The notes under the pieces are model-generated. The model ran no database searches and had not been told where the DNA came from. It saw only the letters and a list, made by a program, of their open reading frames with translations. A DNA stretch of 64,000 nt from an uncultured Clostridia bacterium. Lineage in GTDB: Bacteria > Bacillota > Clostridia > Christensenellales > Aristaeellaceae. Location: positions 7,915 through 71,914 of the forward strand of contig CAKUFI010000003.1 in assembly GCA_934647305.1 (NCBI GenBank), written 5' to 3'. A program made the position numbers and the translations under genes. Shown here piece after piece: positions 1-64,000 of the stretch. Positions within the stretch are counted from its first letter, which is position 1, and each line of letters starts with the position of its first letter.

Positions 1-915
1 CGTTTCAACGTTCAGGCCCGCCGCCGCGGGGGACTCAATCGGCGCGATGTCTGCGGGCGCATCCGCGGCCTCTTCCGCCTTTTCAGCTTCAGGCTGCTTA
101 TCCGCTGCCTCTTCCGCCTTTTCAGCTTCAGGCTGCTTATCCGCGGTCTCGTTCGCCTGTTCAGCTTCAGGCTGCGCGTCCGCGATCTCTTCGCCCTTTT
201 CAGGCTCCGTCGGCGTATCCGGGAGCTCCTCCGCCGCTTCAGGCTGCGCGCCCGGGAGCTCCTCGCCCTTTTCCGGCTCATAGGGCATTTCTTCGTACTC
301 GTCGAAGTCCTCTTCCTCAATCGAGTCCTCCCTGCGCAGCCGGGACGCGAGCTTCTTCGAGCCGGACTTGAACTTCGCGCCCAGCGCAGAGAGCAGACCG
401 CCCGCCTTCGCCAGGTTTTCCTTCATCGCCTGTGCGAAATCAGGCCCGGCCTCCTCCTCGCCTTCGTCCTCATCCTCGCCGGCTTCTTTATATGCCTCGT
501 CGTAGGCCTCGTCATATGACTCGTTATACGCCTCATCATACGACTCTTTGTACGCTTCCTCGTACGCCTCGTCCGCGGGCGCCTCTTCCGGCTGATCCGG
601 TGCGTCGATGCGCTTTTCCTCAGCCGGTTCCGCCGCAGACTCCGCAGCCGCCTCTTTCGGCGTGCCCGTTTCCTCCTTCGGCGCCTCCTGTTGGGGGATT
701 TCCGGCTTGCGGGGTGCCTTTTCCTGGGCAATCGCTTCCGCCCGGGCCTTCGGCGCTTCCTTTTGCGCGTCCGGCTCCTCGCCCATGCGCGCGGTCACCG
801 TTGCGCTGGTCGTCTTGCTGCGACGCTGCTGATCCTCCGCCCGTTCATACTGCCGTTCCAGTTTTTCCAGGAACTGGCCGCATTCGCGCTCTACATCCTT
901 TGCGTTGCGTGCCAT
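1..915 (-). CDS. Acidic low-complexity/tandem-repeat protein, C-terminus beyond window edge (N-term MARNAKDVERECGQFLEKLERQYER...; repeats AEKAEEAADKQPE and YDEAY)
   Basis: Manual translation of minus frame (codons 3k+1..3k+3) is open from nt 936 down to nt 1 with no stop. It is absent from the ORF track only because it runs off the edge. ATG at 913-915 preceded by GAGGTG SD; alternative ATG at 934-936. E/A/K/P-rich repeats, and 38-nt direct DNA repeats at 60-160. No recognised family. Confidence 0.5.
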   Translation of the reverse strand, partial: MARNAKDVERECGQFLEKLERQYERAEDQQRRSKTTSATVTARMGEEPDAQKEAPKARAEAIAQEKAPRKPEIPQQEAPKEETGTPKEAAAESAAEPAEEKRIDAPDQPEEAPADEAYEEAYKESYDEAYNESYDEAYDEAYKEAGEDEDEGEEEAGPDFAQAMKENLAKAGGLLSALGAKFKSGSKKLASRLRREDSIEEEDFDEYEEMPYEPEKGEELPGAQPEAAEELPDTPTEPEKGEEIADAQPEAEQANETADKQPEAEKAEEAADKQPEAEKAEEAADAPADIAPIESPAAAGLNVET

Positions 916-1009
916 CTTCAGCACCTCACACTCCATATTGGATTTTGCTGCAAGGCGTGCGCCGCTTTTTGCGCACAATCCTTCAGTCTTGCTAATTATA
1001 CTCTTTATC

Positions 1010-1037
1010 ATTATACCACACCGCGGGTAAATATCAA
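1010..1037 (-). promoter_or_regulatory. Sigma-A type promoter for the acidic-protein gene (minus strand: TTGATA -35, 16-nt spacer, TGgTATAAT extended -10)
   Basis: Reverse complement of 1010-1037 reads TTGATAtttacccgcggtgtggTATAAT, about 75 nt upstream of the ATG at 915. Confidence 0.4.
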
Positions 1038-1194
1038 GTCATTTCGCAAAAAGTAGCGTAAATTTCCACCCCGCGCGCCCTTTCACCCTGTTTTCCCCGC
1101 CTCGCTGCCTCATTTGGCGCAAAAAAGACCCGGAGTAATCAGAAAATACATGGAGCGCGCCCTGTCCGCATAGAATCAATCGAGGTGATTTGAT

Positions 1195-1497
1195 ATGTCC
1201 GTTCATGCGCTCTTTCGTATGGCGCGCCGCCTGTATCCCGTCGAGCCGCAGGCCGCCGCCCCGTCCTTCTCGCCCGCCCCCGCGCCGGCGCCCCCGCCTT
1301 CGCCGTCCCCGATCGCGCCGCAGGTCTTTCGGCCCTCTCACGCGCTCTACTCCAGCATCACCGGCCGGCACGCGCAGCTTCAGAGGGCCCGGGCCGCCTG
1401 GCAGCCGCCGCAGCCCGCCCCGAGCGCACAGCCTGCCTCAAAAACGCCCGATACGGCCCCGAAAACGCCCGATTCCGTCCCGCTGGAAGCGACCTGA
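1195..1497 (+). CDS. Hypothetical proline-rich small protein (100 aa, PAPAPAPPPSPSP tract)
   Basis: ORF with GAGGTG SD 7 nt upstream of ATG. Low-complexity composition could equally be a GC-rich frame artefact. Lies directly upstream of the sigG homology breakpoint. Confidence 0.25.
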   Translation: MSVHALFRMARRLYPVEPQAAAPSFSPAPAPAPPPSPSPIAPQVFRPSHALYSSITGRHAQLQRARAAWQPPQPAPSAQPASKTPDTAPKTPDSVPLEAT

Positions 1498-1513
1498 AGC
1501 GACGCACGCGCCT

Positions 1514-2023
1514 TTTCGACAGCCGAACGCCATGCCAATGATCATCGGTGAAATCCGCCGCTACCTACGCGACAACAACCCGATCCGCGTCAGCCGCTCC
1601 CTGCGCGATCTGGCCTACAGAGCGCTGCGCACTCGCGAGGCGCTGACCAGCAGCCGCGGCCTGGAGCCGTCCATATCCGAGATCGCCCGGGCCATGGGCC
1701 AGGAGGAGGCCGACGTGGTGCTCGCGCTGGAGGCCATACAGGACCCGGTTTCGCTGTTCGAGCCGGTGTTTCAGGAGGGCGGCGACGCGGTCTGCGTGAT
1801 GGATCAGGTGCGCGACGCAAAGGTCAGCGAAAACGACTGGGTGCGCTCGCTGGCGCTGCGGCAGGCGCTCGAGCACCTGGACGCGCGCGAACGCGGTATC
1901 ATCGAACGCCGCTTCTTCGAGGGGCGCACGCAGATGGAGGTCGCCTCGGAGATCGGCATCTCGCAGGCGCAGGTCTCCCGCCTGGAAAAGGCCGCGCTCA
2001 AGCAGATGCGCCGTTACGTCTGA
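1514..2023 (+). pseudogene. sigG: RNA polymerase sporulation sigma factor SigG, 5'-truncated fragment (regions 2.4-3-4 only; about the N-terminal 95 aa, regions 1.2-2.3, absent)
   Basis: Translation (N)AMPMIIGEIRRYLRDNNPIRVSRSLRDLAYRAL...AIQDPVSLFEPV...FFEGRTQMEVASEIGISQAQVSRLEKAALKQMRRYV is near-identical to B. subtilis SigG (YAVPMIIGEIRRYLRDNNPIRVSRSLRDIAYKAL...ISQAQVSRLEKAAIKQM). Upstream residues in the same frame are P/R-rich and unrelated. An out-of-frame FST codon triplet at 1513-1521 is followed by 4 extra nt, suggesting a junction or indel. No region-2 sequence in any frame of 1190-1513. Confidence 0.8.
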
Positions 2024-2465
2024 GGGAAAAGCGGCCGCGGCATGCAAAGGAATGTTCGCAGAGTGGCGATTTTTCGCAGGCGAATCCGGCAAAACATCAA
2101 ACTTTTTCCGAGCGTTTGACTCAACGCGCTTCAGATCATCCGTTTTAATGCGAACCGGATTCCGCCAGCGAGAGCGCTCCGTACAATGCACATCCGCCGT
2201 TTCCGTGGGAAGCGGTTCGGTCTCGACGCCTCGGAAAGAAGTCTGCGTGTTTCCGCAAACGTCCGCATTTTCCCGGCATATCAGCTTGCCGCGAGGACGG
2301 GACTCCGCACGATTCTCGAACTTACGCGGCTCTGCGGCGCGAAGCGTGCGGTTCCCGCCGGGCGGAAGCGAACTCGCCTATAGAATAGAAAGGTCTGCGC
2401 GATTTGCCGTTTCACGAACATCCATTGTTTCATAGCGGGAATCGTATTGCTTTTCCGGACGCAAA

Positions 2466-2506
2466 CCGTCCCCAGGGAGCTTTTCCCCGGGGACGGCCTG
2501 TTTTTA
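2466..2506. terminator. Stem-loop terminator (ccgtccccaggg...ccccggggacgg, then CCTGTTTTTA on plus); bidirectional candidate at the 3' end of the minus-strand transporter operon
   Basis: 8-bp GC stem plus inner pairs followed by a T-run on the plus strand. Sits 2 nt below the stop of the 2512..3531 gene. Confidence 0.5.
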
Positions 2507-2511
2507 TTCAG

Positions 2512-3531
2512 TTATTCGCCGCGAACCGTGCGCAGCAGCTGTTCAAAGAGTATGCGGTGCGAGGCGTAGACCTGCTCGCAGGTATAGTGCGTGCCGGGCT
2601 CATCGACGACGCACTGGTTGCTCTCGAAGGTCGCGCTGACCGCGCCGCAGACGTGATGCAGCGCGCTGGTCAGGTTGAAGGAGGGCGGCGTCGCGCCCTG
2701 TTCCCTGCCCGGCAGGTCGCGCACGTGGAAGGCGAGGCCCTGCGCCCCGGCCACCTCGTTGCAGCGGATGGCGAGGCTTCTGAGTGCCTGCTGGCACTCG
2801 AGGGTGACGTAGTCGGGCTGCAGCAGGTCGTTGACCGAGTTGGAGCCGCCGTGCATCTGGATCACCCAGTCGGCCGCCTCCGCGTCGCACAGGTCGAGCA
2901 GCGCCTGCGTCTCGCGCGCCATCGGATGGAAGAAGTTGTCGTGCATCAGGTTCACGCCGTCGTCGTTGTAGTACCCGCCCAGGAAATCCACGTAGTCCCT
3001 GATCGGGTGCTGCTTTTTGCACTCCGGCCAGCCGCACAGGCTGCCGTCCTTCCAGGTTCCCTGCATCCAGTACCGCAGCTCGTACCCAGTGCAGCCGATC
3101 ATCGAGGCGGGCTGAACGCGCGCGCGGCCGTCCGCGTTGCAGACCGGCACGATCACCAGCCGCACGCCCTCCGCCGCCTCGACCAGCGAGGGATACGCGT
3201 CGCCGCGCAGGTCCTTTCCGGTTTCCATGAGCGAAATCAGGTTGACCAGCGCGGCCGTGCCCTCGGTTTCGCCGCCGTGTACCGCGCCCAGCAGCGCCAC
3301 GACCGGCTTTTTGCCCTCTACAGGCGCATAGCAACTCTTATCGTGCGCGCCGCAGGCCGAGCTGTAGTTAGCGCGGCGGGTGAATTCCTGTTTCCCGCCA
3401 TAGGCAAAGGCCCAGACGTCGCGGCCGCCGGCGCTTTTGCACAGGCTCCAGGTCTGCGCGCGGCGGGCCTTTTTCGCCCAGGATTCGATGGTTTCAAGGT
3501 CTGTCTTCCAGAAGGCGGGGGCGTTCTGCAT
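2512..3531 (-). CDS. Zinc peptidase-like protein, M14 / succinylglutamate desuccinylase-aspartoacylase (AstE/AspA)-like family
   Basis: HxxE zinc motif in LLGAVHGGETEG. AAGGAGG SD 9 nt upstream of ATG. Last gene of the SBP-permease-permease operon. Confidence 0.5.
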   Translation of the reverse strand: MQNAPAFWKTDLETIESWAKKARRAQTWSLCKSAGGRDVWAFAYGGKQEFTRRANYSSACGAHDKSCYAPVEGKKPVVALLGAVHGGETEGTAALVNLISLMETGKDLRGDAYPSLVEAAEGVRLVIVPVCNADGRARVQPASMIGCTGYELRYWMQGTWKDGSLCGWPECKKQHPIRDYVDFLGGYYNDDGVNLMHDNFFHPMARETQALLDLCDAEAADWVIQMHGGSNSVNDLLQPDYVTLECQQALRSLAIRCNEVAGAQGLAFHVRDLPGREQGATPPSFNLTSALHHVCGAVSATFESNQCVVDEPGTHYTCEQVYASHRILFEQLLRTVRGE

Positions 3532-3570
3532 GGGGATATACCTCCTTTGTTTGTGACCGGGCGCGGGACG

Positions 3571-4458
3571 CTAGCCCTTGATCGCGCCGAGCATGACGCC
3601 CTTGACGAAGAAGCGCTGCAGGAAGGGATAAATGCACAGCACGGGAATCGTGGAGGCGATGATGGTCGCGTACTTGACGGCCTCGGAATAGGCCGAGAAG
3701 TTGTCGTAGCCCGAGGTTTCGGTGTCCAGGTTGGAGGTGCCCGAGATCAGGATCTCGCGCAGGATGACCTGCAGGGGGAACAGCTGGCGGTCGCGCAGGT
3801 AGATGGTGGCGGGGATGTAGCTGTTCCAGTTGGCGACGATGATGTACAGCGCGATGACCGCGATGACCGGCAGAGCCAGCGGAATCATGATCTTGATGAG
3901 GATGACCCAGTCGTTCGCGCCGTCGATGCGGGCGGACTCCTCCAGGCTGGCCGGGATGCCTCTGAAGTAGGTCATCATCATGATGATGTTGTAGGTGCTC
4001 AGGAGGCCCGGCAGGATCATCGCCCAGCGGGTGTTCACCAGCCCCAGAGTGACCACGACCAGGTAGGTGGGAATCAGGCCGCCGCCGAAGAACATCGTGA
4101 TGGTGATCATGGTCAGAAACACGTTCTTGCCGGGCATGTAGCTGCGGGAGAGCACGTAGCTGGCCATGATGGTCAGGGACAGGCCCAGCACGGTGGACGC
4201 GCCCACGTAGATCAGCGTGTTGCCGTAGCTCATCCACAGCATGGCGTGCTGCAGGATCAGCTTATAGGCATCCAGCGAGAAGCCGCGCGGCCACAGCAGC
4301 AGCTTGCTGCCGTTATACAGCGCCACCGGGTCGCTGACCGAGGCCATGACCACGTACCAGCAGGGGTACAGCGTGGCGACGGTAATCAGGATGAGCAGCG
4401 CATAGACAATCACGTCGAAGACGCGGTCGCTCCAGGTTTTCGATTCAATCATTGCCAT
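3571..4458 (-). CDS. Carbohydrate ABC transporter permease (LplC/AraQ-like)
   Basis: 6-TM permease with EAA-type loop (SARIDGANDWVILIKIMIPLALP). GAGGAGGGG SD. Confidence 0.85.
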   Translation of the reverse strand: MAMIESKTWSDRVFDVIVYALLILITVATLYPCWYVVMASVSDPVALYNGSKLLLWPRGFSLDAYKLILQHAMLWMSYGNTLIYVGASTVLGLSLTIMASYVLSRSYMPGKNVFLTMITITMFFGGGLIPTYLVVVTLGLVNTRWAMILPGLLSTYNIIMMMTYFRGIPASLEESARIDGANDWVILIKIMIPLALPVIAVIALYIIVANWNSYIPATIYLRDRQLFPLQVILREILISGTSNLDTETSGYDNFSAYSEAVKYATIIASTIPVLCIYPFLQRFFVKGVMLGAIKG

Positions 4459-4471
4459 GGTTTTCCCCTCC

Positions 4472-5404
4472 TCAGAACAGGCCGGTCTGGCCGAAGTGCT
4501 TGCTGAGGCGGTCGGCCATCAGAAGCAGCGCGAAGTTGATGATCGAGTTCATCAGACCCACGGCGGACGCGAAGGAATACTTGCCGTCCACCAGGCCGCG
4601 GCGGTAGACATAGGTCGAAATGACGTCCGCCGTCTCGTACACGGAGGGATTGTACAGCAGGATAATCTTTTCAAAGCCCACCGACATGATGCTGCCGATG
4701 CGCAGAATCAGCAAAATCGTGATCGTCGGCAAAATGCCGGGCAGGGTGACGCTCCAGATGCGCCTGAGCCGCCCCGCGCCGTCCACCGCGGCCGCTTCGT
4801 AGAGCTCCTGATCGATGGCGGAGAGCGCCGACAGATAAATGATCGAGTCCCAGCCGACGTTCTGCCAGATGCCCGAGGTGATATAGATCGGGTAGAACCA
4901 CTTGGGTTGTATCAGAAAGTCCACCGAGGCGAGCCCCAGTCCGTTCAAAATGGTGTTGAACAGGCCGCGCGTGGCGCAGAAATCGCGCACCATGGCGCAG
5001 ATGATGACCAGGGAAATGAAGTGCGGCATGTAGGTGATGGTCTGGACGGCCTTCTTAAAGTGCGCCGCCTTGACCTCGTTGAGCAGGATGGCCAGGATAA
5101 TCGGGGCCGGAAAGCCGAAGATCAGCCCCAGACAGCTGATGGACAGGGTGTTGCGGATGGTCTGCCACGCGTACTCGGACTGGAAAAAGTCGATGAAGTG
5201 CTTCAGGCCCACCCATTTGCTGCCCAGAATGCCCCGGGCGACGCGGTAGTCCTTGAAGGCGATCACCAGACCCGCCATGGGCAGGTAGTGAAAGATGACG
5301 TAGTAGGCAACGACCGGGATTATCATCAGGTAGAGTATCCAGCACCGCTTAAAGGCCATGCGGATGCGTTCCGGTCGGTTCAAGCGCGCGTTGACAGCGG
5401 CCAT
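4472..5404 (-). CDS. Carbohydrate ABC transporter permease (LplB/YtcP-like)
   Basis: Motif LSAIDQELYEAAAVDGAGRLRRIWSVTLPGI typical of polysaccharide ABC permeases. AAGGAGG SD. Confidence 0.85.
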   Translation of the reverse strand: MAAVNARLNRPERIRMAFKRCWILYLMIIPVVAYYVIFHYLPMAGLVIAFKDYRVARGILGSKWVGLKHFIDFFQSEYAWQTIRNTLSISCLGLIFGFPAPIILAILLNEVKAAHFKKAVQTITYMPHFISLVIICAMVRDFCATRGLFNTILNGLGLASVDFLIQPKWFYPIYITSGIWQNVGWDSIIYLSALSAIDQELYEAAAVDGAGRLRRIWSVTLPGILPTITILLILRIGSIMSVGFEKIILLYNPSVYETADVISTYVYRRGLVDGKYSFASAVGLMNSIINFALLLMADRLSKHFGQTGLF

Positions 5405-5461
5405 GTTCCAATTCCTCCTTGTATACTGTTTGGCGGCCGGCCGCGCCGGTCAAGCGCCTGT

Positions 5462-5815
5462 GGGAACGTTCGAGAGGCGGCTTTCCTGACCGGGCAGTGC
5501 CCGGCCCCACTTGCTGCCGCGGATTCTATTGACGACTTCGGGAGCCATAGATTGAAGCCCCCGAAGTCTGTGAATTCCCGGAAAGCTCGATAGGATGCAG
5601 CTCTCTCGACCGGGCAGTGCCCGGCCCCACTTGCTGCCGCGGATTCTATTGACGACTTCGGGAGCCATAGATTGAAGCCCCCGAAGTCTGTGAATTCCCG
5701 GTAAGCTCGATAGGATGCAGCTCTCTCGACCGGGCAGTGCCCGGCCCCACTTGCTGCCGCGTATCCTATTGACGACTTCAGGGGGCATAAATTGAAGCCC
5801 CCGAAGTCTGTGAAT
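5462..5815. repeat. Tandem array of three 120-bp units (family A core ...CCGGGCAGTGCCCGGCCCCACTTGCTGCCGC... plus GACTTCGGG-loop-CCCGAAGTC hairpin)
   Basis: Sequence lines 5501-5560 and 5621-5680 are identical; third copy has 3-4 substitutions. The 112-aa track ORF here is a translation artefact of the array. Confidence 0.85.
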
Positions 5816-5881
5816 CCTTTAGAGAAAACCGGCAGGGGTGGCAGCGGCGGGGAGAAGCACTCCTCCCCGCCGCAGGACGCG

Positions 5882-7471
5882 TTACTTGTCCGCGTACAGG
5901 GTGTCGTAGACCTCCTGATAGGCGGCGAGCACGTCCTCGATGCCCATGTCCTTCAGCTTCTGCTGAATGGCGGGAATCTCATCGAGAGAGGTCTGGCCGT
6001 TGACCAGCTTGTCCATCTGGGTGGTGATGTAGGTGTCCAGGTCGACCAGCTTGTCGTTGATCTCCTCCTGCTGCTCGGCGGTCAGCGCCAGCGTGGGCAG
6101 CAGACGGGAGATGTCGTAGTCGGCCTTCCAGCCGTCGGCCGCGGCCGCGGAGAAGGGATGCATGGTCTCCTTGAAGCGGGTGGAGGACATGTGCTCCGGG
6201 AACGCGGAGGTGCCGGAGATGGAGTACAGGTACTCCACGCCCTCCGTCGCAGCGATGTCGGGGTTGGCCGCGATGGCGCCGGTGTAGTCGATCTGCGGCA
6301 CGCCGTTCTCGTCGTACTCGAAGGAGTAGTGCTCCAGGCCGTAGTTGAACAGCAGGCTGCCCTCGTCGCTGTAGATGTAGTCGATCCAGGAGCAGACCTT
6401 CTCGGGCTCCTTGCACACGCCGGTCAGAGCGGCCTGCGCGCCGGTGAACAGGGTGATGTACGCCTGCTCGAAGACGTAGGCGGGGCTGTCGGCGGTCAGC
6501 TTCAGGTTGGGCAGACCCACGGCGGCGAACTGACCCTCCACCGCGTCGGGGTTCATGGCGTTGTTCATCTTGGTGGGCTGGATGCCGTACTCCATGCCGA
6601 CCTGGTTGTTCATGTACTTGCCGTCCAGCGCGGTACGGTCCTGGGTGGCGTAGTCGGGATCGAGCAGGCCCTCCTCATAGAGCTTGCGGACATAGGACAC
6701 CGCCTCGGTGAACTCGGGCAGCAGCATGCCGTGGGTGACCTGGCCGTCCACCAGCTGATAGCTCCAGTGCACGCCGTAGGCCCACATGAGGTTGTAGGGA
6801 GACCAGCCGTTGAGGTTGCCGGCCAGGCCGGACATCGGCCACTCGTCGTTCACGTCGCCGTTGCCGTTCATGTCGTGCTCCTTGAAGTACTTGAGCACGG
6901 TGTACAGCTCGTCCAGCGTGGTGGGCTTTTCAAGGCCGGCCGCCGCCAGCCAGTCGCCGCGGATGTTGGGGCCCGTGTAAATGACGCCGTGCTGGATGTC
7001 GGAGATGTAGTACATCTTGCCGTCGATGGACAGGGTGGGCTTCCAGTAGGGCACCTCCTGGATGGCGGCGTAGTAGTTGGGCATGTGCTCGGGGATCAGG
7101 TCGGTCAGATCGATGATCACGCCGTCCTCCTCCCACAGGGGCGCGCCGCCGGTGACGGTCTTCCAGTTGATGCCGACGATGACGTCGGTCAGCGTCTTGG
7201 AGGCGACCATCAGGTTGAGCTGGGTCATCGCGTCCGCGCCGGCGGCCAGATGCTGGAAGTCGACGTGGGTGCCGGTGCGCTTTTCAAGCTCCTGCCAGTA
7301 GTAGGTCTCGTTGTAGTTGGTGACGCCGATCTTGGAGAGGTGCTCAGACATGCCGGTGAATACGCTCACCGTTTCGGGGTACTCGACGGCGGTCTCCGCA
7401 GAGACGCCCGCGCAGCCCAGCGCGCCGAGCATCAGCGCCAGGGCCAGGATCAGGGACAGGGTCTTTTTCAT
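5882..7471 (-). CDS. Extracellular solute-binding lipoprotein, family 1 (LplA-like, ~530 aa) of carbohydrate ABC transporter
   Basis: Signal peptide with lipobox-like ALGC. Large SBP size and context with LplB/LplC permeases. Confidence 0.85.
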   Translation of the reverse strand: MKKTLSLILALALMLGALGCAGVSAETAVEYPETVSVFTGMSEHLSKIGVTNYNETYYWQELEKRTGTHVDFQHLAAGADAMTQLNLMVASKTLTDVIVGINWKTVTGGAPLWEEDGVIIDLTDLIPEHMPNYYAAIQEVPYWKPTLSIDGKMYYISDIQHGVIYTGPNIRGDWLAAAGLEKPTTLDELYTVLKYFKEHDMNGNGDVNDEWPMSGLAGNLNGWSPYNLMWAYGVHWSYQLVDGQVTHGMLLPEFTEAVSYVRKLYEEGLLDPDYATQDRTALDGKYMNNQVGMEYGIQPTKMNNAMNPDAVEGQFAAVGLPNLKLTADSPAYVFEQAYITLFTGAQAALTGVCKEPEKVCSWIDYIYSDEGSLLFNYGLEHYSFEYDENGVPQIDYTGAIAANPDIAATEGVEYLYSISGTSAFPEHMSSTRFKETMHPFSAAAADGWKADYDISRLLPTLALTAEQQEEINDKLVDLDTYITTQMDKLVNGQTSLDEIPAIQQKLKDMGIEDVLAAYQEVYDTLYADK

Positions 7472-7762
7472 GGGGTTTCTCCTTTCTTACTTGCGGCGGA
7501 CGACTCCTTACAGAAGCGCCCGGCCGGCTCTTGCGTACAATCCGCGTCCAAGCGTCCGCCGACTGCCTTAACACCATATTACCACTGCGCGCACAGTTTT
7601 TCCACTTTCAATTCTTGCGCGGACTGTCATATTTTGCGTTTTGCGACTGTCATTTTTTGATTTTGGATATTTTTCTCTCATTCAGGGGTGATATATTGCC
7701 CGATTTGTGATACAATATGCTTATTACTGCGTGCTTGGACGAAGGAGCGTGGCTTTCCCATG

Positions 7763-9946
7763 GAGAAGACAAACATCAGACGGCGGCGGCCGTTTTACGA
7801 TCTGTTTCTAAAGATGACGCTGATTTTACTGATTCCGCTGACGCTGATCCTGAGCATCTTCACCTACGCGCTGGAAAAGGTCGTCCTCAGGGACTATGAG
7901 GTCATGAACACCCAGATGATCGACGAGGTCAGCCGGAGCATCGACCAGAGCGTATCCTCGCAGATCAACATGGCCTACTCCCTGCGCATGCTCGACTCGC
8001 TCAAGCAGCTATCCGCCAACCTGCTGGAGAATACCGTCGAGGTGCAGAAGGCCTACCGGGAGCTGCGCAGCATCCTGGCGTGCAGCATCTACAACGACCT
8101 GGCCGAGACGGTGGCCGTGTACTTTCCGGAGCAGAACCGCGTGGTCTCGACCGACGGCTCGGTCTCCCTCGCTTCCGATTTTTATACGCGCTACGTCGGC
8201 TATGAGCAGATGACGGACGACGAGTTCTATTCGCTCGTGGAGAGCACGAAGGGACATTGCTACCTGCCTGCCGCTTATGCCTCGGCCGTGTTCAAGCCGA
8301 GCCGGGACATCGTGACCTACATCCAGCCCATCCAGCTTGGGTACCTCGCCCCGCGCGCCTGCTACCTGGCCGTCATCACCGGGGAGACGCTCACCCGGCG
8401 CGTGCTGGGCAGCTTCGAGGGAGGCGCGCAGTTCCGCCTGATCGACGAGAGCGGCGCGGAGCTGTACCGCTCGGCGGAAGTTCAGGACGGCTGGAGCGCC
8501 AAAGAGGCCTCCGGAAGCGTCCGGGACGCCGACCGGGTCAAGTATCGCGTGTTCACGCCCGAGACGCTCTCCTGCGGACTGCGGCTGGTGTTCTACGTGC
8601 CCGAGTCGGCGGTCATGCGCTCGATCAACCGGTTCGTGCTGATCTGCATCCTGGCGATGGCGGCGTGCGTGATCGTGGGACTGATCCTGGCCGACCGGCT
8701 GACCTGGCAGCTGTACACCCCCTACCGCGAGCTGCTGACCACCTCCTTCCCGGAGGGACTGCAGGGCGAGACCCCCAGCATGGGCGAGGGCTTCCGCCTG
8801 ATCGCCGGGCGCATGCTCGAAACCCAGCAGATGAATTCCCGCTTCCAGCAGGAGCTGCAGACCTACTTCACCGCCGCCCGCGACAACGCGCTGATCAACC
8901 TGATGATCCGCTGCGCCTATCTCTCCGACGAGGAGCTCTCCGAGGCGGCCGAGCTGTGCAAGCTGCCGGTGAGCTACTATTCCTACCAGCTGGCCCTGTT
9001 CAAGTCACCCACCGCCGACTTCGAGCTGCCCGAAGCCAACGCGGAGGCCGACGAGGACGCCGTGCTGCTGACCGCGCGCCTGTCCGGCCGGCAGTTCGTC
9101 GCCATCGCCGCGCGCGCCGGAAAGGACGCGCCCGACCCGCTCGAGGGACTGATTGCCCAGTCCGGAGGCGCCTTCCGCGTGGGCAAAAGCCGGGTGCACG
9201 GCAGCATCCGCGACCTGGGGCGCTGCATCAGCGAGGCCGACGCCGCCTTCCGCGCCGAAAAAGCGCCCGCCAGGGCGACGGACAGCCTGTACTACCCCAT
9301 CGAGCGCGAGCTGCAGCTGATCGCCGCCACGCGAGACGGCCTATACCCGGACGTGAGCCGGCTGCTGACCGACATTCGCGACTACAACCTCGCCGCCGCG
9401 CCCGGGGACGAAGCGCGGGAAGCCGACCTGTACGGCCGTCTGTGCGTGACCGCGCTCAAGGCCATCGAGCAGACGCCGGCCGAGCTGCGCGCCTCGCTCG
9501 AGGAGGAGGCGAAACGCCTGCAGGCGAGCCGGCTGACCGGCGAGGCGCGGTTCCGCGAGATTCTCTCCTTCTACGAGCGGCTGTGCGGCGCGACCTCGAA
9601 CGACATCCACCAGAAAAACCAGGCGGTCATCGAAAACGTGCGCGAATACCTGAACGAAAACTATCCGGATCCCACGCTCTGCCTGGACAGCGTGGCCGAG
9701 CACCTGGGCGTGTCCTACTACTTCCTGTCGCGCATTTTCAAGAGCGAGACCAACCAGTCGTTCTCCGACCTGCTGGGCGACGTGCGCGTCTACCGGGCGA
9801 TGGAGCTGCTGCGCACCACTGCGCTGCCCGTGCAGGAGGTCTGCGCTCAGGTCGGCTATACCAACTGGTCCACCTTCCTGCGCGCCTTCCGCAAGCGCGC
9901 GGGCACCACGCCGCTTCAGTACCGCAATCTCTTCGGCGCGAAGTGA
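7763..9946 (+). CDS. Membrane-anchored one-component regulator: two TM segments flanking an extracytoplasmic sensor domain, with C-terminal AraC-family HTH
   Basis: C-terminal ...YYFLSRIFKSETNQSFSDLLGDVRVYRAMELLRTTALPVQEVCAQVGYTNWSTFLRAFRKRAGTTPLQYR is an AraC HTH. Hydrophobic segments at aa ~20-45 and ~300-325. GAAGGAG SD before ATG 7763; track ORF starts at an upstream GTG. Confidence 0.75.
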   Translation, partial: EKTNIRRRRPFYDLFLKMTLILLIPLTLILSIFTYALEKVVLRDYEVMNTQMIDEVSRSIDQSVSSQINMAYSLRMLDSLKQLSANLLENTVEVQKAYRELRSILACSIYNDLAETVAVYFPEQNRVVSTDGSVSLASDFYTRYVGYEQMTDDEFYSLVESTKGHCYLPAAYASAVFKPSRDIVTYIQPIQLGYLAPRACYLAVITGETLTRRVLGSFEGGAQFRLIDESGAELYRSAEVQDGWSAKEASGSVRDADRVKYRVFTPETLSCGLRLVFYVPESAVMRSINRFVLICILAMAACVIVGLILADRLTWQLYTPYRELLTTSFPEGLQGETPSMGEGFRLIAGRMLETQQMNSRFQQELQTYFTAARDNALINLMIRCAYLSDEELSEAAELCKLPVSYYSYQLALFKSPTADFELPEANAEADEDAVLLTARLSGRQFVAIAARAGKDAPDPLEGLIAQSGGAFRVGKSRVHGSIRDLGRCISEADAAFRAEKAPARATDSLYYPIERELQLIAATRDGLYPDVSRLLTDIRDYNLAAAPGDEAREADLYGRLCVTALKAIEQTPAELRASLEEEAKRLQASRLTGEARFREILSFYERLCGATSNDIHQKNQAVIENVREYLNENYPDPTLCLDSVAEHLGVSYYFLSRIFKSETNQSFSDLLGDVRVYRAMELLRTTALPVQEVCAQVGYTNWSTFLRAFRKRAGTTPLQYRNLFGAK

Positions 9947-9956
9947 GGCGCGGGAT

Positions 9957-9998
9957 AAAACATCGCTCCCTGACAGACCTGTCAGGGAGCGATGTTTC
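9957..9998. terminator. Bidirectional terminator, perfect 18-bp inverted repeat AACATCGCTCCCTGACAG / CTGTCAGGGAGCGATGTT flanked by A/T runs
   Basis: Located between convergent genes (ends at 9946 and 10015). Confidence 0.6.
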
Positions 9999-10014
9999 GG
10001 AGGGAGGAGGCGGA

Positions 10015-12060
10015 TCAGAGCCTGGCCGCGGTCGCGGTTTCGGGGGCGACGGTCACCTCGATCATCTGGCCATCGTCTGCGGTGATGCGGGTAGTCTGGG
10101 CCTGGTCGGTGTAATTCCACAGAGTGAAGCCCAGTTCGTTTTTCGCATTGCGCCAGCCCTTGACCAGCACGCAGGGGTTGGAGGCGGTGAAGCCGTCGGT
10201 ATCGACAAAGCGACCCTCGTGCACGAACTCGGCGTACTCGGTGGAGACGGCGTTGAGCTGCTTGAGGTAGGCGGCGTAGCTGGGGATGTCCTTAAGGGAA
10301 CCGCAGCAGCGCCAGATGGTCATGTCGAAGCGCAGGCCGAGCAGGAAGGAGTAGCCGGCGTAAGCACGGTAATGATTCTCGTCCTCGCCGCACTCGCGGT
10401 TGGTCATGACCAGCTCGGGGAAGGTGTAGCGGTACATCTCGCGCAGGGTCGAGTCCTGCTTCCACGCGTCGGGATTCTCCTTATAGGAAGCGGGATCCAT
10501 ATAGCGCCGTTCCGGATGGGTGGCGTGGCCCTGAGCGACGTCCATGCTCATGCCGTAGATATCGACGTTGTGCTCCATCAGGATGACCTTGTCCTCGCCG
10601 TAGCTCCTGACCACCCTGCGCAGCTCGGCGAACAGGCGCGCCTTGCTTTCATTGGCCTGAGAAGGCTTTTTATGGGTGTGGTTCTTGGCGTAGCAGAAGA
10701 AGGGCTCCAGGCCGCCCAGGTCGTAGAGCACGCCGTCCGCGCCCATCTCCATGCACTGCCGGGCCGCCCAGATCATCTTTTTCTGCCACAGCTCGCTGCC
10801 CGGGCAGGCGCGGTACATGGGCATGGGCGGGTTGCCGATCTTGCGGTAGGTGCCCTCGCCGCAGTAGGTTTCGGCAAAGGGAATGTCCAGACCCCAGATC
10901 GACTTCATGGTCGCCTCGGCGCCACCCTCCTTGAGGTAGAAGTCGCTGCGGTAGTCGATCAGCGAGTAGCTCAGGAACATGAGCACCCTGCCGCCCTTTT
11001 TGTGCACGTACTCGATGCCCTCGCGCAGCTTTCCCTCGCCGCCCATGCGGTCATCGACGATATAGTCGGGCCACATCCGGGCAAAGCCGCCCTTTTCCCA
11101 GCCCAGCAGGAACAGCGTGTTAAAGCCGTTTTCCTCCAGCTCGTCGTACAGCGCGGGGATCTGGCTATAGTCCCAGTTGATTTCACAGTGGTGCTGCTTC
11201 ATGATGACGCGCAGCCAGCCCTTGAAATCCTGGCACCACTTGGGGCGGTCGGGCGCGATAAAGCCGCCCTTTTCGTCCATCCAGGCGCGGTACATCTTCG
11301 CGCCGGCGTGCCAGTCGCCCAGGTGGGGCCTGAACACCAGCGGCGCGCCCGTCCAGCACTCGCCTTTTTCCAGCATTGGATAGCGGATGAAGCCCATCCT
11401 CAGCAGGTTGAGCTTCACGTCGCGCTCGACGTGCAGGCACAGCGCCTGATGATCCGCGTCCTCGGATGCGCAGTACAGGCCCTCTCCTTCATTATACCAG
11501 TCGTACCACTGCATCGAGCAGCGGCCGTAGAGCGCGTCCATGTCGGTGTGGAACTGGTCGTGCCGCTCGTACTTGCGGAAGCCCGCGTAGGTGGACAGGT
11601 CGTTATAGGCGGGATTTTTGACCTTTTTGCCCAGGTCGTCCGGCCAGGCGATGTAGTCGTTTTCCGGCGTGCCGGACAGCGAGCGCATGCCGGCCGCGGG
11701 GGTCAGCTGCAGCTCGATCAGCTTGGCCTGGTCGTCATGATTTTCGGCCTCGGCCACGACAGTCAGACCCTCGTCGGTCATCGCAAAATGCAGCCTGAGC
11801 AGGAAATTCACCCGGCGGCCGTCGCCCTGCAGCGAGTCGTAAGTCAGGGTGAAGCCGTTTTCCTCGTCGGTGCGGGTAAAGGCCTGGCCCTGCGCCCAGA
11901 TCGGGATCTCGACGCGCTCGGTGCCCTCGGAATAGATGATCTTCCAGATTTCCGCCGGTTCATAGACGTATTCGTGGCAGGTCAGCCGGTTATAGACCGA
12001 GACCACCTGGCCGTGCTCATTGATCGCGTAGCGCATGGTTTTGCCCTGCAGTGTCTTCAT
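10015..12060 (-). CDS. Large uncharacterised putative glycoside hydrolase (DUF6259-like, TIM-barrel type), paralog 1
   Basis: 681 aa, no signal peptide, AAGGAGG SD. Shares blocks with 24131..25996 (YP.LEKGE, NT...GWxxGG, GG.V..Y..). Confidence 0.55.
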   Translation of the reverse strand: MKTLQGKTMRYAINEHGQVVSVYNRLTCHEYVYEPAEIWKIIYSEGTERVEIPIWAQGQAFTRTDEENGFTLTYDSLQGDGRRVNFLLRLHFAMTDEGLTVVAEAENHDDQAKLIELQLTPAAGMRSLSGTPENDYIAWPDDLGKKVKNPAYNDLSTYAGFRKYERHDQFHTDMDALYGRCSMQWYDWYNEGEGLYCASEDADHQALCLHVERDVKLNLLRMGFIRYPMLEKGECWTGAPLVFRPHLGDWHAGAKMYRAWMDEKGGFIAPDRPKWCQDFKGWLRVIMKQHHCEINWDYSQIPALYDELEENGFNTLFLLGWEKGGFARMWPDYIVDDRMGGEGKLREGIEYVHKKGGRVLMFLSYSLIDYRSDFYLKEGGAEATMKSIWGLDIPFAETYCGEGTYRKIGNPPMPMYRACPGSELWQKKMIWAARQCMEMGADGVLYDLGGLEPFFCYAKNHTHKKPSQANESKARLFAELRRVVRSYGEDKVILMEHNVDIYGMSMDVAQGHATHPERRYMDPASYKENPDAWKQDSTLREMYRYTFPELVMTNRECGEDENHYRAYAGYSFLLGLRFDMTIWRCCGSLKDIPSYAAYLKQLNAVSTEYAEFVHEGRFVDTDGFTASNPCVLVKGWRNAKNELGFTLWNYTDQAQTTRITADDGQMIEVTVAPETATAARL

Positions 12061-12178
12061 GTCGTCCTCCTTGTGCTCCGTTGATTCTGTGTCCCTATTT
12101 TAACCCAGTCTGGCACAAAAAGCAAGTGGAATCCGAAATAATTCAGCAGAAAAATTTTCGGATTTTGAAAGTTTTTTG

Positions 12179-12207
12179 TTGCACTTTCGGCCGGGCTGTG
12201 GTATAGT
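12179..12207 (+). promoter_or_regulatory. Promoter TTGCAC-17-TGgTATAGT for the isomerase-family gene; upstream 9-bp inverted repeat AATCCGAAA-N18-TTTCGGATT (12130-12165) as candidate operator
   Basis: Sequence inspection. AGGAGGA SD then ATG at 12245. Confidence 0.35.
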
Positions 12208-12244
12208 ATTTGCAGAAAACTTTCACTTCAGGAGGATACATGCT

Positions 12245-13675
12245 ATGCTGGATATTAAACGCAAGCCGAAGATGGGTCTGTTCCTGCTCGCGCCCGAGCG
12301 CTTCACCAAGCTGGGCGAAGGCACCGCGCGCGGCTCCTACTTCGAGCGCAAGCAGCACGAGGCCGAGTGGATGGTCGAGTCCTGCAAGACCATCGCCGAC
12401 GTGACCTTCACCGGCGTGACCTACAACGCAAACGACGTGCGCCGCGCCATCGACGCGTTCGTCAGCGCGAAGGTGGACTACGTGCTGGCCATCTACCTGT
12501 CCTGGGCCGAGGACTTCCACTGGATTCGCTTCCTGCGCGACATGCCCCCCTGCCCCATCCTGTTCATGCACCGCATGCGCGATGAGATCGTGCTGGGCGA
12601 CACCCACGATGACGATGAGTTCGCCGAGTACCTGTGCTGCGGCGGCCTGGTCGGCTCTCTCGAGGCCAGCGGCTCCGCGACCCGCTTTAACCGCCCGATG
12701 ATGGCCCGCGCCATCGGTACGTGGGACGACGTGATCAGGCGCGCAAAGACCTTCGGCAACGCCGCCCGCGCCCGCGCCCTGCTCAAGGACGGCACGTTCG
12801 GCCTGCTGGCCAGCTTCAACGAGGTCATGTGGAGCACCTACGTCGATCCCTACTCCGTGTTCCAGAAGCTGGGCCCGGAGCTGCGCTTCCTGTCGATCGC
12901 CGAGCTAACCGAATACATCGAGGCAGTCTCCGTCGAGGAAGCCACCGCCGTCAAGAACGAAATCGCCTCCAAGTACGAGGTGCTGCCCAACGTGGACGAC
13001 GTGAAGTTCCTGGCCTCCGTGCGCGCGACGATGGGCATGGAGCGCATGGCCGAGGCGTATAACCTCGACCTGCTGGTGCTCAACGACATCGACACGATGA
13101 TGTTCAAGTACGTCGGCCTGCGCCCCGGCTTCTGGCCCACCCCCGCCTGCAAGGGCACGATGGTGGTGCCCGAGGGCGACGTGGGCAGCGGCGTGGCCTG
13201 CTACCTGCTTAAGCTGCTGACCGGCAATCAGGTCAACTACATCGAGCCCTTCCACATCGACAAGCCCACTGACACCTTCGAGGGCGGCCATGCCGGCCCC
13301 AACGACTACACCGACCCGCGCGGCAAGTGCAAGATTTCCTCCGACGTGCGCTTCGCCAAGACCAAGTGGAAGTACGCCGGCGCACCGTTTGCCTGGTACA
13401 CCTTCCCGGCCGGCGAAAAGACCATGCTGCACTGCTCGCAGCAGACCGGCAAGTTCCAGCTGGTCTCCACCCGCATCGAGGCGCTGCCCACTGAGCATCA
13501 CCTGGCCACCTACTCTCACAGCCGCTTCCGCCCGATCGGCCAGACCTGCGAGGAGCTGTTCGGCAAGCTGCTCAACGTCGGCGTGACCCAGCACTACGGC
13601 ATCGTCGACGGCGACTGCCAGGCCGCCCTGCGCGACTTCGCCATGATGATGGACTTCGACTACACTGAGGTGTAA
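12245..13675 (+). CDS. Putative sugar isomerase (L-arabinose/L-fucose isomerase family-like)
   Basis: ~477 aa cytoplasmic protein in glycan-utilisation context. Family assignment from general architecture only. Confidence 0.4.
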   Translation: MLDIKRKPKMGLFLLAPERFTKLGEGTARGSYFERKQHEAEWMVESCKTIADVTFTGVTYNANDVRRAIDAFVSAKVDYVLAIYLSWAEDFHWIRFLRDMPPCPILFMHRMRDEIVLGDTHDDDEFAEYLCCGGLVGSLEASGSATRFNRPMMARAIGTWDDVIRRAKTFGNAARARALLKDGTFGLLASFNEVMWSTYVDPYSVFQKLGPELRFLSIAELTEYIEAVSVEEATAVKNEIASKYEVLPNVDDVKFLASVRATMGMERMAEAYNLDLLVLNDIDTMMFKYVGLRPGFWPTPACKGTMVVPEGDVGSGVACYLLKLLTGNQVNYIEPFHIDKPTDTFEGGHAGPNDYTDPRGKCKISSDVRFAKTKWKYAGAPFAWYTFPAGEKTMLHCSQQTGKFQLVSTRIEALPTEHHLATYSHSRFRPIGQTCEELFGKLLNVGVTQHYGIVDGDCQAALRDFAMMMDFDYTEV

Positions 13676-13774
13676 TCTTCGACCCCGTGCCGGAGAGGGA
13701 CGCTCTCCCTCCCCGGCGTTTTTCTGCATTCCAATGACAGCAGGCGCATGTCGCCTGCCGAAAGGAGTCAAGCT

Positions 13775-15586
13775 ATGGATTATCAGGAGTATCGCAGGCG
13801 CGTTTGGGGCTGCTACACCGGCAAGGCGGTGGGCGGCACGCTGGGCATGCCGTTTGAGGGCGACCTGTCCACGCGACGCCTGACCGGCTACGAGCCCGAG
13901 CCGACCAAGATGCTGCCCAACGACGACCTCGACCTGCAGATCATCGACCTGGAGATCGTGCGCAGGTACGGCCTGCCGGTCAACCGGTATCACCTCTCGA
14001 CGATGTGGAATCACCTGCAGGACGCCGGCCCGGACGAGTACGGCGCGGCGCGCTGGAACGTGGCGCTGGGGCGGCTGGCTCCGCTGTCGGGCTATTTCTG
14101 CAACAAGTTTTACGCGGGCATGGGCGCGGCGATCCGCAGCGAGCTGTGGGCCTGCCTGGCTCCGGGCGATCCGGAGCTGGCGGTGCGGCTGGCGCGCGAG
14201 GACGCCTGCACCGACCATTACGCCGACGGCCTGCACGCCTGCCTGTTCCTGACCGCGGTGGAGAGCGCCGCGTTCGTGGAGAGCGACCTGCATAAGCTCG
14301 TGGATACCGGGCTACGCTTCCTGCCCGAGGACTGCCGCCTGGCCAGGGGGCTGCGGGACAGCTTCTCCTACTGGGCGGAGACGCGCGACCCCTACGCCGC
14401 CCGCGAGCTGCTGCTGCGCGACTATTACGTGCAGAACTGGACGGACGTGACCATCAACCTGTGCCTGATTCTGATCTCCTGGCTGGCCTCGGAGGGCGAC
14501 TTCAGCCGCGCCATCTGCATTGCGGCCGGCCTGGGCTACGACACCGACTGCACCGCCGCCACGCTGGGCTCGATCATGGGCATCATTCACCCGGAGGCGA
14601 TTGCCGAGAGATGGCTGCGGCCGATCGGGGACAGGCTGGTGCTTTCCTCGAGCATCATGGGCCTGCATGAGCCGGAGACCATCGGCGAGTTCAGCGACCT
14701 GGTGGCCGCGACGGCGGTGGAGGTGCTCAATTACTACGGCTCGACGGTGTGCCTGACCGGCCTGCCAGTGGAAAAGCTGCCGCCCATGCACGCGCCCTGG
14801 ACGAGCGACACGCGCGCCGCGGACGAGATGGACTGCCCGCACGAATCGCTGCTGGCCGTCACCCCGCTGTGCGCGCGGCTGATCTATCCCGAGGAGGTAT
14901 CGCTCGCGCCGAAGACCGAGGGCGTGTTCCGCCTGGCGCTGCGCAATCCCTGCGATCAGCCCCTGCGCGGCCGCTTCACCCTGAGCGTGCCGGAGGGCTG
15001 GCTGGTCGAGCCGAAGAGCTTCGACTTCGCCATCTCCCCCGCGCAGAGCGAGCAGTTCTGCTTCTGCGTCGTGCCGGGCGAGATGGCCAAGCGACGCGCG
15101 CGCAGCAACCCCATCGACTTTGACTTTACGCTGGAAAGCGGCGTGCGCTTCAGCGTGACGGGCGATTTGCCCGTGACCATCCCGTGGCTGCGCACCAACC
15201 TGGACACCGGCAAAACGGAGGTCGTCGAGGCGCACGCGGTGTTCCAGGCGGTGCCCGAGGGACACTACCTGTACAGAACCGCGCTCAAGGCCAATGTGAA
15301 CATGCCGGTAAAGCTGGGCGCGATGTCCGAGCGCGCGCTGAAGGTTCGCATGAACGGCGAAGAGGTGCTCGTCACCGACGGCAGCTTCTACGTGCCCGCC
15401 TATCACCGCGGCAAGACCACCGTCGACCTGACCACCATCAAGGGACACGGCGGCTGGAACCAGGTCGAAATCGAGGTGCTGCCCGGCGCGCCCGGCGAGC
15501 TCTTCTTCGGCCTGGCCCGCCCGCACAACTGCTGCGAATGGCTCCAGGGCGCCGAGTACAGTCTCGCGCCGCTGGGGGAACGGTAG
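13775..15586 (+). CDS. ADP-ribosylglycohydrolase family protein with ~300-aa C-terminal extension
   Basis: N-terminal GKAVGGTLGMPFEG and later GYDTDCTAATLGSIMG motifs of the ARH/DraG fold. AAAGGAG SD before ATG 13775. Confidence 0.7.
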   Translation: MDYQEYRRRVWGCYTGKAVGGTLGMPFEGDLSTRRLTGYEPEPTKMLPNDDLDLQIIDLEIVRRYGLPVNRYHLSTMWNHLQDAGPDEYGAARWNVALGRLAPLSGYFCNKFYAGMGAAIRSELWACLAPGDPELAVRLAREDACTDHYADGLHACLFLTAVESAAFVESDLHKLVDTGLRFLPEDCRLARGLRDSFSYWAETRDPYAARELLLRDYYVQNWTDVTINLCLILISWLASEGDFSRAICIAAGLGYDTDCTAATLGSIMGIIHPEAIAERWLRPIGDRLVLSSSIMGLHEPETIGEFSDLVAATAVEVLNYYGSTVCLTGLPVEKLPPMHAPWTSDTRAADEMDCPHESLLAVTPLCARLIYPEEVSLAPKTEGVFRLALRNPCDQPLRGRFTLSVPEGWLVEPKSFDFAISPAQSEQFCFCVVPGEMAKRRARSNPIDFDFTLESGVRFSVTGDLPVTIPWLRTNLDTGKTEVVEAHAVFQAVPEGHYLYRTALKANVNMPVKLGAMSERALKVRMNGEEVLVTDGSFYVPAYHRGKTTVDLTTIKGHGGWNQVEIEVLPGAPGELFFGLARPHNCCEWLQGAEYSLAPLGER

Positions 15587-15587
15587 G

Positions 15588-15650
15588 GGCTACGCTGGGG
15601 AGGCCGCCTTTTTGACCGGGCAGTGCCCGGACCCACTTGCTGCCGCCAAT
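15588..15650. repeat. Family A repeat unit (GGGGAGGCCGCCTTTTTGACCGGGCAGTGCCCGGACCCACTTGCTGCCGCC) immediately after the stop codon
   Basis: Near-identical copy at 47176-47240 after the yfcE-like gene. Confidence 0.6.
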
Positions 15651-15808
15651 CCACTCGACACGCGGTTCATTGGCGCGGCATACGAGGCCGCATGGCTCTT
15701 TGCCTCTCCCCAAACCCCTCACGAAAAGCACTATGATCCACGAAATGGAAAAGATAAGAGAAATGTGGGTCTCCGAATGAAATGTTGGAGTAACGGAGGA
15801 TTGAAAGC

Positions 15809-17221
15809 ATGGAACGACTGAAGAAAATCGGCGCGGTCGCGCCCAAGTGCGCGTCCGAAATCCGCGAAAGCCGCCTGGGTATCGGCTTTGAGAAGCTCGA
15901 CCGCAACGTGTTCGACCCCGAAAAGGCCTACGACAAGCTGAGCAAAATCGGCGTGAAGCTGGTGCGCATCCAGTCCGGCTGGCAGCGCACCGAGCGGCAG
16001 GAGGGCGTGTACGACTTTTCCTGGATCGACTCGATCGTGGACAACCTGATCGCGCGCGGCATGGAGCCGTGGATCGACCTGTGCTACGGAAACGACCTGT
16101 ACACCGAGATGGCCAAGACCGTGTTCGGCGCGGTCGGCTGCCCGCCCATCTTCAGCGAGCGCGAGAAGAAGGCCTGGCACGACTACGTGGTCGCGCTGGT
16201 GACCCACTTCAGGGGACGCGTGAAGTGGTACGAAATCTGGAATGAGCCGGACGGCCGCCACTGCTGGAAGCACGGCGTGAACGCGACCGAAACCGCCTAT
16301 TTTAACATCGACACGGCCAGGGCGATCAAGGAGGCCGACCCCGAGGCCAAAGCCATCGGCGGCACGCTGTGCGGCATCCGCCTGGACTACTTCAACGAGA
16401 TGTTCGAGGCGGGCATGGCCGACTATGTGGACGCGGTGTCCTTCCACCGGTATCGCGCCAACGAGCTGGACTCCGTGAAGGAAATCAGGGCGCTGCGCGC
16501 GCTGATCAACCGCTACAACCCCAAGGTGGAGATCATCCAGGGCGAATCGGGCACGCAGTCCTCGTCGAAGGGTGCGGGCGCGCTGCGCGGCGGCGCGTGG
16601 ACCGAGCGCAAGCAGGCCAAGTATCTGCTGCGCCAGCGCGTGGCCGACCTGTCCAGCGAAGTGACCTTCACCTCGCACTTCACCTGCGTGGACATGATCG
16701 AGGCGCTCAACGGCACCGTGGGCGACAAGGCGAGCTACCTGGACTACGGCTACTTCGGCGTGCTGCGCGCGGACTTTGACGAGAACGGCTTCTCGACCGG
16801 CGACTACTCTCCCAAGCAGGCCTACTTCGCCTATCAGACGCTGTGCGCGCTGTTCTCGGACAACGCGCGGCCGCTGGAGCTGCCCATCTTCCGCTCCTGG
16901 CGCGACTCGAAGCGCCTGTTCGGAACCGACTATCAGGGCGACGCGCTGATGACCGCCGGCTTTGAGAAGGACGGCGCGTATGCCTTCTGCTACTGGTACG
17001 CGGCCGACCTGATGACCACCGACTACGAGGGCACGGAGACCTTCAAGGTCGCCTCGCTGCCCGGCCCGATCCGCCTGATCGACCCGATGGACGGCAGCAT
17101 TTACGAGGTGCCCGAGAGCATGATCGAGGTGCAGGAGAAGGGCCACGGCACGGGCCTGACGCTGCTGAACCTGCCGCTCAGGGACTATCCGCTGATCCTG
17201 ACCTTTGGCGATTTCAAATAA
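15809..17221 (+). CDS. Glycoside hydrolase, clan GH-A (GH39/GH5-like; WEIWNEPD acid/base motif)
   Basis: NEP motif in KWYEIWNEPDG. No signal peptide. GGAGGA SD. Confidence 0.65.
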   Translation: MERLKKIGAVAPKCASEIRESRLGIGFEKLDRNVFDPEKAYDKLSKIGVKLVRIQSGWQRTERQEGVYDFSWIDSIVDNLIARGMEPWIDLCYGNDLYTEMAKTVFGAVGCPPIFSEREKKAWHDYVVALVTHFRGRVKWYEIWNEPDGRHCWKHGVNATETAYFNIDTARAIKEADPEAKAIGGTLCGIRLDYFNEMFEAGMADYVDAVSFHRYRANELDSVKEIRALRALINRYNPKVEIIQGESGTQSSSKGAGALRGGAWTERKQAKYLLRQRVADLSSEVTFTSHFTCVDMIEALNGTVGDKASYLDYGYFGVLRADFDENGFSTGDYSPKQAYFAYQTLCALFSDNARPLELPIFRSWRDSKRLFGTDYQGDALMTAGFEKDGAYAFCYWYAADLMTTDYEGTETFKVASLPGPIRLIDPMDGSIYEVPESMIEVQEKGHGTGLTLLNLPLRDYPLILTFGDFK

Positions 17222-17246
17222 CGACCGCAATCCTGAGGAGGATATT

Positions 17247-18134
17247 ATGCAAAGCGTTATGCTCGCGATTGACGCGGGCGGCACCAATTTCAAGTACGGC
17301 CTGATGACCCGTTCCTGCGACATGGTTTCGCCCTGTCTGCAGATCGCGGTACAGGCCGAAGGCAGCGCGCGCCAGATCGAGGATTCCTGGCGGCAGCTGA
17401 GCAAAAACGCGCTGGAAATCGCGCAGAGCCTGGGCGTGAACATCGGCAGGGTGTGCGTTTCCACGCCCGGCCCGTTCGACTTTTCCGCGGGCATGTCCAG
17501 GATGCGGCACAAGTTTCCGGCGATCTACGGCCTGCCCATCCGGCCCTGGGTGCAGGGCGAGCTGGGCGACGTGCCGGTGGATTTCCTGCACGACTCGACC
17601 GCGTTCATCCTGGGCGAGCTGCGCAAGGATCTGATCGACCCGGCCTGCGTAATGCTGGGCACCGGGTTCGGCTTCGCCTGCATGAAGGAAGGCAAGGTGC
17701 TGGTGGACGAGACCCGCACGCCCGCCGTGGTGCTGTGGAACCGTTCCTTCCGCGCGGGCACGGTTGAGGACTACATTTCCCGCCGGGCTATTCGCGCGTC
17801 CTACGCCAAGAAGGCGGGCACCGACGGCAGGGATGACGTGAAGGAAATCGCACAGAAGGCCCGCCTGGGCGACCGCGCGGCTTCTCAGGTGTTCGACGAG
17901 CTGGCCGACGATCTGGGTGAGCTGCTGAGCGGCGTACTGCCGAAAATCGGCAGCGGCGCGCTGATACTGGGCGGCCAGATCTCGCTGTCCGGCGACCTGT
18001 TCGCGCCCCGGCTGCAGGCGCAGCTGTCCTGCCCCCTAGTGCTCAGCGCTCATCCCGACGCGGCAGCGCTGATCGGCTGCGCGCGGTTCGCGGCCATGGG
18101 CGGCGCGCAGGGCGCGGAGCGTGTCGTGCGGTAA
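17247..18134 (+). CDS. Sugar kinase of the ASKHA superfamily (ROK/BadF-type, N-acetylglucosamine/glucokinase-like)
   Basis: N-terminal MLAIDAGGTNFKYGL phosphate-1 motif. GAGGAGGA SD. Confidence 0.6.
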   Translation: MQSVMLAIDAGGTNFKYGLMTRSCDMVSPCLQIAVQAEGSARQIEDSWRQLSKNALEIAQSLGVNIGRVCVSTPGPFDFSAGMSRMRHKFPAIYGLPIRPWVQGELGDVPVDFLHDSTAFILGELRKDLIDPACVMLGTGFGFACMKEGKVLVDETRTPAVVLWNRSFRAGTVEDYISRRAIRASYAKKAGTDGRDDVKEIAQKARLGDRAASQVFDELADDLGELLSGVLPKIGSGALILGGQISLSGDLFAPRLQAQLSCPLVLSAHPDAAALIGCARFAAMGGAQGAERVVR

Positions 18135-18229
18135 GATACGCCGGGGATATCCTGGCGCCGTCTCCGGCAGCCTCCCCCGAAATACACTTTTACGCCTGTC
18201 CGGCATGTCGGGCGGGCGTTCTTTTTGAC

Positions 18230-18258
18230 GATTGACATTTGCGCGCGGAAGGGGTATA
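18230..18258 (+). promoter_or_regulatory. Promoter TTGACA-17-TATAAT upstream of GNAT gene
   Basis: TTGACAtttgcgcgcggaaggggTATAAT. Confidence 0.45.
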
Positions 18259-18306
18259 ATCTGCGGACAAACGACTGACAGAGATTTTTCGGGGAGGAAC
18301 ACCGCA

Positions 18307-18828
18307 ATGGAATTTGAACGCGTGACGACGACCGATCATCCGCTCTATCAGGACGCGCTGGCGCTCTACCGGGCCAGTTTTCCGCCGCATGAACAGCGGG
18401 AGGCCGCCTCGCAGCAGGCGATCCTGAGAAACGAAGCCTATCACTTCGACCTGCTGCTTGACGCGGGAGAATGGGTGGGCGAAGCGCTGTACTGGGACGC
18501 GGGCGACTTTCTGTACCTGGAGCACTTCTGCATCCGGCCCGAGCTGCGCAACCGCCGATACGGCCAGAAGGCGCTCGAGGTGCTGTGCAGGCGGCCGCTG
18601 ATCCTGGAAATCGACCCGCCGGTCGACGAGATTTCGATTCGCCGGAAGGGATTCTACGAGCGCTGCGGACTGGTCGTAAACCCGTATCCGCACGTGCACC
18701 CGCCGTATCACGCGGGCAATCGCGGCCACGACCTGGTGCTCATGACCGCGCCCAGGCAGATCACCTCACAGGAATTCGACGAATTCACCCGGTTTCTGCG
18801 CGGCGTAGTGATGAAGGACGTTTACTAA
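18307..18828 (+). CDS. GNAT family N-acetyltransferase
   Basis: 173 aa. Motif region LYLEHFCIRPELRNRRYGQKAL (Q/RxxGxG/A-like). GGGGAGGA SD. Confidence 0.7.
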   Translation: MEFERVTTTDHPLYQDALALYRASFPPHEQREAASQQAILRNEAYHFDLLLDAGEWVGEALYWDAGDFLYLEHFCIRPELRNRRYGQKALEVLCRRPLILEIDPPVDEISIRRKGFYERCGLVVNPYPHVHPPYHAGNRGHDLVLMTAPRQITSQEFDEFTRFLRGVVMKDVY

Positions 18829-18835
18829 TAAGGAT

Positions 18836-19612
18836 GCAGCCGGCAGGCTGAGCCTGCACCCACTTGCTCCCGCCGATTCTGGCGACGAATTCGGGAACCA
18901 TAAATTGGAGTCCCCGAATTCTGCGGATTTCCAGAAAATTTCTGGAAATCATAAGTCGGCGTTGCCGACTCAGCTTGTCAAAAAAGGTTTTGACAAGCTG
19001 GTGGACGGGGAAGCAAGCTCCCCCGCCACTGCCACCCTCACCAGTCTCCGCTAAAAATCAAAGATTTTTCGGGCGCGGAGCCTGCAGGGAAACGATTTTT
19101 TCTCTGGAAAATGGGATTTTCCGGCGCAAAAATCGCCCCGTGCCCACCGTACACGCCGCTGGGCACGATTGAAAGTTCGAAAGGGCTGCGGCCCTCTCGA
19201 GCTCTCCGGGGGTTTTTTGACAGTCTGAGTCGGCGTTGCCGACAGCCACCTGCTGCCGCGCATCCTCTCGACGACCCTGAGGGCCATAAATGAAGCCCTC
19301 AGGGTCTCTGAATTCCCGAAATTCTCCGAGAATTTCCCGCGGCAGGCAGTGCCTGCACCCACTTGCTGCCGCCGGTTCTGGCGACGAAATTGGGAACCAT
19401 AGATTGGAGTTCCCAATTTCTCCGGTTTTCCGGAATTCTCCGAAAAACTCCCGTCGGCGTTGCCAGCTCGGGCAGTGCAAATATACAGCGTGGGCATGGG
19501 GCGATTTTTGTAAATCACATTTTCCAGAGAAAAAACGTTTCTTGCTTCCCCAGCTGCCAGCTTGTTAAAACTTTTTTAACAAACATACCGGCGCCCTCCG
19601 CTGTGGAGAGCG
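18836..19612. repeat. ~780-bp mosaic repeat island: two family A units (18836-18925, 19330-19420), family D palindromes GTCGGCGTTGCCGAC, and an embedded family E element
   Basis: Multiple hairpin modules shared with islands at 33286-33830, 49900-50235, 58262-58870. Track ORFs inside (19051..19518 etc.) judged artefacts. Confidence 0.8.
18954..19243. mobile_element. MITE-like family E element (~290 bp) bounded by ~20-bp terminal inverted repeats AGTCGGCGTTGCCGACTCAG / CTGAGTCGGCGTTGCCGAC; contains a 13-bp-stem palindrome CAGCTTGTCAAAA-N4-TTTTGACAAGCTG
   Basis: A ~260-bp near-identical copy lies in inverted orientation at 58310-58570. Non-coding; no transposase in window. Confidence 0.45.
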
Positions 19613-19622
19613 CCGGTTGCTT
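19588..19622 (-). terminator. Putative intrinsic terminator of the flotillin gene (CCGGCGCTCTCC-loop-GGAGGGCGCCGG then T-rich tail on minus strand)
   Basis: 12-bp stem with one mismatch immediately downstream of the stop at 19631. Confidence 0.4.
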
Positions 19623-19630
19623 AACGGTGG

Positions 19631-21031
19631 TTACTTCGCTTCGGGTTCGGGCTTCGTCTCGTCCTTCAGGGCGGCGCGCTGCTCGAGCACGCGGCGGATG
19701 TCGATGCCGGTGGACTCTCGCATGCCTTCCATGATCTGGCTGGCGCTGTTCATCACGTCGCGCACCACGCGAGTGGCGTTGCCGTCGCCATACATGACGA
19801 TCTTGTCGGTCTGGGCGAGCGGGCTGGCGGCGTTCTTGACCACCTCGGGCAGGGCCTGCAGGTACATGTCCAGGATCGAGGCCTCGCCCATCTTGCGCTG
19901 CGCCTCCGCCTTCTTTTCGATGGCCTCGGCTTCGGCCAGGCCCTTGGCGCGGATACCGGCGGCCTCCTGCTCCATGGCGTAGCGCAGAGCTTCCGCCTCG
20001 GCCTTGCGGGCCTCAGCCTGCTGGATGGCCTCGTACTTCTGCGCCTCGGCCTCCTTCTGGCGGCGGATCAGGTCGGCCTCCGCGTCCTTTTCGGCCTTGT
20101 ACTTCATTGCGTCGGCCTGCTTGCGGATGTCCGCGTCCAGCTGACGCTCCTTGAGGGCGATGTCCTTCTCGGCCAGCTCGGCTTCCTTCTCGCGGCGGGC
20201 GATGTCGGCGTTGGTTTTGGCGACCTCAATGGTCTTGCGCTGGGACTCTTGCTGGATGGAGTAGGCCGCGTCGGCCTCGGCGCGCTTGGTATCGGCCAGC
20301 ACCTTCATGTCGCCCTGCTGCACGGCAAGCTGCGCGTTCTGCTCTGCGATCTTCTTTTCGGCCTCGACCTTGATGGCGTTGGCCTCCTCCTGCGCCTTGC
20401 TGGTGGCGATGGCGATGTCGCGCTGGGCGTTGGCCTTGGCGATCTGGGCGTTCTTGCGAATCTGCTCCACGTTGTCGATACCCATGTTCTCGATGGTGCC
20501 GGCGCTGTCCTTGAAGTTCTGGATGTTGAAGTTGACCACCTCGATGCCCAGCTTCTCCATGTCGGGCACGACGTTTTCGGTGATCTTCTTGGCTACGCCC
20601 TGGCGGTCCTGCACCATTTCCTTCAGGCCGACCGAGCCGACGATCTCGCGCATGTTGCCCTCCAGCACCTGCGTCACCAGGCTGATGAGCTCAGTCTGCT
20701 TCATGCCCAGCAGCGACTCGGCAGCGCGCTTGAGCAGCTCGGGGTTGGAGGAAATCTTGATGTTGGCCACGCCGTCCACCGAGACGTTGATGAACTCGTT
20801 GGTGGGCACGGCCTCGCTGGTCTTCACGTCCACCTGCATGACCTTGAGCGACAGCTTGTCGACCCGCTCAAAGAAGGGCACCCGCCAGCCCGCGCGGCCG
20901 ATCAGTATGCGGCGCTTACCCAGGCCGGAGATGATGTAGGCGGTGTCCGGCGGGGCCTTGAGATAGCCCAGCGCCAGCAGCAGCAGAAACAGGGCGATCA
21001 GGATACCCAGGATGGTGAGGATGGTTTCCAT
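19631..21031 (-). CDS. Flotillin-like SPFH/band-7 protein (FloT/YuaG-like, ~466 aa)
   Basis: N-terminal TM (METILTILGILIALFLLLLALGYL), SPFH domain, long EA-rich coiled coil (KAEAEALRYAMEQEAAGIRAKGLAEAEAIEKKAEAQRKM). AAAGGAG SD before the ATG at 21031; own TTGCGC-17-TAGAAT promoter. Confidence 0.8.
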   Translation of the reverse strand: METILTILGILIALFLLLLALGYLKAPPDTAYIISGLGKRRILIGRAGWRVPFFERVDKLSLKVMQVDVKTSEAVPTNEFINVSVDGVANIKISSNPELLKRAAESLLGMKQTELISLVTQVLEGNMREIVGSVGLKEMVQDRQGVAKKITENVVPDMEKLGIEVVNFNIQNFKDSAGTIENMGIDNVEQIRKNAQIAKANAQRDIAIATSKAQEEANAIKVEAEKKIAEQNAQLAVQQGDMKVLADTKRAEADAAYSIQQESQRKTIEVAKTNADIARREKEAELAEKDIALKERQLDADIRKQADAMKYKAEKDAEADLIRRQKEAEAQKYEAIQQAEARKAEAEALRYAMEQEAAGIRAKGLAEAEAIEKKAEAQRKMGEASILDMYLQALPEVVKNAASPLAQTDKIVMYGDGNATRVVRDVMNSASQIMEGMRESTGIDIRRVLEQRAALKDETKPEPEAK

Positions 21032-21164
21032 GGTTCTTTCTCCTTTCGTTCGCCGTTTTTTTCTTTCGGACAATTGTATTCTACCAGAGCGCGCCCGCAC
21101 GCGCAAGAGAAGAGCGCCCGAATTCCGCAATTCAGGCGCTCAAATGTCAGTTTTTCCGCTCGAT

Positions 21165-21698
21165 TTACTCCGCGATCAGGTGTGCCCGCTCCAGCGCCAG
21201 CACCACCAGCGGCACCACGATCAGGTGGCACACGATGCCCGGCACCGCCGTGAGCAGCGCGCCGCTCAAAAAGGCGCTGAAGGTGAAGCTGGAGGCGGTC
21301 AGGCCCGCGAGAAGCAGCCTGACCAGACCCCAGACGATCCGCCCGGCGACCATCGAGATGAGCAGCGAGACGTAGAGCCTCGCGACGCGCTTCAGGGGCA
21401 GCCTGCGATAGCAGATCGCCGCGACCACGCCGTAGGTCGCCAGCTCGAACGCCATCGACACGCCGGTCGGAAACAGCGGCGGCATATGGAACAGCAGATT
21501 GCGCAGGAGCGGCGCGATGAAGCCCACCGCCAGCGCGTACGGCCAGCCGCACACGAAGCCGCACAGGAAGGCCGGGATGTGCATCGGAGAAATCATCTTT
21601 CCGATCTGCGGGATCTGGCCGGTCAGGAAGGGCAAAAGCAGCGCCAGCGCCAGGAACAGTGCGGCAAGCACCAGGTTGCGGGTACGGGTCTTTTTCAT
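21165..21698 (-). CDS. ECF transporter S component (substrate-specific membrane protein; vitamin/cofactor family unassigned)
   Basis: 177 aa, ~6 TM, fully hydrophobic. AAAGGAG SD. TTGACA-17-TATACT promoter with a ~165-nt GC-rich leader upstream. Confidence 0.5.
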   Translation of the reverse strand: MKKTRTRNLVLAALFLALALLLPFLTGQIPQIGKMISPMHIPAFLCGFVCGWPYALAVGFIAPLLRNLLFHMPPLFPTGVSMAFELATYGVVAAICYRRLPLKRVARLYVSLLISMVAGRIVWGLVRLLLAGLTASSFTFSAFLSGALLTAVPGIVCHLIVVPLVVLALERAHLIAE

Positions 21699-21919
21699 GG
21701 GACAATACTCCTTTTTTTCGGCCTTCTGGCGCTTGTTTTTTCACTTTAAGGTACAAAAAGCGCCCCCTCGCGATTCTTCGCATGGGAGAGCTTTCGTCTG
21801 AATGATTGTTTCCGCGGGACGCGGCCCGACCGGGCGAGCTTCTGCCCGCCATTTTCTTCAGTATAGCGGAAGACGGGCGTTTTGTCAAGGTTTCGACAAG
21901 CTTTTTCACAGAAGCGGCC

Positions 21920-21948
21920 TTGACGCGCAGTGCGAAATGGGGCATAAT
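21920..21948 (+). promoter_or_regulatory. Promoter TTGACG-17-CATAAT followed by conserved ATGATAGGATACGG leader motif (shared with tdk promoter)
   Basis: Compare 57657-57700: TTGACC-17-TATAAT-ATGATAGGATCGG. Confidence 0.45.
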
Positions 21949-21990
21949 ATGATAGGATACGGATAGTGATTTTTGAAACGGAGACGCGTC

Positions 21991-23286
21991 ATGCAGCACA
22001 TCATCTGTGAAGTGGAAAAGGGCAGCATTGCCGATCAGCTGGGCATACGGCCGGGCGACTACCTGCTCGCCATCAACGGGCAGAACGTCGTGGACTGGCT
22101 GGACTACCAGGCCTTCTGCTGCACGGAAAAGCTGAGCCTGATCACCCGGCGAGACGACGAGGAAATCGTCTATGAGCTGGAAAAGGACGAGTACGAACCG
22201 CTCGGCCTGAAGTTTGACAGCCAGCTGATGAGCCGCGTGCGCGACTGCGTGAACCACTGCATGTTCTGCTTCGTCGACCAGCTGCCCGACCATGTGCGCC
22301 CGACGCTGCGCGTCAAGGACGACGACTGGCGGCTGTCGATGATGATGGGCAATTACGTGACGCTGACCAACGTATCCGATAAGGAGCTGGAGCGCATCGT
22401 CGCGCGGCACGCCTCGCCGCTGTACATCTCGGTGCACGCGACCGACCCGGAGCTGCGCGCGAAGCTGCTGGGCCAGAAGCTGGGCGCAAAGCTCATGCAG
22501 CAGCTTACCCGCCTGCGCGAGGGCGGCATTCAGTTTCACGCCCAGGCGGTGCTCTGCCCGAACCTCAACGACGGCAAGGTGCTCGAGAAGACGGTCGAGG
22601 ATCTGGCGGCGCTCTGGCCCTGCTGCCGGTCGCTGGCGCTGGTGCCGGTGGGCCTGACCGGACACCGCGAGGGGCTGTGCCCGCTGCGCAAATATACCCG
22701 GGAAGAAGCCGCCGCGGTGATCGACGCGGCCGAGGTCTGGCAGGAGCGCTTTTTGCGCGAGTTTGACACGGTGTTCGTCTATCCGTCGGACGAGTTTTAC
22801 CTGCAGGCCGGGCGCGACGTACCGCCCGACTCGTTCTACGGCGACTACGACCAGATCGAAAACGGCGTGGGACTGGTTCGCCTGCTGCGCACGGAGTTCG
22901 AGGAGGCGCTTGGGTACGCCGACTTTTCCACCGCCCGCCCCGCGCACCTGGTCATTGCCACCGGCGTGTCGGCCGGGCCGATCCTCGAGGCGCTGCTCTC
23001 TCCCCTGCACATACCGGGCGTAAAGATCGACGTGATCGCCATCGAGAACCACTTCTTTGGCCCCAGCGTCACCGTGACCGGCCTTCTGACCGGCGGTGAC
23101 CTGATCCGCGCGCTCAAGGACTATCCCTGCGACAAGGTGCTCATCACCGAACGCATGCTGCGCGAAACCGAGGACGTTTTTCTGGACGACATGACGCTCG
23201 ACGAGGTGCGTGAGAAGCTGGGCAGGCCGGTCGTCAAGGTGGGCACGCACGGCGACGAGCTGCTCGAGGCGATACTGCACGCCTGA
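21991..23286 (+). CDS. DUF512-family radical SAM protein with N-terminal PDZ domain
   Basis: CVNHCMFC = CxxxCxxC radical-SAM cluster motif. PDZ-like N-terminus (GSIADQLGIRPGDYLLAINGQNV). Conserved DUF512-der-plsY neighbourhood. Confidence 0.7.
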   Translation: MQHIICEVEKGSIADQLGIRPGDYLLAINGQNVVDWLDYQAFCCTEKLSLITRRDDEEIVYELEKDEYEPLGLKFDSQLMSRVRDCVNHCMFCFVDQLPDHVRPTLRVKDDDWRLSMMMGNYVTLTNVSDKELERIVARHASPLYISVHATDPELRAKLLGQKLGAKLMQQLTRLREGGIQFHAQAVLCPNLNDGKVLEKTVEDLAALWPCCRSLALVPVGLTGHREGLCPLRKYTREEAAAVIDAAEVWQERFLREFDTVFVYPSDEFYLQAGRDVPPDSFYGDYDQIENGVGLVRLLRTEFEEALGYADFSTARPAHLVIATGVSAGPILEALLSPLHIPGVKIDVIAIENHFFGPSVTVTGLLTGGDLIRALKDYPCDKVLITERMLRETEDVFLDDMTLDEVREKLGRPVVKVGTHGDELLEAILHA

Positions 23287-23317
23287 CGCGGCGAAGCGCT
23301 TTTCTCACATCCTACGC

Positions 23318-23470
23318 TCGAGGGACGTTCCTTCGGGCGGCCGCAGCCGCCCGTAAAATGCGGTTTTCCTCTGGAAAACCGCTTCCCTGCAGGCTAGATG
23401 GCCTGTGGGTGGGGTCTGGGGAGGCGCGGCCGTTCAGGGCGCCCTCCCCAGTCAGCCGGGGCGCCGGCGA
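23318..23470. repeat. Family C structured repeat (~150 bp, three hairpins incl. GGGGAGGCGCGGCCGTTCAGGGCGCCCTCCCC), copy 1
   Basis: Copy 2 at 43340-43500 shares about 85% identity. Hairpin 1 differs by compensatory changes (GCGGTTTTCC/GGAAAACCGC vs GCGATTTCC/GGAAATCGC). Confidence 0.7.
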
Positions 23471-23510
23471 AGAGCGGCGGGCATTCCGCAAAACGCAAGG
23501 AGGACACAGC

Positions 23511-24134
23511 ATGAAGATCCTGTTTCTGGGAGACAGCATCACCGACTGGTTCCGCAATCACGACGACCCGCGCGACCCGGGCAAGGGCTATGTGCGCTAC
23601 GCCGTGCAGGCGCTTTCGGAGCGCTTTCCGGGCCTTGAGGTGGAAAACCTGGGCGTAAACGGCTACTCGACCGGCAAAGTGCTGGAGCTTGTGGAAAGCG
23701 GCGCGCTCGATCGTCCGCTCGACTACGTGTCGGTGCTGGTCGGCGTGAACGATTTCTGCGATATCAACCAGCCGGCCGATTGGCAGCCCGACCTGGCAGC
23801 TACCGGGCGCAGCTACGCGCGCATTTTCAGGGAGATTCGCGCTCGCAGCGGCGCGCGCCTGATCGTGCTTCAGCCCTATCTGTGCGGCGAGCACCACCCC
23901 TATTTCAGCCGGGCGCACCTTGAGGAGGAGCACAGGCTGCTTTCGCGGGCACTGGACGGCGACATGCTGTTTATTCCGCTGGACAGGCTGCTCAACGAGC
24001 GCTTCGGCGCGGACGCGTCCCGTTTTTCGAAGGATGGGGTGCACCCGCTGCCCAAGGGCGCGCAGTACATTGGCGAAATCTTCCGCGAACGGGTCATCCC
24101 GTGGATTGCGAAAAACGAGGAGGCGCGCGCATGA
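23511..24134 (+). CDS. SGNH/GDSL hydrolase family esterase/lipase
   Basis: N-terminal LFLGDSITD (GDS-x motif), later GVNDF and DGVHP blocks. AAGGAGGA SD. ATGA overlap with next gene. Confidence 0.75.
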   Translation: MKILFLGDSITDWFRNHDDPRDPGKGYVRYAVQALSERFPGLEVENLGVNGYSTGKVLELVESGALDRPLDYVSVLVGVNDFCDINQPADWQPDLAATGRSYARIFREIRARSGARLIVLQPYLCGEHHPYFSRAHLEEEHRLLSRALDGDMLFIPLDRLLNERFGADASRFSKDGVHPLPKGAQYIGEIFRERVIPWIAKNEEARA

Positions 24135-25996
24135 TGGAGTGGTTCCGGCTGACGGTTCGGACGAACGAGGGGCGCGAGACGCTCTCGAGCGAGGCCTTCA
24201 CCCAGGACGGCGAATGCTGGGTGCGCGGCGGATTGTGCGTCCGGCTGCTGCCAGGCGCGGAGGGCAAGCGCCTGGCCGTGCAGAATGACGGCGGGTGCGT
24301 GGTGGAGCAGGTTCGCTTCCCCATCTGTCCGCGCGAGGATTCGACCCAGTACGACCAGCTGCTCTTCGCCACCGCCTGGGGCGACAACCTGCACGAGCCG
24401 ACGCAGGCCATTCGCGCCTACTGGCAGGGACGAGACGGGCATTCGGACAGCCATCAGTACATCAAGTACGCGCCGAACGAGGTGATTTACCTCTATCCGT
24501 CGGTGATGGCGATGCAGTTCGTGACGCTGTACAACGACGACCGCAGCTTCTACCTGGCCTGCTACTCGACCGGCGAGGACAGCCTGTCCTTCCACGCGCG
24601 GGCGACGAGCTGGCCGTTCGGGCTGGAGCTGTCGGTCGGGCACTATCCCTACCTTGAAAAGGGCGAGTGGGTCTCTCCGCCCTGCGAATCGGCGATACTG
24701 GGCTCGGGCTGGCGCCCGGCGGCCGACCGTTACATGCGCCGCATGGGCCAGTACTTTGCCGACCCGGACTGGCCGGCCTGGATGAAGGATCCGGACGAGG
24801 GCTTTCACGGCTGGGTACAGGTTCCGATGAAGTATCAGGACAGGCCCGCCCTGTGCGCCTTTCGCGACCTGCCGGCGCTCTACCGCGAAAAGGCGGCGGC
24901 GTTCGGCCTGAACACGATCCACGTCTACGGCTGGTGCAACGAGGGACACGACACGCGCTACTGCGACTACGACCCCAATCCGGAGCTGGGCACGGCCGAA
25001 GAGCTTCGCACCGCCTGCGAGGAAATCCGAGCGATGGGCGGTCACGTCGTGCTGTACATGAACGGGCGCATCTTCTCGCCGGGAAGCCGCTTCGGGCGAA
25101 GGTTTGACACATCGACCGCCTGCAAGGACGAGCAGGGACGCCCCTACGACGAGATCTGGGGACCGGGCGTGCACTACCGCATCAACTGTCCCACGCAGAC
25201 CGAGTTCCACGACGAGCTGCGCGGAACCATTCGGCGCTACATTACCGAGTATGGCGCGGGCGCGGCGCAGATCGATCAGATCAGCTGCAACTACGGCGAG
25301 TTCTGCTTCGACAAAAGCCACGCCCACCGCACGCCTGCCTCGAATTTCCTGCCGGGCGTGACGCAGGAGCTGATGACGCTGCGGGAGGCGCACAAGGCGC
25401 TCGACCCGGACTTTTTCACCTGGCTTGAGGGCTGTCACGAGCGATTCGGCCAGTATACCGATGTGGAGCAGGGGCACGGCGAGACCTATTCCTGGCAGAT
25501 CGGCGAATCGCTTCCCGAGCAGTATCAGTACTGCTTTAAGGAGCGCATCGTGACCGGCCTGGGCAAGAACCTGCAGCAGCTGTGCCACTCCTTTTTGCAG
25601 GGCAAGCCGTTTGACCTGCCGCTGGGCATCCTTTCGGACGAGACGTTCGGCCGGGTGCTGCGGCGCTTCGTCGCCCTGCGCAGGCGGTATCCCGAGTTCT
25701 ACCTGACCGGGCGGTTCATGGCCGACGAGGGCGTGGAGACCGACCGCAGAACCCGCGCGGGCGTGCTGCTCACCCGGGACGGCTCGCGCATGCTGATCGC
25801 GCTGTGGCGGCGGGGCTGCGAGCAGGCGGACGAGGCGCAGGAGGCCTTTCTCCGCGTGCTTCCACCTCACTCAGACTGCCTGTGCGCGTACCCGGACGAC
25901 TGCCGGGCGCAGGCGGATGGAAGCTGGCTGACCGTGCGCTTCAGCGGGCCGGTCGCCGTGCTGATTTTTGACCTGAAACAAGGCGGAGCCGACTGA
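24131..25996 (+). CDS. Large uncharacterised putative glycoside hydrolase (DUF6259-like), paralog 2
   Basis: Start ATG overlaps lipase stop (ATGA). GAGGAGG SD. Shares blocks with 10015..12060. Confidence 0.55.
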   Translation: MMEWFRLTVRTNEGRETLSSEAFTQDGECWVRGGLCVRLLPGAEGKRLAVQNDGGCVVEQVRFPICPREDSTQYDQLLFATAWGDNLHEPTQAIRAYWQGRDGHSDSHQYIKYAPNEVIYLYPSVMAMQFVTLYNDDRSFYLACYSTGEDSLSFHARATSWPFGLELSVGHYPYLEKGEWVSPPCESAILGSGWRPAADRYMRRMGQYFADPDWPAWMKDPDEGFHGWVQVPMKYQDRPALCAFRDLPALYREKAAAFGLNTIHVYGWCNEGHDTRYCDYDPNPELGTAEELRTACEEIRAMGGHVVLYMNGRIFSPGSRFGRRFDTSTACKDEQGRPYDEIWGPGVHYRINCPTQTEFHDELRGTIRRYITEYGAGAAQIDQISCNYGEFCFDKSHAHRTPASNFLPGVTQELMTLREAHKALDPDFFTWLEGCHERFGQYTDVEQGHGETYSWQIGESLPEQYQYCFKERIVTGLGKNLQQLCHSFLQGKPFDLPLGILSDETFGRVLRRFVALRRRYPEFYLTGRFMADEGVETDRRTRAGVLLTRDGSRMLIALWRRGCEQADEAQEAFLRVLPPHSDCLCAYPDDCRAQADGSWLTVRFSGPVAVLIFDLKQGGAD

Positions 25997-26028
25997 CGGC
26001 GGCCGCAGAAAGACGAGGTAACTTTTCT

Positions 26029-27357
26029 ATGGCAAAGCCTCTGGTTGCAATCGTGGGACGGCCCAACGTGGGCAAGTCCACCTTCTTTAACAAGATGGCC
26101 GGCCGCCGCATCGCCATCGTCGAGGACACCCCCGGCGTGACCCGCGACCGCGTGTATGCCGACTGTACCTGGCAGAATTACGCCTTCACGCTGATCGACA
26201 CCGGCGGCATCGACCCCACCAGCGACGATCCGCTGCTCAAGCAGATGCGCCGCCAGGCCGAGATCGCCATCGAGACCTGCGACGTGATCCTGTTCTTCGT
26301 GGACGGGCGGCAGGGCCTGACCGCCGACGACGAGATGGTGGCCGACATGCTGCGCAGGAGCGGCAAGCCGGTCATGCTGGTGGTCAACAAGATCGACAGC
26401 GTGAACCAATTCAACGACATATACGACTTTTACCAGCTGGGCATCGGCGACCCGATTGGCATTTCCAGCGTGAACCTGATGAACATCGGCGACCTGCTGG
26501 AGGAAATGTGCAAGTACTTTCCCGACCCCGAGGAGGAGGAAGACCCCAACGCGCCGGTGCAGATCGCCGTGGTGGGCCGCCCGAACGTGGGCAAGTCCTC
26601 GCTGACCAACCGCATACTGGGTCAGGAGCGCGTGATGGTCTCCGACATCGCGGGCACGACGCGCGACGCCATCGACACCGAGTTCGAGGACAACGGCGAG
26701 CGCTTCGTCATCATCGACACGGCCGGCATCCGCAAGCGCAAGTCGATCGAGTATCAGTCTCTCGAGCGCTTCTCGGTGGTGCGGTCGCTGGCGGCGATCG
26801 ACCGGTGCGACGTGGCGCTTCTGCTCATCGACGCGACGCAGGGCGTGAGCGAGCAGGACAGCAAAATCGCCGGCTACATCGACGAGCAGGGCAAGGCGGC
26901 CATCATCGTGGTCAACAAGTGGGACGCGGTCGAGAAGGACACCGGCACGATGGATGAATTCTCGAAGAAAATCCGCGAAAACCTGAAGTTCATGGACTAC
27001 GCGCCCATACTCTACCTGTCCGCGCTGACCGGCCAGCGGTGCCAGAAGCTCATGGAGATGGTGCGCTCGGTCTACGAGCAGGCCACGCGCCGCGTCACCA
27101 CCGGCCTGCTCAACGACATCCTCACCGACGCGCAGGCCGCGCTTCAGCCCCCGGCCACCTCGGGCCGCAGGCTCAAGATTTACTACGCCACGCAGCAGGG
27201 AATCAAGCCCCCGACGTTCGTGTTCTTCGTCAACGACGAGAAGCTCATGCACTTCTCCTACGAGCGCTATCTGCAGAACCACTTCCGCAAGAGCTTCGGC
27301 TTCGAGGGCACGCCGCTGCGCTTTATCCTGCGCGAGAGGAAAACCGACGATCAGTAA
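26029..27357 (+). CDS. der: Ribosome-associated GTPase Der (EngA), tandem GTPase domains
   Basis: MAKPLVAIVGRPNVGKSTFFN and second G1 IAVVGRPNVGKSSLTN. KH-like C-terminus. Confidence 0.95.
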   Translation: MAKPLVAIVGRPNVGKSTFFNKMAGRRIAIVEDTPGVTRDRVYADCTWQNYAFTLIDTGGIDPTSDDPLLKQMRRQAEIAIETCDVILFFVDGRQGLTADDEMVADMLRRSGKPVMLVVNKIDSVNQFNDIYDFYQLGIGDPIGISSVNLMNIGDLLEEMCKYFPDPEEEEDPNAPVQIAVVGRPNVGKSSLTNRILGQERVMVSDIAGTTRDAIDTEFEDNGERFVIIDTAGIRKRKSIEYQSLERFSVVRSLAAIDRCDVALLLIDATQGVSEQDSKIAGYIDEQGKAAIIVVNKWDAVEKDTGTMDEFSKKIRENLKFMDYAPILYLSALTGQRCQKLMEMVRSVYEQATRRVTTGLLNDILTDAQAALQPPATSGRRLKIYYATQQGIKPPTFVFFVNDEKLMHFSYERYLQNHFRKSFGFEGTPLRFILRERKTDDQ

Positions 27358-27372
27358 CTGGAGGCATGTATC

Positions 27373-27996
27373 ATGATCTGGCTTAAGTATCTGCTCATTG
27401 CGGTGATCTGTTATTTCCTGGGGAATATCTCGACCGGCCTGCTGATCGGCAAGCTGACCGCCCAGATCGACATCCGGCAGCACGGCAGCGGCAACGCCGG
27501 CACCACCAACGTCATGCGCACGCTGGGCTGGGTGCCCTCGCTGCTGACGTTGGCGGGCGACGTGCTCAAGGCGGTGCTGGCGGTCGTCATCGGCCGGGCC
27601 ATCGCGGGCGAAATCGGCTGGATTGTGGGCGCGGTGGCGGTGCTGCTGGGCCACAACTGGCCGGTCGTGTTCGGCTTCAAGGGCGGCAAGGGCATGGCCT
27701 GCTCGCTGGGCATCATCCTGGCAACCGAGCCGCTGTTTGCGCTGATCGTGCTGGCGGTTCAGGTGCTGGTGCTGGTGATTACGCGCTACATGTCGGTCGC
27801 CTCGCTGACCACGTCGGTGCTCTACCCGGTGCTGGTGATCTGCCTGCACGGGAGCGACACGCCCTATGTGGTCTTCTCGATCCTGGCCGCCTGCCTGGCG
27901 ATCTTCTGCCACCGCTCGAACATCTCCCGCCTGATTCACCACACCGAAAACCGGCTGGACTTCTCGAAGATCAAGAAGTTCAACCGCAAAAAGTGA
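27373..27996 (+). CDS. plsY: Glycerol-3-phosphate acyltransferase PlsY
   Basis: GSGNAGTTNVMRTLG motif. ~5 TM. GGAGG SD. Confidence 0.9.
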   Translation: MIWLKYLLIAVICYFLGNISTGLLIGKLTAQIDIRQHGSGNAGTTNVMRTLGWVPSLLTLAGDVLKAVLAVVIGRAIAGEIGWIVGAVAVLLGHNWPVVFGFKGGKGMACSLGIILATEPLFALIVLAVQVLVLVITRYMSVASLTTSVLYPVLVICLHGSDTPYVVFSILAACLAIFCHRSNISRLIHHTENRLDFSKIKKFNRKK

Positions 27997-27998
27997 AG

Positions 27999-28154
27999 AT
28001 GGCCGGCATTCTGCTGACGGCCGCGGGGCTGGCGGGATATGCCGCCGTGCGGCACCTGCGCAGAAAGGATCGCCTGAAGGCGCGCGCGGAGCTTCCCCTG
28101 TGCCTGGCCTGCGTGGCCGCCGAGGCGCTCGGAGTGTACCTGATGATTTTTTAG
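27999..28154 (+). CDS. Small hydrophobic protein (51 aa), candidate
   Basis: ATG 3 nt after plsY stop. Single TM plus basic stretch. Not in track (<60 aa). Confidence 0.3.
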   Translation: MAGILLTAAGLAGYAAVRHLRRKDRLKARAELPLCLACVAAEALGVYLMIF

Positions 28155-28164
28155 GAGGCGCCCT

Positions 28165-28338
28165 ATGAACTGGCTCAATCCCTACCTCTGGATCGTCGCG
28201 GGCTTCGCGATGTACCTGGTGCTGCTCGTCATCCACCGCACCGTCTGCGAGCTGCCCCACACGCTCTACGTGCTCGGGCTGGGCGTCGCGACGGCCATCG
28301 AGCTGCTGGGCTTCTGCCTGCTGCGATTCAGGGCGTAA
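28165..28338 (+). CDS. Small membrane protein (57 aa, two predicted TM helices), candidate
   Basis: TAGGAGG SD 6 nt upstream of ATG. MNWLNPYLWIVAGFAMYLVLLVIH...ELLGFCLLRFRA. Confidence 0.4.
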   Translation: MNWLNPYLWIVAGFAMYLVLLVIHRTVCELPHTLYVLGLGVATAIELLGFCLLRFRA

Positions 28339-28375
28339 AACCGCCGCTTTTCAGGCGAAAATTACCCGGGCGCGG

Positions 28376-28404
28376 TTGACAAGCGGCCGGGTTTGTGTGA
28401 TAAT
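28376..28404 (+). promoter_or_regulatory. Promoter TTGACA-17-TGtGATAAT for aspS
   Basis: Sequence inspection. Short leader, no T-box recognised. Confidence 0.4.
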
Positions 28405-28482
28405 TATTGGGTATGAACAGGCGCTTTGCCTAAGTGCCTGCCCGTGTTTCAAAAGACTATGAACGGATAGAGGTAAGTGAGC

Positions 28483-30249
28483 ATGTTCCAGTCCAGAACC
28501 CATACCTGCGGCGAGTTGCGCCTGTCCGACGCCGGAAAGAAGGTCACTCTGGTCGGTTGGATGGAAAACGTCCGCGAGGTCGGCAGCACGCTGGCCTTCG
28601 TGATCCTGCGCGACTTCTACGGCACGACCCAGATCGTGGTGGAAAACAACGACGAAATCATGGCCTTTATCAAGGGCCTGAACTGCGAGTCCACCATCTC
28701 CGTGACCGGCACCGTGCGCGAGCGCTCCAGCAAGAACCCCAAGCTGCCCACCGGCGAAATCGAGGTGGTGCCTGAGAAGGCGGAGCTGCTGGGCAAGTGC
28801 ATCTACAACGAGCTGCCCTTCGAAATCAACCGCTCCCGCGAGGCCGACGAAAACACCCGCCTGCGCTATCGTTACCTCGACCTGCGCAACCCGGCGGTCA
28901 AGAGCAAGATCGTGCTGCGCAGCCAGATCGTCTCCGACCTGCGCCGCAGCATGACCGACCACGGCTTCCTGGAGATCACCACGCCCATCCTGACCAGCTC
29001 CTCGCCCGAGGGCGCGCGCGACTACCTAGTGCCCTCCCGCATCCATCCCGGCAAGTTCTACGCCCTGCCCCAGGCCCCGCAGCAGTTCAAGCAGCTGCTG
29101 ATGACCTCCGGCTTCGACCGTTATTTCCAGATCGCCCCCTGCTTCCGCGACGAGGACGCCCGCGCGGACCGCTCCCCCGGCGAGTTCTATCAGCTGGACA
29201 TGGAGATGGCCTTCGCCTCCCAGGAGGACGTGTTCGCGGTGCTGGAGGACGTGCTGCCCCCCATCTTCGCCCGGTACGGCAAGTACAACCGCGCCTCGAG
29301 CGCGCCCTTCAAGCGCATCGCCTACAACGACGCGATGGACAGGTACGGCTCCGACAAGCCCGACCTGCGCATCAAGCTGCTGGTGGACGACGTGACCGCG
29401 CTTATGCAGGGCACCGGCTTTGAACCCTTCGAGGGCAGCATGGTCAAGGCGGTGGTCGTGCCCTCGTTCAGCCAGACCCGCAAGTTCATCGACAACCTGA
29501 TGAAGGACGTCGAGGTGCAGTCGGGCGGCAAGGGCTACTGGTTCAAGGTGGGCGACGATGGCTCCTTCTCCGGCGGCATCGCCAAGTTCGTGGCCGACCG
29601 CAGCGCGCAGCTGACCGAGGCGCTCTCGCTCAAGCCGGGCGCGTGCGTGTTCCTGTGCGCGGGCAAGAAGACCGCGGCGCAGAAGACCGCCGGCGTGATG
29701 CGCAAGATGCTGGGCAACGCGCTGCCTGAATACATGGACAAGGAATGCTATGAGTTCTGCTGGATCGTGGACTTCCCGATGTACGAAATCGGCGAGGAGT
29801 CCGGCGAACTCGAGTTCTGCCACAACCCCTTCTCGATGCCCCAGGGCGGCCTGAAGGCGCTGTGCGAGCAGGATCCGCTGACCATCAACGCCTATCAGTA
29901 CGACCTGGTCTGCAACGGCGTGGAGTTGTCCTCCGGCGCGGTGCGCAACCACGACCCGGAGATCATGATCAAGGCCTTCGAGCTGGTGGGCCTGGGCGAG
30001 GCCGACGTGAAGGCCAAGTTCCCCGCCATGTACAACGCCTTCTGCTATGGCGCGCCGCCGCATGCCGGCATTGCGCCCGGCGTGGACCGCATGGTCATGC
30101 TGATCGCGGGCGAGGACAGCATTCGCGAGGTCATCCCCTTCCCGATGAACAAGAACGCGCAGGATCTGATGATGGGCGCGCCCTCCTTCGTCGAGCCCAA
30201 ACAGCTCACCGACGTGCACATCGCCATCCTGGAAAAGGAAAAGGACTGA
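28483..30249 (+). CDS. aspS: Aspartate--tRNA ligase
   Basis: Class II aaRS. N-terminal OB anticodon-binding domain (RTHTCGELRLSDAGKKVTLVGW...), motifs FYQLDMEMAF, GGIAPGVDRMVML-type C-terminus. Confidence 0.95.
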   Translation: MFQSRTHTCGELRLSDAGKKVTLVGWMENVREVGSTLAFVILRDFYGTTQIVVENNDEIMAFIKGLNCESTISVTGTVRERSSKNPKLPTGEIEVVPEKAELLGKCIYNELPFEINRSREADENTRLRYRYLDLRNPAVKSKIVLRSQIVSDLRRSMTDHGFLEITTPILTSSSPEGARDYLVPSRIHPGKFYALPQAPQQFKQLLMTSGFDRYFQIAPCFRDEDARADRSPGEFYQLDMEMAFASQEDVFAVLEDVLPPIFARYGKYNRASSAPFKRIAYNDAMDRYGSDKPDLRIKLLVDDVTALMQGTGFEPFEGSMVKAVVVPSFSQTRKFIDNLMKDVEVQSGGKGYWFKVGDDGSFSGGIAKFVADRSAQLTEALSLKPGACVFLCAGKKTAAQKTAGVMRKMLGNALPEYMDKECYEFCWIVDFPMYEIGEESGELEFCHNPFSMPQGGLKALCEQDPLTINAYQYDLVCNGVELSSGAVRNHDPEIMIKAFELVGLGEADVKAKFPAMYNAFCYGAPPHAGIAPGVDRMVMLIAGEDSIREVIPFPMNKNAQDLMMGAPSFVEPKQLTDVHIAILEKEKD

Positions 30250-30270
30250 ACAGTAAAAGCCTGATTCAGC

Positions 30271-30303
30271 GGCTCCCTCGGAGATTCTCCGGGGGAGTTT
30301 TTG
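30271..30303 (+). terminator. Intrinsic terminator after aspS (CTCCCTCGGAG-att-CTCCGGGGGAG + TTTTT)
   Basis: 11-bp stem with 1 mismatch followed by T5. Confidence 0.6.
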
Positions 30304-30423
30304 CATGCCTGAAGCCGCTCCGTTTAACAGGGATTTGAGAATGACGTGAGTACGGGTTTACCGGCCTGATGTATACTTGACACTGTAAAAGAGAGGACAA
30401 ATTCAAGTATGCAGGAGGGGCAT

Positions 30424-32181
30424 ATGAGCTTAACGAACTTTCTGACGCTGCTGGGCGGCCTGGCAATGTTCCTGTACGGCATGCACGTGATGGGGGCGTC
30501 GCTGGAAAAGCGGGCGGGCGACCGGCTCAAGACCCTGCTCAGCCGCCTGACGGCCAGCCGAATCCGCGGCTTTCTGCTGGGCCTGGGCGTGACGGCGATC
30601 ATCCAGTCTTCCTCGGCCACGACGGTGATGGTGGTCGGCTTCGTGAACTCGGGCCTGATGACGCTGGGTCAGTCGATCTACATCATCATGGGTGCGAACG
30701 TGGGCACCTCGGTGACCAGCTGGCTCCTGTCGCTGACCGGTATCAGCGGCGACGCGTGGTACATCACGATGCTCAAGCCGTCCTGCTTCACGCCGGTGCT
30801 GGCCTTTGTCGGCGTCGCGATGCTGATGTTCAGCAAGCAGGACAGTAAAAAGGATACGGCGGGCATTTTCCTGGGCTTCGCGGTGCTGATGTTCGGCATG
30901 GAGCAGATGTCGGGCGCGGTGGCCCCGCTGGCGGACTCCCCCGCCTTCTCGAACCTGCTGACCATGTTCTCCAGCCCCGTGCTGGGCGTGCTGGCCGGCG
31001 CGGTGTTCACGGCGATTATCCAGTCCTCCTCGGCCTCGGTCGGCATTCTGCAGGCGCTGTCGCTGACCGGAACAGTGACCTACGCCGCGGCCATTCCGGT
31101 CATACTGGGCCAGAACATCGGCACCTGCATCACGGCGCTGCTCTCCTCGATCGGCGCAACCCGCGACGCGAAGCGCGCCTCGATGGTTCACCTGTTCTTC
31201 AACATCATCGGCGTGGCGGTCTGGCTGGTCGTGTACATCCTGGTCAGCACGCTGTGCAGGCCGGCGATCCTGGCCATGTCCATTAACCCGCTGGGCATCG
31301 CCGTCATCCACACCGCCTTCAACCTGCTGAGCACGATCATGCTGATGCCGTTTGGCCAGGTGCTGGAGAAGCTGGCGCGCCTGACCGTGCCGGATGGCAA
31401 GGGCAGGAAGGAAGAGATTTCGCTGCTGGACGAGCGCCTGTTCATCACCCCCGCGGTCGCGCTGGAACGCGCGCACACGGTGCTCCTGCAGATGGCTCAG
31501 CTCTCGCGCAAAACCCTCAATGAGTCGCTGGAGCTGGTGACCAGGTATGACGAAAAGCTGGCGCGCAGCGTGTCCGAGGGCGAAAGGCGGGCCGACGAGT
31601 ACGAGGACAAGCTGGGCACCTACCTGGTCAAGCTGTCCAGCCGCAGCATGAGCGTCGCAAACAGTCACGATCTGACCAAGTACCTGCACATGATCGGCGA
31701 TTTTGAGCGCATCAGCGACCACGCCGTCAACATCCTGGAATCCGCCCGCGAGCTGCACGACAAGCGCCTGTGCTTCTCGAACGAGGCGCAGCAGGAGCTG
31801 AACGTGATGATCCGCGCCGTACACGAGGCGCTGAGCCTGACGCTGGAGGCGCTGCTTCATAACGACCTGGATACCGCCAGCCGCGTCGAGCCGCTTGAAC
31901 AGGTAATCGACCTGCTCAACAAGAGCATCAAGAGCCGCCACATCGACCGCCTGACCCGCGGCGAATGCACGATCGAGCAGGGCTTCGTGCTCAGCGACCT
32001 GCTCGCCAACCTGGAGCGCGTCTCCGACCACTGCTCCAACCTGGCGGTCTGCCTGATCGAAATCGCGCACAACAGCATGGACACGCACGAATACCTGCAT
32101 GACGTGCAGGAGAACCAGGCCGAGTTCATGCGCCTGTTCGACCAGTACAAGCACACCTACGCCCTCCCCGAGCAGGCTTAA
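30424..32181 (+). CDS. Na/Pi cotransporter family protein with C-terminal PhoU-like domains
   Basis: N-terminal LGGLAMFLYGM...IQSSSATTVMVVGFV and second IIQSSSASVGILQAL repeat. PhoU-like helical C-terminal ~200 aa. CAGGAGGGG SD. Confidence 0.85.
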   Translation: MSLTNFLTLLGGLAMFLYGMHVMGASLEKRAGDRLKTLLSRLTASRIRGFLLGLGVTAIIQSSSATTVMVVGFVNSGLMTLGQSIYIIMGANVGTSVTSWLLSLTGISGDAWYITMLKPSCFTPVLAFVGVAMLMFSKQDSKKDTAGIFLGFAVLMFGMEQMSGAVAPLADSPAFSNLLTMFSSPVLGVLAGAVFTAIIQSSSASVGILQALSLTGTVTYAAAIPVILGQNIGTCITALLSSIGATRDAKRASMVHLFFNIIGVAVWLVVYILVSTLCRPAILAMSINPLGIAVIHTAFNLLSTIMLMPFGQVLEKLARLTVPDGKGRKEEISLLDERLFITPAVALERAHTVLLQMAQLSRKTLNESLELVTRYDEKLARSVSEGERRADEYEDKLGTYLVKLSSRSMSVANSHDLTKYLHMIGDFERISDHAVNILESARELHDKRLCFSNEAQQELNVMIRAVHEALSLTLEALLHNDLDTASRVEPLEQVIDLLNKSIKSRHIDRLTRGECTIEQGFVLSDLLANLERVSDHCSNLAVCLIEIAHNSMDTHEYLHDVQENQAEFMRLFDQYKHTYALPEQA

Positions 32182-32197
32182 TCCAGATATACGCAAC

Positions 32198-32236
32198 TCC
32201 CTCCGGGCACGCTCGCCCGGAGGGAGTTTTCGTTTC
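32198..32236 (+). terminator. Intrinsic terminator (perfect 12-bp stem CTCCCTCCGGGC/GCCCGGAGGGAG + TTTTCGTTT)
   Basis: Located between the convergent Na/Pi transporter and DMT transporter genes. Confidence 0.65.
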
Positions 32237-32285
32237 AGCCGGATTCATGCGCTTCGAGCAAGACTTCGCCCGTTCAGGAGCTGTT

Positions 32286-33272
32286 TCATTTTCTTGCGGC
32301 CGCTTTTCGGGAGAGCTCGAGAGGGGCTTTTCTCAGAAAAGCCGCCTCTCGATCGTTCCCTCCCCCCAGCCAGATGCCGGCAAAAACACAGGCGAACGCG
32401 ATGAGATAGCCCGGGCGCAGGATGTTTTCGCCCAGCAGAACGGCCGAACACAGCGCGCCGAAGAGCGGCTCGGCAAACTTGATCTGGTTGAGCCGGGAAA
32501 GGTCGTTGTGCGCCAGCAGCAGGTTCCACAGGGCGTAGCCCAGGCAGGAGGCCAGGCACAGGTAGCCAAACAGTCCCAGCGCGCCGGGCGTGACTTGCCC
32601 AAACCGCCCGCCCAGCAGCAGTCCCGCCGCCGTGAGCATCACCCCGCCGAACAGCTGCGCCCAGGCGGTGACGCTCAGCGGATCCAGTCGGTCGTAGGCG
32701 GCCTTCGACACCAGCATCGAGGCGGCCGAGCACAGCGACGCGGCCAGCACCAGCGCCTCGCCCCGTCCCAGGTGGATCTTCAGCCCATCCAGGTTGATCG
32801 CCAGAATGCCCGCGAAGCCCAGCAGACCGCTGACCAGCTTGCGCGCGGTGAAGCGATCCTCCTTCCTGAACAGAAACGCAAAGCAGATCAGCAGCAGCGA
32901 CCCGGTCTGCTTGAGCAGGGCGGTTTTCGAGCTCTCGATCAGGGAGACGCCGAGGTAGGTGCAGGTGTAGTGCGCCGCGTAGCCGGTCAGCGCGATGAGC
33001 AGTATGGGGCGCAGCGAGCGCCTCTCGGGCAGGCAGGCCCGAAGCGAACGTCCGCCTGAACAGGCGCAGGCCGCGAGCAGCAGCGCCGCGCCGCAGACCA
33101 GAAAGCGCACGCCCGCAAACAGCAGGATGTCCGCCGGGCGGGCCGCGTCGATCGACAGCGCGCGATAGCTCAGCTTGATGCAGGGATACAGCGACCCCCA
33201 GAAAAACATGGCGAGCAGCGCCAGCGGCGTGGCGGCCTTCCGGCTGCCGAACAGATCTTTTTTCATATGCAT
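32286..33272 (-). CDS. DMT-superfamily (EamA-like) transporter; last ~20 codons read through a family B repeat
   Basis: 10 predicted TM segments. Start MHMKKDLF at 33272 (or 33266). Track ORF extends further 5' into the repeat island (artefact). Confidence 0.7.
   Translation of the reverse strand: MHMKKDLFGSRKAATPLALLAMFFWGSLYPCIKLSYRALSIDAARPADILLFAGVRFLVCGAALLLAACACSGGRSLRACLPERRSLRPILLIALTGYAAHYTCTYLGVSLIESSKTALLKQTGSLLLICFAFLFRKEDRFTARKLVSGLLGFAGILAINLDGLKIHLGRGEALVLAASLCSAASMLVSKAAYDRLDPLSVTAWAQLFGGVMLTAAGLLLGGRFGQVTPGALGLFGYLCLASCLGYALWNLLLAHNDLSRLNQIKFAEPLFGALCSAVLLGENILRPGYLIAFACVFAGIWLGGGNDREAAFLRKAPLELSRKAAARK
32288..32348. repeat. Family B hairpin unit (GAGAGGGGCTTTTCTCAGAAAAGCCGCCTCTC) overlapped by the 3' end of the DMT transporter CDS
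   Basis: Related units at 37340-37380, 58275-58314, 58570-58610, 60725-60755. Confidence 0.5.
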
Positions 33273-33285
33273 TTCTACTCTTTCC

Positions 33286-33830
33286 GTGAAATCCAGAGAT
33301 TTAAGAGGCAGCCCTTCCGGTCGGCAGGGCCGACAGCCACCTGCTGCCGCCGGGTCGGCAGGGCCGACAGCCACCTGCTGCCGCGGGGTCGGCAGGGCCG
33401 ACAGCCACCTGCTTCCGCCGAAGCCAAGACGAATCCTTCGGCCATAAATTGAAGCCTCAGGATTCTTCGTTTGGAGAGAATCAGATGCAGTACCCCGCAA
33501 GAGCTGCGGCAGGCTGAGCCTGCACCCACTTGCTGCCGCGGGTTCTGGCGACGAATTCGGGAACCATAAATTAGAATTCCCGAATTCTCCGAATCCACGA
33601 AATCCTTCGTGGATTGACGGTCGGGCAGGCTGAGCCTGCACCCACTGGCTGCCGCCGGACAGCACACGAAATTGGGAACCATAGATTAGAGTCCCCAATT
33701 TCTCCGTTTTTCCGGAATTCTCCGAAAAACTCCTGTCGGCATTGCCGACTCGGGCAATGGCGCGGGGAGCGTGCTTCCCCGATCACCAGCTTGCCAAACC
33801 CCTTTTGACAAGCTGAGGCGGCCTTTCGGA
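33286..33830. repeat. Mosaic repeat island: 3 tandem 33-bp units GGTCGGCAGGGCCGACAGCCACCTGCTGCCGCC (33322-33420), two family A units (33500-33590, 33615-33710), partial family E end (33735-33830)
   Basis: Direct sequence comparison with the 18836-19612 and 58262-58870 islands. Confidence 0.8.
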
Positions 33831-33904
33831 AAAAGCCGCCTCTTTCTCATGCCGCCGGTTCAATCAGGCCCGTCAGCCCGCGCCGCGCGGCTCTTCATGA
33901 ATGC

Positions 33905-35371
33905 TCAGCGATTGGTATACCACTCGTTCAGCGCGTCCAGGATCTCCTGACCGCCGAGCTTCTCCCATTCGGCCTTCATGTCGTCGAACTTGTCCATCGA
34001 GTACTCGTTCATGATGAACTTCACGCGATAGGTGGCGTACAGGTCGCTCAGGTCGGTCTTGCCGTCCTGATACTCAGAAATGTTCGGCACGGTCTCCAGC
34101 GGATCCTTGACCTCCTTGGCACTGTACCAGATGCGCTGGCTGTTGTCCAGGCGCTCCTCGCTCTGGCTCATGCCCAGGCGGTCGATGCGCTGATCCTTGG
34201 TCTCTTTGACGTAGTAGTACACGTAGAACTGCGCGCCGGAGGTGCTGAAGGCCTTGCCGATGGGCGAGTCGGTGCGCACGCGCTTGCCGTCCTCGTTGTA
34301 GACGTAGTCCACGCCCTCCTGGCCGTACATGCAGATCTTGTAGTAGTCGTCGGTGCACATGGTGCGGATGACGTTGACAGCGGCCTGCACGTCCTCGCAG
34401 GCATAGGTCACGCAGCAGTAGTACTGCACGCGGCCGCCGGTGGTCTGCCCCTTGGTGGGACGGCCGCCATCGATCATGGCGACCTGCGCCCACTTGGTCA
34501 GCGCGCCCTTGCCCTCGTCGTCGGCCATGACGTTGCGATAGCCGCCGGTATAGGTGTACCATTCCACGCCCAGGGTCACGACCTCGTCGTTGCTGATCTC
34601 GGCCATGACGTTTTCCTTGGTGTTGACCTGGAATTCCTTGTCGAGAATACCGTCCGCATACAGCTTCTGCATGTAGGCCAGGTACTCGCGCCTGTCCTCA
34701 GACACGCGGGTGTCCTCCAGCGCGCCGTCGGCGGTCTCGCGATAGTCGTTGGCGATGCCGAAGGCCGCCTGGATGAAGTCGAAGTGCATGCCGCCCAGGA
34801 TGATCTTGTCCGGGTAGGTTTCCTTGAGCTTGTAGAGGATGTCGGTGAACTCGTCCAGCGTCAGGTTCTCCGGCACGGTGATGCCGGCCTGCTCCATGAG
34901 CGCCCTGTTATACATCCAGATGTGGGTGGAGGAGGACTGGTTGCCGGGGGTGGTGATGGCATACTTGCCGCCGTCCAGCACGCCCACCTCGGCGACCGCT
35001 TCCACGTCCTCGGGCAGGAAGCCTTCGGGCAGGTAGTCGTCGAGCTGCTGCAGCATGCCCTCGTTGTAGTAGTTCAGGAAGTTGTCGCGGCCGGTAAACA
35101 GGATGTCGGGCGCCTCGTCCTTGGAGGCCATCATGACGTTGAGCTTGGCCTGGCCGTTCTCAGTGGGCAGGATGTTCCAGGTCAGATCGACGCCGCTTTC
35201 ATCCTCGATGTAGTGGATGATGTAGTTGTTGTTCTCGTCCTCGCCCTCGAGGAAGGACTGCATGTTGCCGCCCCAGACCACGCTCAGCTGCGGCCTGCTC
35301 TCCTCGGCGGACACGGTGAAGGCGCACAGGATCATCGCCAGCGCCAGAATCAGGGTTACGATACGCTTCAT
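33905..35371 (-). CDS. Extracellular solute-binding protein, family 1 (carbohydrate ABC transporter)
   Basis: Signal peptide MKRIVTLILALAMILCAFTVSA. AAGGAGG SD. Upstream of two permeases. Confidence 0.85.
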   Translation of the reverse strand: MKRIVTLILALAMILCAFTVSAEESRPQLSVVWGGNMQSFLEGEDENNNYIIHYIEDESGVDLTWNILPTENGQAKLNVMMASKDEAPDILFTGRDNFLNYYNEGMLQQLDDYLPEGFLPEDVEAVAEVGVLDGGKYAITTPGNQSSSTHIWMYNRALMEQAGITVPENLTLDEFTDILYKLKETYPDKIILGGMHFDFIQAAFGIANDYRETADGALEDTRVSEDRREYLAYMQKLYADGILDKEFQVNTKENVMAEISNDEVVTLGVEWYTYTGGYRNVMADDEGKGALTKWAQVAMIDGGRPTKGQTTGGRVQYYCCVTYACEDVQAAVNVIRTMCTDDYYKICMYGQEGVDYVYNEDGKRVRTDSPIGKAFSTSGAQFYVYYYVKETKDQRIDRLGMSQSEERLDNSQRIWYSAKEVKDPLETVPNISEYQDGKTDLSDLYATYRVKFIMNEYSMDKFDDMKAEWEKLGGQEILDALNEWYTNR

Positions 35372-35489
35372 GGTATTTTCCTCCTTGACAAATAAAAAGT
35401 GTGAATGTCGATGAACCGGGGAACAGACGCGCGGCTCTTTTCCTCCTCCCTTCCGCGAGTATTTGCGGCTCGTTCGCCCGATGGGATCG

Positions 35490-36392
35490 CTATCCCTTGA
35501 CCGCGCCCAGGGTCATGCCCTTGACGTAGTACTTCTGAAGGAACGGGTAGACCAGTATGATGGGCAGCGACGAGGCCACGACGCACGCGCCCTGCACGCA
35601 CTCGGTCTGCATGCCCTCGTAGAGTTCGTCCATGCCGGCGTTCATCTCGGCGCTCTGGGTATTGACCAGCACCTCGCGCAGGTAGATCTGCAGCGTGGCC
35701 ATATCGCGCCGGTTGATGTAAAGCAGGGCGTTAAAGAAGGTGTTCCAGTAGCCCACCGCGCAGAACAGGCCGATCGTGGCCAGCGAGGGCAGCATCAGCG
35801 GCAGCACGATCGAGAACAGCGTGCGCATCTGGCTCGCGCCGTCGATCATGGCCGACTCGAGCAGCGCCTCGGGCAGGCCGTCGATGTAATTGCGCATCAG
35901 CACGACGTTGTACGCGCTGACCAGGTTCGGCAGGATAAGCGCCCACATCGAGTCGATCAGTCCGGCCTGGGAGACCGCCAGATACGTGGGAATCATGCCG
36001 CCGCCAAAGAGCATGGTGATGAGGTAGCCCAGCATGATGACGCGGCTGCCGGGCATGTCCCGCCGGGACACGGCGTAGGCCACGAACACGGTCAGCGCCA
36101 GGTTGAGCACCGTACCCACGACGGTAATCAGCGCGGTAAAGCCGATGGCGCGCGTGAAGCGGGCGCTGTGCAGCACGTAGGCGTAGGAGCTGAGCGTAAA
36201 GTCGATCGGCCAGACGCCCAGCACGCGCCCCGCGGACACCACCGCGCTGCCCGAGAGCGACTTGGCCACCAGGTTCAGGTAGGGGTACAGGCAGGCGACG
36301 CCCATCAGCGTGATCATCGCCATGCACACGCCGTAGAACACGCGGTCGCCCAGGCGTTCCCGCAGGCCCCGCTTCTTTTTCGCGTTTACCAT
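35490..36392 (-). CDS. Carbohydrate ABC transporter permease (LplC-like)
   Basis: EAA-type loop ESAMIDGASQMRTLFSIVLPLMLP. 7-nt overlap with the upstream permease. Confidence 0.85.
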   Translation of the reverse strand: MVNAKKKRGLRERLGDRVFYGVCMAMITLMGVACLYPYLNLVAKSLSGSAVVSAGRVLGVWPIDFTLSSYAYVLHSARFTRAIGFTALITVVGTVLNLALTVFVAYAVSRRDMPGSRVIMLGYLITMLFGGGMIPTYLAVSQAGLIDSMWALILPNLVSAYNVVLMRNYIDGLPEALLESAMIDGASQMRTLFSIVLPLMLPSLATIGLFCAVGYWNTFFNALLYINRRDMATLQIYLREVLVNTQSAEMNAGMDELYEGMQTECVQGACVVASSLPIILVYPFLQKYYVKGMTLGAVKG

Positions 36393-37318
36393 ATGCCTCT
36401 CTCCCCCATCATGTGCGCGATTTTGTTGGTAATCAATATCAGGATCATGCCGATGCCCGACTGGAACAGGCCGGCCGCCGTGGTGTAGCTGTACTGCATC
36501 TTGCCGATGCCCTGCCGGTACAGGTAGGTGCCCAGCACGTCGCCCACGTCGTAAACCGCCTCGTTATAGAACATCAGCACGTGGGTCACGTCGTCGCTCA
36601 TGATCGAGCCCAGGCGCAGGATCAGCAGCACGATCACCGTCGAGCGAATGCCCGGCAAGGTGACGTGGCGCATGCGCTGAAGCCTTGTCGCGCCGTCCAC
36701 CACCGCCGCCTCATACAGGCTCGGGTCAATCGCCGTGATGGCCGCCAGGATGACGATCGTGTTCCAGCCGGTGTTCTTCCAGATGTCTGAAATCACCAGG
36801 ATGGCGCGGAAGTACCGCGGCGTGGTCAGAAAGACCTGGCTCTGCCCGCCCAGCGCCACGATCAGCTGATTGATGATCCCGCGCATCGACAGCAGGTTGT
36901 TGAAAATCGCGTACACGATGACCCAGGACAGAAAGTGCGGCAGGTAGGATACCGTCTGAATCACGCGCTTGTAGCCCAGGTTCGCGCACTCGTTGAGCAT
37001 CAGTCCGAAGATCACGTTCATCGGAAAGGCGAACAGCAGCATCAGGAAGTTGATCGAGAGCGTGTTGCTCAGCACCTGCAAAAACTTCGGCGTGCGGAAC
37101 AGCTTCTCAAACCACTTCAGGCCCACCCAGGTGCTGCCCCAGATGCCCTTGAGAATCTTGTAGTCCCGAAAGGCGATCTGCACGCCGTACATCGGGTAAA
37201 ACTTGAAGTAAATCAGCACCGCCAGCGCGGGCAGTATCAGCAGGTAAATCTGCCAGTACTTGCGAAAACGCACCCACACGCTCTTCTGCCCGGCGGAAAG
37301 GGAATGTGTTTTTGCCAT
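36386..37318 (-). CDS. Carbohydrate ABC transporter permease (LplB-like)
   Basis: AAITAIDPSLYEAAVVDGATRLQRMRHVTLPGI motif. AAGGAGG SD before ATG at 37318; the track ORF N-terminal extension lies in a repeat. Confidence 0.85.
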   Translation of the reverse strand: MAKTHSLSAGQKSVWVRFRKYWQIYLLILPALAVLIYFKFYPMYGVQIAFRDYKILKGIWGSTWVGLKWFEKLFRTPKFLQVLSNTLSINFLMLLFAFPMNVIFGLMLNECANLGYKRVIQTVSYLPHFLSWVIVYAIFNNLLSMRGIINQLIVALGGQSQVFLTTPRYFRAILVISDIWKNTGWNTIVILAAITAIDPSLYEAAVVDGATRLQRMRHVTLPGIRSTVIVLLILRLGSIMSDDVTHVLMFYNEAVYDVGDVLGTYLYRQGIGKMQYSYTTAAGLFQSGIGMILILITNKIAHMMGERGIW

Positions 37319-37327
37319 GAGAACCTC

Positions 37328-37450
37328 CTTATTGTTGGGGGAACGTTCGAGAGGCGGCCTTTCTGAGAAAGGCCCCTCTCGAGCTCTCCCGGAAAGCACT
37401 TTGATCCGCGCAAGGAATCACCGAAAGAAACGTAATTCCCCGAATGCAGG
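37328..37450. repeat. Family B unit (GGGAACGTTCGAGAGGCGGCCTTTCTGAGAAAGGCCCCTCTCGAGCTCTCCCGGAAAGCACTTTGATCCGCGCAAGGAATCACCGAAAGAAACGTAATTCCCCGAATGCAGGCGCTGC)
   Basis: About 95% identical over the hairpin and GGAAAGCACTTTGATCCGC segment to 58570-58620; CCCCGAATGC tail conserved at 58650-58690. Confidence 0.6.
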
Positions 37451-37487
37451 CGCTGCAAAAGTCGCATTAAGCAGACATTCCACAGTT

Positions 37488-38462
37488 TTATCTCACCTTC
37501 AGTACGACCTTCCCGGTACTTTCGCCGCGCTCGAGCAGCTCGTGCGCCCTGCGCGCCTCCTCAATGGGGAAGACGCGGCAGACGGTGGGCACGATTTCGC
37601 CCGACTCGATCCTGGGCCAGACGTCGCGCACCAGTCGCGCGAGCAGCTCGGTCTTTTCGCGCACGGAGCGCTTCCTGAGCATGCTGCCCTTGAGCATTAC
37701 GCCGCGGGTGAGCAGCGCGCGCAGGGGGATGGTCGCGGTCACGCCGTCCAGCGTGGAGATGAGCACCCAGCGGCAGCCCTCGTTCACGTTCGGCAGCGCG
37801 CGTGCGATGGTCTCGCCCCCCAGGCAGTCCACCGCCACGTCGACCGGATGGCCTTCCCCGGCCTGCGCCGCGAGCACCTCCGCCGCGTCCTCGCGGGAGG
37901 AATCGATCACCACGTCGGCGCGCAGGTGCGCAATCTGCGCCTTTTTCTCGGCGGAGAGCACCGAGGTAATGACGTACGCGCCGAACGCCTTCGCCATCGG
38001 AATGCCCACGCTGGCCAGGCCGCTCGCCCCGGCCGGGAAGAACAGCGTTTCGCCCGGGCGCAGTCCGCCCTCGTAAAACAGGTTCAGGTAGCAGGTGGCG
38101 TAGGCCTCGGGCAGCGCGGCCGCGCTCTCAAACGACAGCCCCTTCGGAATGGGCATCAGCATGCCCTCGGGCACGCAGACCTTCTCGGCATAGCCACCCC
38201 CGCCCAGCAGCGCGCACACGCGGTCGCCCGCCCTGAAGCGGGATACGCCCTCGCCCAGCGCGGTCACGACCCCCGCCACCTCCAGCCCCATCCAGGGCGG
38301 ACAGCCCTTCGGCGAGGGGTAGGTTCCCCTGCGCTGCAGAATGTCCGCGCGGTTTACGCCCGCGGCGTGGATTTCCACCAGCGCCTCGCCCGCCGCCGGA
38401 ACCGGATCGGGCACCTCGCTCCAGACCAGGTTCTCTTCGCCCGTCACAAGCATCGCCTTCAT
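37488..38462 (-). CDS. NAD(P)H:quinone oxidoreductase, MDR (zinc-free alcohol dehydrogenase-like) family
   Basis: Qor/PIG3-like: AAGVNRADILQRRGTYP, GASGLASVGIPMAKAFGA nucleotide-binding motif. Confidence 0.8.
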   Translation of the reverse strand: MKAMLVTGEENLVWSEVPDPVPAAGEALVEIHAAGVNRADILQRRGTYPSPKGCPPWMGLEVAGVVTALGEGVSRFRAGDRVCALLGGGGYAEKVCVPEGMLMPIPKGLSFESAAALPEAYATCYLNLFYEGGLRPGETLFFPAGASGLASVGIPMAKAFGAYVITSVLSAEKKAQIAHLRADVVIDSSREDAAEVLAAQAGEGHPVDVAVDCLGGETIARALPNVNEGCRWVLISTLDGVTATIPLRALLTRGVMLKGSMLRKRSVREKTELLARLVRDVWPRIESGEIVPTVCRVFPIEEARRAHELLERGESTGKVVLKVR

Positions 38463-38463
38463 A

Positions 38464-39216
38464 TCAGTCCGTTCCTTTCATGGCCAGGCTGCGTCCGCCG
38501 TCCACGGCGTAGGTCTGACCGGTCACAAAGCGCGCCTCGTCGCTGGCCAGGAACAGCACGACGTGCGCCACGTCCTCCGCCGTGCAGCGAATGCCCAGGA
38601 AGTTGGTATGCACCGCGTCGGTCGTCTCGCCCGGGCGCTGCACGATGCCCGGCGCGACGGTGTTCACGGTAATGCCGCAGGGCGCGAGCTCCTTGCACAG
38701 CGAGCGGGTCATGGCGATCAGGCCGCCCTTCGACGCCGCGTATTCCACGCACCCGCGCAGGCCCTCCAGCGCCACCACCGAGGAAATGTTCACGATGCGG
38801 CCGCCCTCGCCCTGCCGCACCATCTCGCGCGCCGCCGCCCGGCTGGCGTAAATGCCGCCCAGCAGGTTCACGCCCAGCACCGACTGAATCACCTCGTCCG
38901 TCTGCTCGATCAGCGGCTTCATGGCGCTTCTGGCGCTGCCGCCGGCCGCGTGCACCAGGATGTCCATCCGGCCGAACGCGGTAACCGCCCGCTCCATCGC
39001 CCGATCGACGCTCGCCGAGTCCGTCACATTGCAGGCGACGGCAATCGCCCGTCCGCCCGCCTCATCAATCTCGCGCACCGTGCGCATCGCGGTCTCCTCG
39101 TTCAGGTCGCATACCGCCACGCACGCGCCCTCCTTCGCCAGCATTTTCGCGATCGTGCCGCCGATATAGCCGCCCGCGCCGGTCACAAACGCCGCCTTGC
39201 CCGTAAAACGATTCAT
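38464..39216 (-). CDS. SDR family oxidoreductase
   Basis: TGAGGYIGG Rossmann motif. Catalytic region with YAASKGG (Y-x3-K). Confidence 0.85.
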   Translation of the reverse strand: MNRFTGKAAFVTGAGGYIGGTIAKMLAKEGACVAVCDLNEETAMRTVREIDEAGGRAIAVACNVTDSASVDRAMERAVTAFGRMDILVHAAGGSARSAMKPLIEQTDEVIQSVLGVNLLGGIYASRAAAREMVRQGEGGRIVNISSVVALEGLRGCVEYAASKGGLIAMTRSLCKELAPCGITVNTVAPGIVQRPGETTDAVHTNFLGIRCTAEDVAHVVLFLASDEARFVTGQTYAVDGGRSLAMKGTD

Positions 39217-39218
39217 GC

Positions 39219-40241
39219 TCACGCCTCCTCAATCGAAACGCCGCAGGCGCGCAGCAGCGTGCGCTCCACGGCCAGTTCATAGTCGTAATCAAAGGGATTC
39301 TCATGCTCGCCGCGGACAATCCGCGCGAAGTCGATCAGCTGCGCGTCATAGCGCCCGCCGTTCGGGGGCAGCTCGAGGAATCTGCGCGAGTCCGGATGGC
39401 CGTTGGTGTGGATTTCCCCGCCGATAAACGGCTCGGTCATCGCCACCGACATGCGCGTGGGCCGCTCCAGCGGCTTGATCTCGACCGTACCCCCGGTGCC
39501 GCACACCACCAGCTGGCGGCGGTAGTAGCCGTTGGCCTCCATCGAGGTGCAGCGCACGGTGCAGCTGGCGCGCGGATAGGTCAGCACCGCCAGGCCGTTG
39601 TCCACGCAGCTCGCCGCCTCGGGAAAGCTGTTTTTGTTGACCGGAATCACCGTCTCCGGCTCGCCCAGCATGTATACGATCAGGTCGATCAGGTGCGAGC
39701 CAAAGATGTACATATCGCCGCCCTGAAACCTCGAGAGCCACTGCCGGTACACCGCCGGATGACTGCTCGACATCTGCGCGTCAATCTCGAAAATCTCGCC
39801 CAGCTCGCCCGAGCGCACCATGTCCAGGCAGCGGCGGATGTAGGGATTATAGCGATACATATAGGCCATCTGGAAGGCCCTGTTTTTGCCGCGCAGCGTC
39901 TCAACCAGATACCTGAAGGCCGCGTAGTCCTCCCCGCCCGGCTTGTCCATATGCACGTGCAGCCCGCGCTCGGCGCACCGAATGGCCGCCTGGGTAATCC
40001 GGGGCACGTCGGTTTCAACGCACACTGCCTCCAGGCCGGGAAGACTGAGCAGCTCCTCCTCGCTCATGAAGGGCAGACCCCGGTACATCGGCAGGCCGCG
40101 CCGCTTTTCAAGCCAGACCGGGTCATCCTCAGCCACGCCCATGACCTCGAAGTACTCCGGGAAGCGCCGCAGGGTATCCATCGTCGCGTCGCCGTGGTTG
40201 TGTCCGATGCCCAGCTGGGCAATTTTGATCGGTTGAAACAT
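39219..40241 (-). CDS. Gfo/Idh/MocA family oxidoreductase
   Basis: N-terminal IKIAQLGIGHNHG Rossmann. Family-typical EKP-less C-terminal domain. GGAGG SD before ATG 40241. Confidence 0.8.
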   Translation of the reverse strand: MFQPIKIAQLGIGHNHGDATMDTLRRFPEYFEVMGVAEDDPVWLEKRRGLPMYRGLPFMSEEELLSLPGLEAVCVETDVPRITQAAIRCAERGLHVHMDKPGGEDYAAFRYLVETLRGKNRAFQMAYMYRYNPYIRRCLDMVRSGELGEIFEIDAQMSSSHPAVYRQWLSRFQGGDMYIFGSHLIDLIVYMLGEPETVIPVNKNSFPEAASCVDNGLAVLTYPRASCTVRCTSMEANGYYRRQLVVCGTGGTVEIKPLERPTRMSVAMTEPFIGGEIHTNGHPDSRRFLELPPNGGRYDAQLIDFARIVRGEHENPFDYDYELAVERTLLRACGVSIEEA

Positions 40242-40437
40242 CACTTTGTCCTCCGGTAATGTCCGTGTGAATTTTGCTTCTCTATTTTAGCCGGAATGCG
40301 GCAAAATTGTAAATGTGCTCAGTGAGCGACTTGTGCTTTTCGATACAGAAATCAGAGCCTTCCGGCAGGGATTTCACCCCCGGCGCAGAAATAGTGAATC
40401 GAAAAGCACAAATCGTTCGAAAAGGAGCGGCCGTCTG

Positions 40438-41256
40438 ATGAACACGAACATCTTTTCCGAGATCATTGTCACCGGCATACAGCAAATCTGCCGCGTGAAT
40501 TTTTCCATTCCTTCAGATTCCGGACACGGATGCAAAATGAATCGACCGTATGCGGCGCTGTACATGAAAATGCAGGGGCGAACCACCTACCGAAACGACC
40601 AGGGCGTGTTTCTGAGCGACCCGGAGCACATCGTCTTTCTGCCCAAGGGCTGCTCCTATCGGGTGAACTTCGAGGAATTCGGTGAATGCTACCTTGTGGA
40701 ATTCGATACTGAGCAGCAGGGCACGGACATCCTGTCCATACCGATCGAAAACCGCGACTCGCTGGTGCATCATTTAACGCGCCTTGAGAACCTGTGGCTG
40801 TTCCGGCGGCCGAGCTACCTGCCCCGGGCGATGGCGGAGCTGTACAGCATGCTGGTCAAGCTGGACGAGCTGACCAACTCGGCTTACATCCCCTCCGAAA
40901 AGTTTCGCCTGATCCGCCCGGCCATGGACTACCTGGAGGCGCACTACGACGATCCCAGCCTGCGCGTGGAGCAGCTCGCCGCCCTCTCCGGCGTGTCCGA
41001 CGCGTACTTTCGGCGGCTGTTCCGCGCGGTGTACCACGTCTCGCCGGTGCAGTACCTGCGCTCGGTGCGCGTGAGCCGGGCCAGGTCGCTGCTGTCCGTC
41101 GAGTACAGCTCGATGGAAGAGGTCGCGCGGCAGGCCGGCTTCTCCAGCGTCTATCACTTCTCCAGGACCTTTCACCTGCTCACCGGCCAGACCCCCAGCT
41201 CCTTCGCCGCCGCCCATCGAGCCGAGGACGTGCGGAACAATGCGGCAAAAGAATGA
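40438..41256 (+). CDS. AraC family transcriptional regulator (cupin N-domain + HTH), divergent from the oxidoreductase/ABC operon
   Basis: C-terminal LAALSGVSDAYFRRLFRAVYHVSPVQYLRSVRVSRARSLL...SSVYHFSRTFHLLTGQTPSSF. Confidence 0.8.
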   Translation: MNTNIFSEIIVTGIQQICRVNFSIPSDSGHGCKMNRPYAALYMKMQGRTTYRNDQGVFLSDPEHIVFLPKGCSYRVNFEEFGECYLVEFDTEQQGTDILSIPIENRDSLVHHLTRLENLWLFRRPSYLPRAMAELYSMLVKLDELTNSAYIPSEKFRLIRPAMDYLEAHYDDPSLRVEQLAALSGVSDAYFRRLFRAVYHVSPVQYLRSVRVSRARSLLSVEYSSMEEVARQAGFSSVYHFSRTFHLLTGQTPSSFAAAHRAEDVRNNAAKE

Positions 41257-41260
41257 ATTA

Positions 41261-41287
41261 TTAGCACTCTCGTGTGTTGAGTGCCAA
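41261..41287 (+). promoter_or_regulatory. CIRCE-like HrcA operator TTAGCACTC-N9-GAGTGCCAA upstream of the htpG promoter
   Basis: Matches the CIRCE consensus TTAGCACTC-N9-GAGTGCTAA with one mismatch. About 8 nt upstream of the -35. Confidence 0.55.
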
Positions 41288-41294
41288 AAAGTGC

Positions 41295-41323
41295 TTGACA
41301 AACGCCTCCTGACGGATTACAAT
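41295..41323 (+). promoter_or_regulatory. Promoter TTGACA-17-TACAAT for htpG
   Basis: Sequence inspection. AGGAGG SD before ATG 41357. Confidence 0.5.
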
Positions 41324-41356
41324 ATGTAATAGTTTCAAGATCAGGAGGTTTTGATC

Positions 41357-43222
41357 ATGGAAAAAGGTACTATTTCGATTAACGCCCAGAATATCATGCC
41401 GGTCATCAAGAAGTGGCTGTATTCTGACAAGGATATTTTCGTCCGCGAGATCGTCTCAAACGCCTGCGACGCCATCTCCAAGTATAAGCTGCTGGCTCAG
41501 GCAGGCAAGGCCCCGGCCGATACCTACCGCGTGGACGTGATCGCCGACAAGCAGGCTGGCACGCTCACCGTGTCCGATAACGGCGTCGGCATGACTGCCG
41601 AGGAGGTCAAAAAGTACATCGCGCAGGTGGCTTTCTCCGGCGCGGAGGAATTTCTGAAGCAGTATAAGCCCGAGGAGGGCGACAAGGGCGGCATCATCGG
41701 CCACTTCGGCCTGGGCTTCTACAGCGCGTTCATGGTCTCGAAGAAGGTCACGGTGGACACGCTGTCCTGGCAGGAGGGCGCTCAGGCTGCCCTGTGGACC
41801 AGCGAGGACGGCATGGAGTATGAAATGTCGGCCGGCACGCGCACTTCCCGCGGCACCACCATCACCATGTACCTGAACGACGAGGATAAGGAATTCCTCG
41901 ACCTGTACACGCTCACCGGCGTGCTGGAAAAGTACTGCGCGTTCATGCCCACGCCCATCTTCGTGCGCGAGGTCAAGCCGGAACCGGCCGAGGGCGAGGA
42001 AAAAAAGGACGAAACCGCCGAGGACAAGCTGGAAAAGGAGCCGCAGCAGGTCAATGACACCTCTCCCCTGTGGCTCAAGAAGCCCAGCGAGTGCACCGAG
42101 GAGGAGTACCGCGAGTTCTATCACAAGGTCTTCCACGACTTTGAGGAGCCGCTGTTCTGGATCCACCTCAACGCCGAGTACCCGTTCAACCTGAAGGGCA
42201 TCCTGTACTTCCCGAAGATCAAGAACGAGTTCTCCGCCTCCGAGGGCCAGGTCAAGCTGTACAGCAACCAGGTGTTCGTGGCCGACAACATCAAGGAGAT
42301 CATCCCCGAGTTCCTGCTGCTGCTCAAGGGCGTGGTGGACTGCCCCGACCTGCCGCTCAACGTCTCGCGCTCCTTCCTGCAGAACGACGGCTACGTCAAG
42401 AAGCTGTCCGGCTACATCACCCGCAAGGTCGCCGACCGCCTGACCACCGAGTTCAACACCCATCGGGAGGACTACCAGCGCTACTGGGACGACATCCATC
42501 CCTTCGTCAAGTACGGCTGCATCCGCGACGAGAAGTTCTATGACCGCGTCAAGGACGTCATCCTGTTCAAGACCACCGACGGCGAATACCTGACCCTGAA
42601 GGAATACGGCGACAGGGCCTTCGACGGCGACAAGAAGATCGTCTTCTACGCCAGCGACCCGCAGCGCCAGGCACAGATGATCAAGCTGTACACCGACAGC
42701 GGCAAGCCGGTCGTGCTGCTGGACACGATGATCGACAACAACTTTATCAGCTTCATGGAGTACTCCGGCAAGAACGAGGTCACCTTCCGCCGCGTGGACG
42801 CGAGCATGGAGGGTCTGACCGAGGACGGCGCGGAAAAGAACGAGGAAACGCGCGCCGCGCTCGAAGCGCTCTTCCGCAAGGCGCTCTCTGACGAGCAGCT
42901 GAGCGTGCAGATGGAGCAGTTCAAGTCCAGTGAGATGCCCGCGATGATCACCGTCGAGGAGCAGAGCCGCCGCTTCACCGAGATGTCCAGAGCCTGGGGC
43001 GGCAGCTACAACCTGCCCGAGAAGCGCACGCTGGTGCTCAACGCCGCGCATCCGCTGATCAAGTACCTCGAAACCGCCGACGCGGAGGCCGAGCTGACCA
43101 GGGACGTGTGCGAGCAGGTCGCCGACCTGGCCGAGATGTCCCGCCAGACGCTCTCGCCCGAGCGCATGGTCGCCTTCCTGGCGCGCAGCAACAAGCTGCT
43201 CACCGAGCTGGCGCAGAAGTAA
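41357..43222 (+). CDS. htpG: Molecular chaperone HtpG (Hsp90)
   Basis: N-terminal ATPase motif LYSDKDIFVREIVSNACDAISK and GHFGLGFYSAFMVS. 622 aa. Confidence 0.95.
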   Translation: MEKGTISINAQNIMPVIKKWLYSDKDIFVREIVSNACDAISKYKLLAQAGKAPADTYRVDVIADKQAGTLTVSDNGVGMTAEEVKKYIAQVAFSGAEEFLKQYKPEEGDKGGIIGHFGLGFYSAFMVSKKVTVDTLSWQEGAQAALWTSEDGMEYEMSAGTRTSRGTTITMYLNDEDKEFLDLYTLTGVLEKYCAFMPTPIFVREVKPEPAEGEEKKDETAEDKLEKEPQQVNDTSPLWLKKPSECTEEEYREFYHKVFHDFEEPLFWIHLNAEYPFNLKGILYFPKIKNEFSASEGQVKLYSNQVFVADNIKEIIPEFLLLLKGVVDCPDLPLNVSRSFLQNDGYVKKLSGYITRKVADRLTTEFNTHREDYQRYWDDIHPFVKYGCIRDEKFYDRVKDVILFKTTDGEYLTLKEYGDRAFDGDKKIVFYASDPQRQAQMIKLYTDSGKPVVLLDTMIDNNFISFMEYSGKNEVTFRRVDASMEGLTEDGAEKNEETRAALEALFRKALSDEQLSVQMEQFKSSEMPAMITVEEQSRRFTEMSRAWGGSYNLPEKRTLVLNAAHPLIKYLETADAEAELTRDVCEQVADLAEMSRQTLSPERMVAFLARSNKLLTELAQK

Positions 43223-43339
43223 CGCATCATCAGAAATTCCCCTCAGGCAATATGCCCGAGGGGAATTCGCGTATCCGGAAAGCCGCAAGGCAGTCCCCGC
43301 ACCCCTCCCCTCACGCGTCCTGACAGACTCTCGTCTGTC

Positions 43340-43500
43340 AGACGCTCCCGGGCGGCCGCAGCCGCCCGTAAAATGCGATTTCCCCCAGGAAATCGCTGCC
43401 TTGCAGCCCCGTTGGGGCTGTGGGTGGGGTCTGGGGAGGCGCGGACGTTCAGGCCGCCCTCCCCAGCAAACCGGGCCGCGGCAGCAAAGCTGTCGCGGCC
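43340..43500. repeat. Family C structured repeat, copy 2 (immediately 3' of htpG)
   Basis: See copy 1 at 23318-23470. Confidence 0.7.
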
Positions 43501-43536
43501 CGGCGTTCCCTGGGTAGAATCGCTATATTTCTCTCA

Positions 43537-45168
43537 TTACCTCTCTACCCGCAGCACGCAGCCATGAGTAAAGACAGGCAGCTCGATTCCATCCGGCGTA
43601 AGGCGGGCGGGTGCGCGCCGTTCGTTCATAAGCCACCAGGTCTCAACCGCCCTGCCTGAAAAGGGCAATGTCGCGCCTTCGATGGGCACGGTTTCTGCGC
43701 CGTCGCGCAGCGCGTGATCCCAGCGGTCGGCGCGATTGCGCACGTAAATCAGCGTATGCCTGTCGCCCTCAAGCGCGAAGACATAGAGCCCGTCCGTGTG
43801 CCGCACAGTCGGCCTGAAGTGCTCCCGGTCGGCCTCAATCCCCTCGAGCATCTCGGCGAAGGGCCTGAAGTGCCGCCACAGGTTCTGCGGATCGACGTAG
43901 TACTCCCAGTGCCAGATGTGCCCGCTCGCGGCGGCTCCGGCGAAGAAGGGCGTATACGTCACGTCGTGGAAAATCAGACCGTCGTGGTCGCAGCAGTAAA
44001 ACCGGAACGGGCCAGTATGCCGGTCGTTGACTGCGCCGGTTTCGTTTAGCACGACCGGCTTGTGCTCGCACCGGAGCTGTTCAATGCCGTCGGCGGCCAG
44101 CGCGATCGGGTCGGTCCGGCAGATTTCCATTCCCGCGCCCTGATCGAGATACCTGTGCACCGTGGCGAAGTCATACTCAGGCGTGTCGCGATAGGCGCGC
44201 ATGCGCTCGATAAAGCCTTGCTCGTCATAGCTGCCCAGCGAGTTTGCGACCATGTTCCTCGGCGACCAGGCGCGCACCGCGCGCATCGTTCGCACGGCGA
44301 ACGCGTCGATGTGCTCAGGCCGTGCGTCCAGGCAGCTCATCTCGTTCCAGGCCTCCCAGGCGAAGACCGCCGGGTCGTTCTGATACCTTGCCACATAGGG
44401 GCGAATGTCCTCCAGATAGCGCGCGTTCCACTTCTCGCTGGTAAGCCATTCCTCCATATCGGTCAGCGGCTTTCCGGTCTCCGGGTCGATCAGCCGCTTC
44501 GTGAAGATCGGCCCGATGTCGCGGAAGCTGCGGAAGTGATCCAGGCACAGCTTCACCCGGATGCCGTACGCGCGCGCCAGCTCCATCACCGCGTCCAGGC
44601 GGTTGAATACGGCCAGGTCGTGCACGCCGGGCAGCTCGGTCCGCGCCTGAAAATAGGGCGTGGACAGCCACAGCCGGATATAGTTTCCGCCGTTTTCGCG
44701 CAGGTTTTTCAGCCAGCGCCGGTAGGAAATCATGCCGGTGCAGGCTTTTCCGTCGCCGGTGGCGAAGTGTCCGCGCCCGGCCGGCAGCGCGTCGTAGCGC
44801 AGGATGCAGGTATTCAGGCCGATCGGCACAAAGCAGCGTCCGTCGCTCGTGGCGAAATAGCGTCGGTCGCGCGCGCTCACCTGCACGTAGCCCGGATGGT
44901 CGGAGGGCAGGCACTCGAATTCGCCCCTTTCCTCTCCCGCCTCGTACCGGTACACGCCGGTCTCGATCGGGGTATAGCGGAACCGGCGGCACACCTCGCC
45001 CGTCACCTCGTCGCGCTCATAGCCGTGCGCGTCATAGACCAGGCGCGTGGGCAGGTAGTCGAAGGTCAGCGCCGTTTCAGCCTGACCGGAGGGCGTCACA
45101 ATGCGCGCCTGCTCGCAGCCCTTCGAGGCAGGCAGGTCGATTCGTCCATATCGTGAAACCGTCTGCAT
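43537..45168 (-). CDS. Glycoside hydrolase family 5-like (clan GH-A) enzyme, cytoplasmic
   Basis: AWEAWNEM (acid/base NE) and VLNETG (nucleophile-region) motifs. No signal peptide. Starts 11 nt after the GH10 stop (operon). Confidence 0.65.
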   Translation of the reverse strand: MQTVSRYGRIDLPASKGCEQARIVTPSGQAETALTFDYLPTRLVYDAHGYERDEVTGEVCRRFRYTPIETGVYRYEAGEERGEFECLPSDHPGYVQVSARDRRYFATSDGRCFVPIGLNTCILRYDALPAGRGHFATGDGKACTGMISYRRWLKNLRENGGNYIRLWLSTPYFQARTELPGVHDLAVFNRLDAVMELARAYGIRVKLCLDHFRSFRDIGPIFTKRLIDPETGKPLTDMEEWLTSEKWNARYLEDIRPYVARYQNDPAVFAWEAWNEMSCLDARPEHIDAFAVRTMRAVRAWSPRNMVANSLGSYDEQGFIERMRAYRDTPEYDFATVHRYLDQGAGMEICRTDPIALAADGIEQLRCEHKPVVLNETGAVNDRHTGPFRFYCCDHDGLIFHDVTYTPFFAGAAASGHIWHWEYYVDPQNLWRHFRPFAEMLEGIEADREHFRPTVRHTDGLYVFALEGDRHTLIYVRNRADRWDHALRDGAETVPIEGATLPFSGRAVETWWLMNERRAPARLTPDGIELPVFTHGCVLRVER

Positions 45169-45179
45169 GGCGCGTCACC

Positions 45180-46493
45180 TCACTTCACGATCAGCTTCAT
45201 TTCGTCCAGGCCGTCCTGGGCGATATGAATGTCCTCGACCGGCTTACCGTTGACTCGAACCGCGTAAGTGCCGTAGAAGGCGCGGGTGGTCACGTAATCA
45301 CGCGTGTGGCTCTCGAGGGTCACGTTGGTGCGCCACTCCTCGTTGATCAGGCGCTGCAGCGTCTTAAACGCCTGTTTTTCGCGGTACTTGCCGTCGAGCA
45401 GGCCGTTGGTGGGCAGGTTCTCGTCCGGATGCTTCGTGGTCAGGATGCCGTTGTCCGGCAGGTTCCACCACACAATGCCCTGCACGCTTTTGTGGCTGAA
45501 GCACACGCGGTACAGGCTCTCGGCCAGCTCGGCCTGCAGCTCCTGATCCTCCACGCCCTCCCACTCGCTGGCCATGGAGATCTCGGAGATGTGGATCGGG
45601 CGGTTCAGGCGGCCGTAGGTGTCCAGCACGTTGTACAGCCGCTTCTGGTTGAATACGTTTTCAAAGCCGGTCGCCGGGCACAGGTGGCACTGCATGCCGA
45701 TCGCGTCGATGCGCACGCCCTCATTAAGCAGGTTTTTGATGTGCTGATAGTAGCCGCTGTACTCGCCGCGATAGTCGAAGAACGCCGCGCCCACCGTGTC
45801 GTTGAGGAACAGCCGGTTGGCCGGGAAATACCTGTTTGCCAGGTCGAAGATCCACCTGCAGTAGTCCTCCTCGAGCGCCAGGTGGTAAAAGCGGTCTTCC
45901 TTTCGCTGGTTGCAGTCAAAGATGCGGCTGGGCTCGTTGACCACGTCGAAGGAGCCGATCACGTCCGCGTAGCGCTCGGAAATCTCCCGAAAGCGCTTCA
46001 CCAGCAGGCGCTTGAGCTCCTGCGTGGTCGTGGGCAGCCAGTGGGGCACGAACTCATGCCAGAACAGCGGGTGGCCTTTCATGCGCAGGCCGGCCTTGCG
46101 GCAGTACTCGGTCACCAGGTCTGCCGGCGGGCGGCGGTAGCAGGGCTCTACGCCCTTTTCATAGCGCAGATACCCCTGCCTCGGCTCGGTGCCTTCCCAG
46201 TAAAAGGGCACCACGGCCAGGTTGAACAGCTTGGAAAACTCCTGCTTGTAGATCTCGTTTTCGTCGGGCGTGTCGTACTCGTCCAGCATGAAGATGTTGC
46301 AGCCGAAGTCGAAGTCGCTGGTCTTCTGGCGCAGCTCGACGGTGGCGTTCGTGAGCGGCTTGCCCTGCGCGTCCACCGGGTAGAGCTTCACAAAGCCCTT
46401 GCGGTTGGTCTCGGTATCCCGGCCGACTCGATCCTCAAAATACTCCCGCTCGGCATGAAGCGCCTCGCGGAATTTGCGCGCGGTTTCGGTCAT
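45180..46493 (-). CDS. Glycoside hydrolase family 10 endo-1,4-beta-xylanase-like, cytoplasmic
   Basis: FDVVNEP and RIDAIGMQCHL / IHISEIS blocks characteristic of GH10. AGGAGG SD. Confidence 0.75.
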   Translation of the reverse strand: MTETARKFREALHAEREYFEDRVGRDTETNRKGFVKLYPVDAQGKPLTNATVELRQKTSDFDFGCNIFMLDEYDTPDENEIYKQEFSKLFNLAVVPFYWEGTEPRQGYLRYEKGVEPCYRRPPADLVTEYCRKAGLRMKGHPLFWHEFVPHWLPTTTQELKRLLVKRFREISERYADVIGSFDVVNEPSRIFDCNQRKEDRFYHLALEEDYCRWIFDLANRYFPANRLFLNDTVGAAFFDYRGEYSGYYQHIKNLLNEGVRIDAIGMQCHLCPATGFENVFNQKRLYNVLDTYGRLNRPIHISEISMASEWEGVEDQELQAELAESLYRVCFSHKSVQGIVWWNLPDNGILTTKHPDENLPTNGLLDGKYREKQAFKTLQRLINEEWRTNVTLESHTRDYVTTRAFYGTYAVRVNGKPVEDIHIAQDGLDEMKLIVK

Positions 46494-46648
46494 GTGTCTT
46501 TCCTCCTGAATTCAAAGTGACCGCCGGCAGGCGGTGAGAAACCTTTCTACAGCACCATGATACACGCTTTGCGCGCAAATGTCAATCGCGGTTTGACACC
46601 TTCCGCGCGTTGTGCTATACTAAGACAAATGCTTCGGAGGAAATGACG

Positions 46649-47167
46649 ATGAAACTGATGATTGCGTCCGATATTCACGGTTCCGCCTATTACTGCCGAC
46701 TGCTGCTCGAGGCCTTCAGGCGCGAACAGGCCGACCGCCTGCTGCTGCTCGGCGACATACTCTACCACGGCCCGCGCAACGCCCTGCCCAGGGACTACGC
46801 GCCCCCCGAGGTCGCCGCCATGCTTAACCCGCTCAAGGATCGCATACTCTGCGTGCGCGGCAACTGCGACAGCGAGGTCGATCAAATGGTGCTCGCCTTC
46901 CCCGTGCTGGCCGACTACTGCCTGCTCGAGGTCAACGGCCGCACGCTCTTCGCCACCCACGGCCACCTCTACAACGAAGACCATCTCCCGCCCCTTGCCG
47001 AGGGCGACGTGCTGCTCAACGGCCACACCCATGTGCCCCACCTCACCCCCCACGAGCGCTACACCTTCGTCAACCCCGGCTCGGTCTCCATCCCCAAGGA
47101 AGACAGCGCCCACAGCTGCGTCCTCTTCGGCGAGGACGGCGAGTTCCGCTTCCTGACGCTGGAGTAA
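46649..47167 (+). CDS. Metallophosphoesterase, YfcE-like phosphodiesterase (MJ0936 family)
   Basis: Motifs SDIHGS, GDILYHGPRN, GNCDS, GHTHVP. GGAGG SD. Confidence 0.8.
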   Translation: MKLMIASDIHGSAYYCRLLLEAFRREQADRLLLLGDILYHGPRNALPRDYAPPEVAAMLNPLKDRILCVRGNCDSEVDQMVLAFPVLADYCLLEVNGRTLFATHGHLYNEDHLPPLAEGDVLLNGHTHVPHLTPHERYTFVNPGSVSIPKEDSAHSCVLFGEDGEFRFLTLE

Positions 47168-47171
47168 GGAA

Positions 47172-47380
47172 CGGGGGGCTACGTTGGGGAGGCCGCCTTT
47201 TTGACCGGGCAGTGCCCGGACCCACTTGCTGCCGCCGGATAACTGAAAGGTTGTCTTGCGTCAAAGCCTGCTGCGGACAGCCAACCCTCAGCCCCTCTCG
47301 AGCTCTCCCGAAAAGTACTATGATCTTCAAAACATATTTTCAGAAAGAAATGTGATTCCCCGAATGCAGCGCAGGAGGGG
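47172..47380. repeat. Family A unit followed by family B-tail (…CCCCTCTCGAGCTCTCCCGAAAAGTACTATGATC…CCCCGAATGCAGCGCAGGAGG) immediately 3' of the yfcE-like stop
   Basis: Sequence comparison with 15588-15650, 37328-37450 and 60705-61085. Confidence 0.7.
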
Positions 47381-47458
47381 AAAACGAGAAACGAGGGTCG
47401 TTTTTCTAAAAAAGCGTCGAGTACAGATACCACTCATCAAAACCGTATAACAAAAACG

Positions 47459-47508
47459 CACCGGGCAGCGGGCGGTCATCGCCTTGTCCGGTGTGTTTTT
47501 GTGCTTTT
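47459..47508 (+). terminator. Intrinsic terminator (CACCGGGCA...TGTCCGGTG stem + TGTTTTTGTGCTTTT) downstream of the repeat-containing yfcE 3' region
   Basis: 9-bp stem with one G-U, then a T-rich tract. This implies the repeats at 47172-47380 are transcribed as 3' UTR. Confidence 0.5.
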
Positions 47509-47689
47509 ACGGGGACTTTTTTCAGGAAGGCTCTGGGCGCGGGCATAAAACCTCTCCCGAAAGGGAACAGGCCGCAAGGCGGGATGCCGTCTCGTTCGAG
47601 GAACCGCGTTTCTCTTTTCCACTCCCACGCACCCACATCTCATTCGGGGAACCGCATCTCTCCAACAATCCTTCTTTTGCGGATCAATG

Positions 47690-47756
47690 TGTTTTCCGGG
47701 TGGGGCCTGGGGAGGCGCCTTTTTCAAAAAGGCGGCCTCCCCAGCGTTCCCCTCGT
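47690..47756. repeat. Family C-type hairpin (GGGTGGGGCCTGGGGAGGCGCC-TTTTTCAAAAA-GGCGGCCTCCCCAG) abutting the recG stop
   Basis: Related to 23395-23460 and 43415-43480 and to 50040-50100. Confidence 0.5.
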
Positions 47757-47762
47757 TCCCCC

Positions 47763-49766
<2,004 letters not shown>

Positions 49767-49899
49767 ACGATAAACCTCCTGTGGGAGAACGCTGGGGAGG
49801 CTGACGATCTGAGCAGGCAGCGCCAAAGCCCATTTGCCGCCCAGCCAGAAGAAATGCGGTCAGCCCCCTCTCAACCCCTCAGTCGCCTGCGGCGACAGC

Positions 49900-50235
49900 T
49901 CCCCTTTCAGGAGAGCCTCATGCCGGCGCGGAGCGGACGGAGATGTTCACAAACGCAGAATTCGGGAACTCCAATTGATGGTTCCCGAATTCATCGCCAG
50001 AATCCGCGGCAGCAAGTGTGTGGGCAACGCCCACCAGACAAACTTCGGTGGGGGTCTGGGGGAGCGCGAAGCGAAGCGGAGCCTCCCCCAGCGGGAGACG
50101 CTGCAATGCGGAACCACGCAGACCTTGGCCGCTTCAATCTATGGCGGCCAATGGTCGTCGCCAGAATCCGCGGCAGCAAGGGGCCGTCGGCCCTGCCGAC
50201 CGGCAGCACCGCCTCCAGGCTCAGCCTGGTAGATG
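49900..50235. repeat. Repeat island with two inverted-orientation family A units and a GTCGGCAGGGCCGAC palindrome; overlapped by the methyltransferase 3' end
   Basis: GAATTCGGGAACTCCAATTGATGGTTCCCGAATTC and GGCAGCAAGTG(T/G)G elements are reverse complements of family A modules. Confidence 0.7.
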
Positions 50236-50966
50236 CGGAGGTATTCGGCGGTGGGCGCGCCGTCGTCCGACTGGAGAATGAGCGGGGGCAGCCAGTGCAG
50301 CATCGAGCCGCCGCCCTTGATCGCCTCCACGAGCACCAGCTTGGGCGCGTCGCCCGCGCGGTGGTGGACGGTGCGCACTCGCTTGGGCTCGAGGCGGGCG
50401 TTTCGCATGGCGCACATCAGCTCCAGCATGCGCGGCGCTGGAAACACGACCGCAAACCGCCCGCCCGTTCGCAGCAGCCGAAAGGCGGAAAGGCACACGT
50501 CCTCAATGGTGCAGTCGCCCTCATGCCGCGCAATGCGCTCGGTTTCGCGCTCGCTGCGCAGCGTGCCGCCCGCCTTGCCGTAGGGCGGGTTGCAGACGGC
50601 CAGCGTGTATTTTTCACAGCCCAGGACGCGATGCGCCTGCCTGAAGTCCTCGCAGAGCACCGAAATCTGGTCCTCAAGGCCGTTGAGAAGCACGCTGCGA
50701 GCGGCTATATCAGCCATATCGGGCTGGATTTCCACCGCGGTGCAGCGGACATTTACCTGATGAGAGACGGCCAGCAGCGCGATCACGCCGGTGCCCGTAC
50801 CCAGGTCGACCATCTGCTCGCGGGGCCTGGGCTGCGCAAAGTCGGCCAGCAGCACCGCGTCGGTGCCATAATGAAAGGCCTTTTTCTTTTGCAGGATGAC
50901 GAGCGAGGGGCCATTCAGCTCCTCCAGCCGCTCGCCCTCCCGGATCAAAGCAGTCTGAATCCCCAT
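50139..50966 (-). CDS. Class I SAM-dependent N6-adenine-type methyltransferase (tRNA m6A37 TrmN6/YfiC-like or RsmD-like); C-terminal ~30 aa encoded by repeat DNA
   Basis: DLGTGTGVIAL SAM motif and NPPY catalytic motif. Start overlaps the P60 gene end by 22 nt. Confidence 0.55.
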   Translation of the reverse strand: MGIQTALIREGERLEELNGPSLVILQKKKAFHYGTDAVLLADFAQPRPREQMVDLGTGTGVIALLAVSHQVNVRCTAVEIQPDMADIAARSVLLNGLEDQISVLCEDFRQAHRVLGCEKYTLAVCNPPYGKAGGTLRSERETERIARHEGDCTIEDVCLSAFRLLRTGGRFAVVFPAPRMLELMCAMRNARLEPKRVRTVHHRAGDAPKLVLVEAIKGGGSMLHWLPPLILQSDDGAPTAEYLRIYQAEPGGGAAGRQGRRPLAAADSGDDHWPP

Positions 50967-53803
50967 GAGAAGTTACCATACGTCGAGAACCGGCTGATGA
51001 CCACCTGGCCGCGCACCGACGAGCAGTGGATAAACTGGTCGTCGCCCAGATAGATGCCCGCGTGGTCGCTCAGGTCGTCGTCGGTCTTGACCGTGTCGAA
51101 GATCAGCAGGTCGCCGCGCTCCAGCTTCTTCGGGTCGGTGATCTTGGGGTAAACCGTCATGTAGCCCTGCACGATCACGCGCCCGGAGATCTTCACACCC
51201 ACCTTGCCGTAGCAGTACTTGGTGTAGTTGGAGCAGTCGAAGGTGTCCGGCCCGCCCGAGTTGAGCACGTACCTGCAGCCCAGCTTGCTCTCGGCCACGG
51301 CGATCAGCTTCTCGATCTTCTCGGCGCGGGTGACCGCCTCGCGCTCCTCCAGCTCTCGCTGCACCTTGTCCTGATACTCCTTGAGCGTCAGGGCGTTTTT
51401 ATCGTTCATGGCGGCCCGGGTGGTCTTGTCGGCCGCGCCGGACTCAGTGAGCGCATGCGCCTTCTGGAACAGCCTGACCGCCGTCTCCAGCTCCGCGCCG
51501 TAGCTGCCGTCCAGCTTGCCGGTATAATAGCCCAGCGCGTTCAGGCGAACCTGTACCTGCCGCACCGCCTCGCCCTTGTCGCCCTTTTTGACCGCGCAGG
51601 TGCGATAGTACTCGGACAGGCTGATTCCCCCGCCCGCGTTAAGCAGCTTGCGCATGTCGGCCGTGATGTTCTTTTCGACGGTCAGGTCGTTCGCCTGGGC
51701 AAAGAGCCTGGCCGCGCGCAGCAGCGTCTCGCCGAAGCTGCCGTCCAGCGCGCCCGAATAGTAGCCCAGGTTGAGCAGCTGCCGCTGCACCGCGCGCACC
51801 GCCGCGCCCTTTTCGCCGTATTTGATCGGGCAGTAGGTCAGGTAGAGATCGTAGGACACCGCGTCGCTCGAGAAAATCTGAAGCCGGGTCTCCACGTCCG
51901 CCTTGCCGGTCACGGGAAGCGAATGCGCCGTCTGGAACAGCTTCACCGACGTGACCAGCGCGTTGTCAAAGGTGATGTTCACCTCGCCGGTATAGTAGCC
52001 CAGCACCTTGAGCCGGGTCTTGAGCAGGCGCACCGTGGTGGTCTTTTCGCCCTTGGAAATGACGCGCCTTGCGTCGTAGGCGGCGCGGGTGACCGCGTCG
52101 GGCGCGTTCATCTTCTTGCGGGTGTCGGTGTCGGCCTTGCCGGTGACGCGCAGGGATGCGGCGGTCTGGTAGGCCTTGACCGCGGTTTTTGTGTTCGCGT
52201 CGTAGCTGCCGGTCACGTCCCAGGCATAGAAGCCCAGCTGGATCAGGCGGGTCTGAAGCAGCTTGACCGCCTCGCCCTTACTGCCGGACTTGAGCGGGCA
52301 GAAGGTATCGTACTGCGCCCGGGTCACGCCGTTTCCTGCGTTGAGCAGCTTGCGGGTGGGCGCGTCGGCCTTGCCGGTTTTGCTCAGACTGTTGGCCATC
52401 TGGAAATCGCTCGCCGCCTGCGAGGTCGTCCTGTCGAAGCGGCCGGTGACCTCGCCGGTATAGTAGCCCAGGTCCTTCAGCTGGCGCTGCACCTGGCTGG
52501 CCGCGTCGCCCCTGTCGCCCACCGAAACCGGGCGAATCAGGTCGTATTCGGCCCTCGTGACCGCCTGCGCGCCGTTCATGACCTGCCGCGTGGACGCGTC
52601 GGCCGTGCCGGTGGCCTTGAGCGCGTTGGCCTGCTGAAAGAGCGAGACCGCGCTCTTGAGCGCCTTGTCATAGGTGCAGTCGATCGTGCCGGCGAAGTAT
52701 CCAAGGGCCGTCAGGCGCGCCTTGAGCACCCTCACCGCCGCGCTGGACGCGCCCGGCCGGAGCGCGAGCGCCTGATAATAGGCCGAGGAGTCCTTCGCCT
52801 GCTCGCCGTTCATCAGTGCGCGGGTCGCGCTGTCGGCTCTTCCGGTGGCCTTCAGCCCGTTGGCCGACTGGAACTCGGAAACCGCCGTGCGGGTTGCCTT
52901 GTCGTAGGACTCGGTCATCGTGCCGGCGAAGTAGCCCAGCTCGGCCAGCCGCGCCTTGAGCAGCTTCACCGCCGCGTTCTTCTCGCCGTACTTGAGCGGA
53001 CACACCTTGTCGTATTCTGAGGCGGGCAGCGCGTCCTGCGCGTTCATCCGCTTTCTGGTCGCCGCGTCAGCCTTTCCCGTGGCCTTCAGGCCGTGCGCCG
53101 TCTGAAAGCGCTTCACAGCCGCCTTGACCGCCGCTCCATATTTGCCGTCCGCCTCGCCGGTATAGTAGCCCAGCGCCCTGAGCCTCGTCTGCAGAAGCCG
53201 CACGGCCTCGCCCCTGCTGCCCGAGGACAGCGCGCAAAACGTCTGATACTCGGCAAAGGTCACGGCCGTCTCGCCGTTCATGAGTTTTCGGGTATTGCTG
53301 TCGGCGCTGCCGGTCGCCTTCAGGCCGTTCGCGGTCTGAAACGCCTTAACCGCCGACTTGACCGCGCTGGCGTACCTGCCGTCGACCTTGCCGTCATAGT
53401 AGCCCAGTGCGCTCAGGCGCTCCTGAAGCCGCTTCACGGCCTCGCCCTTACTGCCTGAGGACAGCGGGCAGAACTCGTCATACTGGCTCCTGGTGACCGC
53501 CAGCTCGCCGAAGAGCAGCTGCTGCTCCTCCCCGGTCAGCGAGCCGGTCTGCCGCAGGCCGTTGCCCGCCTGAAACAGCTTTGCCGCCGCGCGGGTCGCC
53601 GAGTCGAAGGTTTCGCTGGCCTTTCCATCGTAGTAGCCCAGCTCGGTCAGGCGGCGCTGCGCGGAAAGCACATCGTCCCCGCGCATGCCCATCTTGAGCG
53701 TTCTCGCCCCCTCGGCCCAGGCGGCGCCCAGGCACAGAGCCAGAAGCACCGCCGTCAGGCAGATCAGACCTTTCAGAAGCGAATGAGCAGAACGCGTCTT
53801 CAT
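50945..53803 (-). CDS. Secreted NlpC/P60 (C40) peptidase with ~12 tandem peptidoglycan-binding (PG_binding_1-like) repeats
   Basis: Signal peptide MKTRSAHSLLKGLICLTAVLLALCLGAAWA. Repeats of consensus LQxRLxxLGYYxGxxDGxYxxxxxxAVKxFQxANGLKATGxAD. C-terminal DCSNYTKYCY...HAGIYLGDDQFIHCSS catalytic Cys/His. AAAGGAG SD before ATG 53803; the track ORF carries a 114-aa junk extension. Confidence 0.8.
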   Translation of the reverse strand: MKTRSAHSLLKGLICLTAVLLALCLGAAWAEGARTLKMGMRGDDVLSAQRRLTELGYYDGKASETFDSATRAAAKLFQAGNGLRQTGSLTGEEQQLLFGELAVTRSQYDEFCPLSSGSKGEAVKRLQERLSALGYYDGKVDGRYASAVKSAVKAFQTANGLKATGSADSNTRKLMNGETAVTFAEYQTFCALSSGSRGEAVRLLQTRLRALGYYTGEADGKYGAAVKAAVKRFQTAHGLKATGKADAATRKRMNAQDALPASEYDKVCPLKYGEKNAAVKLLKARLAELGYFAGTMTESYDKATRTAVSEFQSANGLKATGRADSATRALMNGEQAKDSSAYYQALALRPGASSAAVRVLKARLTALGYFAGTIDCTYDKALKSAVSLFQQANALKATGTADASTRQVMNGAQAVTRAEYDLIRPVSVGDRGDAASQVQRQLKDLGYYTGEVTGRFDRTTSQAASDFQMANSLSKTGKADAPTRKLLNAGNGVTRAQYDTFCPLKSGSKGEAVKLLQTRLIQLGFYAWDVTGSYDANTKTAVKAYQTAASLRVTGKADTDTRKKMNAPDAVTRAAYDARRVISKGEKTTTVRLLKTRLKVLGYYTGEVNITFDNALVTSVKLFQTAHSLPVTGKADVETRLQIFSSDAVSYDLYLTYCPIKYGEKGAAVRAVQRQLLNLGYYSGALDGSFGETLLRAARLFAQANDLTVEKNITADMRKLLNAGGGISLSEYYRTCAVKKGDKGEAVRQVQVRLNALGYYTGKLDGSYGAELETAVRLFQKAHALTESGAADKTTRAAMNDKNALTLKEYQDKVQRELEEREAVTRAEKIEKLIAVAESKLGCRYVLNSGGPDTFDCSNYTKYCYGKVGVKISGRVIVQGYMTVYPKITDPKKLERGDLLIFDTVKTDDDLSDHAGIYLGDDQFIHCSSVRGQVVISRFSTYGNFSWGFRLL

Positions 53804-53832
53804 CTCAATCTTCTCCTTTGTATCCGGTACGG

Positions 53833-56800
53833 TCAGCCGACCAGGTAGATTTTCTTCAGGTATCCCTCTTTGCCGTCCACGCGGACGCGATACCATTCTC
53901 CGCTCTCGCCGAGGATGGCGGCCTTGTCGCCATTCTGCACGTAGCCCAGTGACTCCGTATCGGTCGACGGGCCCTTTCTCAGGTGAAGCGTGCCGTCGTT
54001 TTCGATATGGATGGTGGCCTCGCGCTCGGGCGCCTGCGTGGGCGCGGCGGTGGGTGCGGGCGTGGCCTCGGGGGCCTGCGCGCCGCCGTCCAGGTAGATC
54101 TTCTTCAGGTATCCCTCTTTGCCGTCCACGCGGACGCGGTACCATTCGCCGCTCTCGCCGAGGATGGTGGCTTTGTCGCCATTCTGCACGTAGCCCAGCG
54201 ACTCCGTATCGGTGCCCGGGCCCTTTCTCAGGTGAAGTGCGCCGCCGTTTTCGATCTGAATGGTCGCCTCGCGGCCGGTTTCGGGGGTCTGGGTAGGCGA
54301 AGCGGTGGGCGCGGCGGTCGGGCTCACGTCGCCGGTCACGCGCACATACGCCTTGGACAGGTAGCCCAGCGTGCCGTTGTAGTTTACGTGATACCAGTTT
54401 CCGCTCTCACCCAGCACGGTCACCTTCGTCCCGCCCGAAAGCCGGGTCAGGATCTTCGACGAGGTGCTGGCCTTTTCGCGAAGGTTCAGCCGCGAGCCGC
54501 TGATGTTCACCACGCCGGTTCGGCCGGTCTCGGGCGCCTGCGTCGGGGCGGCGGTGGGCTGGGAGGTGGGCGCGGCGGTCGGGGCAGTCGTTGGCGCGGC
54601 CGTCGGGGTCTCCTCGGTCACGCGCACATAGTCCCTGGACAGGTAGCCCAGCGTGCCGTTGTAGTTTACGTGATACCAGTTTCCGCTCTCGCCCAGCACC
54701 GTCACCTTCGTTCCGCCCGAAAGCCGCGCCAAAATCTTCGACGAGGTGCTGGCCTTCTGACGCAGGTTCAGCCTCGAGCCGCTGATATTCACCACGCCGC
54801 CTCGCCCGGTCTCCGGGGTCTGCGTGGGCTCGGGCGTGGGTTCAGGCGCGGGGGTCGCGGTCGCCTGCGCGCCGAAGATCAGCTTCTGCAGCTCGGGCGT
54901 GGCGACGCCGTCCGGGTTCAGGCCGTTTGCCCGCTGGAAGGCCTGCACCGCCTCCTGGGTCTTGGCCAGGTAGTTGCCGCCGATCTCGCCGTCGAAGTAG
55001 CCCAGCTCCTTCAGCCTGCGCTGAAGCGCCTTGACCGCCTCGCCGCTGCTGCCGTAGGACAGCGTCTCGCCGTCGGGCGCGGGCGTTTCGGAGGGCGCGG
55101 GGGTGGCCGTCGCCTCGATCATCTTGAGGTAGGTGGTCATCACATAGCCCTCGAGCGATTCGGTGCGGATCTGCGACCAGCTGCCGCTCGCGCCCAGCAC
55201 CTCGACCTGCGTGCCGTGGGTCACCCGGCCGACGATCTTATGGCCGGTGCCCGGCCCCTTGCGCACGTTCAGCCGCACGCCGCTATTGGGCATCTGGATG
55301 AGCGCCAGCGGGTACTGCGGCGCGGGGGTGGGCGTCGGCTGCTCGCCGCCCTGGGCCTCCTGCGCGATGCGCTTTTGCAGCTCGGGGGTGGCCACGCCGT
55401 CCGCCGTCAGGCCGCGCGCAGTCTGATAGGCCTTGACCGCCTGCTCGGTCAGCGTCAGATAGTTGCCGCCGATGCTGCCCTCGAAGAAGCCCAGGGCCTG
55501 CAGGTTGCGCTGCAGCTCCTTAACCGCCTCGCCGCTGCTGCCGTAGGACAGCGTCTCTTCAGGGTCGGTGTCGCCGCCGATGACCTCGCCGCCCGCGCCA
55601 TACAGGCTCTCGCCCAGCGAACGCGTGGCTACCGTCGTGCCCGGATAATAGAAGGAAAGGATGTCCCTGTAGCTCTTGCCGTACGCGCTGGCCATCTGCT
55701 GCGCGCCGCGCTGGCTCATGCCCACGCCGTGCCCGAATCGCCGGAAGCTCAGCGTAAAGGCCGCGCCGCTCTCCTCGACCGAAACAATCTCGTTGCTGGA
55801 GCTGTTGATCGACAGGCCCAGCATGTCCTCCACCCCGCCGAAGGTGGCCAGGTTCACGGTCGCCTGAGCGGTTTTGCTGCCGTCGGTCGCGGTCAGAGTA
55901 AAGCGGAGCTTCGTATAGACCCGGCTGGGGGCAGCGTACTTGGGCGTGTGCGGCGTCACCTCGGAAATCCCGGTGATTTTGCGCCCGGAGGACTTCAGGC
56001 CAGCCGAGGTGAGCTGCGAATCGGCCGCGTCCAGCAGCGCCTGAGAAAGCGCCGCGCTCACGCTGCCGTTTTTCGGAATCAGCGCGCTCTTAACCCGGCT
56101 GCCGGGGTTTTCCAGGTCGTACGGGTCGTCCTTGACCACCAGATACGACGCCGAGCCGCCCCAGATGTTGGCGGTGCTCTCGGTCTGGCCGCCGTTGCTG
56201 GCGGTGTAGAAGCACTGGGCGTACGCGCCCGAGCCGGTGGTCAGGCACACGCCGCGCGTGCCGTCCACGGCGCTGATGACGTTTTTCTGGCTGGAGGAAT
56301 AGCCGTAGAATACCTGGCTGTTCGTGTTGTCGGTCACGTCGTAGCTGCCCGAGGATTTCTTCGCGCGCAGGGCATAGGTACGCGCGGCGATCGCCTGGGT
56401 CTTGAGCGCCTCAATCGGGTAGCTGTTGGACATTTCGTAGCCCACCACGCCGTAAAGGTAGGTCTCGATGTACATCCTCGCCACCGTCTGGATGCCGCCG
56501 TTGACCGAGAAGATCAGGTCGGCGTGGAAGGTGTTGGACTTTGAGGGCGAGGTGAATTTCACGCTGCTCGACAGGCCGCCCGACAGGCGGTTAAGCGCGA
56601 TCTGCGAGCCGCTGGTCACCGTCTGGCCGTTGACCGACAGCGTCAGGCCCGAGCCGCTCTGCGCGACCGTCACCGTCGAGCCGCTGGCGATCGTCTTGCC
56701 CGCGCAGGCATAGCCGCCGCTGGTCTTAAGGGTGATGCTTGACAGGCCGCTGCCCAGCTTGGTCAGCTTGACGCGGATCATGCCGTCCCCGGCCGCCTGC

Positions 56801-56916
56801 GCGGCCGGCGCGGGCAGGATTGTCAGCAGCAGCAGTGCCGCCATCAGGCAGCAGAGCAGGCGCATCGGCCAGGTTTTTCGCCTCTCGTGGGGTTTCTTGT
56901 GCGTTCGGTTGTTCAC
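53833..56916 (-). CDS. Secreted SpoIID/LytB-domain protein with two PG-binding repeats and five SH3b-like repeats separated by Pro/Thr/Ala linkers
   Basis: GTG start with GAAGGAGG SD. Basic n-region + hydrophobic signal peptide. SpoIID block YPIEALKTQAIAARTYALR. SH3b repeats VNISGSRLNLRQKASTSSKILARLSGGTKVTVLGESGNWYHVNYNGTLGYLS. Confidence 0.8.
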   Translation of the reverse strand: MNNRTHKKPHERRKTWPMRLLCCLMAALLLLTILPAPAAQAAGDGMIRVKLTKLGSGLSSITLKTSGGYACAGKTIASGSTVTVAQSGSGLTLSVNGQTVTSGSQIALNRLSGGLSSSVKFTSPSKSNTFHADLIFSVNGGIQTVARMYIETYLYGVVGYEMSNSYPIEALKTQAIAARTYALRAKKSSGSYDVTDNTNSQVFYGYSSSQKNVISAVDGTRGVCLTTGSGAYAQCFYTASNGGQTESTANIWGGSASYLVVKDDPYDLENPGSRVKSALIPKNGSVSAALSQALLDAADSQLTSAGLKSSGRKITGISEVTPHTPKYAAPSRVYTKLRFTLTATDGSKTAQATVNLATFGGVEDMLGLSINSSSNEIVSVEESGAAFTLSFRRFGHGVGMSQRGAQQMASAYGKSYRDILSFYYPGTTVATRSLGESLYGAGGEVIGGDTDPEETLSYGSSGEAVKELQRNLQALGFFEGSIGGNYLTLTEQAVKAYQTARGLTADGVATPELQKRIAQEAQGGEQPTPTPAPQYPLALIQMPNSGVRLNVRKGPGTGHKIVGRVTHGTQVEVLGASGSWSQIRTESLEGYVMTTYLKMIEATATPAPSETPAPDGETLSYGSSGEAVKALQRRLKELGYFDGEIGGNYLAKTQEAVQAFQRANGLNPDGVATPELQKLIFGAQATATPAPEPTPEPTQTPETGRGGVVNISGSRLNLRQKASTSSKILARLSGGTKVTVLGESGNWYHVNYNGTLGYLSRDYVRVTEETPTAAPTTAPTAAPTSQPTAAPTQAPETGRTGVVNISGSRLNLREKASTSSKILTRLSGGTKVTVLGESGNWYHVNYNGTLGYLSKAYVRVTGDVSPTAAPTASPTQTPETGREATIQIENGGALHLRKGPGTDTESLGYVQNGDKATILGESGEWYRVRVDGKEGYLKKIYLDGGAQAPEATPAPTAAPTQAPEREATIHIENDGTLHLRKGPSTDTESLGYVQNGDKAAILGESGEWYRVRVDGKEGYLKKIYLVG

Positions 56917-57208
56917 CGCGGGTGTACCTCCTTCGTTTTTTCGCGCTTCGGTTTATGCGCTATGGGGCGTATTCCGGCGACTCTGGGCCGGGGTTTTCTT
57001 CCGTTTTTCAGGGTAAAGCGGGCAGGGCCTCTCCCCTTTTTCGGGGACTACACCTCGCCTATATTCATATGTTTCGACGCAGTTACACTTTCTCCTGCCG
57101 CAAAATGTAATTTCTAAATAATTCCGTCATACATTCGAAATACCATGATGTTTCGAAAACAAAAAGGAACGCCCGCTTTTCAGTGGACGTCCCTCTTTCA
57201 GTTTTCGC

Positions 57209-57565
57209 TTACAGCAGCTGATCCTTCAGCGCCACGATCGCGGCGGCGGCGGAGCAGGCCTCACAGTCGCAGTACTTCGCGCCCGCGGCCTTGAGCTCCT
57301 TCGCGTGGGCGAGCATGGCCTTCGCGGCCTCTTCGCCCAGGTGCGCCTTCGCCGCGTCGGAGCCCGCAAAGGCGAGCAGGCCGTCGATCGGCTCGATATC
57401 CTCCTCCAGCTCGGCGAGGTACTTTTTCGTCTCCTCAGTCTCCCTCTCGGTGCCGAGCACCTCCAGCCAGGCGTTCGCGGCCGCGCGTGCCTCGGCGCAG
57501 CAGTAAGGCACATTCAGCAGTTCCTTCGTCTTCGCGACGGCCAGGTCAAGCGCTTCCTTCTTCAT
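57209..57565 (-). CDS. Hypothetical small Cys-containing protein (118 aa; CC...CDCEAC)
   Basis: AAAGGAGG SD. No recognised family. Confidence 0.45.
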   Translation of the reverse strand: MKKEALDLAVAKTKELLNVPYCCAEARAAANAWLEVLGTERETEETKKYLAELEEDIEPIDGLLAFAGSDAAKAHLGEEAAKAMLAHAKELKAAGAKYCDCEACSAAAAIVALKDQLL

Positions 57566-57656
57566 GGGTTGATTCCTCCTTTAAGTTCGCGTTTCGGTAC
57601 CTTCATTATATACCCTCCGCGCGGAAGAATCAAGCGCTTTGGCGCGATTCAGGCGC

Positions 57657-57685
57657 TTGACCCGACCGCCCGCAGCGTGTATAAT
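57657..57685 (+). promoter_or_regulatory. Promoter TTGACC-17-TATAAT followed by ATGATAGGATCGGTATGAATCGG leader motif, upstream of tdk
   Basis: Shares the ATAATATGATAGGAT block with the DUF512 promoter at 21943-21960. Confidence 0.5.
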
Positions 57686-57724
57686 ATGATAGGATCGGTA
57701 TGAATCGGAAAGGCGGAACAAGGC

Positions 57725-58300
57725 GTGGCAAAGCTATACTTTCGATACGGAGCGATGGGTTCGAGCAAGACGGCGAACGCCATCATGGTGCAGTACAACT
57801 ATCACGAGCGTGGGCAGAAGGCGCTCATGCTCAAGCCCAGGCTCGAAACCCGTGACGGTGAGAAGACCGTCCGCTCGCGCAGCGGCCTGAGTGCGCCCTG
57901 CGAGTACGTCGAGGATCTGGATACAATCGACGTGTCCGCCTACGACTGCCTGATCGTAGACGAGGCGCAGTTCCTGACCAAATCGCAGGTCGAGCGGCTG
58001 GTGCGCGTCGTGGACGAGCAGAACGTCCCGGTCATCGCCTACGGCCTGCGCGCCGACTTCCGCGGCAACCTGTTCGAGGGCAGCATGTGGCTGCTCGCCT
58101 GGGCGGACGCCATCGAGGAAATCAAAACCGTCTGCTGGTGCGGCCGCAAGGCTACCTGCAACGCCCGCATACACGACGGCCGCGTCGTCAAGGACGGCCA
58201 GCAGATCCTGCTCGGCGGCAACGAAAGCTACGTCAGTCTCTGCCGCAAACACTGGCGCGAGGGGAACGTTGGGGAAACGATCGAGAGGCGGCCTTTCTGA
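57725..58300 (+). CDS. tdk: Thymidine kinase; last ~12 codons encoded by a family B repeat
   Basis: GTG start giving MAKLYFRYGAMGSSKT (P-loop), matching E. coli MAQLYFYYSAMNAGKS. Zn ribbon CWCG...C...C near the C-terminus. Confidence 0.9.
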   Translation: MAKLYFRYGAMGSSKTANAIMVQYNYHERGQKALMLKPRLETRDGEKTVRSRSGLSAPCEYVEDLDTIDVSAYDCLIVDEAQFLTKSQVERLVRVVDEQNVPVIAYGLRADFRGNLFEGSMWLLAWADAIEEIKTVCWCGRKATCNARIHDGRVVKDGQQILLGGNESYVSLCRKHWREGNVGETIERRPF

Positions 58301-58870
58301 GAAAGGCCCCTCAGACTGTCAAAAAACCCCGGAGAGCTCGAGAGGGCCGCAGCCCTTTCGAACTTTCAATCGTGCCCAGCGGCGTGTACGGTGGGCACGG
58401 GGCGATTTTTGCGCCGGAAAATCCCATTTTCCAGAGAAAAAATCGTTTCCTTGCAGTCTCCGCGCCCGAAAAATCTTTGATTTTTAGCGGAGACTGGTGA
58501 GGGTGGCAGTGGCGGGGGAGCTTGCTTCCCCGTCCACCAGCTTGTCAAAACCTTTTTTGACAAGCTGAGGCGGCCTTTCTGAGAAAGGCCCCTCTCGAGC
58601 TCTCCCGGAAAGCACTTTGATCCGCAAAACTGATTAGTCGGACAGACGTGATACCCCGAATGCGGCGCAGGAGGGGGAGAACGCTCCTTCGCGGGAGCAC
58701 GGCGCTGAGCCTCTCCTGAAAGGGGAGGTGCCCGCTATGCGGGCGGAGGGGTTCCGGGCGGCAGCCAAACCCCACCCGGAAAGCACTTTGATCCGCGCAA
58801 ACTGATTCGGCAGACAGACGCGGCACCCCGAATGCGGCGCGGGAAAGAAACGTTGAAGCGGCGAACAGTC
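58262..58870. repeat. Mosaic repeat island: family B hairpins (58275-58314, 58570-58610) flanking an inverted copy of the ~260-bp family E element (58310-58570), then family B/CCCCGAATGCGGCG tails
   Basis: 58310-58570 is the reverse complement (near-identical) of 18955-19215. Confidence 0.8.
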
Positions 58871-58919
58871 TGTGCCCGATACGCAGGGCGCGGCGACATA
58901 ATAAATGGAGGAACGAATC

Positions 58920-60902
58920 GTGGCGAAGGGATTTTTGCCGGTTACGGCGCAGGAAATGCGTGATTTGGGCTGGGAGCAGCCGGATTTTGTGTTCGTCACC
59001 GGCGACGCATACGTAGATCATCCCTCGTTCGGCCTGGCCATCATCTCGCGGGTGCTGGAGCACGCCGGGTACAGGGTGGCCATGCTGCCCCAACCGGAGT
59101 ACCACTCCTGCGAGGAGTTCAAGCGCTTCGGCCGGCCGAGGCTGGGCTTTCTGGTGATGGCGGGCGTGATCGACAGCATGGTCAATCACTACACCGTGGC
59201 CAAAAAGCGCCGCTCGGAGGACGTGTATTCGCCCGGCGGCGTGGGCGGCAGGCGGCCCGACCGCGCCACGATCGTCTACTGCAACCGCATCCGGGAGGTC
59301 TATGGCAGCGTGCCGATACTCATCGGCGGGGTCGAGGCCTCGCTGCGCCGTTTCGCGCACTACGACTACTGGGACGACCGGGTGCGCAACTCGATCCTGG
59401 TGGACAGCGGCGCCGACCTGCTGATCTACGGCATGGGTGAGAACACGATTCAGACGGCGGCCAAATGGCTGGAGACCGGCCTGCCTTTCAGTCAATCGCG
59501 CATTCCGGGCACCTGCATCCTGTGCAAAGAGCCGCTGGCGGACTACCTGCTCATCGAGTCGATGGAGGAGGTCGCGCATGACAAGGAAGCCTACGCCCGC
59601 GCCTTCAAGACGCAATACGACGAGCAGGATCCGATTCGCGGCCGGGGCATCTGCCAGAAGCACGGCAGGAGCTACCTGGTCGCGCACAAGCCCTGCATGC
59701 CGCTGACGCAGGAGCAGCTGGACGAGACTTATGCCCTGCCCTACATGCGCACCTGGCATCCGATGTACGACGCGGCGGGCGGCATTCCGGCGCTTCAGGA
59801 GGTCGAGTTCTCGATCGCGCACAACCGCGGCTGCTTCGGCTCGTGCTCGTTCTGCGCGCTGACCTTTCATCAGGGGCGCATTGTGACCTCGCGCAGTCAC
59901 GAATCGGTGCTCGCCGAGGCCAAACTGCTGACCAGGCGGCCCCGCTTCAAGGGCTACATACACGATGTGGGCGGCCCGACCGCCAACTTCCGCCGCCCGG
60001 CCTGCAAGGGTCAGCTGACGCGCGGCGCGTGCAAGGGCAAGCAGTGCCTGTTCCCTCAGCCCTGCAAAAACCTGGACGCGGATCACGAGGACTACATCAA
60101 ACTCCTGAGCGAGGTGCGCTCGCTGCCCGGCGTGAAGAAGGTATTCGTGCGCAGCGGCGTGCGGTTCGACTATGTGCTGGCCGACAAGGCACAGAAGTTC
60201 CTGCCCGAGCTGGTCAGGCATCACGTCTCCGGTCAGCTCAAGGTCGCGCCGGAGCACGTGTCCCCCCGCGTGCTGCGCTACATGGGCAAGCCCGAGGTGT
60301 CGGTCTATGAGGAATTCGTGCGCCGCTACAACGCGGAGAACGAAAAGGCGGGGCTCAAGCAGTTCCTCGTACCCTACTATATGTCCTCGCATCCCGGCTG
60401 CACACTCAAGGACGCGATCGAGCTGGCGCTGTTCATCAAGCGGAGCGGACACCGCCCCGAGCAGGTGCAGGACTTCTACCCCACCCCCGGCACGCTGTCC
60501 ACCGCCATGTTTTACACCGGCCTCGACCCGCGCGACATGAAGCCGGTTTACGTGCCCAGGGATCCCCACGAGAAGGCCATGCAGCGCGCGCTCATGCAGT
60601 ACTTCATTCCCGCCAACCGGCCGCTCGTGCTCGAGGCGCTCCGCCGCGCAGGCCGCACTGACCTGATCGGACACGGCCCCGACTGTCTGGTCTGGGACGA
60701 TCACCGCAGGGGGAACGTTGGGGAGACGGCTTTTCTGAGAAAAGCCTCTCCCCAAGCCCCTCACGAAAAGCGCCATGATCCGCGCAAACAAGCTCGGTAC
60801 ACAGATGAAGCTCCCCGAATGCGGCGTGGAGGGAACGTCGAGGAAACGGCGAAAAAAGCCTCTCCCGGAAAGTACTCTGATCCGCGCAGGAAACGCAAAT
60901 AA
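58920..60902 (+). CDS. YgiQ-family (UPF0313) radical SAM protein; 3' ~200 nt of the ORF runs through repeat DNA, true C-terminus uncertain
   Basis: FLPVTAQEMRDLGWEQPDFVFVTGDAYVDHPSFG matches the conserved YgiQ N-terminus. CxxxCxxC cluster motif CFGSCSFC. GTG start with GGAGG SD (the track uses an upstream ATG lacking an SD). Confidence 0.75.
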   Translation: MAKGFLPVTAQEMRDLGWEQPDFVFVTGDAYVDHPSFGLAIISRVLEHAGYRVAMLPQPEYHSCEEFKRFGRPRLGFLVMAGVIDSMVNHYTVAKKRRSEDVYSPGGVGGRRPDRATIVYCNRIREVYGSVPILIGGVEASLRRFAHYDYWDDRVRNSILVDSGADLLIYGMGENTIQTAAKWLETGLPFSQSRIPGTCILCKEPLADYLLIESMEEVAHDKEAYARAFKTQYDEQDPIRGRGICQKHGRSYLVAHKPCMPLTQEQLDETYALPYMRTWHPMYDAAGGIPALQEVEFSIAHNRGCFGSCSFCALTFHQGRIVTSRSHESVLAEAKLLTRRPRFKGYIHDVGGPTANFRRPACKGQLTRGACKGKQCLFPQPCKNLDADHEDYIKLLSEVRSLPGVKKVFVRSGVRFDYVLADKAQKFLPELVRHHVSGQLKVAPEHVSPRVLRYMGKPEVSVYEEFVRRYNAENEKAGLKQFLVPYYMSSHPGCTLKDAIELALFIKRSGHRPEQVQDFYPTPGTLSTAMFYTGLDPRDMKPVYVPRDPHEKAMQRALMQYFIPANRPLVLEALRRAGRTDLIGHGPDCLVWDDHRRGNVGETAFLRKASPQAPHEKRHDPRKQARYTDEAPRMRRGGNVEETAKKASPGKYSDPRRKRK

Positions 60903-61085
60903 CAGGCGCAATCCTCCGAATGCGGCGTTGGAGGGAAACGGAGAACGACGAAGGCCCCTCACGAAAAGCGCCATGATCCGCGCAAACAAGCTCGGTACAC
61001 AGATGAAGCTCCCCGAATGCGGCGCGGGAAGGGAAACGGCGGGAAGCACAAATGACAAACGCGGCACTCCGAACGCGGCGCGAAA
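60705..61085. repeat. Repeat island of family B/CCCCGAATGCGGCG units including a perfect 71-bp direct repeat (60757-60827 = 60954-61024)
   Basis: Direct comparison. Track ORFs 60604..61101(-) and 60775..61215(+) are artefacts of the repeats. Confidence 0.75.
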
Positions 61086-61168
61086 CGGAGACCGACGGCA
61101 AAACGCTTGCAGCGCGCCGCGTTTTGGGGTATTATATAGGTTGAAAAGGCATCGACAAGGAGAGCAGC

Positions 61169-61450
61169 ATGGAAAAGAAGCGAGTCACCATCCGGGTTGC
61201 CGGAAAGGATTATAATATGACCAGCAGCGATTCGGAGGCGTATGTGCGCCGGGTCGCCGCGTATGTGGATCGCAAGATCGGCGAGCTGACGCTGGCCACG
61301 CGCCTGCCGGCCGCGGACGCGGCGGTGCTCACGGCGATTACGCTGGCCGATGACGCCTTCAAGGCGCAGGACGAGAACACCCGTCTGCGCCGTGAGCTGG
61401 ATCAGGCGCGGCTGGAGATCGACCGCCTGAGCGGGGAGAGCGACCGATGA
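61169..61450 (+). CDS. zapA: Cell division protein ZapA
   Basis: 93 aa, RVTIRVAGKDYNMTSSDSEAYVRRVAAYVD... then coiled coil. TTGCAG-17-TATTAT promoter at 61105-61133. AAGGAG SD. Confidence 0.75.
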   Translation: MEKKRVTIRVAGKDYNMTSSDSEAYVRRVAAYVDRKIGELTLATRLPAADAAVLTAITLADDAFKAQDENTRLRRELDQARLEIDRLSGESDR

Positions 61451-63804
61451 GCATCGAGCTGCTGGCCCCCGCGGGCGAAAAAGAGGCGTTTCTGGCGGCG
61501 GTCAAGGCCGGGGCGAACGCGGTATACCTGGGCGCGACGGCGCTCAACGCGCGCGCTGGGGCGGGCAATTTCGACCGGGAGGCGCTTGTCTGGGCGGCCG
61601 AATACGCCCACGAACGGGACGTGCGCATTCACGTGACCGTCAACACGATGGTCAAGGAAGGTGAAATGGGCCTGGTGGACGACGTGGCCGAACAGCTGGC
61701 GCTTTGCGGCGTGGACGCGGCGATCGTGCAGGACCTGGGCGTGGCGGCGCGGCTTCACAGGCTGCTGCCCTCGCTGAGCCTGCACGCCAGCACGCAGATG
61801 GCCATACACAACGCCCAGGGCGCGCAGTTCGCGCTGGACGCGGGCTTTTCGCGCGCGGTGCTGGCGCGGGAGATGAACCTGGAGGAAATCGCCGAGTGCG
61901 CAGACACGGGCATCGAGGTCGAGGTCTTCGGCCACGGCGCGCTGTGCGTGAGCTGCTCGGGGCAGTGCCTGTTTTCCAGCCTCGTGGGCGGCCGCAGCGG
62001 CAACCGGGGTCAGTGCGCCCAGCCCTGCCGCCTGCCCTACCGGCTGGAGGGGGCGGTGCGCGCGCAGGGCTACCTGCTGTCCACGAAGGATCTGATGACG
62101 CTGGACTCGCTCGTGCAGCTGCGCGAGGCGGGCGTGGCGTCGCTCAAGCTGGAGGGGCGGCTCAAGCGGCCGGAGTACGTCTACGCGGTCACCTCGGCCT
62201 ATCGCCGGGCGCTCGACCTGCTGGACGCGTACGACGACTATGCCCCCGACGAGGAGACCCGCGAGGAGCTGATGCAGGTATTCAACCGCGGCGGCTTCAC
62301 GCGCGGCTACGGGCCGGGGCTGATCGACCGGGAGCTGATGAGCCGGGAGCGCCCGAATCATCAGGGCGTGCCGGTGGGGCAGCTCACCGCGCCGGGCAGG
62401 CTGGCGCTGACGCAGGATCTTCTGCCCGAGGACGCGCTGATCCTGCGCGCGAAGAAGGCGGACGAAGACGTGCCCCTGCGCGGGGTGTCCGGCCGGGCGG
62501 GTGAAACCGTCCGCGCCCGGGTGCCTGCCGCCGCGCGCCCGATCATGCCGCTGTACCGGCTGACCAGTCAGGAGCAGATGGAGCGCATCCGCGAGGCCTT
62601 GAACGACGAGCCGCAGACCGTGCTGCTGAGCGGCTTCTTCCGCGCGCAGGTGGGCGAAAAGGCGTGCCTGCAGCTCACCGACGGCGAACGCGCGGTCCGG
62701 GTCGAGTCGCCTGAGCCGCTCGCGGCCGCAAAGAAGCCGGGAGATCCCGAGCGCGCCCGCACGCAGCTTCAAAAGACCGGCGGCACGCCCTATCAGCTGA
62801 TCGACCTGTCGCTTTCGGTCGATCCGGACGCGTTTTTGCCCGCCTCGCTGCTCAACGAGCTGCGGCGCGACGCGCTGAGGCGGCTTTCCCAGGCGCGCGT
62901 TGCGGCGCTGAGGGGCTGCAGAAGGTCGCTTTCCCCCGCGCTCCCGCCCGAGCTGCTCGAGCCGCCCGCCCCGAAGGCGCCCCTTTTGCGCGTCGAAGGC
63001 TCCGACTGGGCGCTGCTGAACGGCCTTCACGGCGCGGACGAGCTGATCTTCCGGCCGGAGGATCTGAGCGCGGAGGGCCTTGATCAGGTCGCGCCCGACC
63101 GGCCGTTTGCGCTGGCGCTGCCCATGACCTGCTCGGCCGAGGCGCTGGACAGGCTGTGCGACTGGGCGCAGGCGAACCAGGCCAACCTGACCGCCGTGTA
63201 CATCGCCAACCCCGGCCAGCTGGTCGTGCCCTTCCCGGGAACGCGGCGCGCCGATTTCTCGCTGAACCTTGCCAACCGGGAGGCGCTGGCCTTCCTGGCC
63301 GGACAGGGAATAACGGAGTATACCCCCTCGGTCGAGCTGACCGCGCAGGAGCTGCGCCAGATGGACGCGGCGGGCGGCCACCGCGAGCTGATCGTGTACG
63401 GCAGGCTGCCGCTTATGCAGCTGCGCCACTGCCCCATCCGCGCCGCGCTGGACGGCCCGCACGCCTCCTGCCGCCGCTGCGACGGCCTGAGCGAGGACAA
63501 GCGGCTCAACGCGCATGTGCTGATCGACCGCAAAAACGTGACCTTCCCCCTGCGCCGCGTCAGGAGCGACGAAGGGTGCCTGGTGCGGGTGCTCAACAGC
63601 GCGCCGCTCTTCCTGCTGCGCCACGCAGGCAGGCTGCCCGAAAGTGCGGCCTGGCGGCTGATGCTGACCGACGAGACCGCCGAGGAGGCACAGTCCGTCC
63701 TGCGCCTGCACCGCCTGGCCATCGAGGGCGGCGACGTGCGCGCTGCCTCCGACTGGCCCGCCTGGGACGCGAAAAACACCACGACCGGATACTATTTCAG
63801 GTAG
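61447..63804 (+). CDS. Peptidase U32 family protein (collagenase-like, two-domain fused form)
   Basis: N-terminal MSIELLAPAGEKEAFLAAVKAGANAVYLG and U32 signature E-x-F-x-x-G-x-[SA]-[LIVM]-C-x-x-x-x-G-x-C here EVFGHGALCVSCSGQC. ATGA overlap with zapA. Confidence 0.85.
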   Translation: MSIELLAPAGEKEAFLAAVKAGANAVYLGATALNARAGAGNFDREALVWAAEYAHERDVRIHVTVNTMVKEGEMGLVDDVAEQLALCGVDAAIVQDLGVAARLHRLLPSLSLHASTQMAIHNAQGAQFALDAGFSRAVLAREMNLEEIAECADTGIEVEVFGHGALCVSCSGQCLFSSLVGGRSGNRGQCAQPCRLPYRLEGAVRAQGYLLSTKDLMTLDSLVQLREAGVASLKLEGRLKRPEYVYAVTSAYRRALDLLDAYDDYAPDEETREELMQVFNRGGFTRGYGPGLIDRELMSRERPNHQGVPVGQLTAPGRLALTQDLLPEDALILRAKKADEDVPLRGVSGRAGETVRARVPAAARPIMPLYRLTSQEQMERIREALNDEPQTVLLSGFFRAQVGEKACLQLTDGERAVRVESPEPLAAAKKPGDPERARTQLQKTGGTPYQLIDLSLSVDPDAFLPASLLNELRRDALRRLSQARVAALRGCRRSLSPALPPELLEPPAPKAPLLRVEGSDWALLNGLHGADELIFRPEDLSAEGLDQVAPDRPFALALPMTCSAEALDRLCDWAQANQANLTAVYIANPGQLVVPFPGTRRADFSLNLANREALAFLAGQGITEYTPSVELTAQELRQMDAAGGHRELIVYGRLPLMQLRHCPIRAALDGPHASCRRCDGLSEDKRLNAHVLIDRKNVTFPLRRVRSDEGCLVRVLNSAPLFLLRHAGRLPESAAWRLMLTDETAEEAQSVLRLHRLAIEGGDVRAASDWPAWDAKNTTTGYYFR

Positions 63805-63880
63805 CGGGAACCTTCCGCGCCTTTTCTGACACACACCGAACGCAATCCTTCATGCAGGGAGATGATATGTATGCAGGAAC

Positions 63881-64000
63881 GAACCCTGCGAGTACTGGAA
63901 TTCACGAAAATCCGCGAGATGCTCAGCGCGCTGGCGCTGACCGACCTGGGCAAAGAGCGCATCGCGTCGCTCACGCCCGCCTCGGACGAGCGCACGGTCA
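63881..64000 (+). CDS. mutS2: Endonuclease MutS2, N-terminal 40 aa (continues beyond window)
   Basis: MQERTLRVLEFTKIREMLSALALTDLGKERIASLTPASDERTV resembles the B. subtilis MutS2 N-terminus. Conserved zapA-U32-mutS2 order. Confidence 0.7.

Follow-up and report, generated by a model that had tools for sequence, protein, structure and literature searches.

What is a gene for the sporulation sigma factor SigG that starts in the middle of its coding sequence? A sequence-only reading had noticed such a gene near the left end of the 64-kb window (the whole stretch of DNA analysed here), and had offered a split gene, a pseudogene and an assembly error as explanations. We addressed the question by characterizing the fragment and its neighbours, by comparing the junction with related loci, and by measuring selection on both sides of it.

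The sigG fragment and its neighbours

The left end of the window contains the following features.

1..914, minus strand: 5' part of an acidic repeat-protein gene (304 of the 661 codons of its product), the conserved left neighbour of the junction
1010..1037, minus strand: sigma-70-type promoter of the acidic-protein gene, TTGATA-16-TGnTATAAT, 11 of 12 consensus matches
1166..1187, plus strand: conserved CCGCATAGAAT (-10-like CATAnnnT), then the SD GAGGTG of the small ORF
1195..1497, plus strand: orphan proline-rich small ORF, 100 aa, with a good SD (GAGGTG)
1514..1560, plus strand: predicted attR of a large serine recombinase (LSR), by comparison with 12 loci
1532..2023, plus strand: 3' half of sigG, 163 codons and a stop, sigma regions 2.4, 3 and 4
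2024..2511, no strand: 488 bp without genes, from the sigG stop to a convergent M14 peptidase gene

Using B. subtilis SigG as the tblastn query, we obtained a single match in the 64-kb window, in which residues 95-258 align to 1529-2020 in frame +2 with 60% identity (E=2e-64). The fragment had been described as almost identical to B. subtilis SigG through to the C-terminus; this holds for its first ~28 residues but not for the rest. It covers positions 92-254 of the 254 in the NCBIfam SigG model and scores 250 bits, against 180 for SigF and at most 44 for SigK and SigE, making SigG the best family over SigF, SigE, SigK and SigB. The score lies below the curated cut-offs of 372 and 457 bits for full-length SigG (equivalogs NF006071 and TIGR02850), and the Pfam domains present are Sigma70_r3 and Sigma70_r4 only, with Sigma70_r2 absent. 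The first ATG of the fragment comes from the element arm of the junction, the native Met of ...VPMII... being at 1538, and no SD precedes the candidate starts. By tblastn the window contains no sigE, and the fragment is not in the canonical spot downstream of spoIIGA-sigE.

The N-terminal part of SigG, some 95 residues that had been reported missing upstream, gave no tblastn match in any frame of the 64-kb window, nor in the 9.5 kb that contig L001 adds on the left. Region 2 is likewise not hidden behind a sequencing frameshift, which had been named as a possible refutation. The remaining artefact would be a chimera or an assembly break at ~1510, in favour of which only the abrupt loss of homology speaks. 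The exact 163-aa product occurs with the same neighbours on at least four contigs from independent assemblies (ENA ERZ27287505, Logan ERR7739005), and orthologous junctions occur in other samples. Because the junction is identical in independent assemblies, a chimera or break at this point is excluded, and the chance that any assembly or sequencing artefact accounts for the truncation is negligible.

The neighbours upstream are those described from the sequence, a proline-rich small ORF and an acidic repeat-protein gene that is transcribed divergently from a near-consensus promoter. The latter gene is complete in L001 (6909-8894, 661 aa), has orthologues in L019, L022 and L028, and carries tandem repeats of 39/78 bp at 56-280 with no family match. 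The small ORF is present in all clade members, where it contains the conserved blocks MSVHALFRMA and FRPSHALYSSITGRHxQLQR, and sits where other lineages have the recombinase gene. It has no Pfam, NCBIfam or PHROG match, no detectable similarity to sigma region 2 and none to the ORFs of other elements; a search of 1.84 billion representative proteins gave only 4 clusters for it. Nor is it fused to the sigma frame, which is closed 57-99 nt upstream in three relatives. The CCGCATAGAAT block is kept in five clade members and the sequence upstream of it is not. A promoter assignment at 1166..1187 would depend on the sigE/sigK consensus; since CATAnnnT is conserved but no conserved -35 precedes it, we left the putative promoter of the small ORF unassigned. 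Rfam families gave no match in the window.

The junction and split sigG genes in other Clostridia

The fragment is preceded by the pattern TTTCGACA-N9-CATGCC. This arm recurs, equally spaced, in 11 other lineages (12 loci in all), in most of which an orthologous LSR gene lies directly upstream. Window 1514-1560 agrees with the family attR at every conserved position, and its predicted parts are as follows.

1514-1521: P arm, TTTCGACA
1522-1530: 9-nt spacer
1531-1536: core CATGCC, with the crossover probably at the CC of 1535-1536
Following the core: B' arm, AATGATCATCGGTGAAATCC..., the sigG codons PMIIGEI

The partner P' arm, TGTCGAAA, is present at the attL of L012. In attP, TTTCGACA and TGTCGAAA are inverted relative to each other, and a similar motif lies 3-4 bp nearer the centre in attB (L012, L058). 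An attP motif farther from the crossover than that of attB is known LSR geometry, for which the A118 integrase is the structural model (PMC3783163). The junction resembles these sites in being a hybrid whose outer motif is further out in the P arm, and differs in the size of the shift, 3-4 bp here versus a published 5 bp. The out-of-frame TTT-TCG-ACA at 1513-1521, at a distance to CCAATG that is 4 nt above that in an intact gene, had been taken for the mark of a small indel. The triplet and the 4 extra nucleotides are there, but they are better read as a phage-type half-site, with its motif 3-4 bp further from the crossover. The corresponding attB would lie in the stretch of sigG encoding ...FSTYAVPMIIGEI..., where sigma region 2.3/2.4 ends, with the crossover in a Pro codon.

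Split sigG genes of this kind occur in many gut Clostridia. About 40 of the 120 best database matches to the fragment are 3' fragments of 161-180 aa, the 15 closest all being truncated, and more than 100 fragments consist of the N-terminal part alone and end in ...STYAVPM followed by the translated P' arm, xxxCRK/N. One LSR clade, of the type with Resolvase, Recombinase and Zn_ribbon_recom domains, adjoins either half of sigG at the element edge in many Clostridia. The LSR gene directly precedes the 3' half in L003, L004, L014 (a Butyricicoccus isolate), L015 and L017. With L012, L058 and more than 60 metagenome or viral loci, these form the set with an orthologous LSR at the element edge. LSR-anchored searches found a SigG-type 3' half beside the gene at 43 loci and a 5' half at 20, with IMG/VR prophage contigs among them; exact attP and attR patterns gave 0 matches in IMG/VR.

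Both halves are on one contig in L012 (4417-bp element), L058 (2669 bp) and L087 (7654 bp). In-silico excision at the shared CCNATG produces ORFs of 257, 258 and 255 aa, respectively, which score 415-450 bits, above the SigG equivalog cut-off of 372 (NF006071). In L058 the split gene directly follows sigE (394 bits in the SigE equivalog, cut-off 339), and a 70-aa ORF (L058 2492-2704) that overlaps the start of the LSR gene (2704-4080) is a candidate directionality factor (RDF), with no similarity to the ORF at 1195-1497. The elements range from prophages, seen as IMG/VR contigs and as phage-like cargo beside the LSR, to mini-elements of 2.7-4.4 kb without phage genes, the smallest being 2.7 kb. 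For LSR-adjacent pairs, dN/dS is 0.02-0.16 in the sigG 3' half and 0.05-0.20 in the LSR at equal dS (0.5-1.2). The LSR and the sigG halves of the family therefore co-diverge under purifying selection. The nearest NCBIfam models of the LSR clade are XisF and CcrB, both below cut-off; XisF is the best full-length match, with 123-152 bits over positions 4-464 of 465 (cut-off 375).

It had been proposed to look further left for the 5' exon and a serine recombinase. Neither was found: an LSR homologue or sigG 5' half is absent from the 9.5 kb to the left (L001) and from the 62 kb to the right of the junction, and window 1-1540 gave only noise when searched for a recombinase remnant (E at least 0.85). 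The leftward reach is set by the contigs, none of those with the exact 163-aa protein reaching more than 9.5 kb to the left. A diverged relative of the window, L028, likewise has neither within 10 kb on either side of its junction. This shared lack was counted against the explanation that we favour below. Two candidate 5' halves were rejected, P0177 as a plain frameshifted sigG and P0222 as the attL of another element, low in GC and from a different sample. An FGGY gene near the 5' half of L012 proved non-orthologous (25% identity). The nearest intact sigG (P0033/L027) shows no synteny with the window, and a cluster look-up returned no accessions tying sigG fragments to the MAG.

Age, constraint and the competing explanations

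The junction of the window is also present in four diverged relatives (L016, from MAG CAKUFB01, and L019, L022 and L028) and is older than the split of at least five lineages. Because element-side genes, fragment and flanking chromosomal genes share a similar dS, it is ancestral rather than recent. Across these five lineages (dS 0.26-0.82) the fragment has the same stop, no frameshifts or stop codons, and dN/dS of 0.09-0.21, below that of neighbouring genes; in the comparison that gave similar dS on both sides of the junction, its dN/dS is 0.13-0.15. No neighbouring gene is as constrained, and the constraint peaks in the 30 codons beside the junction (region 2.4-3.0, dN/dS 0.04-0.09); the small ORF has dN/dS of 0.23-0.38. 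At attR, 2 of 14 motif positions vary in the clade versus 5 of 9 spacer positions (p=0.066), which is suggestive of selective constraint on the P arm, and the predicted recombinase-binding motif is unbroken in four of the five lineages. The P arm of L008, another lineage without an LSR, is degenerate, so fossil junctions do exist; this and the p value of 0.066 were entered on the debit side of the favoured explanation. Left of attR, the DNA has host-like GC and ordinary chromosomal-type genes (FGGY kinase, PQQ-like propeller) that are syntenic across the clade, whereas the right flank differs between members from 2024 onward; the '331-aa gene' after the fragment in L028 proved to be a repeat array. 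With respect to a DUF6259 gene pair, the junction block has opposite orientations in the window and in L028. We counted this inversion, the chromosomal look of the left flank and its contrast with the right one against the favoured explanation too.

We consider that window 1514-2023 is probably attR together with the distal half of a still-functional sigG, split by a mobile LSR element. A mobile element using an LSR would have integrated into the attB of sigG, leaving its right-hand junction in the window. The conserved attR, the orthologous LSRs elsewhere and the in-silico rejoining give strong comparative support to the split gene that the sequence-only reading had proposed; rejoining in the window's own genome is what we infer, because the 64 kb and the further 9.5 kb hold no 5' half or recombinase. 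The fragment would be expressed only after site-specific recombination with a 5' half more than 10 kb away, and the LSR, with or without a directionality factor, would be encoded elsewhere in the intervening DNA. On this model the 5' half would end in ...TAYGCNGTNCCNATG, then N9-TGTCGAAA, the rejoined attB would read as the 5' half plus ...GCCAATGATCATCGGTGAAATCC, and attP would be TTTCGACAGCCGAACGCCATGCC plus the P' arm.

An unlikely alternative to this split gene is that the 5' half and recombinase were lost after an ancestral insertion, leaving a region 2.4-4 protein that is co-transcribed with the small ORF and has taken on a function of its own. It might belong to a two-part sigma factor like SigO-RsoA, or act at sigma-F/G promoters or on core RNAP as a decoy or competitor. 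In SigO-RsoA of B. subtilis, sigma function is shared by two adjacent small genes. Each of these has its own translation signals and sigma regions, in contrast to a fragment without an SD at any candidate start and a neighbouring ORF without sigma similarity. The small ORF and the fragment do form a same-strand pair in every clade member, both under purifying selection, the recombinase and 5' half are absent within ~74 kb, and the left block behaves like vertically inherited chromosomal DNA. However, the gap to the small-ORF stop is 35-93 nt, and the ATG that overlaps this stop codon in L028, which would favour coupling of the two, is a single unconserved substitution. The intact P-arm motif argues against a stand-alone protein, as does the strongest constraint falling on region 2.4, the partner of the missing regions; sigma region 2.4 packs against regions 2.1-2.3.

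Recent, independent prophage insertions that knock out sigG and block sporulation in the lysogen, with a 3' half conserved only as a recently intact gene, are quite improbable. Family members with phage-like cargo beside the LSR are known from IMG/VR contigs, and truncated and full-length SigG forms are interleaved in phylogenies (P0046 versus P0019, for example), as such insertions would lead one to expect. Set against this are the equal dS across the junction in the window's clade, the co-divergence of LSR and 3' half, and the mini-elements devoid of phage genes. The chance is slimmer still for an inert relic, a sigG destroyed by the element and decaying neutrally in a lineage that has lost sporulation. 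The locally absent 5' part and translation signals and the degenerate junction of L008 would fit a relic, and some Christensenellales and Oscillospirales relatives are described as non-sporulating, but an ORF intact under purifying selection in five lineages does not fit. The decayed duplicate or pseudogene considered earlier is disfavoured on the same grounds, by dN/dS of 0.13-0.21.

Interrupted sporulation genes and the germ line

Among known systems the split sigG shares its layout with skin in sigK (SpoIVCA; B. subtilis, C. difficile and 12 further genomes), where a sporulation sigma gene also lies in two in-frame halves with an LSR at the element edge. Skin elements are 2.6-48 kb long, occur in either orientation and share only the LSR gene at the edge, where it usually directly precedes the 3' fragment (bioRxiv 10.1101/2022.02.25.481979). 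The sigG family differs from skin in its target, split position and LSR clade, and the window differs further in that its recombinase is not adjacent to the fragment. SigK works in the mother cell, which is terminally differentiated, and deletion of skin therefore costs nothing. LSRs also precisely rebuild sporulation genes interrupted by SPbeta (spsM, SprA-SprB), gin (gerE), vfbin (spoVFB) and yin (yabG), elements that range from an active prophage to a tiny non-phage cassette, with a small RDF setting the direction (PMC5499854, PMC5595907, PMC10747680). These share LSR-mediated interruption with sigG, but their targets are all mother-cell genes, whereas SigG is the late forespore sigma factor. 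Excision of SPbeta is mother-cell specific, and SigG acts in the forespore, the germ line (PMC4191935). The fdxN element of the cyanobacterial heterocyst is another developmentally excised by an LSR, XisF, the model that the sigG-associated LSRs match best over full length, albeit below its cut-off of 375; its cell is terminally differentiated and its target gene unrelated.

The accepted reason why such elements are tolerated and inherited is that rearrangement takes place in the mother cell, which dies. Our literature search found no paper on a split or interrupted sigG, and the interrupted sporulation genes it found described (sigK, spsM, spoVFB, gerE, yabG) are all mother-cell genes. Unless it were reversible, excision in the forespore would rid the spore of the element, a point that counts against our favoured split-gene explanation; if the deletion were terminal, as with skin in sigK, the element would be lost. 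As sigG acts in the germ line, we speculate that the rearrangement is likely to be reversible. The circle released by excision may stay in the spore and return to its site through the default attP x attB reaction; equally speculatively, the rearrangement may be an inversion. What a germ-line gene would need is most nearly matched by the serine-integrase prophage A118/phi10403S in the regulatory gene comK of Listeria, where excision restores the gene and the element is kept and later re-integrates ('active lysogeny', PMC13492144). Organism, gene and trigger differ, and for sigG reversibility is what we infer.

A widespread and selectively maintained split of sigG breaks the mother-cell rule, and would imply a reversible germ-line switch, or sporulation completed differently, or population-level gating. 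Tentatively, and with more doubt than confidence, we suggest that in many gut and rumen Clostridia sigG is controlled by a domesticated LSR switch in the germ line, excised or inverted in the forespore, retained in the dormant spore, and restored to its place or orientation on germination. The clade of the window would be a variant with the recombinase far from attR and the small protein beside attR as directionality factor; that the small ORF encodes an RDF or a partner protein is speculation. Annotation of gut MAGs and sporulation-signature scoring will wrongly record such a sigG as missing or as a pseudogene. The recombinase clade, with its well-defined attB of ~45 bp in a highly conserved gene, may interest developers of integrase tools, and a cultured carrier, Butyricicoccus sp. 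Marseille-Q5471 (L014), makes the question directly testable.

The truncated sigG gene of the window

The junction region of the window (overall GC ~63%) contains the following features:

914 to 1 and beyond (-), full gene at 6909-8894 of contig L001: divergent acidic repeat-protein gene with a near-consensus sigma-70 promoter
1195-1497 (+): proline-rich ORF of 100 aa with a strong SD
1532-2023 (+): sigG 3' half, aligning to SigG residues 95-258 and matching the NCBIfam SigG model

Window positions 1529-2020 (frame +2) align to residues 95-258 of B. subtilis SigG (60% identity, E=2e-64), and the N-terminal 94 residues have no match anywhere else in the 64 kb in any frame. The 163-aa product, beginning at ATG 1532, covers positions 92-254 of the 254-position NCBIfam SigG model with 250 bits, versus 180 for SigF and <=44 for SigK/SigE, and contains only sigma regions 3 and 4 in Pfam. 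Independent assemblies contain the identical protein, with the same neighbours, on four or more contigs (L001, L002). Thus, the 5' truncation is real, and a chimeric contig, considered by the sequence-only reading as one cause, is ruled out. That reading was also correct in describing a missing N-terminus and, upstream, a proline-rich ORF and a divergent acidic repeat gene with a strong promoter.

Truncated SigG proteins are widespread. Among the best 120 matches to the fragment in a search of 5.8 billion proteins, ~40 are 161-180-aa forms starting MPMIIGEI or MIIGEI, and the 15 closest (78-99% identity) are all truncated, bar one assembly-duplicated oddity. Full-length and truncated forms interleave, as seen for truncated P0046, which is ~92% identical to full-length P0019. 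A profile search with SigG N-termini revealed >100 N-terminal-only proteins, some on contigs >100 kb. Many are exactly 99 aa, ending ...RFSTYAVPM+NI*, and others continue AVPM-xxx-CR(K/N), that is, ATG-N9-TGTCGAAA. Two odd database forms are probably assembly artefacts: P0008 (267 aa), in which residues ~95-170 are duplicated internally, and P0205 (142 aa), in which the N-terminal half is fused to a SecY-like C-terminus.

The attachment site and associated recombinases

In loci L003, L004, L014 (a cultured Butyricicoccus isolate), L015 and L017, a large serine recombinase (LSR) of 450-465 aa lies directly upstream of the sigG 3' half on the same strand. These LSRs contain Resolvase, Recombinase and Zn_ribbon_recom domains and share 45-65% pairwise identity. 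Alignment of the DNA preceding ATGATYATYGG from 12 loci revealed TTTC-GACA to be invariant at -24 to -17 and CAT(G/C)CC at -7 to -2. The window has both of these attR motifs, at 1514-1521 and 1531-1536, respectively. In intact sigG genes, a TTYTCNAC belonging to the gene itself lies 3-4 bp closer than the element-arm motif. Locus L012 carries both sigG halves on a single contig, where the hybrid junctions are attL, ...TTTTCTACCTATGCCGTGCCGATG followed by GATATTACATGTCGAAAAC, and attR, CATTTCGACAAACAGCGTCCATGCCGATG followed by ATTATTGGAGAAAT. These sequences give the element site, attP, the form of an inverted repeat, TTTCGACA-N28-TGTCGAAA, with the CC of the Pro codon at its centre; related motifs lie nearer the centre in the host site, attB. 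Serine-integrase sites share this architecture, with the outer (ZD) motif moved ~5 bp inward in attB (PMC3783163; PMC12286644); the shift here is 3-4 bp. Thus, the FST triplet plus 4 extra nucleotides, previously taken for a small indel at a breakpoint, is the element-derived P arm of an att site, with the motif set common to the 12 loci. Judged by its motifs, the window junction is a recombinase attachment site. L004 attR and L012 attL have the same arm (TTTTCGACATGTAATATC) beside the LSR 3' end, indicating that both element orientations occur, and the LSR can adjoin either sigG half.

A search with an alignment of six sigG-associated LSRs identified 80 metagenome and 79 IMG/VR loci, 43 of which have a SigG-type 3' half beside the LSR and 20 a 5' half; nearly all LSR-adjacent halves score higher for SigG than for SigF. 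Several such loci are on viral-classed contigs, and human gut, rumen and fermentation metagenomes are among the sources named for the LSR loci. From 25 loci in which the LSR is followed by a complete 3' half, we compared pairs at dS 0.5-1.2. The dN/dS was 0.02-0.16 for the 3' fragment and 0.05-0.20 for the LSR, with matching dS (fragment/LSR 0.65/0.69 for L015-L017 and 0.88/0.89 for L099-L100). This indicates that the LSR and split sigG are co-inherited and that both are maintained.

Joining the halves of complete split genes in silico at the common CCNATG produced ORFs of 257 aa (L012, element 4417 bp), 258 aa (L058, 2669 bp) and 255 aa (L087, 7654 bp), which score 415-450 bits against a SigG equivalog cut-off of 372. 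The L058 5' half lies immediately downstream of a genuine sigE (394 bits, cut-off 339), and therefore the split copy is the canonical sigG. Besides the LSR, the L058 element encodes only a 70-aa ORF, which overlaps the LSR start, and a microcompartment shell protein with a BMC domain (1543-2337). In L012, the mini-element cargo inside sigG includes a family-2 glycosyltransferase (13624-14661).

Age, selection and proposed use of the window fragment

The window-type junction is shared by L016 (a Hadza gut MAG, 91% identity), L019 (93%), L022 (85%) and L028 (85%). The acidic protein, small ORF, P arm and sigG 3' half form one unit common to all of these, and PQQ-like and FGGY genes farther left are present in most. 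Between the window and L028, dS is 0.53 for FGGY, 0.47 for PQQ-like, 0.61 for the sigG fragment and 0.48 for DUF6259; against L019 it is 0.31 for PQQ-like, 0.26 for the fragment and 0.19 for the M14 peptidase. Since dS is similar to the left and right, the junction is ancestral to this clade.

Two other readings of the fragment were weighed, decay into a pseudogene and, as a live rival, stand-alone action together with the orphan small ORF, which is conserved (dN/dS 0.23-0.38) and falls into just 4 clusters in a set of 1.84 billion proteins. The dN/dS of the fragment, 0.13-0.15 in the clade, is among the lowest of the neighbourhood genes measured, undercut only by an ABC permease gene at 0.08 and by the PQQ-like gene in one comparison (0.10); the 30 junction-adjacent codons (region 2.4-3.0) reach 0.04-0.09. 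Neither ATG 1532 nor ATG 1538 has an SD; going upstream, the sigma frame closes after 57-99 nt in three relatives, and the 175-aa start in L028 arose from a single substitution. Four lineages retain an intact P-arm motif and the fifth has one change in it, and variable positions in the clade P arm number 2/14 in the motif versus 5/9 in the spacer (p=0.066). Taken together, the low dN/dS, lack of an SD, closed frame and retained motif argue against both a pseudogene and independent translation. We favour the interpretation that the fragment would still be used as part of a whole sigG, and infer that sigG is rejoined in the window genome.

The proposed split by an intervening element is upheld by the att site, which matches the LSR-linked loci, but not by its expected partners: an LSR, even as a remnant, and the sigG 5' half are absent from the window, from L028 and from L001, despite the 9.5 kb by which L001 extends leftward, the direction in which the earlier reading had proposed to look. 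The DNA left of the junction is not phage-like and has chromosomal GC. The right flank of the fragment varies among clade members, and, comparing the window with L028, the FGGY-to-3'-half block is inverted with respect to a DUF6259/499-aa gene pair. A "331-aa gene" after the L028 fragment (10834-11825) was rejected, being an array of ~360-bp repeats; a breakpoint of a rearrangement between L028 and the window falls there. A second lineage without an LSR (L008-L011, GCA_029782595.1) has a 161-aa sigG 3' fragment 43 nt after an ABC-transporter operon; its P arm is degenerate (TTTTCACG) and its junction is possibly a fossil.

Known interrupted sporulation genes and neighbouring features

Split sigG has the layout of skin in sigK: the LSR sits at one end of the element, in most cases directly ahead of the 3' fragment, and both cargo and orientation vary. 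It also matches SPbeta/spsM, gin/gerE, vfbin/spoVFB and yin/yabG. SigG is the late forespore sigma factor, whereas sigK, spsM, gerE, spoVFB and yabG are mother-cell genes, whose excision is not inherited. Our literature search found no report of an interrupted or split sigG, and sigG is absent from the list in a systematic survey of element-interrupted genes. We classify split sigG as a variant of LSR-interrupted sporulation genes, previously undescribed in the literature found. We speculate that it would need a reversible reaction, for which the Listeria comK prophage provides a precedent, or another germ-line solution, a question directly testable in a cultured carrier.

The 661-aa repeat protein is highly acidic, with E/A/P/K repeats and 39/78-bp tandem DNA repeats, and has no family in Pfam or PHROGs, nor has its L028 orthologue in NCBIfam. 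Its gene is fast-evolving (dN/dS 0.22-0.28) and always divergent from the small ORF beside the sigG fragment. The orphan small protein is lineage-restricted; a Pro-rich linker of variable sequence joins its two conserved blocks, and CCGCATAnnnT is conserved ~20 nt before its start codon. The 97-nt tRNA-Thr predicted by ARAGORN at 3097-3193 (-) lies within M14 peptidase coding sequence and is probably spurious; Rfam has nothing there. An intergenic repeat of ~120 bp is dispersed over the window (5488-5815, 15592-15652, 19246-19435, 33512-33696, 47181-47240, 49956-50197), with 2.7 tandem copies in the gap that separates the ABC permease and binding-protein genes and partial copies in other gaps, and gives rise to spurious ORFs. 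Finally, two very large wall-associated proteins are encoded at 50945-54145 (-) and 53833-56916 (-), the called ORFs overlapping at 53833-54145; long internal DNA repeats occupy 53082-53510 and 54333-54863. One contains 10 PG_binding_1 repeats and NlpC/P60, and the other a SpoIID domain, 2 PG_binding_1 and 5 SH3_3.

Follow-up and report, generated by a model that had tools for sequence, protein, structure and literature searches.

A mosaic of hairpin-forming repeats at gene 3' ends in uncultured gut Clostridia includes a small transposable element that integrates at palindromes

The stretch of DNA analysed here (64,000 nucleotides from an uncultured Clostridia bacterium of the human gut, called the window below) carries nested, hairpin-forming repeats in its intergenic spacers, and the question it raises is what kind of sequence these repeats are. 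A first-pass annotation had described twelve such loci, built from five shared families of modules (A to E), and had proposed that they could be REP-like targets of a RAYT transposase, miniature transposable elements (MITEs) or structured RNAs of 3' untranslated regions.

The repeats are real and far more frequent than chance would allow. The core of family A, CCACYTGCTGCCGC, is found 15 times in the window with at most one mismatch, against 0.11 expected from 100 dinucleotide shuffles, and the motifs for the A hp2 loop, the B hairpin, B middle and B tail, the C hairpin, the D hairpin and the E terminus are each found 4-14 times, against 0-0.5 in shuffles; all five motif families thus reach 4-15 occurrences each, for 0-0.5 expected. 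De novo repeat finding in the window recovered the same families. When the window was compared by BLAST with 73 loci from other species, short matches were confined to the twelve annotated loci, to 49873-49918 and to 58708-58754. The twelve loci are therefore borne out. The share of the window that had been ascribed to them, about 7%, is slightly too high: the annotated intervals total 6.0%, and DNA made of shared repeats amounts to 3,472 nt, i.e., 5.4% of the window and 44% of its non-coding DNA, distributed over 11 of the 29 spacers.

The modules are not restricted to this contig. They are found at hundreds of unlinked loci in several species, in at least eight species-level Clostridia metagenome-assembled genomes (MAGs) and in many metagenomes; the family A pattern is present in 8 accession series of Clostridia MAGs (from human, rabbit and other sources), and family E in one of these MAGs and in 37 metagenome contigs. 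Many related contigs do end in repeats, and a chimeric join across E was seen in at least one metagenome contig, as would be expected if repeats had been collapsed or mis-joined during assembly or binning of a single contig. The same arrays are nevertheless recovered, at 94-99% identity, in independent assemblies from different samples (L001-L006, L080 and L120), which refutes such an artefact; together with the presence of the modules in at least eight MAG species, this leaves it next to no probability.

Within the window, the repeats lie in spacers between co-directional or convergent genes: none of the six divergent spacers contains any, whereas all three large convergent spacers do. Across all loci, 30 family A units lie in convergent, 43 in co-directional and 2 in divergent spacers. 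The position of the mosaics at gene 3' ends, proposed from the window, is thus confirmed. The features of the window are as follows (hp1 to hp4 are the successive hairpins of family A).

5462-5489: B-type left arm, which precedes the A array at 5474..5833.
5474..5833, plus strand: three tandem 120-nt family A units (repeat finding; nhmmer hits at 5491-5576, 5611-5696 and 5731-5816), with hp1 CCGGGCAGTGCCCGG, core CCACTTGCTGCCGC and hp2 loop CCATAGATTGAAG, located in an ABC transporter operon, where they separate the binding-protein gene from the permease gene and are antisense to both.
15588..15656, plus strand: left arm of a B-type hairpin followed by an A hp1+core module (strain comparison, nhmmer); the junction sequence is seen again at 47175-47236, with 98% identity.
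15706..15794, plus strand: family B unit, GAAAAGCACTATGATCC ... CCGAATG (nhmmer with the B profile; repeat finding).
18841..18930, plus strand: family A unit (hp1, core, hp2), beginning 8 nt past the stop codon of a GNAT gene; hp3 follows at 18927-18950.
18954..18970, no strand: left copy of a 17-nt target duplication, AGTCGGCGTTGCCGACT, which is the family D hairpin.
18971..19227, plus strand: family E element of 257 nt, with ends CAGCTTGTCAAAAAAG ... TTTTTTGACAGTCTG.
19228..19314, plus strand: right copy of the target duplication (19228-19244, AGTCGGCGTTGCCGACA), doubling as hp1 of the next family A unit.
19341..19429, plus strand: family A unit, then hp3 and a degenerate hp4 to about 19470 (strain comparison, nhmmer).
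19490..19585, minus strand: part of an E-like element, diverged from E to about 83% identity, whose terminal palindrome abuts the terminator hairpin of the flotillin gene (19587-19617).
23334..23451, plus strand: family C unit, a chain of four hairpins, with end GGGGAGGCGC...GCGCCCTCCCC.
32302..32363, minus strand: solo B-type hairpin (GAGGCGGCTTTTCTGAGAAAAGCCCCTCTCGAGCTCTCCCG on the minus strand).
33319..33711, plus strand: family A array (repeat finding, nhmmer) of three 34-nt hp1+core modules head to tail, the third running into a full unit, then two more full units.
33753..33815, minus strand: fragment of about 65 nt from the left end of E, directly adjoining the hairpin AGGCGGCCTTTCGGAAAAAGCCGCCT (33816-33841).
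37334..37455, plus strand: intact family B unit (B hairpin followed by GAGCTCTCCCGGAAAGCACTTTGATCCGC and CCCCGAATGC), in antisense orientation relative to its neighbouring genes; the B unit at 58.3 kb is its paralogue interrupted by E.
43348..43473, plus strand: second family C unit, 84% identical to L003, whose hairpin stems covary with those of the C copy at 23334.
47181..47756, mixed strands: composite in a convergent spacer (repeat finding, nhmmer, motif counts), made of a B arm and A hp1+core (47181-47244, plus), a B unit (47302-47382, plus), another B unit (47630-47705, minus) and a C-type hairpin (47709-47745); the minus-strand unit, a ninth B copy absent from the first-pass annotation, was found by nhmmer with the B profile.
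49949..50202, minus strand: two family A units, at 49949-50035 and 50115-50202, separated by a C-like hairpin module (about 50040-50100).
58262..58311, plus strand: start of a B unit, which includes at 58286-58311 the left copy (AGGCGGCCTTTCTGAGAAAGGCCCCT) of a target duplication that is perfect over 26 nt.
58312..58567, minus strand: second full family E element, 98.5% identical to the copy at 18971.
58568..58850, plus strand: right copy of the 26-nt duplication (58568-58593) and rest of the interrupted B unit (to 58678), followed at 58708-58754 by another hairpin module and at 58770-58850 by a second B unit.
60706..61098, plus strand: three tandem family B units and a partial fourth (repeat finding, nhmmer with the B profile).

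In families A, B, C and D, hairpins are joined into chains by conserved linkers. In family A, the order is hp1, CCACYTGCTGCCGC (located 3' of hp1 on the plus strand), hp2 with the loop CCATARATTGRAG, hp3 and hp4; hp1 is 15 nt long, the core 14 nt and the conserved hp2 loop 13 nt, and the hairpins are followed by CCAC or TCTKCG. In about 0.5 Mb, nhmmer found 248 matches; the window accounts for 15 units, of which 13 are on one strand. Units follow each other in direct orientation, with the junction ...TGCTGCC-G-hp1 in 35 of 46 tandem joins. When 98 copies are aligned, 95.6% of the stem cells are paired and 15 of 17 pairs are altered on both sides, a result that no shuffled or slid control approached. 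The stems therefore vary in a compensatory way while linkers and loops are fixed, and stem subfamilies differ from one MAG species to another. Of two matches to the family A pattern in IMG/VR, L126 is a true unit and L127 a chance match.

Several other identities were considered for these hairpins. They are not intrinsic terminators, as they lack a T run: in 18700-19750, there are 3 terminator-like sites for 1.6 in shuffles, none of them at hp1 or hp2, and one is the flotillin terminator at 19587-19617. The arrays contain no spacers and are thus not CRISPR-like, and integron attC sites were discarded since the neighbouring genes are housekeeping and syntenic, without cassettes. Family D, which had been described as separate, turned out to be the same hairpin type as hp1 and hp4 of family A, and its copies at 18954 and 19228 are a target-site duplication of E. 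It was also tested whether A units are flanked by duplicated hairpins in the way that E is, and this was rejected: hp1 and hp4 differ systematically, and are therefore modules of the A element rather than target duplications.

Once present, A arrays grow, shrink and are reshuffled between strains. The 120-nt unit at 5474..5833 is present three times in the window and twice in the strain contig L080. Instead of 18841-19429, strain L001 has one chimeric A unit with a crossover in the hp2 loop, and is devoid of 18937-19339; relative to the array at 33319..33711, strain L002 is missing 168 nt, with a crossover within the cores, and has one extra 33-nt hp1+core module. These changes fit homologous recombination between cores and loops. 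Differences extend to the other families: at 15588..15656, about 86 nt stand where L001 has a plain B hairpin loop, and the C unit at 23334..23451, present in the window and in L003, is replaced by 38 unrelated nt in L001 and L002. All the strain differences seen in families A, B and C can be explained by recombination.

Could the whole mosaic, then, be made of satellite-like arrays, generated solely by replication slippage, template switching at quasi-palindromes and unequal recombination, with neither transposition nor a dedicated enzyme? Recombination or slippage does account for every strain difference within A arrays, and template switching at quasi-palindromes can yield perfect compensatory changes without any selection. 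Such local processes are nevertheless at odds with the occurrence of the same modules at hundreds of unlinked loci in several species, and with the defined termini and target duplications of E at unrelated sites, and we consider this explanation very improbable.

Family E is of a different nature. It had been described as a unit of 260-290 bp; the copy at 18971 is in fact 257 nt long with defined ends, and copies are generally 255-257 nt long and non-coding, with one variant of 342 nt. The terminal inverted repeats are imperfect and about 15 bp long (CAGCTTGTCAAAAAA and CAGACTGTCAAAAAA, with 13 of 15 positions matching) and are conserved in 12 aligned copies. These 12 copies, from different contigs, have precise ends and a mean column identity of 93%; 99.2% of their stem cells are paired, and 11 pairs are altered on both sides. 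The copy at 18971..19227 folds as six consecutive hairpins (DNA fold z-score of -6.2 relative to shuffled sequences). The element is dispersed, with 43 distinct left junctions at unrelated loci.

Seven cases of target-site duplication were found, in which a palindrome of 17-26 bp is directly repeated on both sides of E. Two are in the window (17 nt at 18954/19228 and 26 nt at 58286/58568), four are in L008 (24 nt), L014 (26 nt), L040 (24 nt) and L112 (17 nt), and one of 23 nt was rebuilt from two contigs of the same sample, L110 and L117. The duplication usually reads A...T, and a terminal T is found in 35 of 43 left flanks and an initial A in 13 of 21 right flanks. A palindrome of at least 8 bp lies within 30 nt in 67% of the 43 distinct left flanks and in 57% of the 21 right flanks, against 2% of random 30-mers, the median distance to the palindrome axis being about 12.5 nt. 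E thus joins its target about 12-13 nt on either side of the axis, which leaves a copy of the palindrome at each end of the element, in the form of a duplication of 17-26 bp. At 58.3 kb, where E occupies the same site in strain contig L120, removal of E and of one duplicate yields a B unit like the intact paralogue at 37334. An empty version of this site was not recovered from a sister strain, the contigs examined either ending in the repeat or carrying E too. In addition, ten complete copies in low-coverage metagenome contigs have different hairpins on either side and no duplication; their unmatched flanks are attributed to chimeric assembly through the 256-bp repeat or to recombination between copies, one of these contigs having been shown to be chimeric (L117, with L110).

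All these results show that E is a non-autonomous transposable element of 255-257 nt with imperfect terminal inverted repeats of about 15 bp, and that its integration sites are palindromes able to form hairpins but unrelated in sequence, among them intrinsic terminators and the hairpins of other modules. The MITE option is thereby supported for this family by its terminal inverted repeats, seven duplications, precise ends, high copy number and spread across species; group II introns and IS200/IS605 are ruled out by the target duplications and the terminal inverted repeats. The targets include hp3 of family A (L008), a D/hp4 hairpin (window), B hairpins (window, L014, L100 and L101) and unrelated terminator-like hairpins. 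As E lies in hairpins of families A, B and D, modules are nested, as had been noted: the E copy at 58312-58567 sits within a B hairpin and that at 18971-19227 adjoins a D hairpin.

This behaviour suggests how the mosaics may have been built. E could be mobilised in trans by a candidate transposase behaving like that of IS1630, a member of the IS30 family. Both genes flanking an insertion retain one hairpin each, so that insertion at terminators would be tolerated, and each hairpin-rich insert would supply new targets, so that elements would pile up and nest. Modules of the family A type may spread as DNA by means of a putative hairpin-recognising enzyme. A bolder version of the same idea is a structure-directed transposition system, in which any palindrome of about 15-30 bp would accept at its base an insertion of E, and perhaps of A, B and C, and be duplicated in the process, with nests growing autocatalytically; the A hp1+core arrays would then be a second new class of mini-element, served by a putative HUH-type or other hairpin-recognising enzyme distinct from RAYT. 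We regard this extended version as doubtful.

Do the repeats instead act as RNA? They could be structured elements of 3' untranslated regions and operon spacers (mRNA stabilisers, processing sites or protein-binding RNAs), selected at the RNA level and spread only secondarily. The covariation, strong in hp1 and hp2 of family A and present in the hairpins of E, supports a conserved secondary structure, and compensatory changes are also expected of functional RNAs; it is equally a feature of hairpin elements that act as DNA. The folding of E, far better than that of shuffled sequences, would fit as well, as would the fact that units are found at gene 3' ends and, in ABC transporter operons, separate the gene for the binding protein from that for the permease, positions at which REP-type stabilisers act in E. 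coli (malE-malF). Sense units outnumber antisense ones 2:1 in co-directional spacers (29 and 14), which still leaves one third of them antisense, and many units lie in convergent spacers, where either strand can be transcribed. G-U pairs occupy about 0.5% of stem cells, and the covarying stems contain fewer of them than of A-C mismatches; in hp2 of family A, there are 6 G-T mismatches for 17 A-C. No match to Rfam was found at the gathering score or at E<=0.05, in either the focal region or the whole window. The absence of an Rfam match, the mixed orientation and the lack of a G-U excess argue against dedicated RNAs, and the terminal inverted repeats and target duplications of E, as well as copy numbers that differ between strains, point to DNA. 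The RNA option of the first-pass annotation is thus not supported, and we hold it to be unlikely.

A search for the enzymes was made in the related loci. When E. coli RayT and an IS30 transposase were used in tblastn against 656 kb of these loci, a few percent of each genome and with single-sequence queries of low sensitivity, nothing significant was found; the best RayT match (E=0.15) fell in an unrelated ORF of 305 aa. An all-against-all BLASTP of the 411 coding-like ORFs of the loci gave no transposase-like multi-copy ORF, the multi-copy ORFs being only ABC transporter and housekeeping paralogues, in agreement with Pfam for ten candidates. In the loci examined, which make up a small fraction of any genome, no ORF lies between two E termini, and E has no match in a plasmid collection, a phage collection or IMG/VR.

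These searches bear on a possible, although not favoured, reading of families A to D as a true REP/RAYT system, in which a single-copy domesticated Y1 (HUH) transposase would read hp1 and the 14-mer on single-stranded DNA, E being unrelated and using the hairpins as landing pads. A hairpin with a conserved single-stranded flank is the typical substrate of HUH enzymes (REP/RAYT, IS200/IS605), and this is the architecture of family A. Its units are extragenic, in high copy number and biased towards gene 3' ends, their stem subfamilies vary among MAG species, compensatory stem changes are abundant, 13 of the 15 units of the window share one strand, and the excess of A-C over G-T mismatches hints that the complementary strand is the folded one. 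Against this stand the lack of a RayT-like match in the 656 kb of loci, a flank of 14 nt without a GTAG-type tetranucleotide, head-to-tail arrays in place of inverted REPIN doublets, and polymorphisms that so far all fit recombination. The REP-like option thus holds for the look and placement of families A-D, which fit REP/BIME, while membership of the REP/RAYT system itself is not supported in the loci examined.

On balance, the window is probably best explained by selfish DNA repeats that form hairpins and build up a BIME/BOX-like mosaic at gene 3' ends, in a clade of uncultured gut Clostridia (Eubacteriales), and not by a set of dedicated RNA genes. Selfish intergenic DNA of this kind is already known, and the mosaic adds a new example to it without amounting to a new kind of system. 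It has practical consequences, as the repeats break most short-read assemblies of the clade, and knowledge of the modules should aid assembly, binning and annotation of MAGs of gut Clostridia. Many related contigs terminate within repeats; spurious ORFs and shifted stop codons also arise within them, and the stop of the thymidine kinase ORF is a TGA in the loop of the hairpin at 58262..58311. Being variable between strains, A arrays are usable as strain markers, and they illustrate the remodelling of 3' regions and operon spacers by recombination between repeats. E provides a compact, sequence-independent case of palindrome-targeted integration with a palindrome-spanning duplication; its enzyme, if found, would reveal how DNA shape is recognised by a transposase and what makes terminators safe places to land.

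Among known systems, the REP/BIME sequences of Enterobacteria and Pseudomonas, associated with RAYT, are GC-rich extragenic hairpins with a conserved flank, which form mosaics and are hot spots of recombination and insertion. The repeats described here resemble them in their build, that of short extragenic hairpins, rich in GC and bordered by a conserved flank, which form mosaics together with other motifs; in their high copy number and their location at gene 3' ends and within operons such as those of ABC transporters; and in their compensatory stem variation and their role as hot spots of recombination and of insertion by other elements. Family A also agrees with the description of REP as an imperfect palindrome of 20-40 nt with an adjacent conserved motif, extragenic and in tens to hundreds of copies. 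It differs from REP/BIME in that its flank is a conserved 14-mer (CCACYTGCTGCCGC) 3' of hp1, and not a GTAG-type tetranucleotide 5' of the hairpin; in that its modules are direct and head to tail, whereas REPs are alternating or form inverted doublets (REPINs); in that the unit includes a second hairpin with a conserved 13-nt loop; and in its host, a Gram-positive anaerobe, with no RAYT found in the 656 kb of loci. The neisserial and rhizobial elements NIME and RIME, and Correia elements, are intergenic mosaics bounded by short inverted repeats, and sites of recombination and of mobile-DNA insertion. The present repeats are likewise an intergenic mosaic of units at which recombination and insertion take place, but their module logic differs and they show no sign of targeting by phages or integrases.

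The BOX, RUP and SPRITE repeats of Streptococcus pneumoniae are small modular hairpin repeats (boxA-B-C, with a variable number of boxB) that form intergenic clusters and are inserted into each other (PMC10969869, PMC3049150). Our mosaic shares with them a Firmicutes host, several modular families of hairpin-forming intergenic repeats and mutual insertion, but has no sequence relation to them; its families have a far higher GC content and consist of short hairpins, independent of one another, strung together in chains, and RUP makes short TA duplications. The target duplications of E are unusually long, and similar in size to those of the IS1202 family, whose subgroups have direct repeats of 16-17 bp and 27-28 bp (bioRxiv 10.1101/2022.12.17.520857). 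That family has ends that begin with TGT, whereas E termini read CAG..., and its duplications fall into fixed classes, whereas those of E track the palindrome continuously (17, 17, 23, 24, 24, 26 and 26); palindromic targets are not mentioned in the same article.

In the literature examined, palindrome-spanning duplication is described only for an autonomous element, IS1630 of Mycoplasma fermentans (IS30 family), and a MITE review gives no example of it. The duplications reported for IS1630 in citing literature are of 16, 23, 25 and 26 bp (PMC3317919), which match the range in E, for an element of 1.4 kb with inverted repeats of 27 bp and its own transposase, whereas E is a non-coding element of 257 nt with repeats of about 15 bp in high-GC Clostridia, with no IS30-family gene or sequence similarity detected in the 656 kb of loci. 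The link that we suggest between E and the IS30 family is one of behaviour only: on that account of IS1630, both elements target inverted repeats of variable sequence and duplicate the whole repeat, over 17-26 bp for E and 16-26 bp for IS1630.

The intergenic repeat families described in the first-pass annotation are real, as the same families are recovered by a repeat search of the window (G+C content, 60-70%). The core of family A, a conserved 14-mer, occurs 15 times in the window for 0.11 expected, and the other family motifs occur 4-14 times each for at most 0.5 expected. When the window is compared by BLAST with 73 loci of other species, short matches are found solely at the loci of that annotation and at two small extra segments. 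The repeat segments matched across species represent 5.4% of the window and 44% of its non-coding DNA, and occupy 11 of the 29 spacers, with all three large convergent spacers and none of the six divergent ones. Contigs end inside repeats in many cases. An assembly artefact is excluded, because these arrays recur, at 94-99% identity, in independently assembled contigs of this species. Beyond this species, a gapped pattern for the A unit matched at least 73 stretches, spread over at least eight accession series; these are MAGs of uncultured Clostridia, with Hadza people and rabbits among their sources. An E-specific 23-mer matched 37 metagenome contigs. Another family of repeats, ~112-140 nt in period and including AGAGTCTTCGACTCT hairpins and TGGGGCGCGCAGCCCCA, is present in CAKTXR/CAKUAV-type MAGs (L015 5593-5760, L035 4076-4240, L079 17-160 and 6074-6215) and absent from the window.

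The genes around the focal repeat region are housekeeping or sugar-utilisation genes, including those for a GNAT acetyltransferase, flotillin, an ECF transporter S component, ROK, GH39, Der, PlsY, AspRS and ABC transporters; no transposase is seen among them. Two proteins of the window, the Der GTPase and a solute-binding protein, have identical counterparts in human-gut metagenome contigs and in an NCBI MAG labelled "Eubacteriales bacterium". The AspRS of L001, an assembly from another sample (12449-14233), has only 81% protein identity to the window copy (28477-30249); its neighbours are 97-100% identical to those of the window and the downstream synteny differs, a pattern suggesting that recombination or replacement took place in this strain. 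The window features discussed here include the following:

22-280 (left edge): five to six 39-nt tandem repeats, overlapping a 102-aa minus-strand ORF
3097-3193, minus strand: 97-nt ARAGORN tRNA-Thr call, within the coding-like ORF 2512-3531
18971-19227, plus strand: family E element
37334-37455: intact family B unit
50945-56916, minus strand: ORFs of 1066 and 1027 aa containing 234-nt periodic repeats
58312-58567, minus strand: family E element, interrupting a B unit

The 39-nt repeats probably encode a low-complexity protein repeat. The tRNA-Thr call is probably a false positive, since a search of Rfam detects no tRNA at this position with a threshold as loose as E ≤ 0.05. The products of the 1066- and 1027-aa ORFs carry SpoIID, PG_binding_1, SH3_3 and NLPC_P60 domains in the strain-contig annotation, and are thus repeat-rich cell-wall hydrolases, unrelated to the intergenic repeats.

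Family E is an element of 255-257 nt with exact ends, CAGCTTGTCAAAAAAG ... TTTTTTGACAGTCTG, which form an imperfect inverted repeat; 12 copies from different contigs have a mean column identity of 93%. Its fold as single-stranded DNA comprises six hairpins (z = -6.2), and in the alignment 99.2% of cells are paired, with 11 pairs changing on both sides. The copy at 18971 is flanked by a 17-nt direct repeat of a whole hairpin (18954 and 19228), and that at 58312 by a perfect 26-nt one (58286 and 58568). When the latter copy and one repeat are removed, a canonical B unit is restored, like the intact unit at 37334. Duplications of 24, 26 and 24 nt are found in MAG contigs and of 17 nt in contig L112, and combining two contigs from a single sample gives one of 23 nt. 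A palindrome of at least 8 bp lies within 30 nt of 67% of the 43 distinct left junctions and 57% of the 21 right ones (2% for random 30-mers), its axis being ~12.5 nt from the junction. The last base of left flanks is preferentially T, and the first base of right flanks preferentially A. The targets are otherwise unrelated in sequence and include the third hairpin (hp3) of family A, the D/hp4 hairpin, those of family B and, from ordinary genes, hairpins that resemble terminators. In ten complete copies, from low-coverage metagenome contigs, the left hairpin differs from the right one; one is a demonstrably chimeric assembly, and the others would reflect chimeric assembly or recombination between copies.

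These results show that E is a non-autonomous element which integrates at palindromes and duplicates them. A hairpin of 15 nt goes with a duplication of 17 nt, and one of 32 nt with a duplication of 26 nt; this relation suggests that the target is read by its shape or symmetry. Joining would be symmetric, ~12-13 nt from the palindrome axis or, where stems are shorter, at their base. Insertion at terminators would be harmless, because each flanking gene keeps a hairpin, and every hairpin-rich insert would supply new targets for E; together, these two properties would account for the 3'-end location and the nesting pointed out in the first-pass annotation.

A 342-nt variant (L085 615-957, L101, L114) has 86 extra nt, forming three more hairpins after the second one, which indicates that E itself gains hairpin modules. 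At the left end of E (18971-19000; 58538-58567), the terminal 13 nt are present twice in inverted orientation, giving a palindrome of 30 nt whose stem measures 13 bp. Each tip of E also has, ~5 nt from its end, a TTGACA hexamer facing outward; possible roles for these features are a -35 box or a site at which further copies land. At the 58.3-kb B unit, the thymidine kinase ORF runs into the repeat (58262-58300) and stops at a TGA in the B-hairpin loop, as in strain contigs, its last codons and stop codon being thus supplied by the repeat.

In 98 aligned copies, the A unit consists of hp1 (6-bp stem), NN, CCACYTGCTGCCGC, a 10-13-nt linker, hp2 (11-bp stem, loop CCATARATTGRAG) and TCTKCG, the invariance of the core and of part of the hp2 loop being partly ascertainment, as both were fixed by the search pattern. 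It is usually followed by a variable hp3, then by hp4 (GTCGGCRYTGCCGAC, previously named family D). Pairing is kept in 95.6% of stem cells, and 15 of 17 pairs show changes on both sides, values far above those of shuffled and slid controls. Solitary hp1+core modules are also found; where modules follow one another head to tail, 35 of the 46 tandem joins have exactly the same junction (...TGCTGCC-G-hp1), and adjacent modules often have differing hp1 stems. An nhmmer profile detects 248 A units in ~0.5 Mb, 15 of them in the window (13 on the plus strand), and their spacers are convergent (30), co-directional (43; 29 sense, 14 antisense) or divergent (2). Mismatches in the hp2 stem are more rarely G-T (6) than A-C (17), and Rfam gives no match to the repeats in the focal region or the whole window, also at a permissive E ≤ 0.05. 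Mixed orientation, few G-T pairs and no Rfam match all point to hairpins acting at the DNA level and not to strand-specific RNAs. One complete A unit (hp1, core, hp2, hp3, hp4) is also present at 3680-3800 of a 4.6-kb viral-classified contig (L126, IMGVR_UViG_3300013383_000373); this contig could derive from a prophage or be bacterial and wrongly classified.

Among the strains compared, A, B and C show no clean insertion, and every difference inside A arrays fits recombination between repeats. In L001 and L002, a single chimeric A unit, with its crossover in the hp2 loop, replaces 18841-19429; a crossover within cores accounts for 168 nt missing from L002, which also has one additional 33-nt hp1+core module. 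At 5.5 kb the window has three copies of the 120-nt A unit and L080 two, and the C unit at 23.3 kb is found in some strains, with unrelated sequence in its place in others. More tentatively, A, B and C might have spread as DNA via a putative hairpin-recognising enzyme, and then have been reshuffled by recombination.

The initial interpretation is supported in part: a MITE holds for E and a REP-like look for A to D, and RNA families are not retained. What stands out is mainly the palindrome-duplicating mini-element E, together with modular arrays of unusual density, found in an uncultured gut lineage. Family A departs from REPs in two respects, having neither a GTAG flank nor inverted doublets; a tblastn search with E. 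coli RayT gave no significant hit in 656 kb of related loci. The closest functional match to E is IS1630 (IS30 family), a likeness in behaviour; no IS30-like gene was found by tblastn with the E. coli IS30 transposase in the same 656 kb. IS1202-family elements have 16-17-bp and 27-28-bp repeats, like the long duplications of E, but their ends are TGT and no palindrome preference is reported for them. Finally, the overall mosaic resembles BIMEs, as well as pneumococcal BOX/RUP/SPRITE clusters, whose members likewise insert into one another.

Follow-up and report, generated by a model that had tools for sequence, protein, structure and literature searches.

Family C, a probable mosaic hairpin DNA repeat in intergenic spacers of an uncultured gut Clostridia lineage

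Two copies of a GC-rich repeat, Family C, are present in a 64,000-nt stretch of DNA from an uncultured Clostridia bacterium (the window), and we interpret the repeat, with a probability of roughly 0.65, as a lineage-restricted, non-autonomous, mosaic hairpin DNA element that has been copied into intergenic spacers. Family C occurs at five or more loci in two genomes, varies in presence and absence at orthologous sites and is composed of exchangeable hairpin modules. Its last hairpin module is shared and lies in both orientations to transcription, and hairpin potential is kept while the sequence of the stems changes. In its behavior, Family C matches known mosaic hairpin repeats, such as BIME, BOX or NIME elements, rather than a dedicated regulatory RNA of htpG or of the DUF512 gene.

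Location and Organization of the Two Copies

The 118-nt cores of the two copies (Table 1), copy A following the DUF512 gene and copy B following htpG, are both on the + strand and show 86.6% identity, which confirms the repeat that the initial annotation had placed at 23318–23470 and 43340–43500; identity drops to 83% when the flanks are counted in. A 28-nt block, GGGCGGCCGCAGCCGCCCGTAAAATGCG, has the same letters in copies A and B, and this was reached at ≤3 mismatches in 0 of 100 shuffles. The core begins 47 nt downstream of the DUF512 stop codon in copy A and 126 nt downstream of that of htpG in copy B, and is thus not located immediately 3′ of these genes as first described. The base composition of Family C is approximately 70% GC.

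The core was shown to consist of four consecutive GC-rich hairpins, with a variable fifth hairpin beyond it; the hairpins had been recognized previously but counted as three, H1 (CGGGCGGC-CGCA-GCCGCCCG) having been overlooked. H1 is followed by the linker TAAAAT, H2 (consensus GCGRTTTYCC...GGRAAAYCGC), the linker TTCCYT, H3, the linker GGGTGGGGT and H4 (CTGGGGAGG-C-GCG...CGC-CCTCCCCAG), after which there is usually one more variable hairpin and a CGTTCCC(C) tail, the usual tail of the cassette being CGTTCCCC. In copy B, H5 looks like an additional hairpin put in between H4 and the usual tail, and contig L004 has an unlike hairpin in the same position. Single hairpins are each of the size of a REP (20–36 nt), but whereas a REP unit is a single imperfect palindrome of 20–40 nt, the unit conserved here extends over 118 nt and comprises four different hairpins that always follow one another in the same order. 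These are unrelated in sequence, and alternating inverted copies of one unit were not seen among them; H1 and H4, which form the ends of the core, are mutually unrelated and not complementary, and both copies fold locally and not into a single long stem. The predicted RNA fold was −95.6 kcal/mol (z −5.3) for copy A and −117.3 kcal/mol (z −6.9) for copy B, compared to dinucleotide shuffles.

Table 1. Coordinates of the Family C copies and of H4-type modules in the window (R1 and R2, covariance models; see text).
Feature	Position	Strand	Remarks
Copy A, whole segment	23287–23495	+	209 nt, from the DUF512 stop TGA (23284–23286) to the RBS of the GDSL-lipase gene; L012 has only ATGA there
Copy A, conserved core H1–H4	23334–23451	+	R1, 132 bits; 87–90% identity to other copies
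Copy A, H1, CGGGCGGC-CGCA-GCCGCCCG	23334–23353	+	Invariant across copies, 8 pairs never vary; followed by TAAAAT linker (23354–23359)
Copy A, H2, GCGGTTTTCC-TCT-GGAAAACCGC	23360–23382	+	Point-compensated stem
Copy A, H3	23383–23415	+	Inner stem CAGGC-TAGATG-GCCTG, 23390–23405
Copy A, H4, CTGGGGAGG-C-GCG...CGC-CCTCCCCAG	23416–23451	+	Bulged C; shared head-stem-tail module; R2 match 23405–23457, 63 bits
Copy A, small extra hairpin, GCCGG-GGCG-CCGGC	23455–23468	+	Variable fifth position
Copy B, conserved core	43349–43466	+	H1 43349–43368, H2 43375–43396, H3 43404–43420, H4 43431–43466; R1, 132 bits
Copy B, H5, CCGGGCCGCGGCAGC-AAA-GCTGTCGCGGCCCGG	43471–43510	+	15-bp hairpin, then CGTTCCC tail
Copy B, left flank, other repeat modules	43233–43341	+	Also a weak minus-strand R1 match, 43256–43371
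Left flank hairpin, GAAATTCCCCTC...GAGGGGAATTC	43233–43269	+	
Left flank remnant, CCCCGCACCCCTCCCC	43295–43310	+	Strain L015 keeps a 34-nt hairpin here
Left flank hairpin, CTGACAGAC-TCTC-GTCTGTCAG	43320–43341	+	
H4-type module, stem CTCGAGAGG/CCTCTCGA	32307–32362	+	Overlaps 3′ end of EamA ORF; 50 bits
H4-type module	37337–37394	−	Sense to a minus-strand permease gene, whose start codon lies about 20 nt downstream; 54.8 bits
H4-type module in a different composite repeat	47696–47753	+	Antisense to recG, ending about 10 nt short of the recG stop codon; 70.6 bits
H4-type module, stem CTGGGGGAG/CTCCCCCAG	50045–50100	+	Between two minus-strand genes, antisense; 47 bits
H4-type module split by 254-nt insert	58271–58610	−	Halves 58271–58316 and 58559–58610; antisense to flanking + strand genes
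H4-type module	60709–60766	−	Among + strand genes, antisense; 62.9 bits

The earlier statement that Family C is not a simple terminator holds, as neither element is covered by a hairpin with a T-run: none was found in copy B, and the scan of copy A gave nothing beyond a trivial match of 5 bp that spans the TAAAAT linker. No sigma-70-like promoter was found in or beside either copy, and a promoter within the TAAAAT linker was rejected for want of a −35 partner. Screening of the whole window against Rfam 15 at gathering thresholds gave 0 matches, and the best matches around both copies at E up to 10 reached 20–23 bits compared to thresholds of 43–84 bits, so that the proposed check in Rfam did not identify a known REP class. 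These results make it extremely improbable that the copies are independently transcribed multi-copy sRNA genes, for which the stable conserved structure (fold z −5 to −7) and the presence of several copies would speak; moreover, copy A fills the gap from the stop codon to the RBS of the next gene inside an operon, and the element is not conserved in relatives. Two further candidates were rejected. A conserved ATG opens a small reading frame in three copies, but it has no RBS, L004 is frameshifted, and the substitutions follow stems and not codons. An integron attC site, a retron ncRNA or a group II intron fragment would have a different architecture; in addition, neither an integrase nor a reverse transcriptase lies close by, and Rfam gives no match.

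Further Copies and Range

Among 185,579 species representatives searched with a single pattern, CCGTAAAATGCGN{32,52}GTGGGTGGGG, i.e., two linkers at set spacing, two matches were found, both at contig ends of one MAG, CAKUFB01, which derives from an uncultured Clostridia bacterium in Hadza gut samples. The restricted range given here for Family C is the range of this 22-base two-linker signature. A covariance model, R1, was built from four copies, and full copies were located at 23331–23453 and 43346–43468 of the window, at 68–190 of MAG contig L003 and at 1–114 of L004; a fifth copy, a variant, is situated at 4798–4906 of L003. The model scan of relatives that had been suggested thus yielded more copies in another genome, with covariation, and Family C is not limited to the two copies of the window. 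Full cores are pairwise 87–91% identical. Since L003 and L004 have only the repeats in common with the window, the element must occupy a minimum of five distinct sites, and the genes flanking the five copies are unrelated to one another.

In a metagenome scan with CAGCCGCCCGTAAAATGCG, the sole matches were the htpG copy of another sample and one chance match. No match was obtained by blastn in plasmid and phage collections, by viral scans for the H1 block and the module with a GGGGAACG head, or in a protein database searched with concatenated six-frame translations of the core (spurious ORFs over other copies). In six independent assemblies, contigs terminate within or at Family C (L002, L003, L004, L005/L018, L013, and L015). 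Such breaks are the usual mark of sequence with more copies than an assembler can resolve, which suggests that more copies exist. REP copy number is typically >100 per genome; the analysis covered the 64-kb window, with two Family C copies and nine H4-type modules, and short contigs. A look-up with the last complete gene, used for extending the locus beyond the window, gave only a 3.9-kb contig. The closest named relatives belong to Candidatus Pullichristensenella at approximately 59% protein identity, and the host is therefore a member of a poorly sampled Christensenellales-like lineage.

Variation Between Copies

H1, the linkers and the outer H4 stem were found to be invariant among the full copies, and at H3 almost every copy has its own perfect hairpin. 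In agreement with the initial annotation, the H2 stem shows paired substitutions that preserve it (GCGGTTTTCC/GGAAAACCGC vs. GCGATTTCC/GGAAATCGC): pair 33/49 is A-U in six sequences and G-C in one (copy A), and pair 36/46 is U-A in six sequences and C-G in one (the variant copy). These two positions of H2 are the only point compensations. In an alignment of seven sequences, 98% of the cells pair, and 16 pairs are altered on both sides, compared to 3.8 in shuffles and 1–6 in slid controls. The double-sided changes come mostly from the variant copy in L003, in which H1 is kept, H2 is compensated, and H3 and H4 are replaced wholesale by unrelated hairpins, namely those that form the end of a 254-nt repeat of the window. 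Since this copy supplies most of the double changes by replacement of whole hairpins, module swapping between conserved linkers, rather than slow compensatory drift, is the dominant process. As to the selection on structure proposed earlier, the data support that hairpin potential is kept, and most of the compensatory signal is whole-hairpin swapping. Covariation of this kind does not distinguish RNA from hairpin DNA, because a perfect Watson-Crick palindrome can form the same hairpin in both strands and also in DNA.

H3 differs between the strands. In copy A the linkers TTCCCTG and TGGGTGGGGT can lengthen its stem through G.U pairs on the + strand only; the extension comprises four such pairs, and the + strand is 5–6 kcal/mol more stable in three of the five copies. 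This is what a constraint at the RNA level would produce, and conserved linkers with variable stems are also typical of functional structured RNA. Together with one-sided C-G to U-G changes at pair 58/81, the G.U pairs favoring the + strand speak for a cassette that is primarily a cis-acting RNA, which would stabilize or terminate the upstream transcript or insulate the downstream cistron, and which would have been recruited to several operons. The substitution of whole hairpins by unrelated ones, the unrelated genes flanking the five copies, and the lack of both an Rfam family and a U-tract argue against this reading.

Presence and Absence at Orthologous Sites

The spacer between the DUF512 and GDSL-lipase genes is 224 nt in the window, 20 nt in contig L012 and 52 nt of unrelated sequence in L014; Family C is absent from the spacer in both of these contigs. 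The DUF512 gene of L012 shows approximately 94% DNA identity to that of the window, uniformly along the gene, and that of L014 approximately 85%. Because the two outgroups are without the segment, copy A is most parsimoniously interpreted as an insertion in the lineage of the window. Comparison with L012 and L014 revealed neither a target-site duplication nor a clean junction at this site, the ATGA of the empty site being replaced and not flanked. Contig L013, which encodes a DUF512 protein with 88% identity and carries the insertion, was considered as an incongruent presence and dropped, as it is a mosaic contig of which the 3′ part is approximately 100% identical to the window. L013, L018, and L020 are mosaics of divergent and near-identical segments and were not used as independent evidence.

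Downstream of htpG, Family C is absent from L016, L017, and L020 (82–86% identical proteins), and these contigs have ordinary hairpin-plus-T-run terminators 3′ of the gene. This site is a weaker test than the DUF512 site, because synteny downstream of htpG is not conserved. The contigs L015 and L018 of the same species carry copy B, and L015 contains a 34-nt hairpin between CCCCGC direct repeats that is absent from the window. Retention in L015 of a hairpin that the window has lost shows that hairpins are gained and lost within the species.

The tie to the DUF512 gene and htpG drawn in the initial annotation is therefore not specific, as the element is missing at the orthologous positions in all five contigs (L012, L014, L016, L017, and L020); for the same reason, a gene-specific leader, riboswitch or 3′-UTR element was rejected. 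For the more general proposal of a cis-acting RNA recruited to several operons, the evidence from gene context is mixed. Copy A is co-oriented with its operon and copy B with htpG, the L004 copy lies upstream of a + strand gene in sense orientation, and all five copies are compatible with sense orientation to a neighboring gene. Besides, the lineage of the window is without the canonical terminator that its relatives have after htpG, so that something else must define the 3′ end of htpG there. Against this, the spacer of the approximately 94% identical L012 is empty, and the operon evidently does not need the element. The H4 module shared with other repeats lies antisense to genes as often as sense, which argues against a strand-specific RNA role for this module (see below). 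On balance we consider it unlikely that Family C is primarily a cis-acting RNA; some copies may have been co-opted.

H4-Type Modules and the Repeat Load of the Window

The recurrences of the last hairpin that had been reported at 47690–47756 and 50040–50100 turned out not to be Family C; they contain only the last-hairpin module (GGGTGGGGY, CTGGGGAGG/CCTCCCCAG, and CGTTCCCC) within other composite repeats. This H4-type module consists of a G-rich head GGGWGRGGY (GGGTGGGGY in H4), a covarying stem (CTGGGGAGG, CTCGAGAGG, TTGGGGAGA or CTGGGGGAG) and the tail CGTTCCCC. A regex census of head-hairpin-tail modules was too noisy and was replaced by a covariance model, R2, which detected nine modules across the window (five + strand, four − strand). 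Two of the nine are in sense orientation to the flanking genes, four run antisense to them, and the other three are situated where genes converge. Three R2 sites were found on the 5-kb MAG contig L003. On approximately 32 kb of contigs from relatives (L012, L014, L016, L017, and L020), no H4-type module and almost none of the repeats of the window were detected. The bare 10-mer GGGGAGGCGC is not over-represented by itself (20 matches at ≤1 mismatch compared to 16.7 expected). In total, interspersed repeats that recur from spacer to spacer were shown to account for 12 of the 28 spacers and for 2.3 of the 9.0 kb of intergenic DNA in the window, the latter about a quarter.

The 254-nt repeat of the window has terminal inverted repeats, its two copies are 98% identical, and it has linker and hairpin modules in common with Family C. 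It therefore lends some weight to Family C being a classical MITE or IS remnant, e.g., a palindrome-associated element derived from IS200/IS605, moved by cut-and-paste or peel-and-paste with defined ends. In line with this, copy B, L015, and L003a have a minus-oriented G-rich hairpin and ACCCCNCCCC on the left side of the core, mirroring GGGTGGGGT and H4 on the right. However, this left module is missing or decayed in copy A, the 118-nt core is without a terminal inverted repeat, H1 being unrelated to H4, and no target-site duplication was found at the one site with an empty allele. Pfam scans and annotation of the approximately 40 ORFs of the 64-kb window revealed no transposase, RAYT, Y1_Tnp or other recombinase. 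We regard a classical MITE or IS remnant as quite improbable. The lack of terminal inverted repeats, of a target-site duplication and of a transposase in the window also counts against the preferred reading of Family C as a mobile hairpin repeat.

Two small CRESS-DNA viruses with an HUH Rep have the H4 head and stem, identical over 20 nt, directly next to the stem-loop of their replication origin; this head and stem are also present in interspersed repeats of an unrelated bacterial contig of 55–57% GC. These occurrences give a slight chance that the H4-type hairpin (GGGTGGGGY, CTGGGGAGG/CCTCCCCAG, and a bulged base) is the recognition site of a conserved ssDNA enzyme, such as an HUH Rep/RAYT-like or Ssn-like nuclease, and that Family C and its sister repeats are chromosomal arrays of such sites. 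If so, the arrays could influence DNA processing at replication forks or in transformation and would not be inert parasites.

Possible Mechanism and Comparison with Known Repeats

For a mosaic hairpin DNA repeat, which remains our preferred reading of Family C, copies would spread as DNA through a trans-acting enzyme that reads single-stranded hairpins together with linker sequence. An HUH/Y1-type transposase, as for REP/RAYT, or another hairpin-directed recombinase can be envisaged as the mobilizer. Slippage or template switching among hairpins might then reshuffle modules, duplicate them or remove them, and stems could stay paired if the hairpin is the substrate and/or if hairpin-templated repair corrects both arms. 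Copy A lies inside an operon and copy B lies behind htpG where relatives have a terminator, and therefore both must be transcribed. A cassette behind a stop codon would be transcribed passively with its operon, and its structure of approximately −80 kcal/mol probably acts as a barrier to 3′-exonucleases or as a partial block to transcription; we regard such an effect on mRNA ends as a side-effect of insertion and not as its cause.

These results show that mosaic hairpin repeats are densely packed in the intergenic DNA of an uncultured lineage of gut Clostridia with high GC content, and they explain why metagenome assemblies of this organism break at particular intergenic sites. In annotation, the cassettes should be masked as repeats and not be taken for candidate riboswitches or sRNAs. 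Strains with and without the insertion between the DUF512 and lipase genes offer a natural experiment on how polarity and mRNA decay respond to a structure of approximately −80 kcal/mol within an operon. The way in which hairpins are exchanged between conserved linkers could also be of use in finding the enzyme that moves such elements in Firmicutes.

Family C belongs to a known kind, the interspersed mosaic hairpin repeats, yet it is a member of none of REP/BIME, BOX, and dRS3/NTS. BOX elements (boxA-boxB-boxC) are confined to Streptococcus pneumoniae and its nearest relative; they encode no transposase, are transcribed along with neighboring genes, and have been judged parasitic and not functional (PMC3049150). 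Like BOX, Family C is a modular composite repeat in a Firmicute, with exchangeable sub-units and extensive secondary structure. BOX, however, is built of AT-rich modules of approximately 45–60 nt with boxB iterated, whereas Family C has four short GC-rich perfect hairpins and G- or C-rich linkers; at approximately 70% GC, sequence homology to BOX is implausible, and the likeness is functional only. With the dRS3/NTS arrays of Neisseria, Family C shares short conserved sequences that bracket variable segments in mosaic intergenic arrays; the Neisseria hairpin repeat, in single-stranded form, is the target of dedicated enzymes, namely SsnA and a phage recombinase (PMC11893778, PMC1797815). It differs from NTS, a single 28-nt hairpin with a CGTC head, in sequence and architecture, and the window showed no Ssn-like GIY-YIG gene. 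Like Family C, MITEs (e.g., the Correia elements) are non-coding intergenic sequences of approximately 100–250 nt that show insertion polymorphism and give rise to structured RNA when transcribed, but they have terminal inverted repeats, a target-site duplication of fixed length and one long hairpin; the core of Family C has four local hairpins and neither of the first two features.

REP/BIME elements occur in Enterobacteria and Pseudomonas, where they are mobilized by RAYT Y1 transposases and are believed, as part of transcripts, to affect the 3′ ends of mRNAs (PMC3333891, PMC2817692, PMC3733652), and for REP/BIME as well as BOX it has been argued that structure blocks 3′ exonucleases or impedes RNA polymerase (PMC3049150). 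Family C resembles them in its intergenic GC-rich hairpins, many copies, short conserved linkers and mosaic clusters, as well as in its sites behind stop codons or between convergent genes, its variation among close relatives and the hairpin potential that is kept despite sequence drift. Unlike a BIME, which consists of one 20–40-nt palindrome in alternating orientations, it is a fixed series of four hairpins over 118 nt. Besides, REP palindromes are tagged at one end with a conserved tetranucleotide, GTAG or CGTC (PMC3733652), whereas no such tag abuts any of H1–H4 in the four aligned copies of Family C, and no RAYT gene is present in the window. The survey of GTAG/CGTC-tagged REPs includes no Firmicutes, and Clostridia are not represented in it. 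The sequence next to H1 is TAAA, and that next to H4 is CGTT (L004), CGAA, CAAA or TCAG. Another repeat family of the window (D10 and D12) starts with GACG, the reverse complement of CGTC.

Insertion of a 254-nt Repeat into Hairpins

Besides the hairpin elements, the window was found to contain two copies of a 254-nt repeat (Table), in which CTCAG(A/C)(C/T)TGTCAAAAAA forms terminal inverted repeats of the MITE-like type. Each of the two inserts was shown to be flanked by a direct duplication of the entire host hairpin, 15 nt in length (GTCGGCGTTGCCGAC) at the left-hand copy and approximately 28 nt (GAGGCGGCCTTTCTGAGAAAGGCCCCTC) at the right-hand copy. A duplication that covers a hairpin and varies in length is unusual for a target duplication made by a transposase. 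The right-end hairpins of the same repeat were also detected in a variant of Family C, the four-hairpin element (H1–H4) of the window, at L003:4798-4906 in a related genome, where they replace H3 and H4.

Variation Next to the Repeats

Within the species, a 34-nt hairpin (GCGGGGCGGGGCGGGGC-TTC-GCCCCTCCCCGC) was present at 4766-4800 of contig L015 and missing from the corresponding position of the window (43300/43301). This hairpin is bordered by CCCCGC direct repeats, and the indel looks like the loss of a hairpin module through slippage.

Three metagenome contigs (L013, L018, and L020) showed a mosaic organization, as the 5′ part of the gene was only 60–75% identical to the window in all of them, and the 3′ part together with the adjoining repeat showed 97–100% identity to the window in L013 and L018. 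The exception was L020, the 3′ end of which matched a relative's contig (L016) and not the window. They are either assembly chimeras joined where sequence is shared or products of recombination beside the repeats.

Repeats of the window were also found to overlap the 3′ ends of ORFs, to which they provide the final codons and the stop codon; four such ORFs are included in the Table.

Locations of repeats, hairpins and associated ORFs
Feature	Location	Remarks
254-nt repeat	window 18964-19217, 58321-58574	inverted pair, 98% identity
Mosaic metagenome contigs	L013:2536-3863; L018:10001-12065; L020:329-2393	
Thymidine kinase ORF	window 58268-58300	last ~11 codons from repeat
EamA transporter ORF	window 32286-32365	3′ end from repeat
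ADP-ribosylglycohydrolase ORF	window 15578-15586	stop codon inside GGGGAACGGTAG head
YgiQ-like radical-SAM ORF	window 60706-60902	C-terminal stretch from repeat
Interspersed multi-hairpin repeats with GGTGGGGTCTGGGGAGG...CCCTCCCCAG module	L022:131-410, 5726-6005; L023, several sites	
GC-rich hairpin, head and stem same as H4	L010:1729-1786; L021:1067-1121	
GACG-headed family copies	window 5531-5569, 5651-5689, 5771-5809, 18884-18922, 19383-19421, 33428-33466, 33550-33588	
ORF with ten PG_binding_1 repeats and NlpC/P60 domain	window 50945-54406	large; minus strand
Tandem array, 39-nt period (families D8, D16)	window 22-279	left edge

H4-type Hairpins in Sequences Filed as Viral

The H4-type module, consisting of a G-rich head, a stem and a tail, was detected in two contigs (L022 and L023) that are filed as viral, yet contain genes for an ABC permease and an aminotransferase; their GC content is 55–57%. 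Since their repeats contain this module, its range extends beyond the lineage of the window.

Two further contigs of approximately 2 kb from IMG/VR, L010 and L021, represent related CRESS-DNA virus genomes that are AT-rich (35% GC) and apparently circular, and L021 codes for a Viral_Rep plus helicase protein. The L010 hairpin matched H4 over 20 identical nt (GTGGGTGGGGTCTGGGGAGG...CCTCCCCAG), and that of L021 was only a few bases away from the stem-loop of the origin, where the loop sequence is TAGTATTAC. This likeness may be a coincidence or may point to a common recognition site.

Other Repeat Families of the Window

A distinct family of hairpin repeats, GACGA(A/C)TTCGGGA...CCCGAA(G/T)TC, has GACG as the first four bases of every copy; its reverse complement, CGTC, is a tag known from one REP superfamily. 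The hairpin is frequently accompanied by a second module, GGCAGGCTGAGCCTGCACCCACTTGCTGCCGC. The repeat search (families D2, D5, D10, and D12) further showed three 120-nt units in tandem at 5474-5833.

Families D1, D4, and D6, with a 234-nt period, are accounted for by a single ORF, the one with the PG_binding_1 repeats; they represent ordinary coding repetition and have no relation to the intergenic elements. The tandem array at the left edge sits within a high-GC3 ORF extending past the window edge, and is probably a segment of a repetitive protein.
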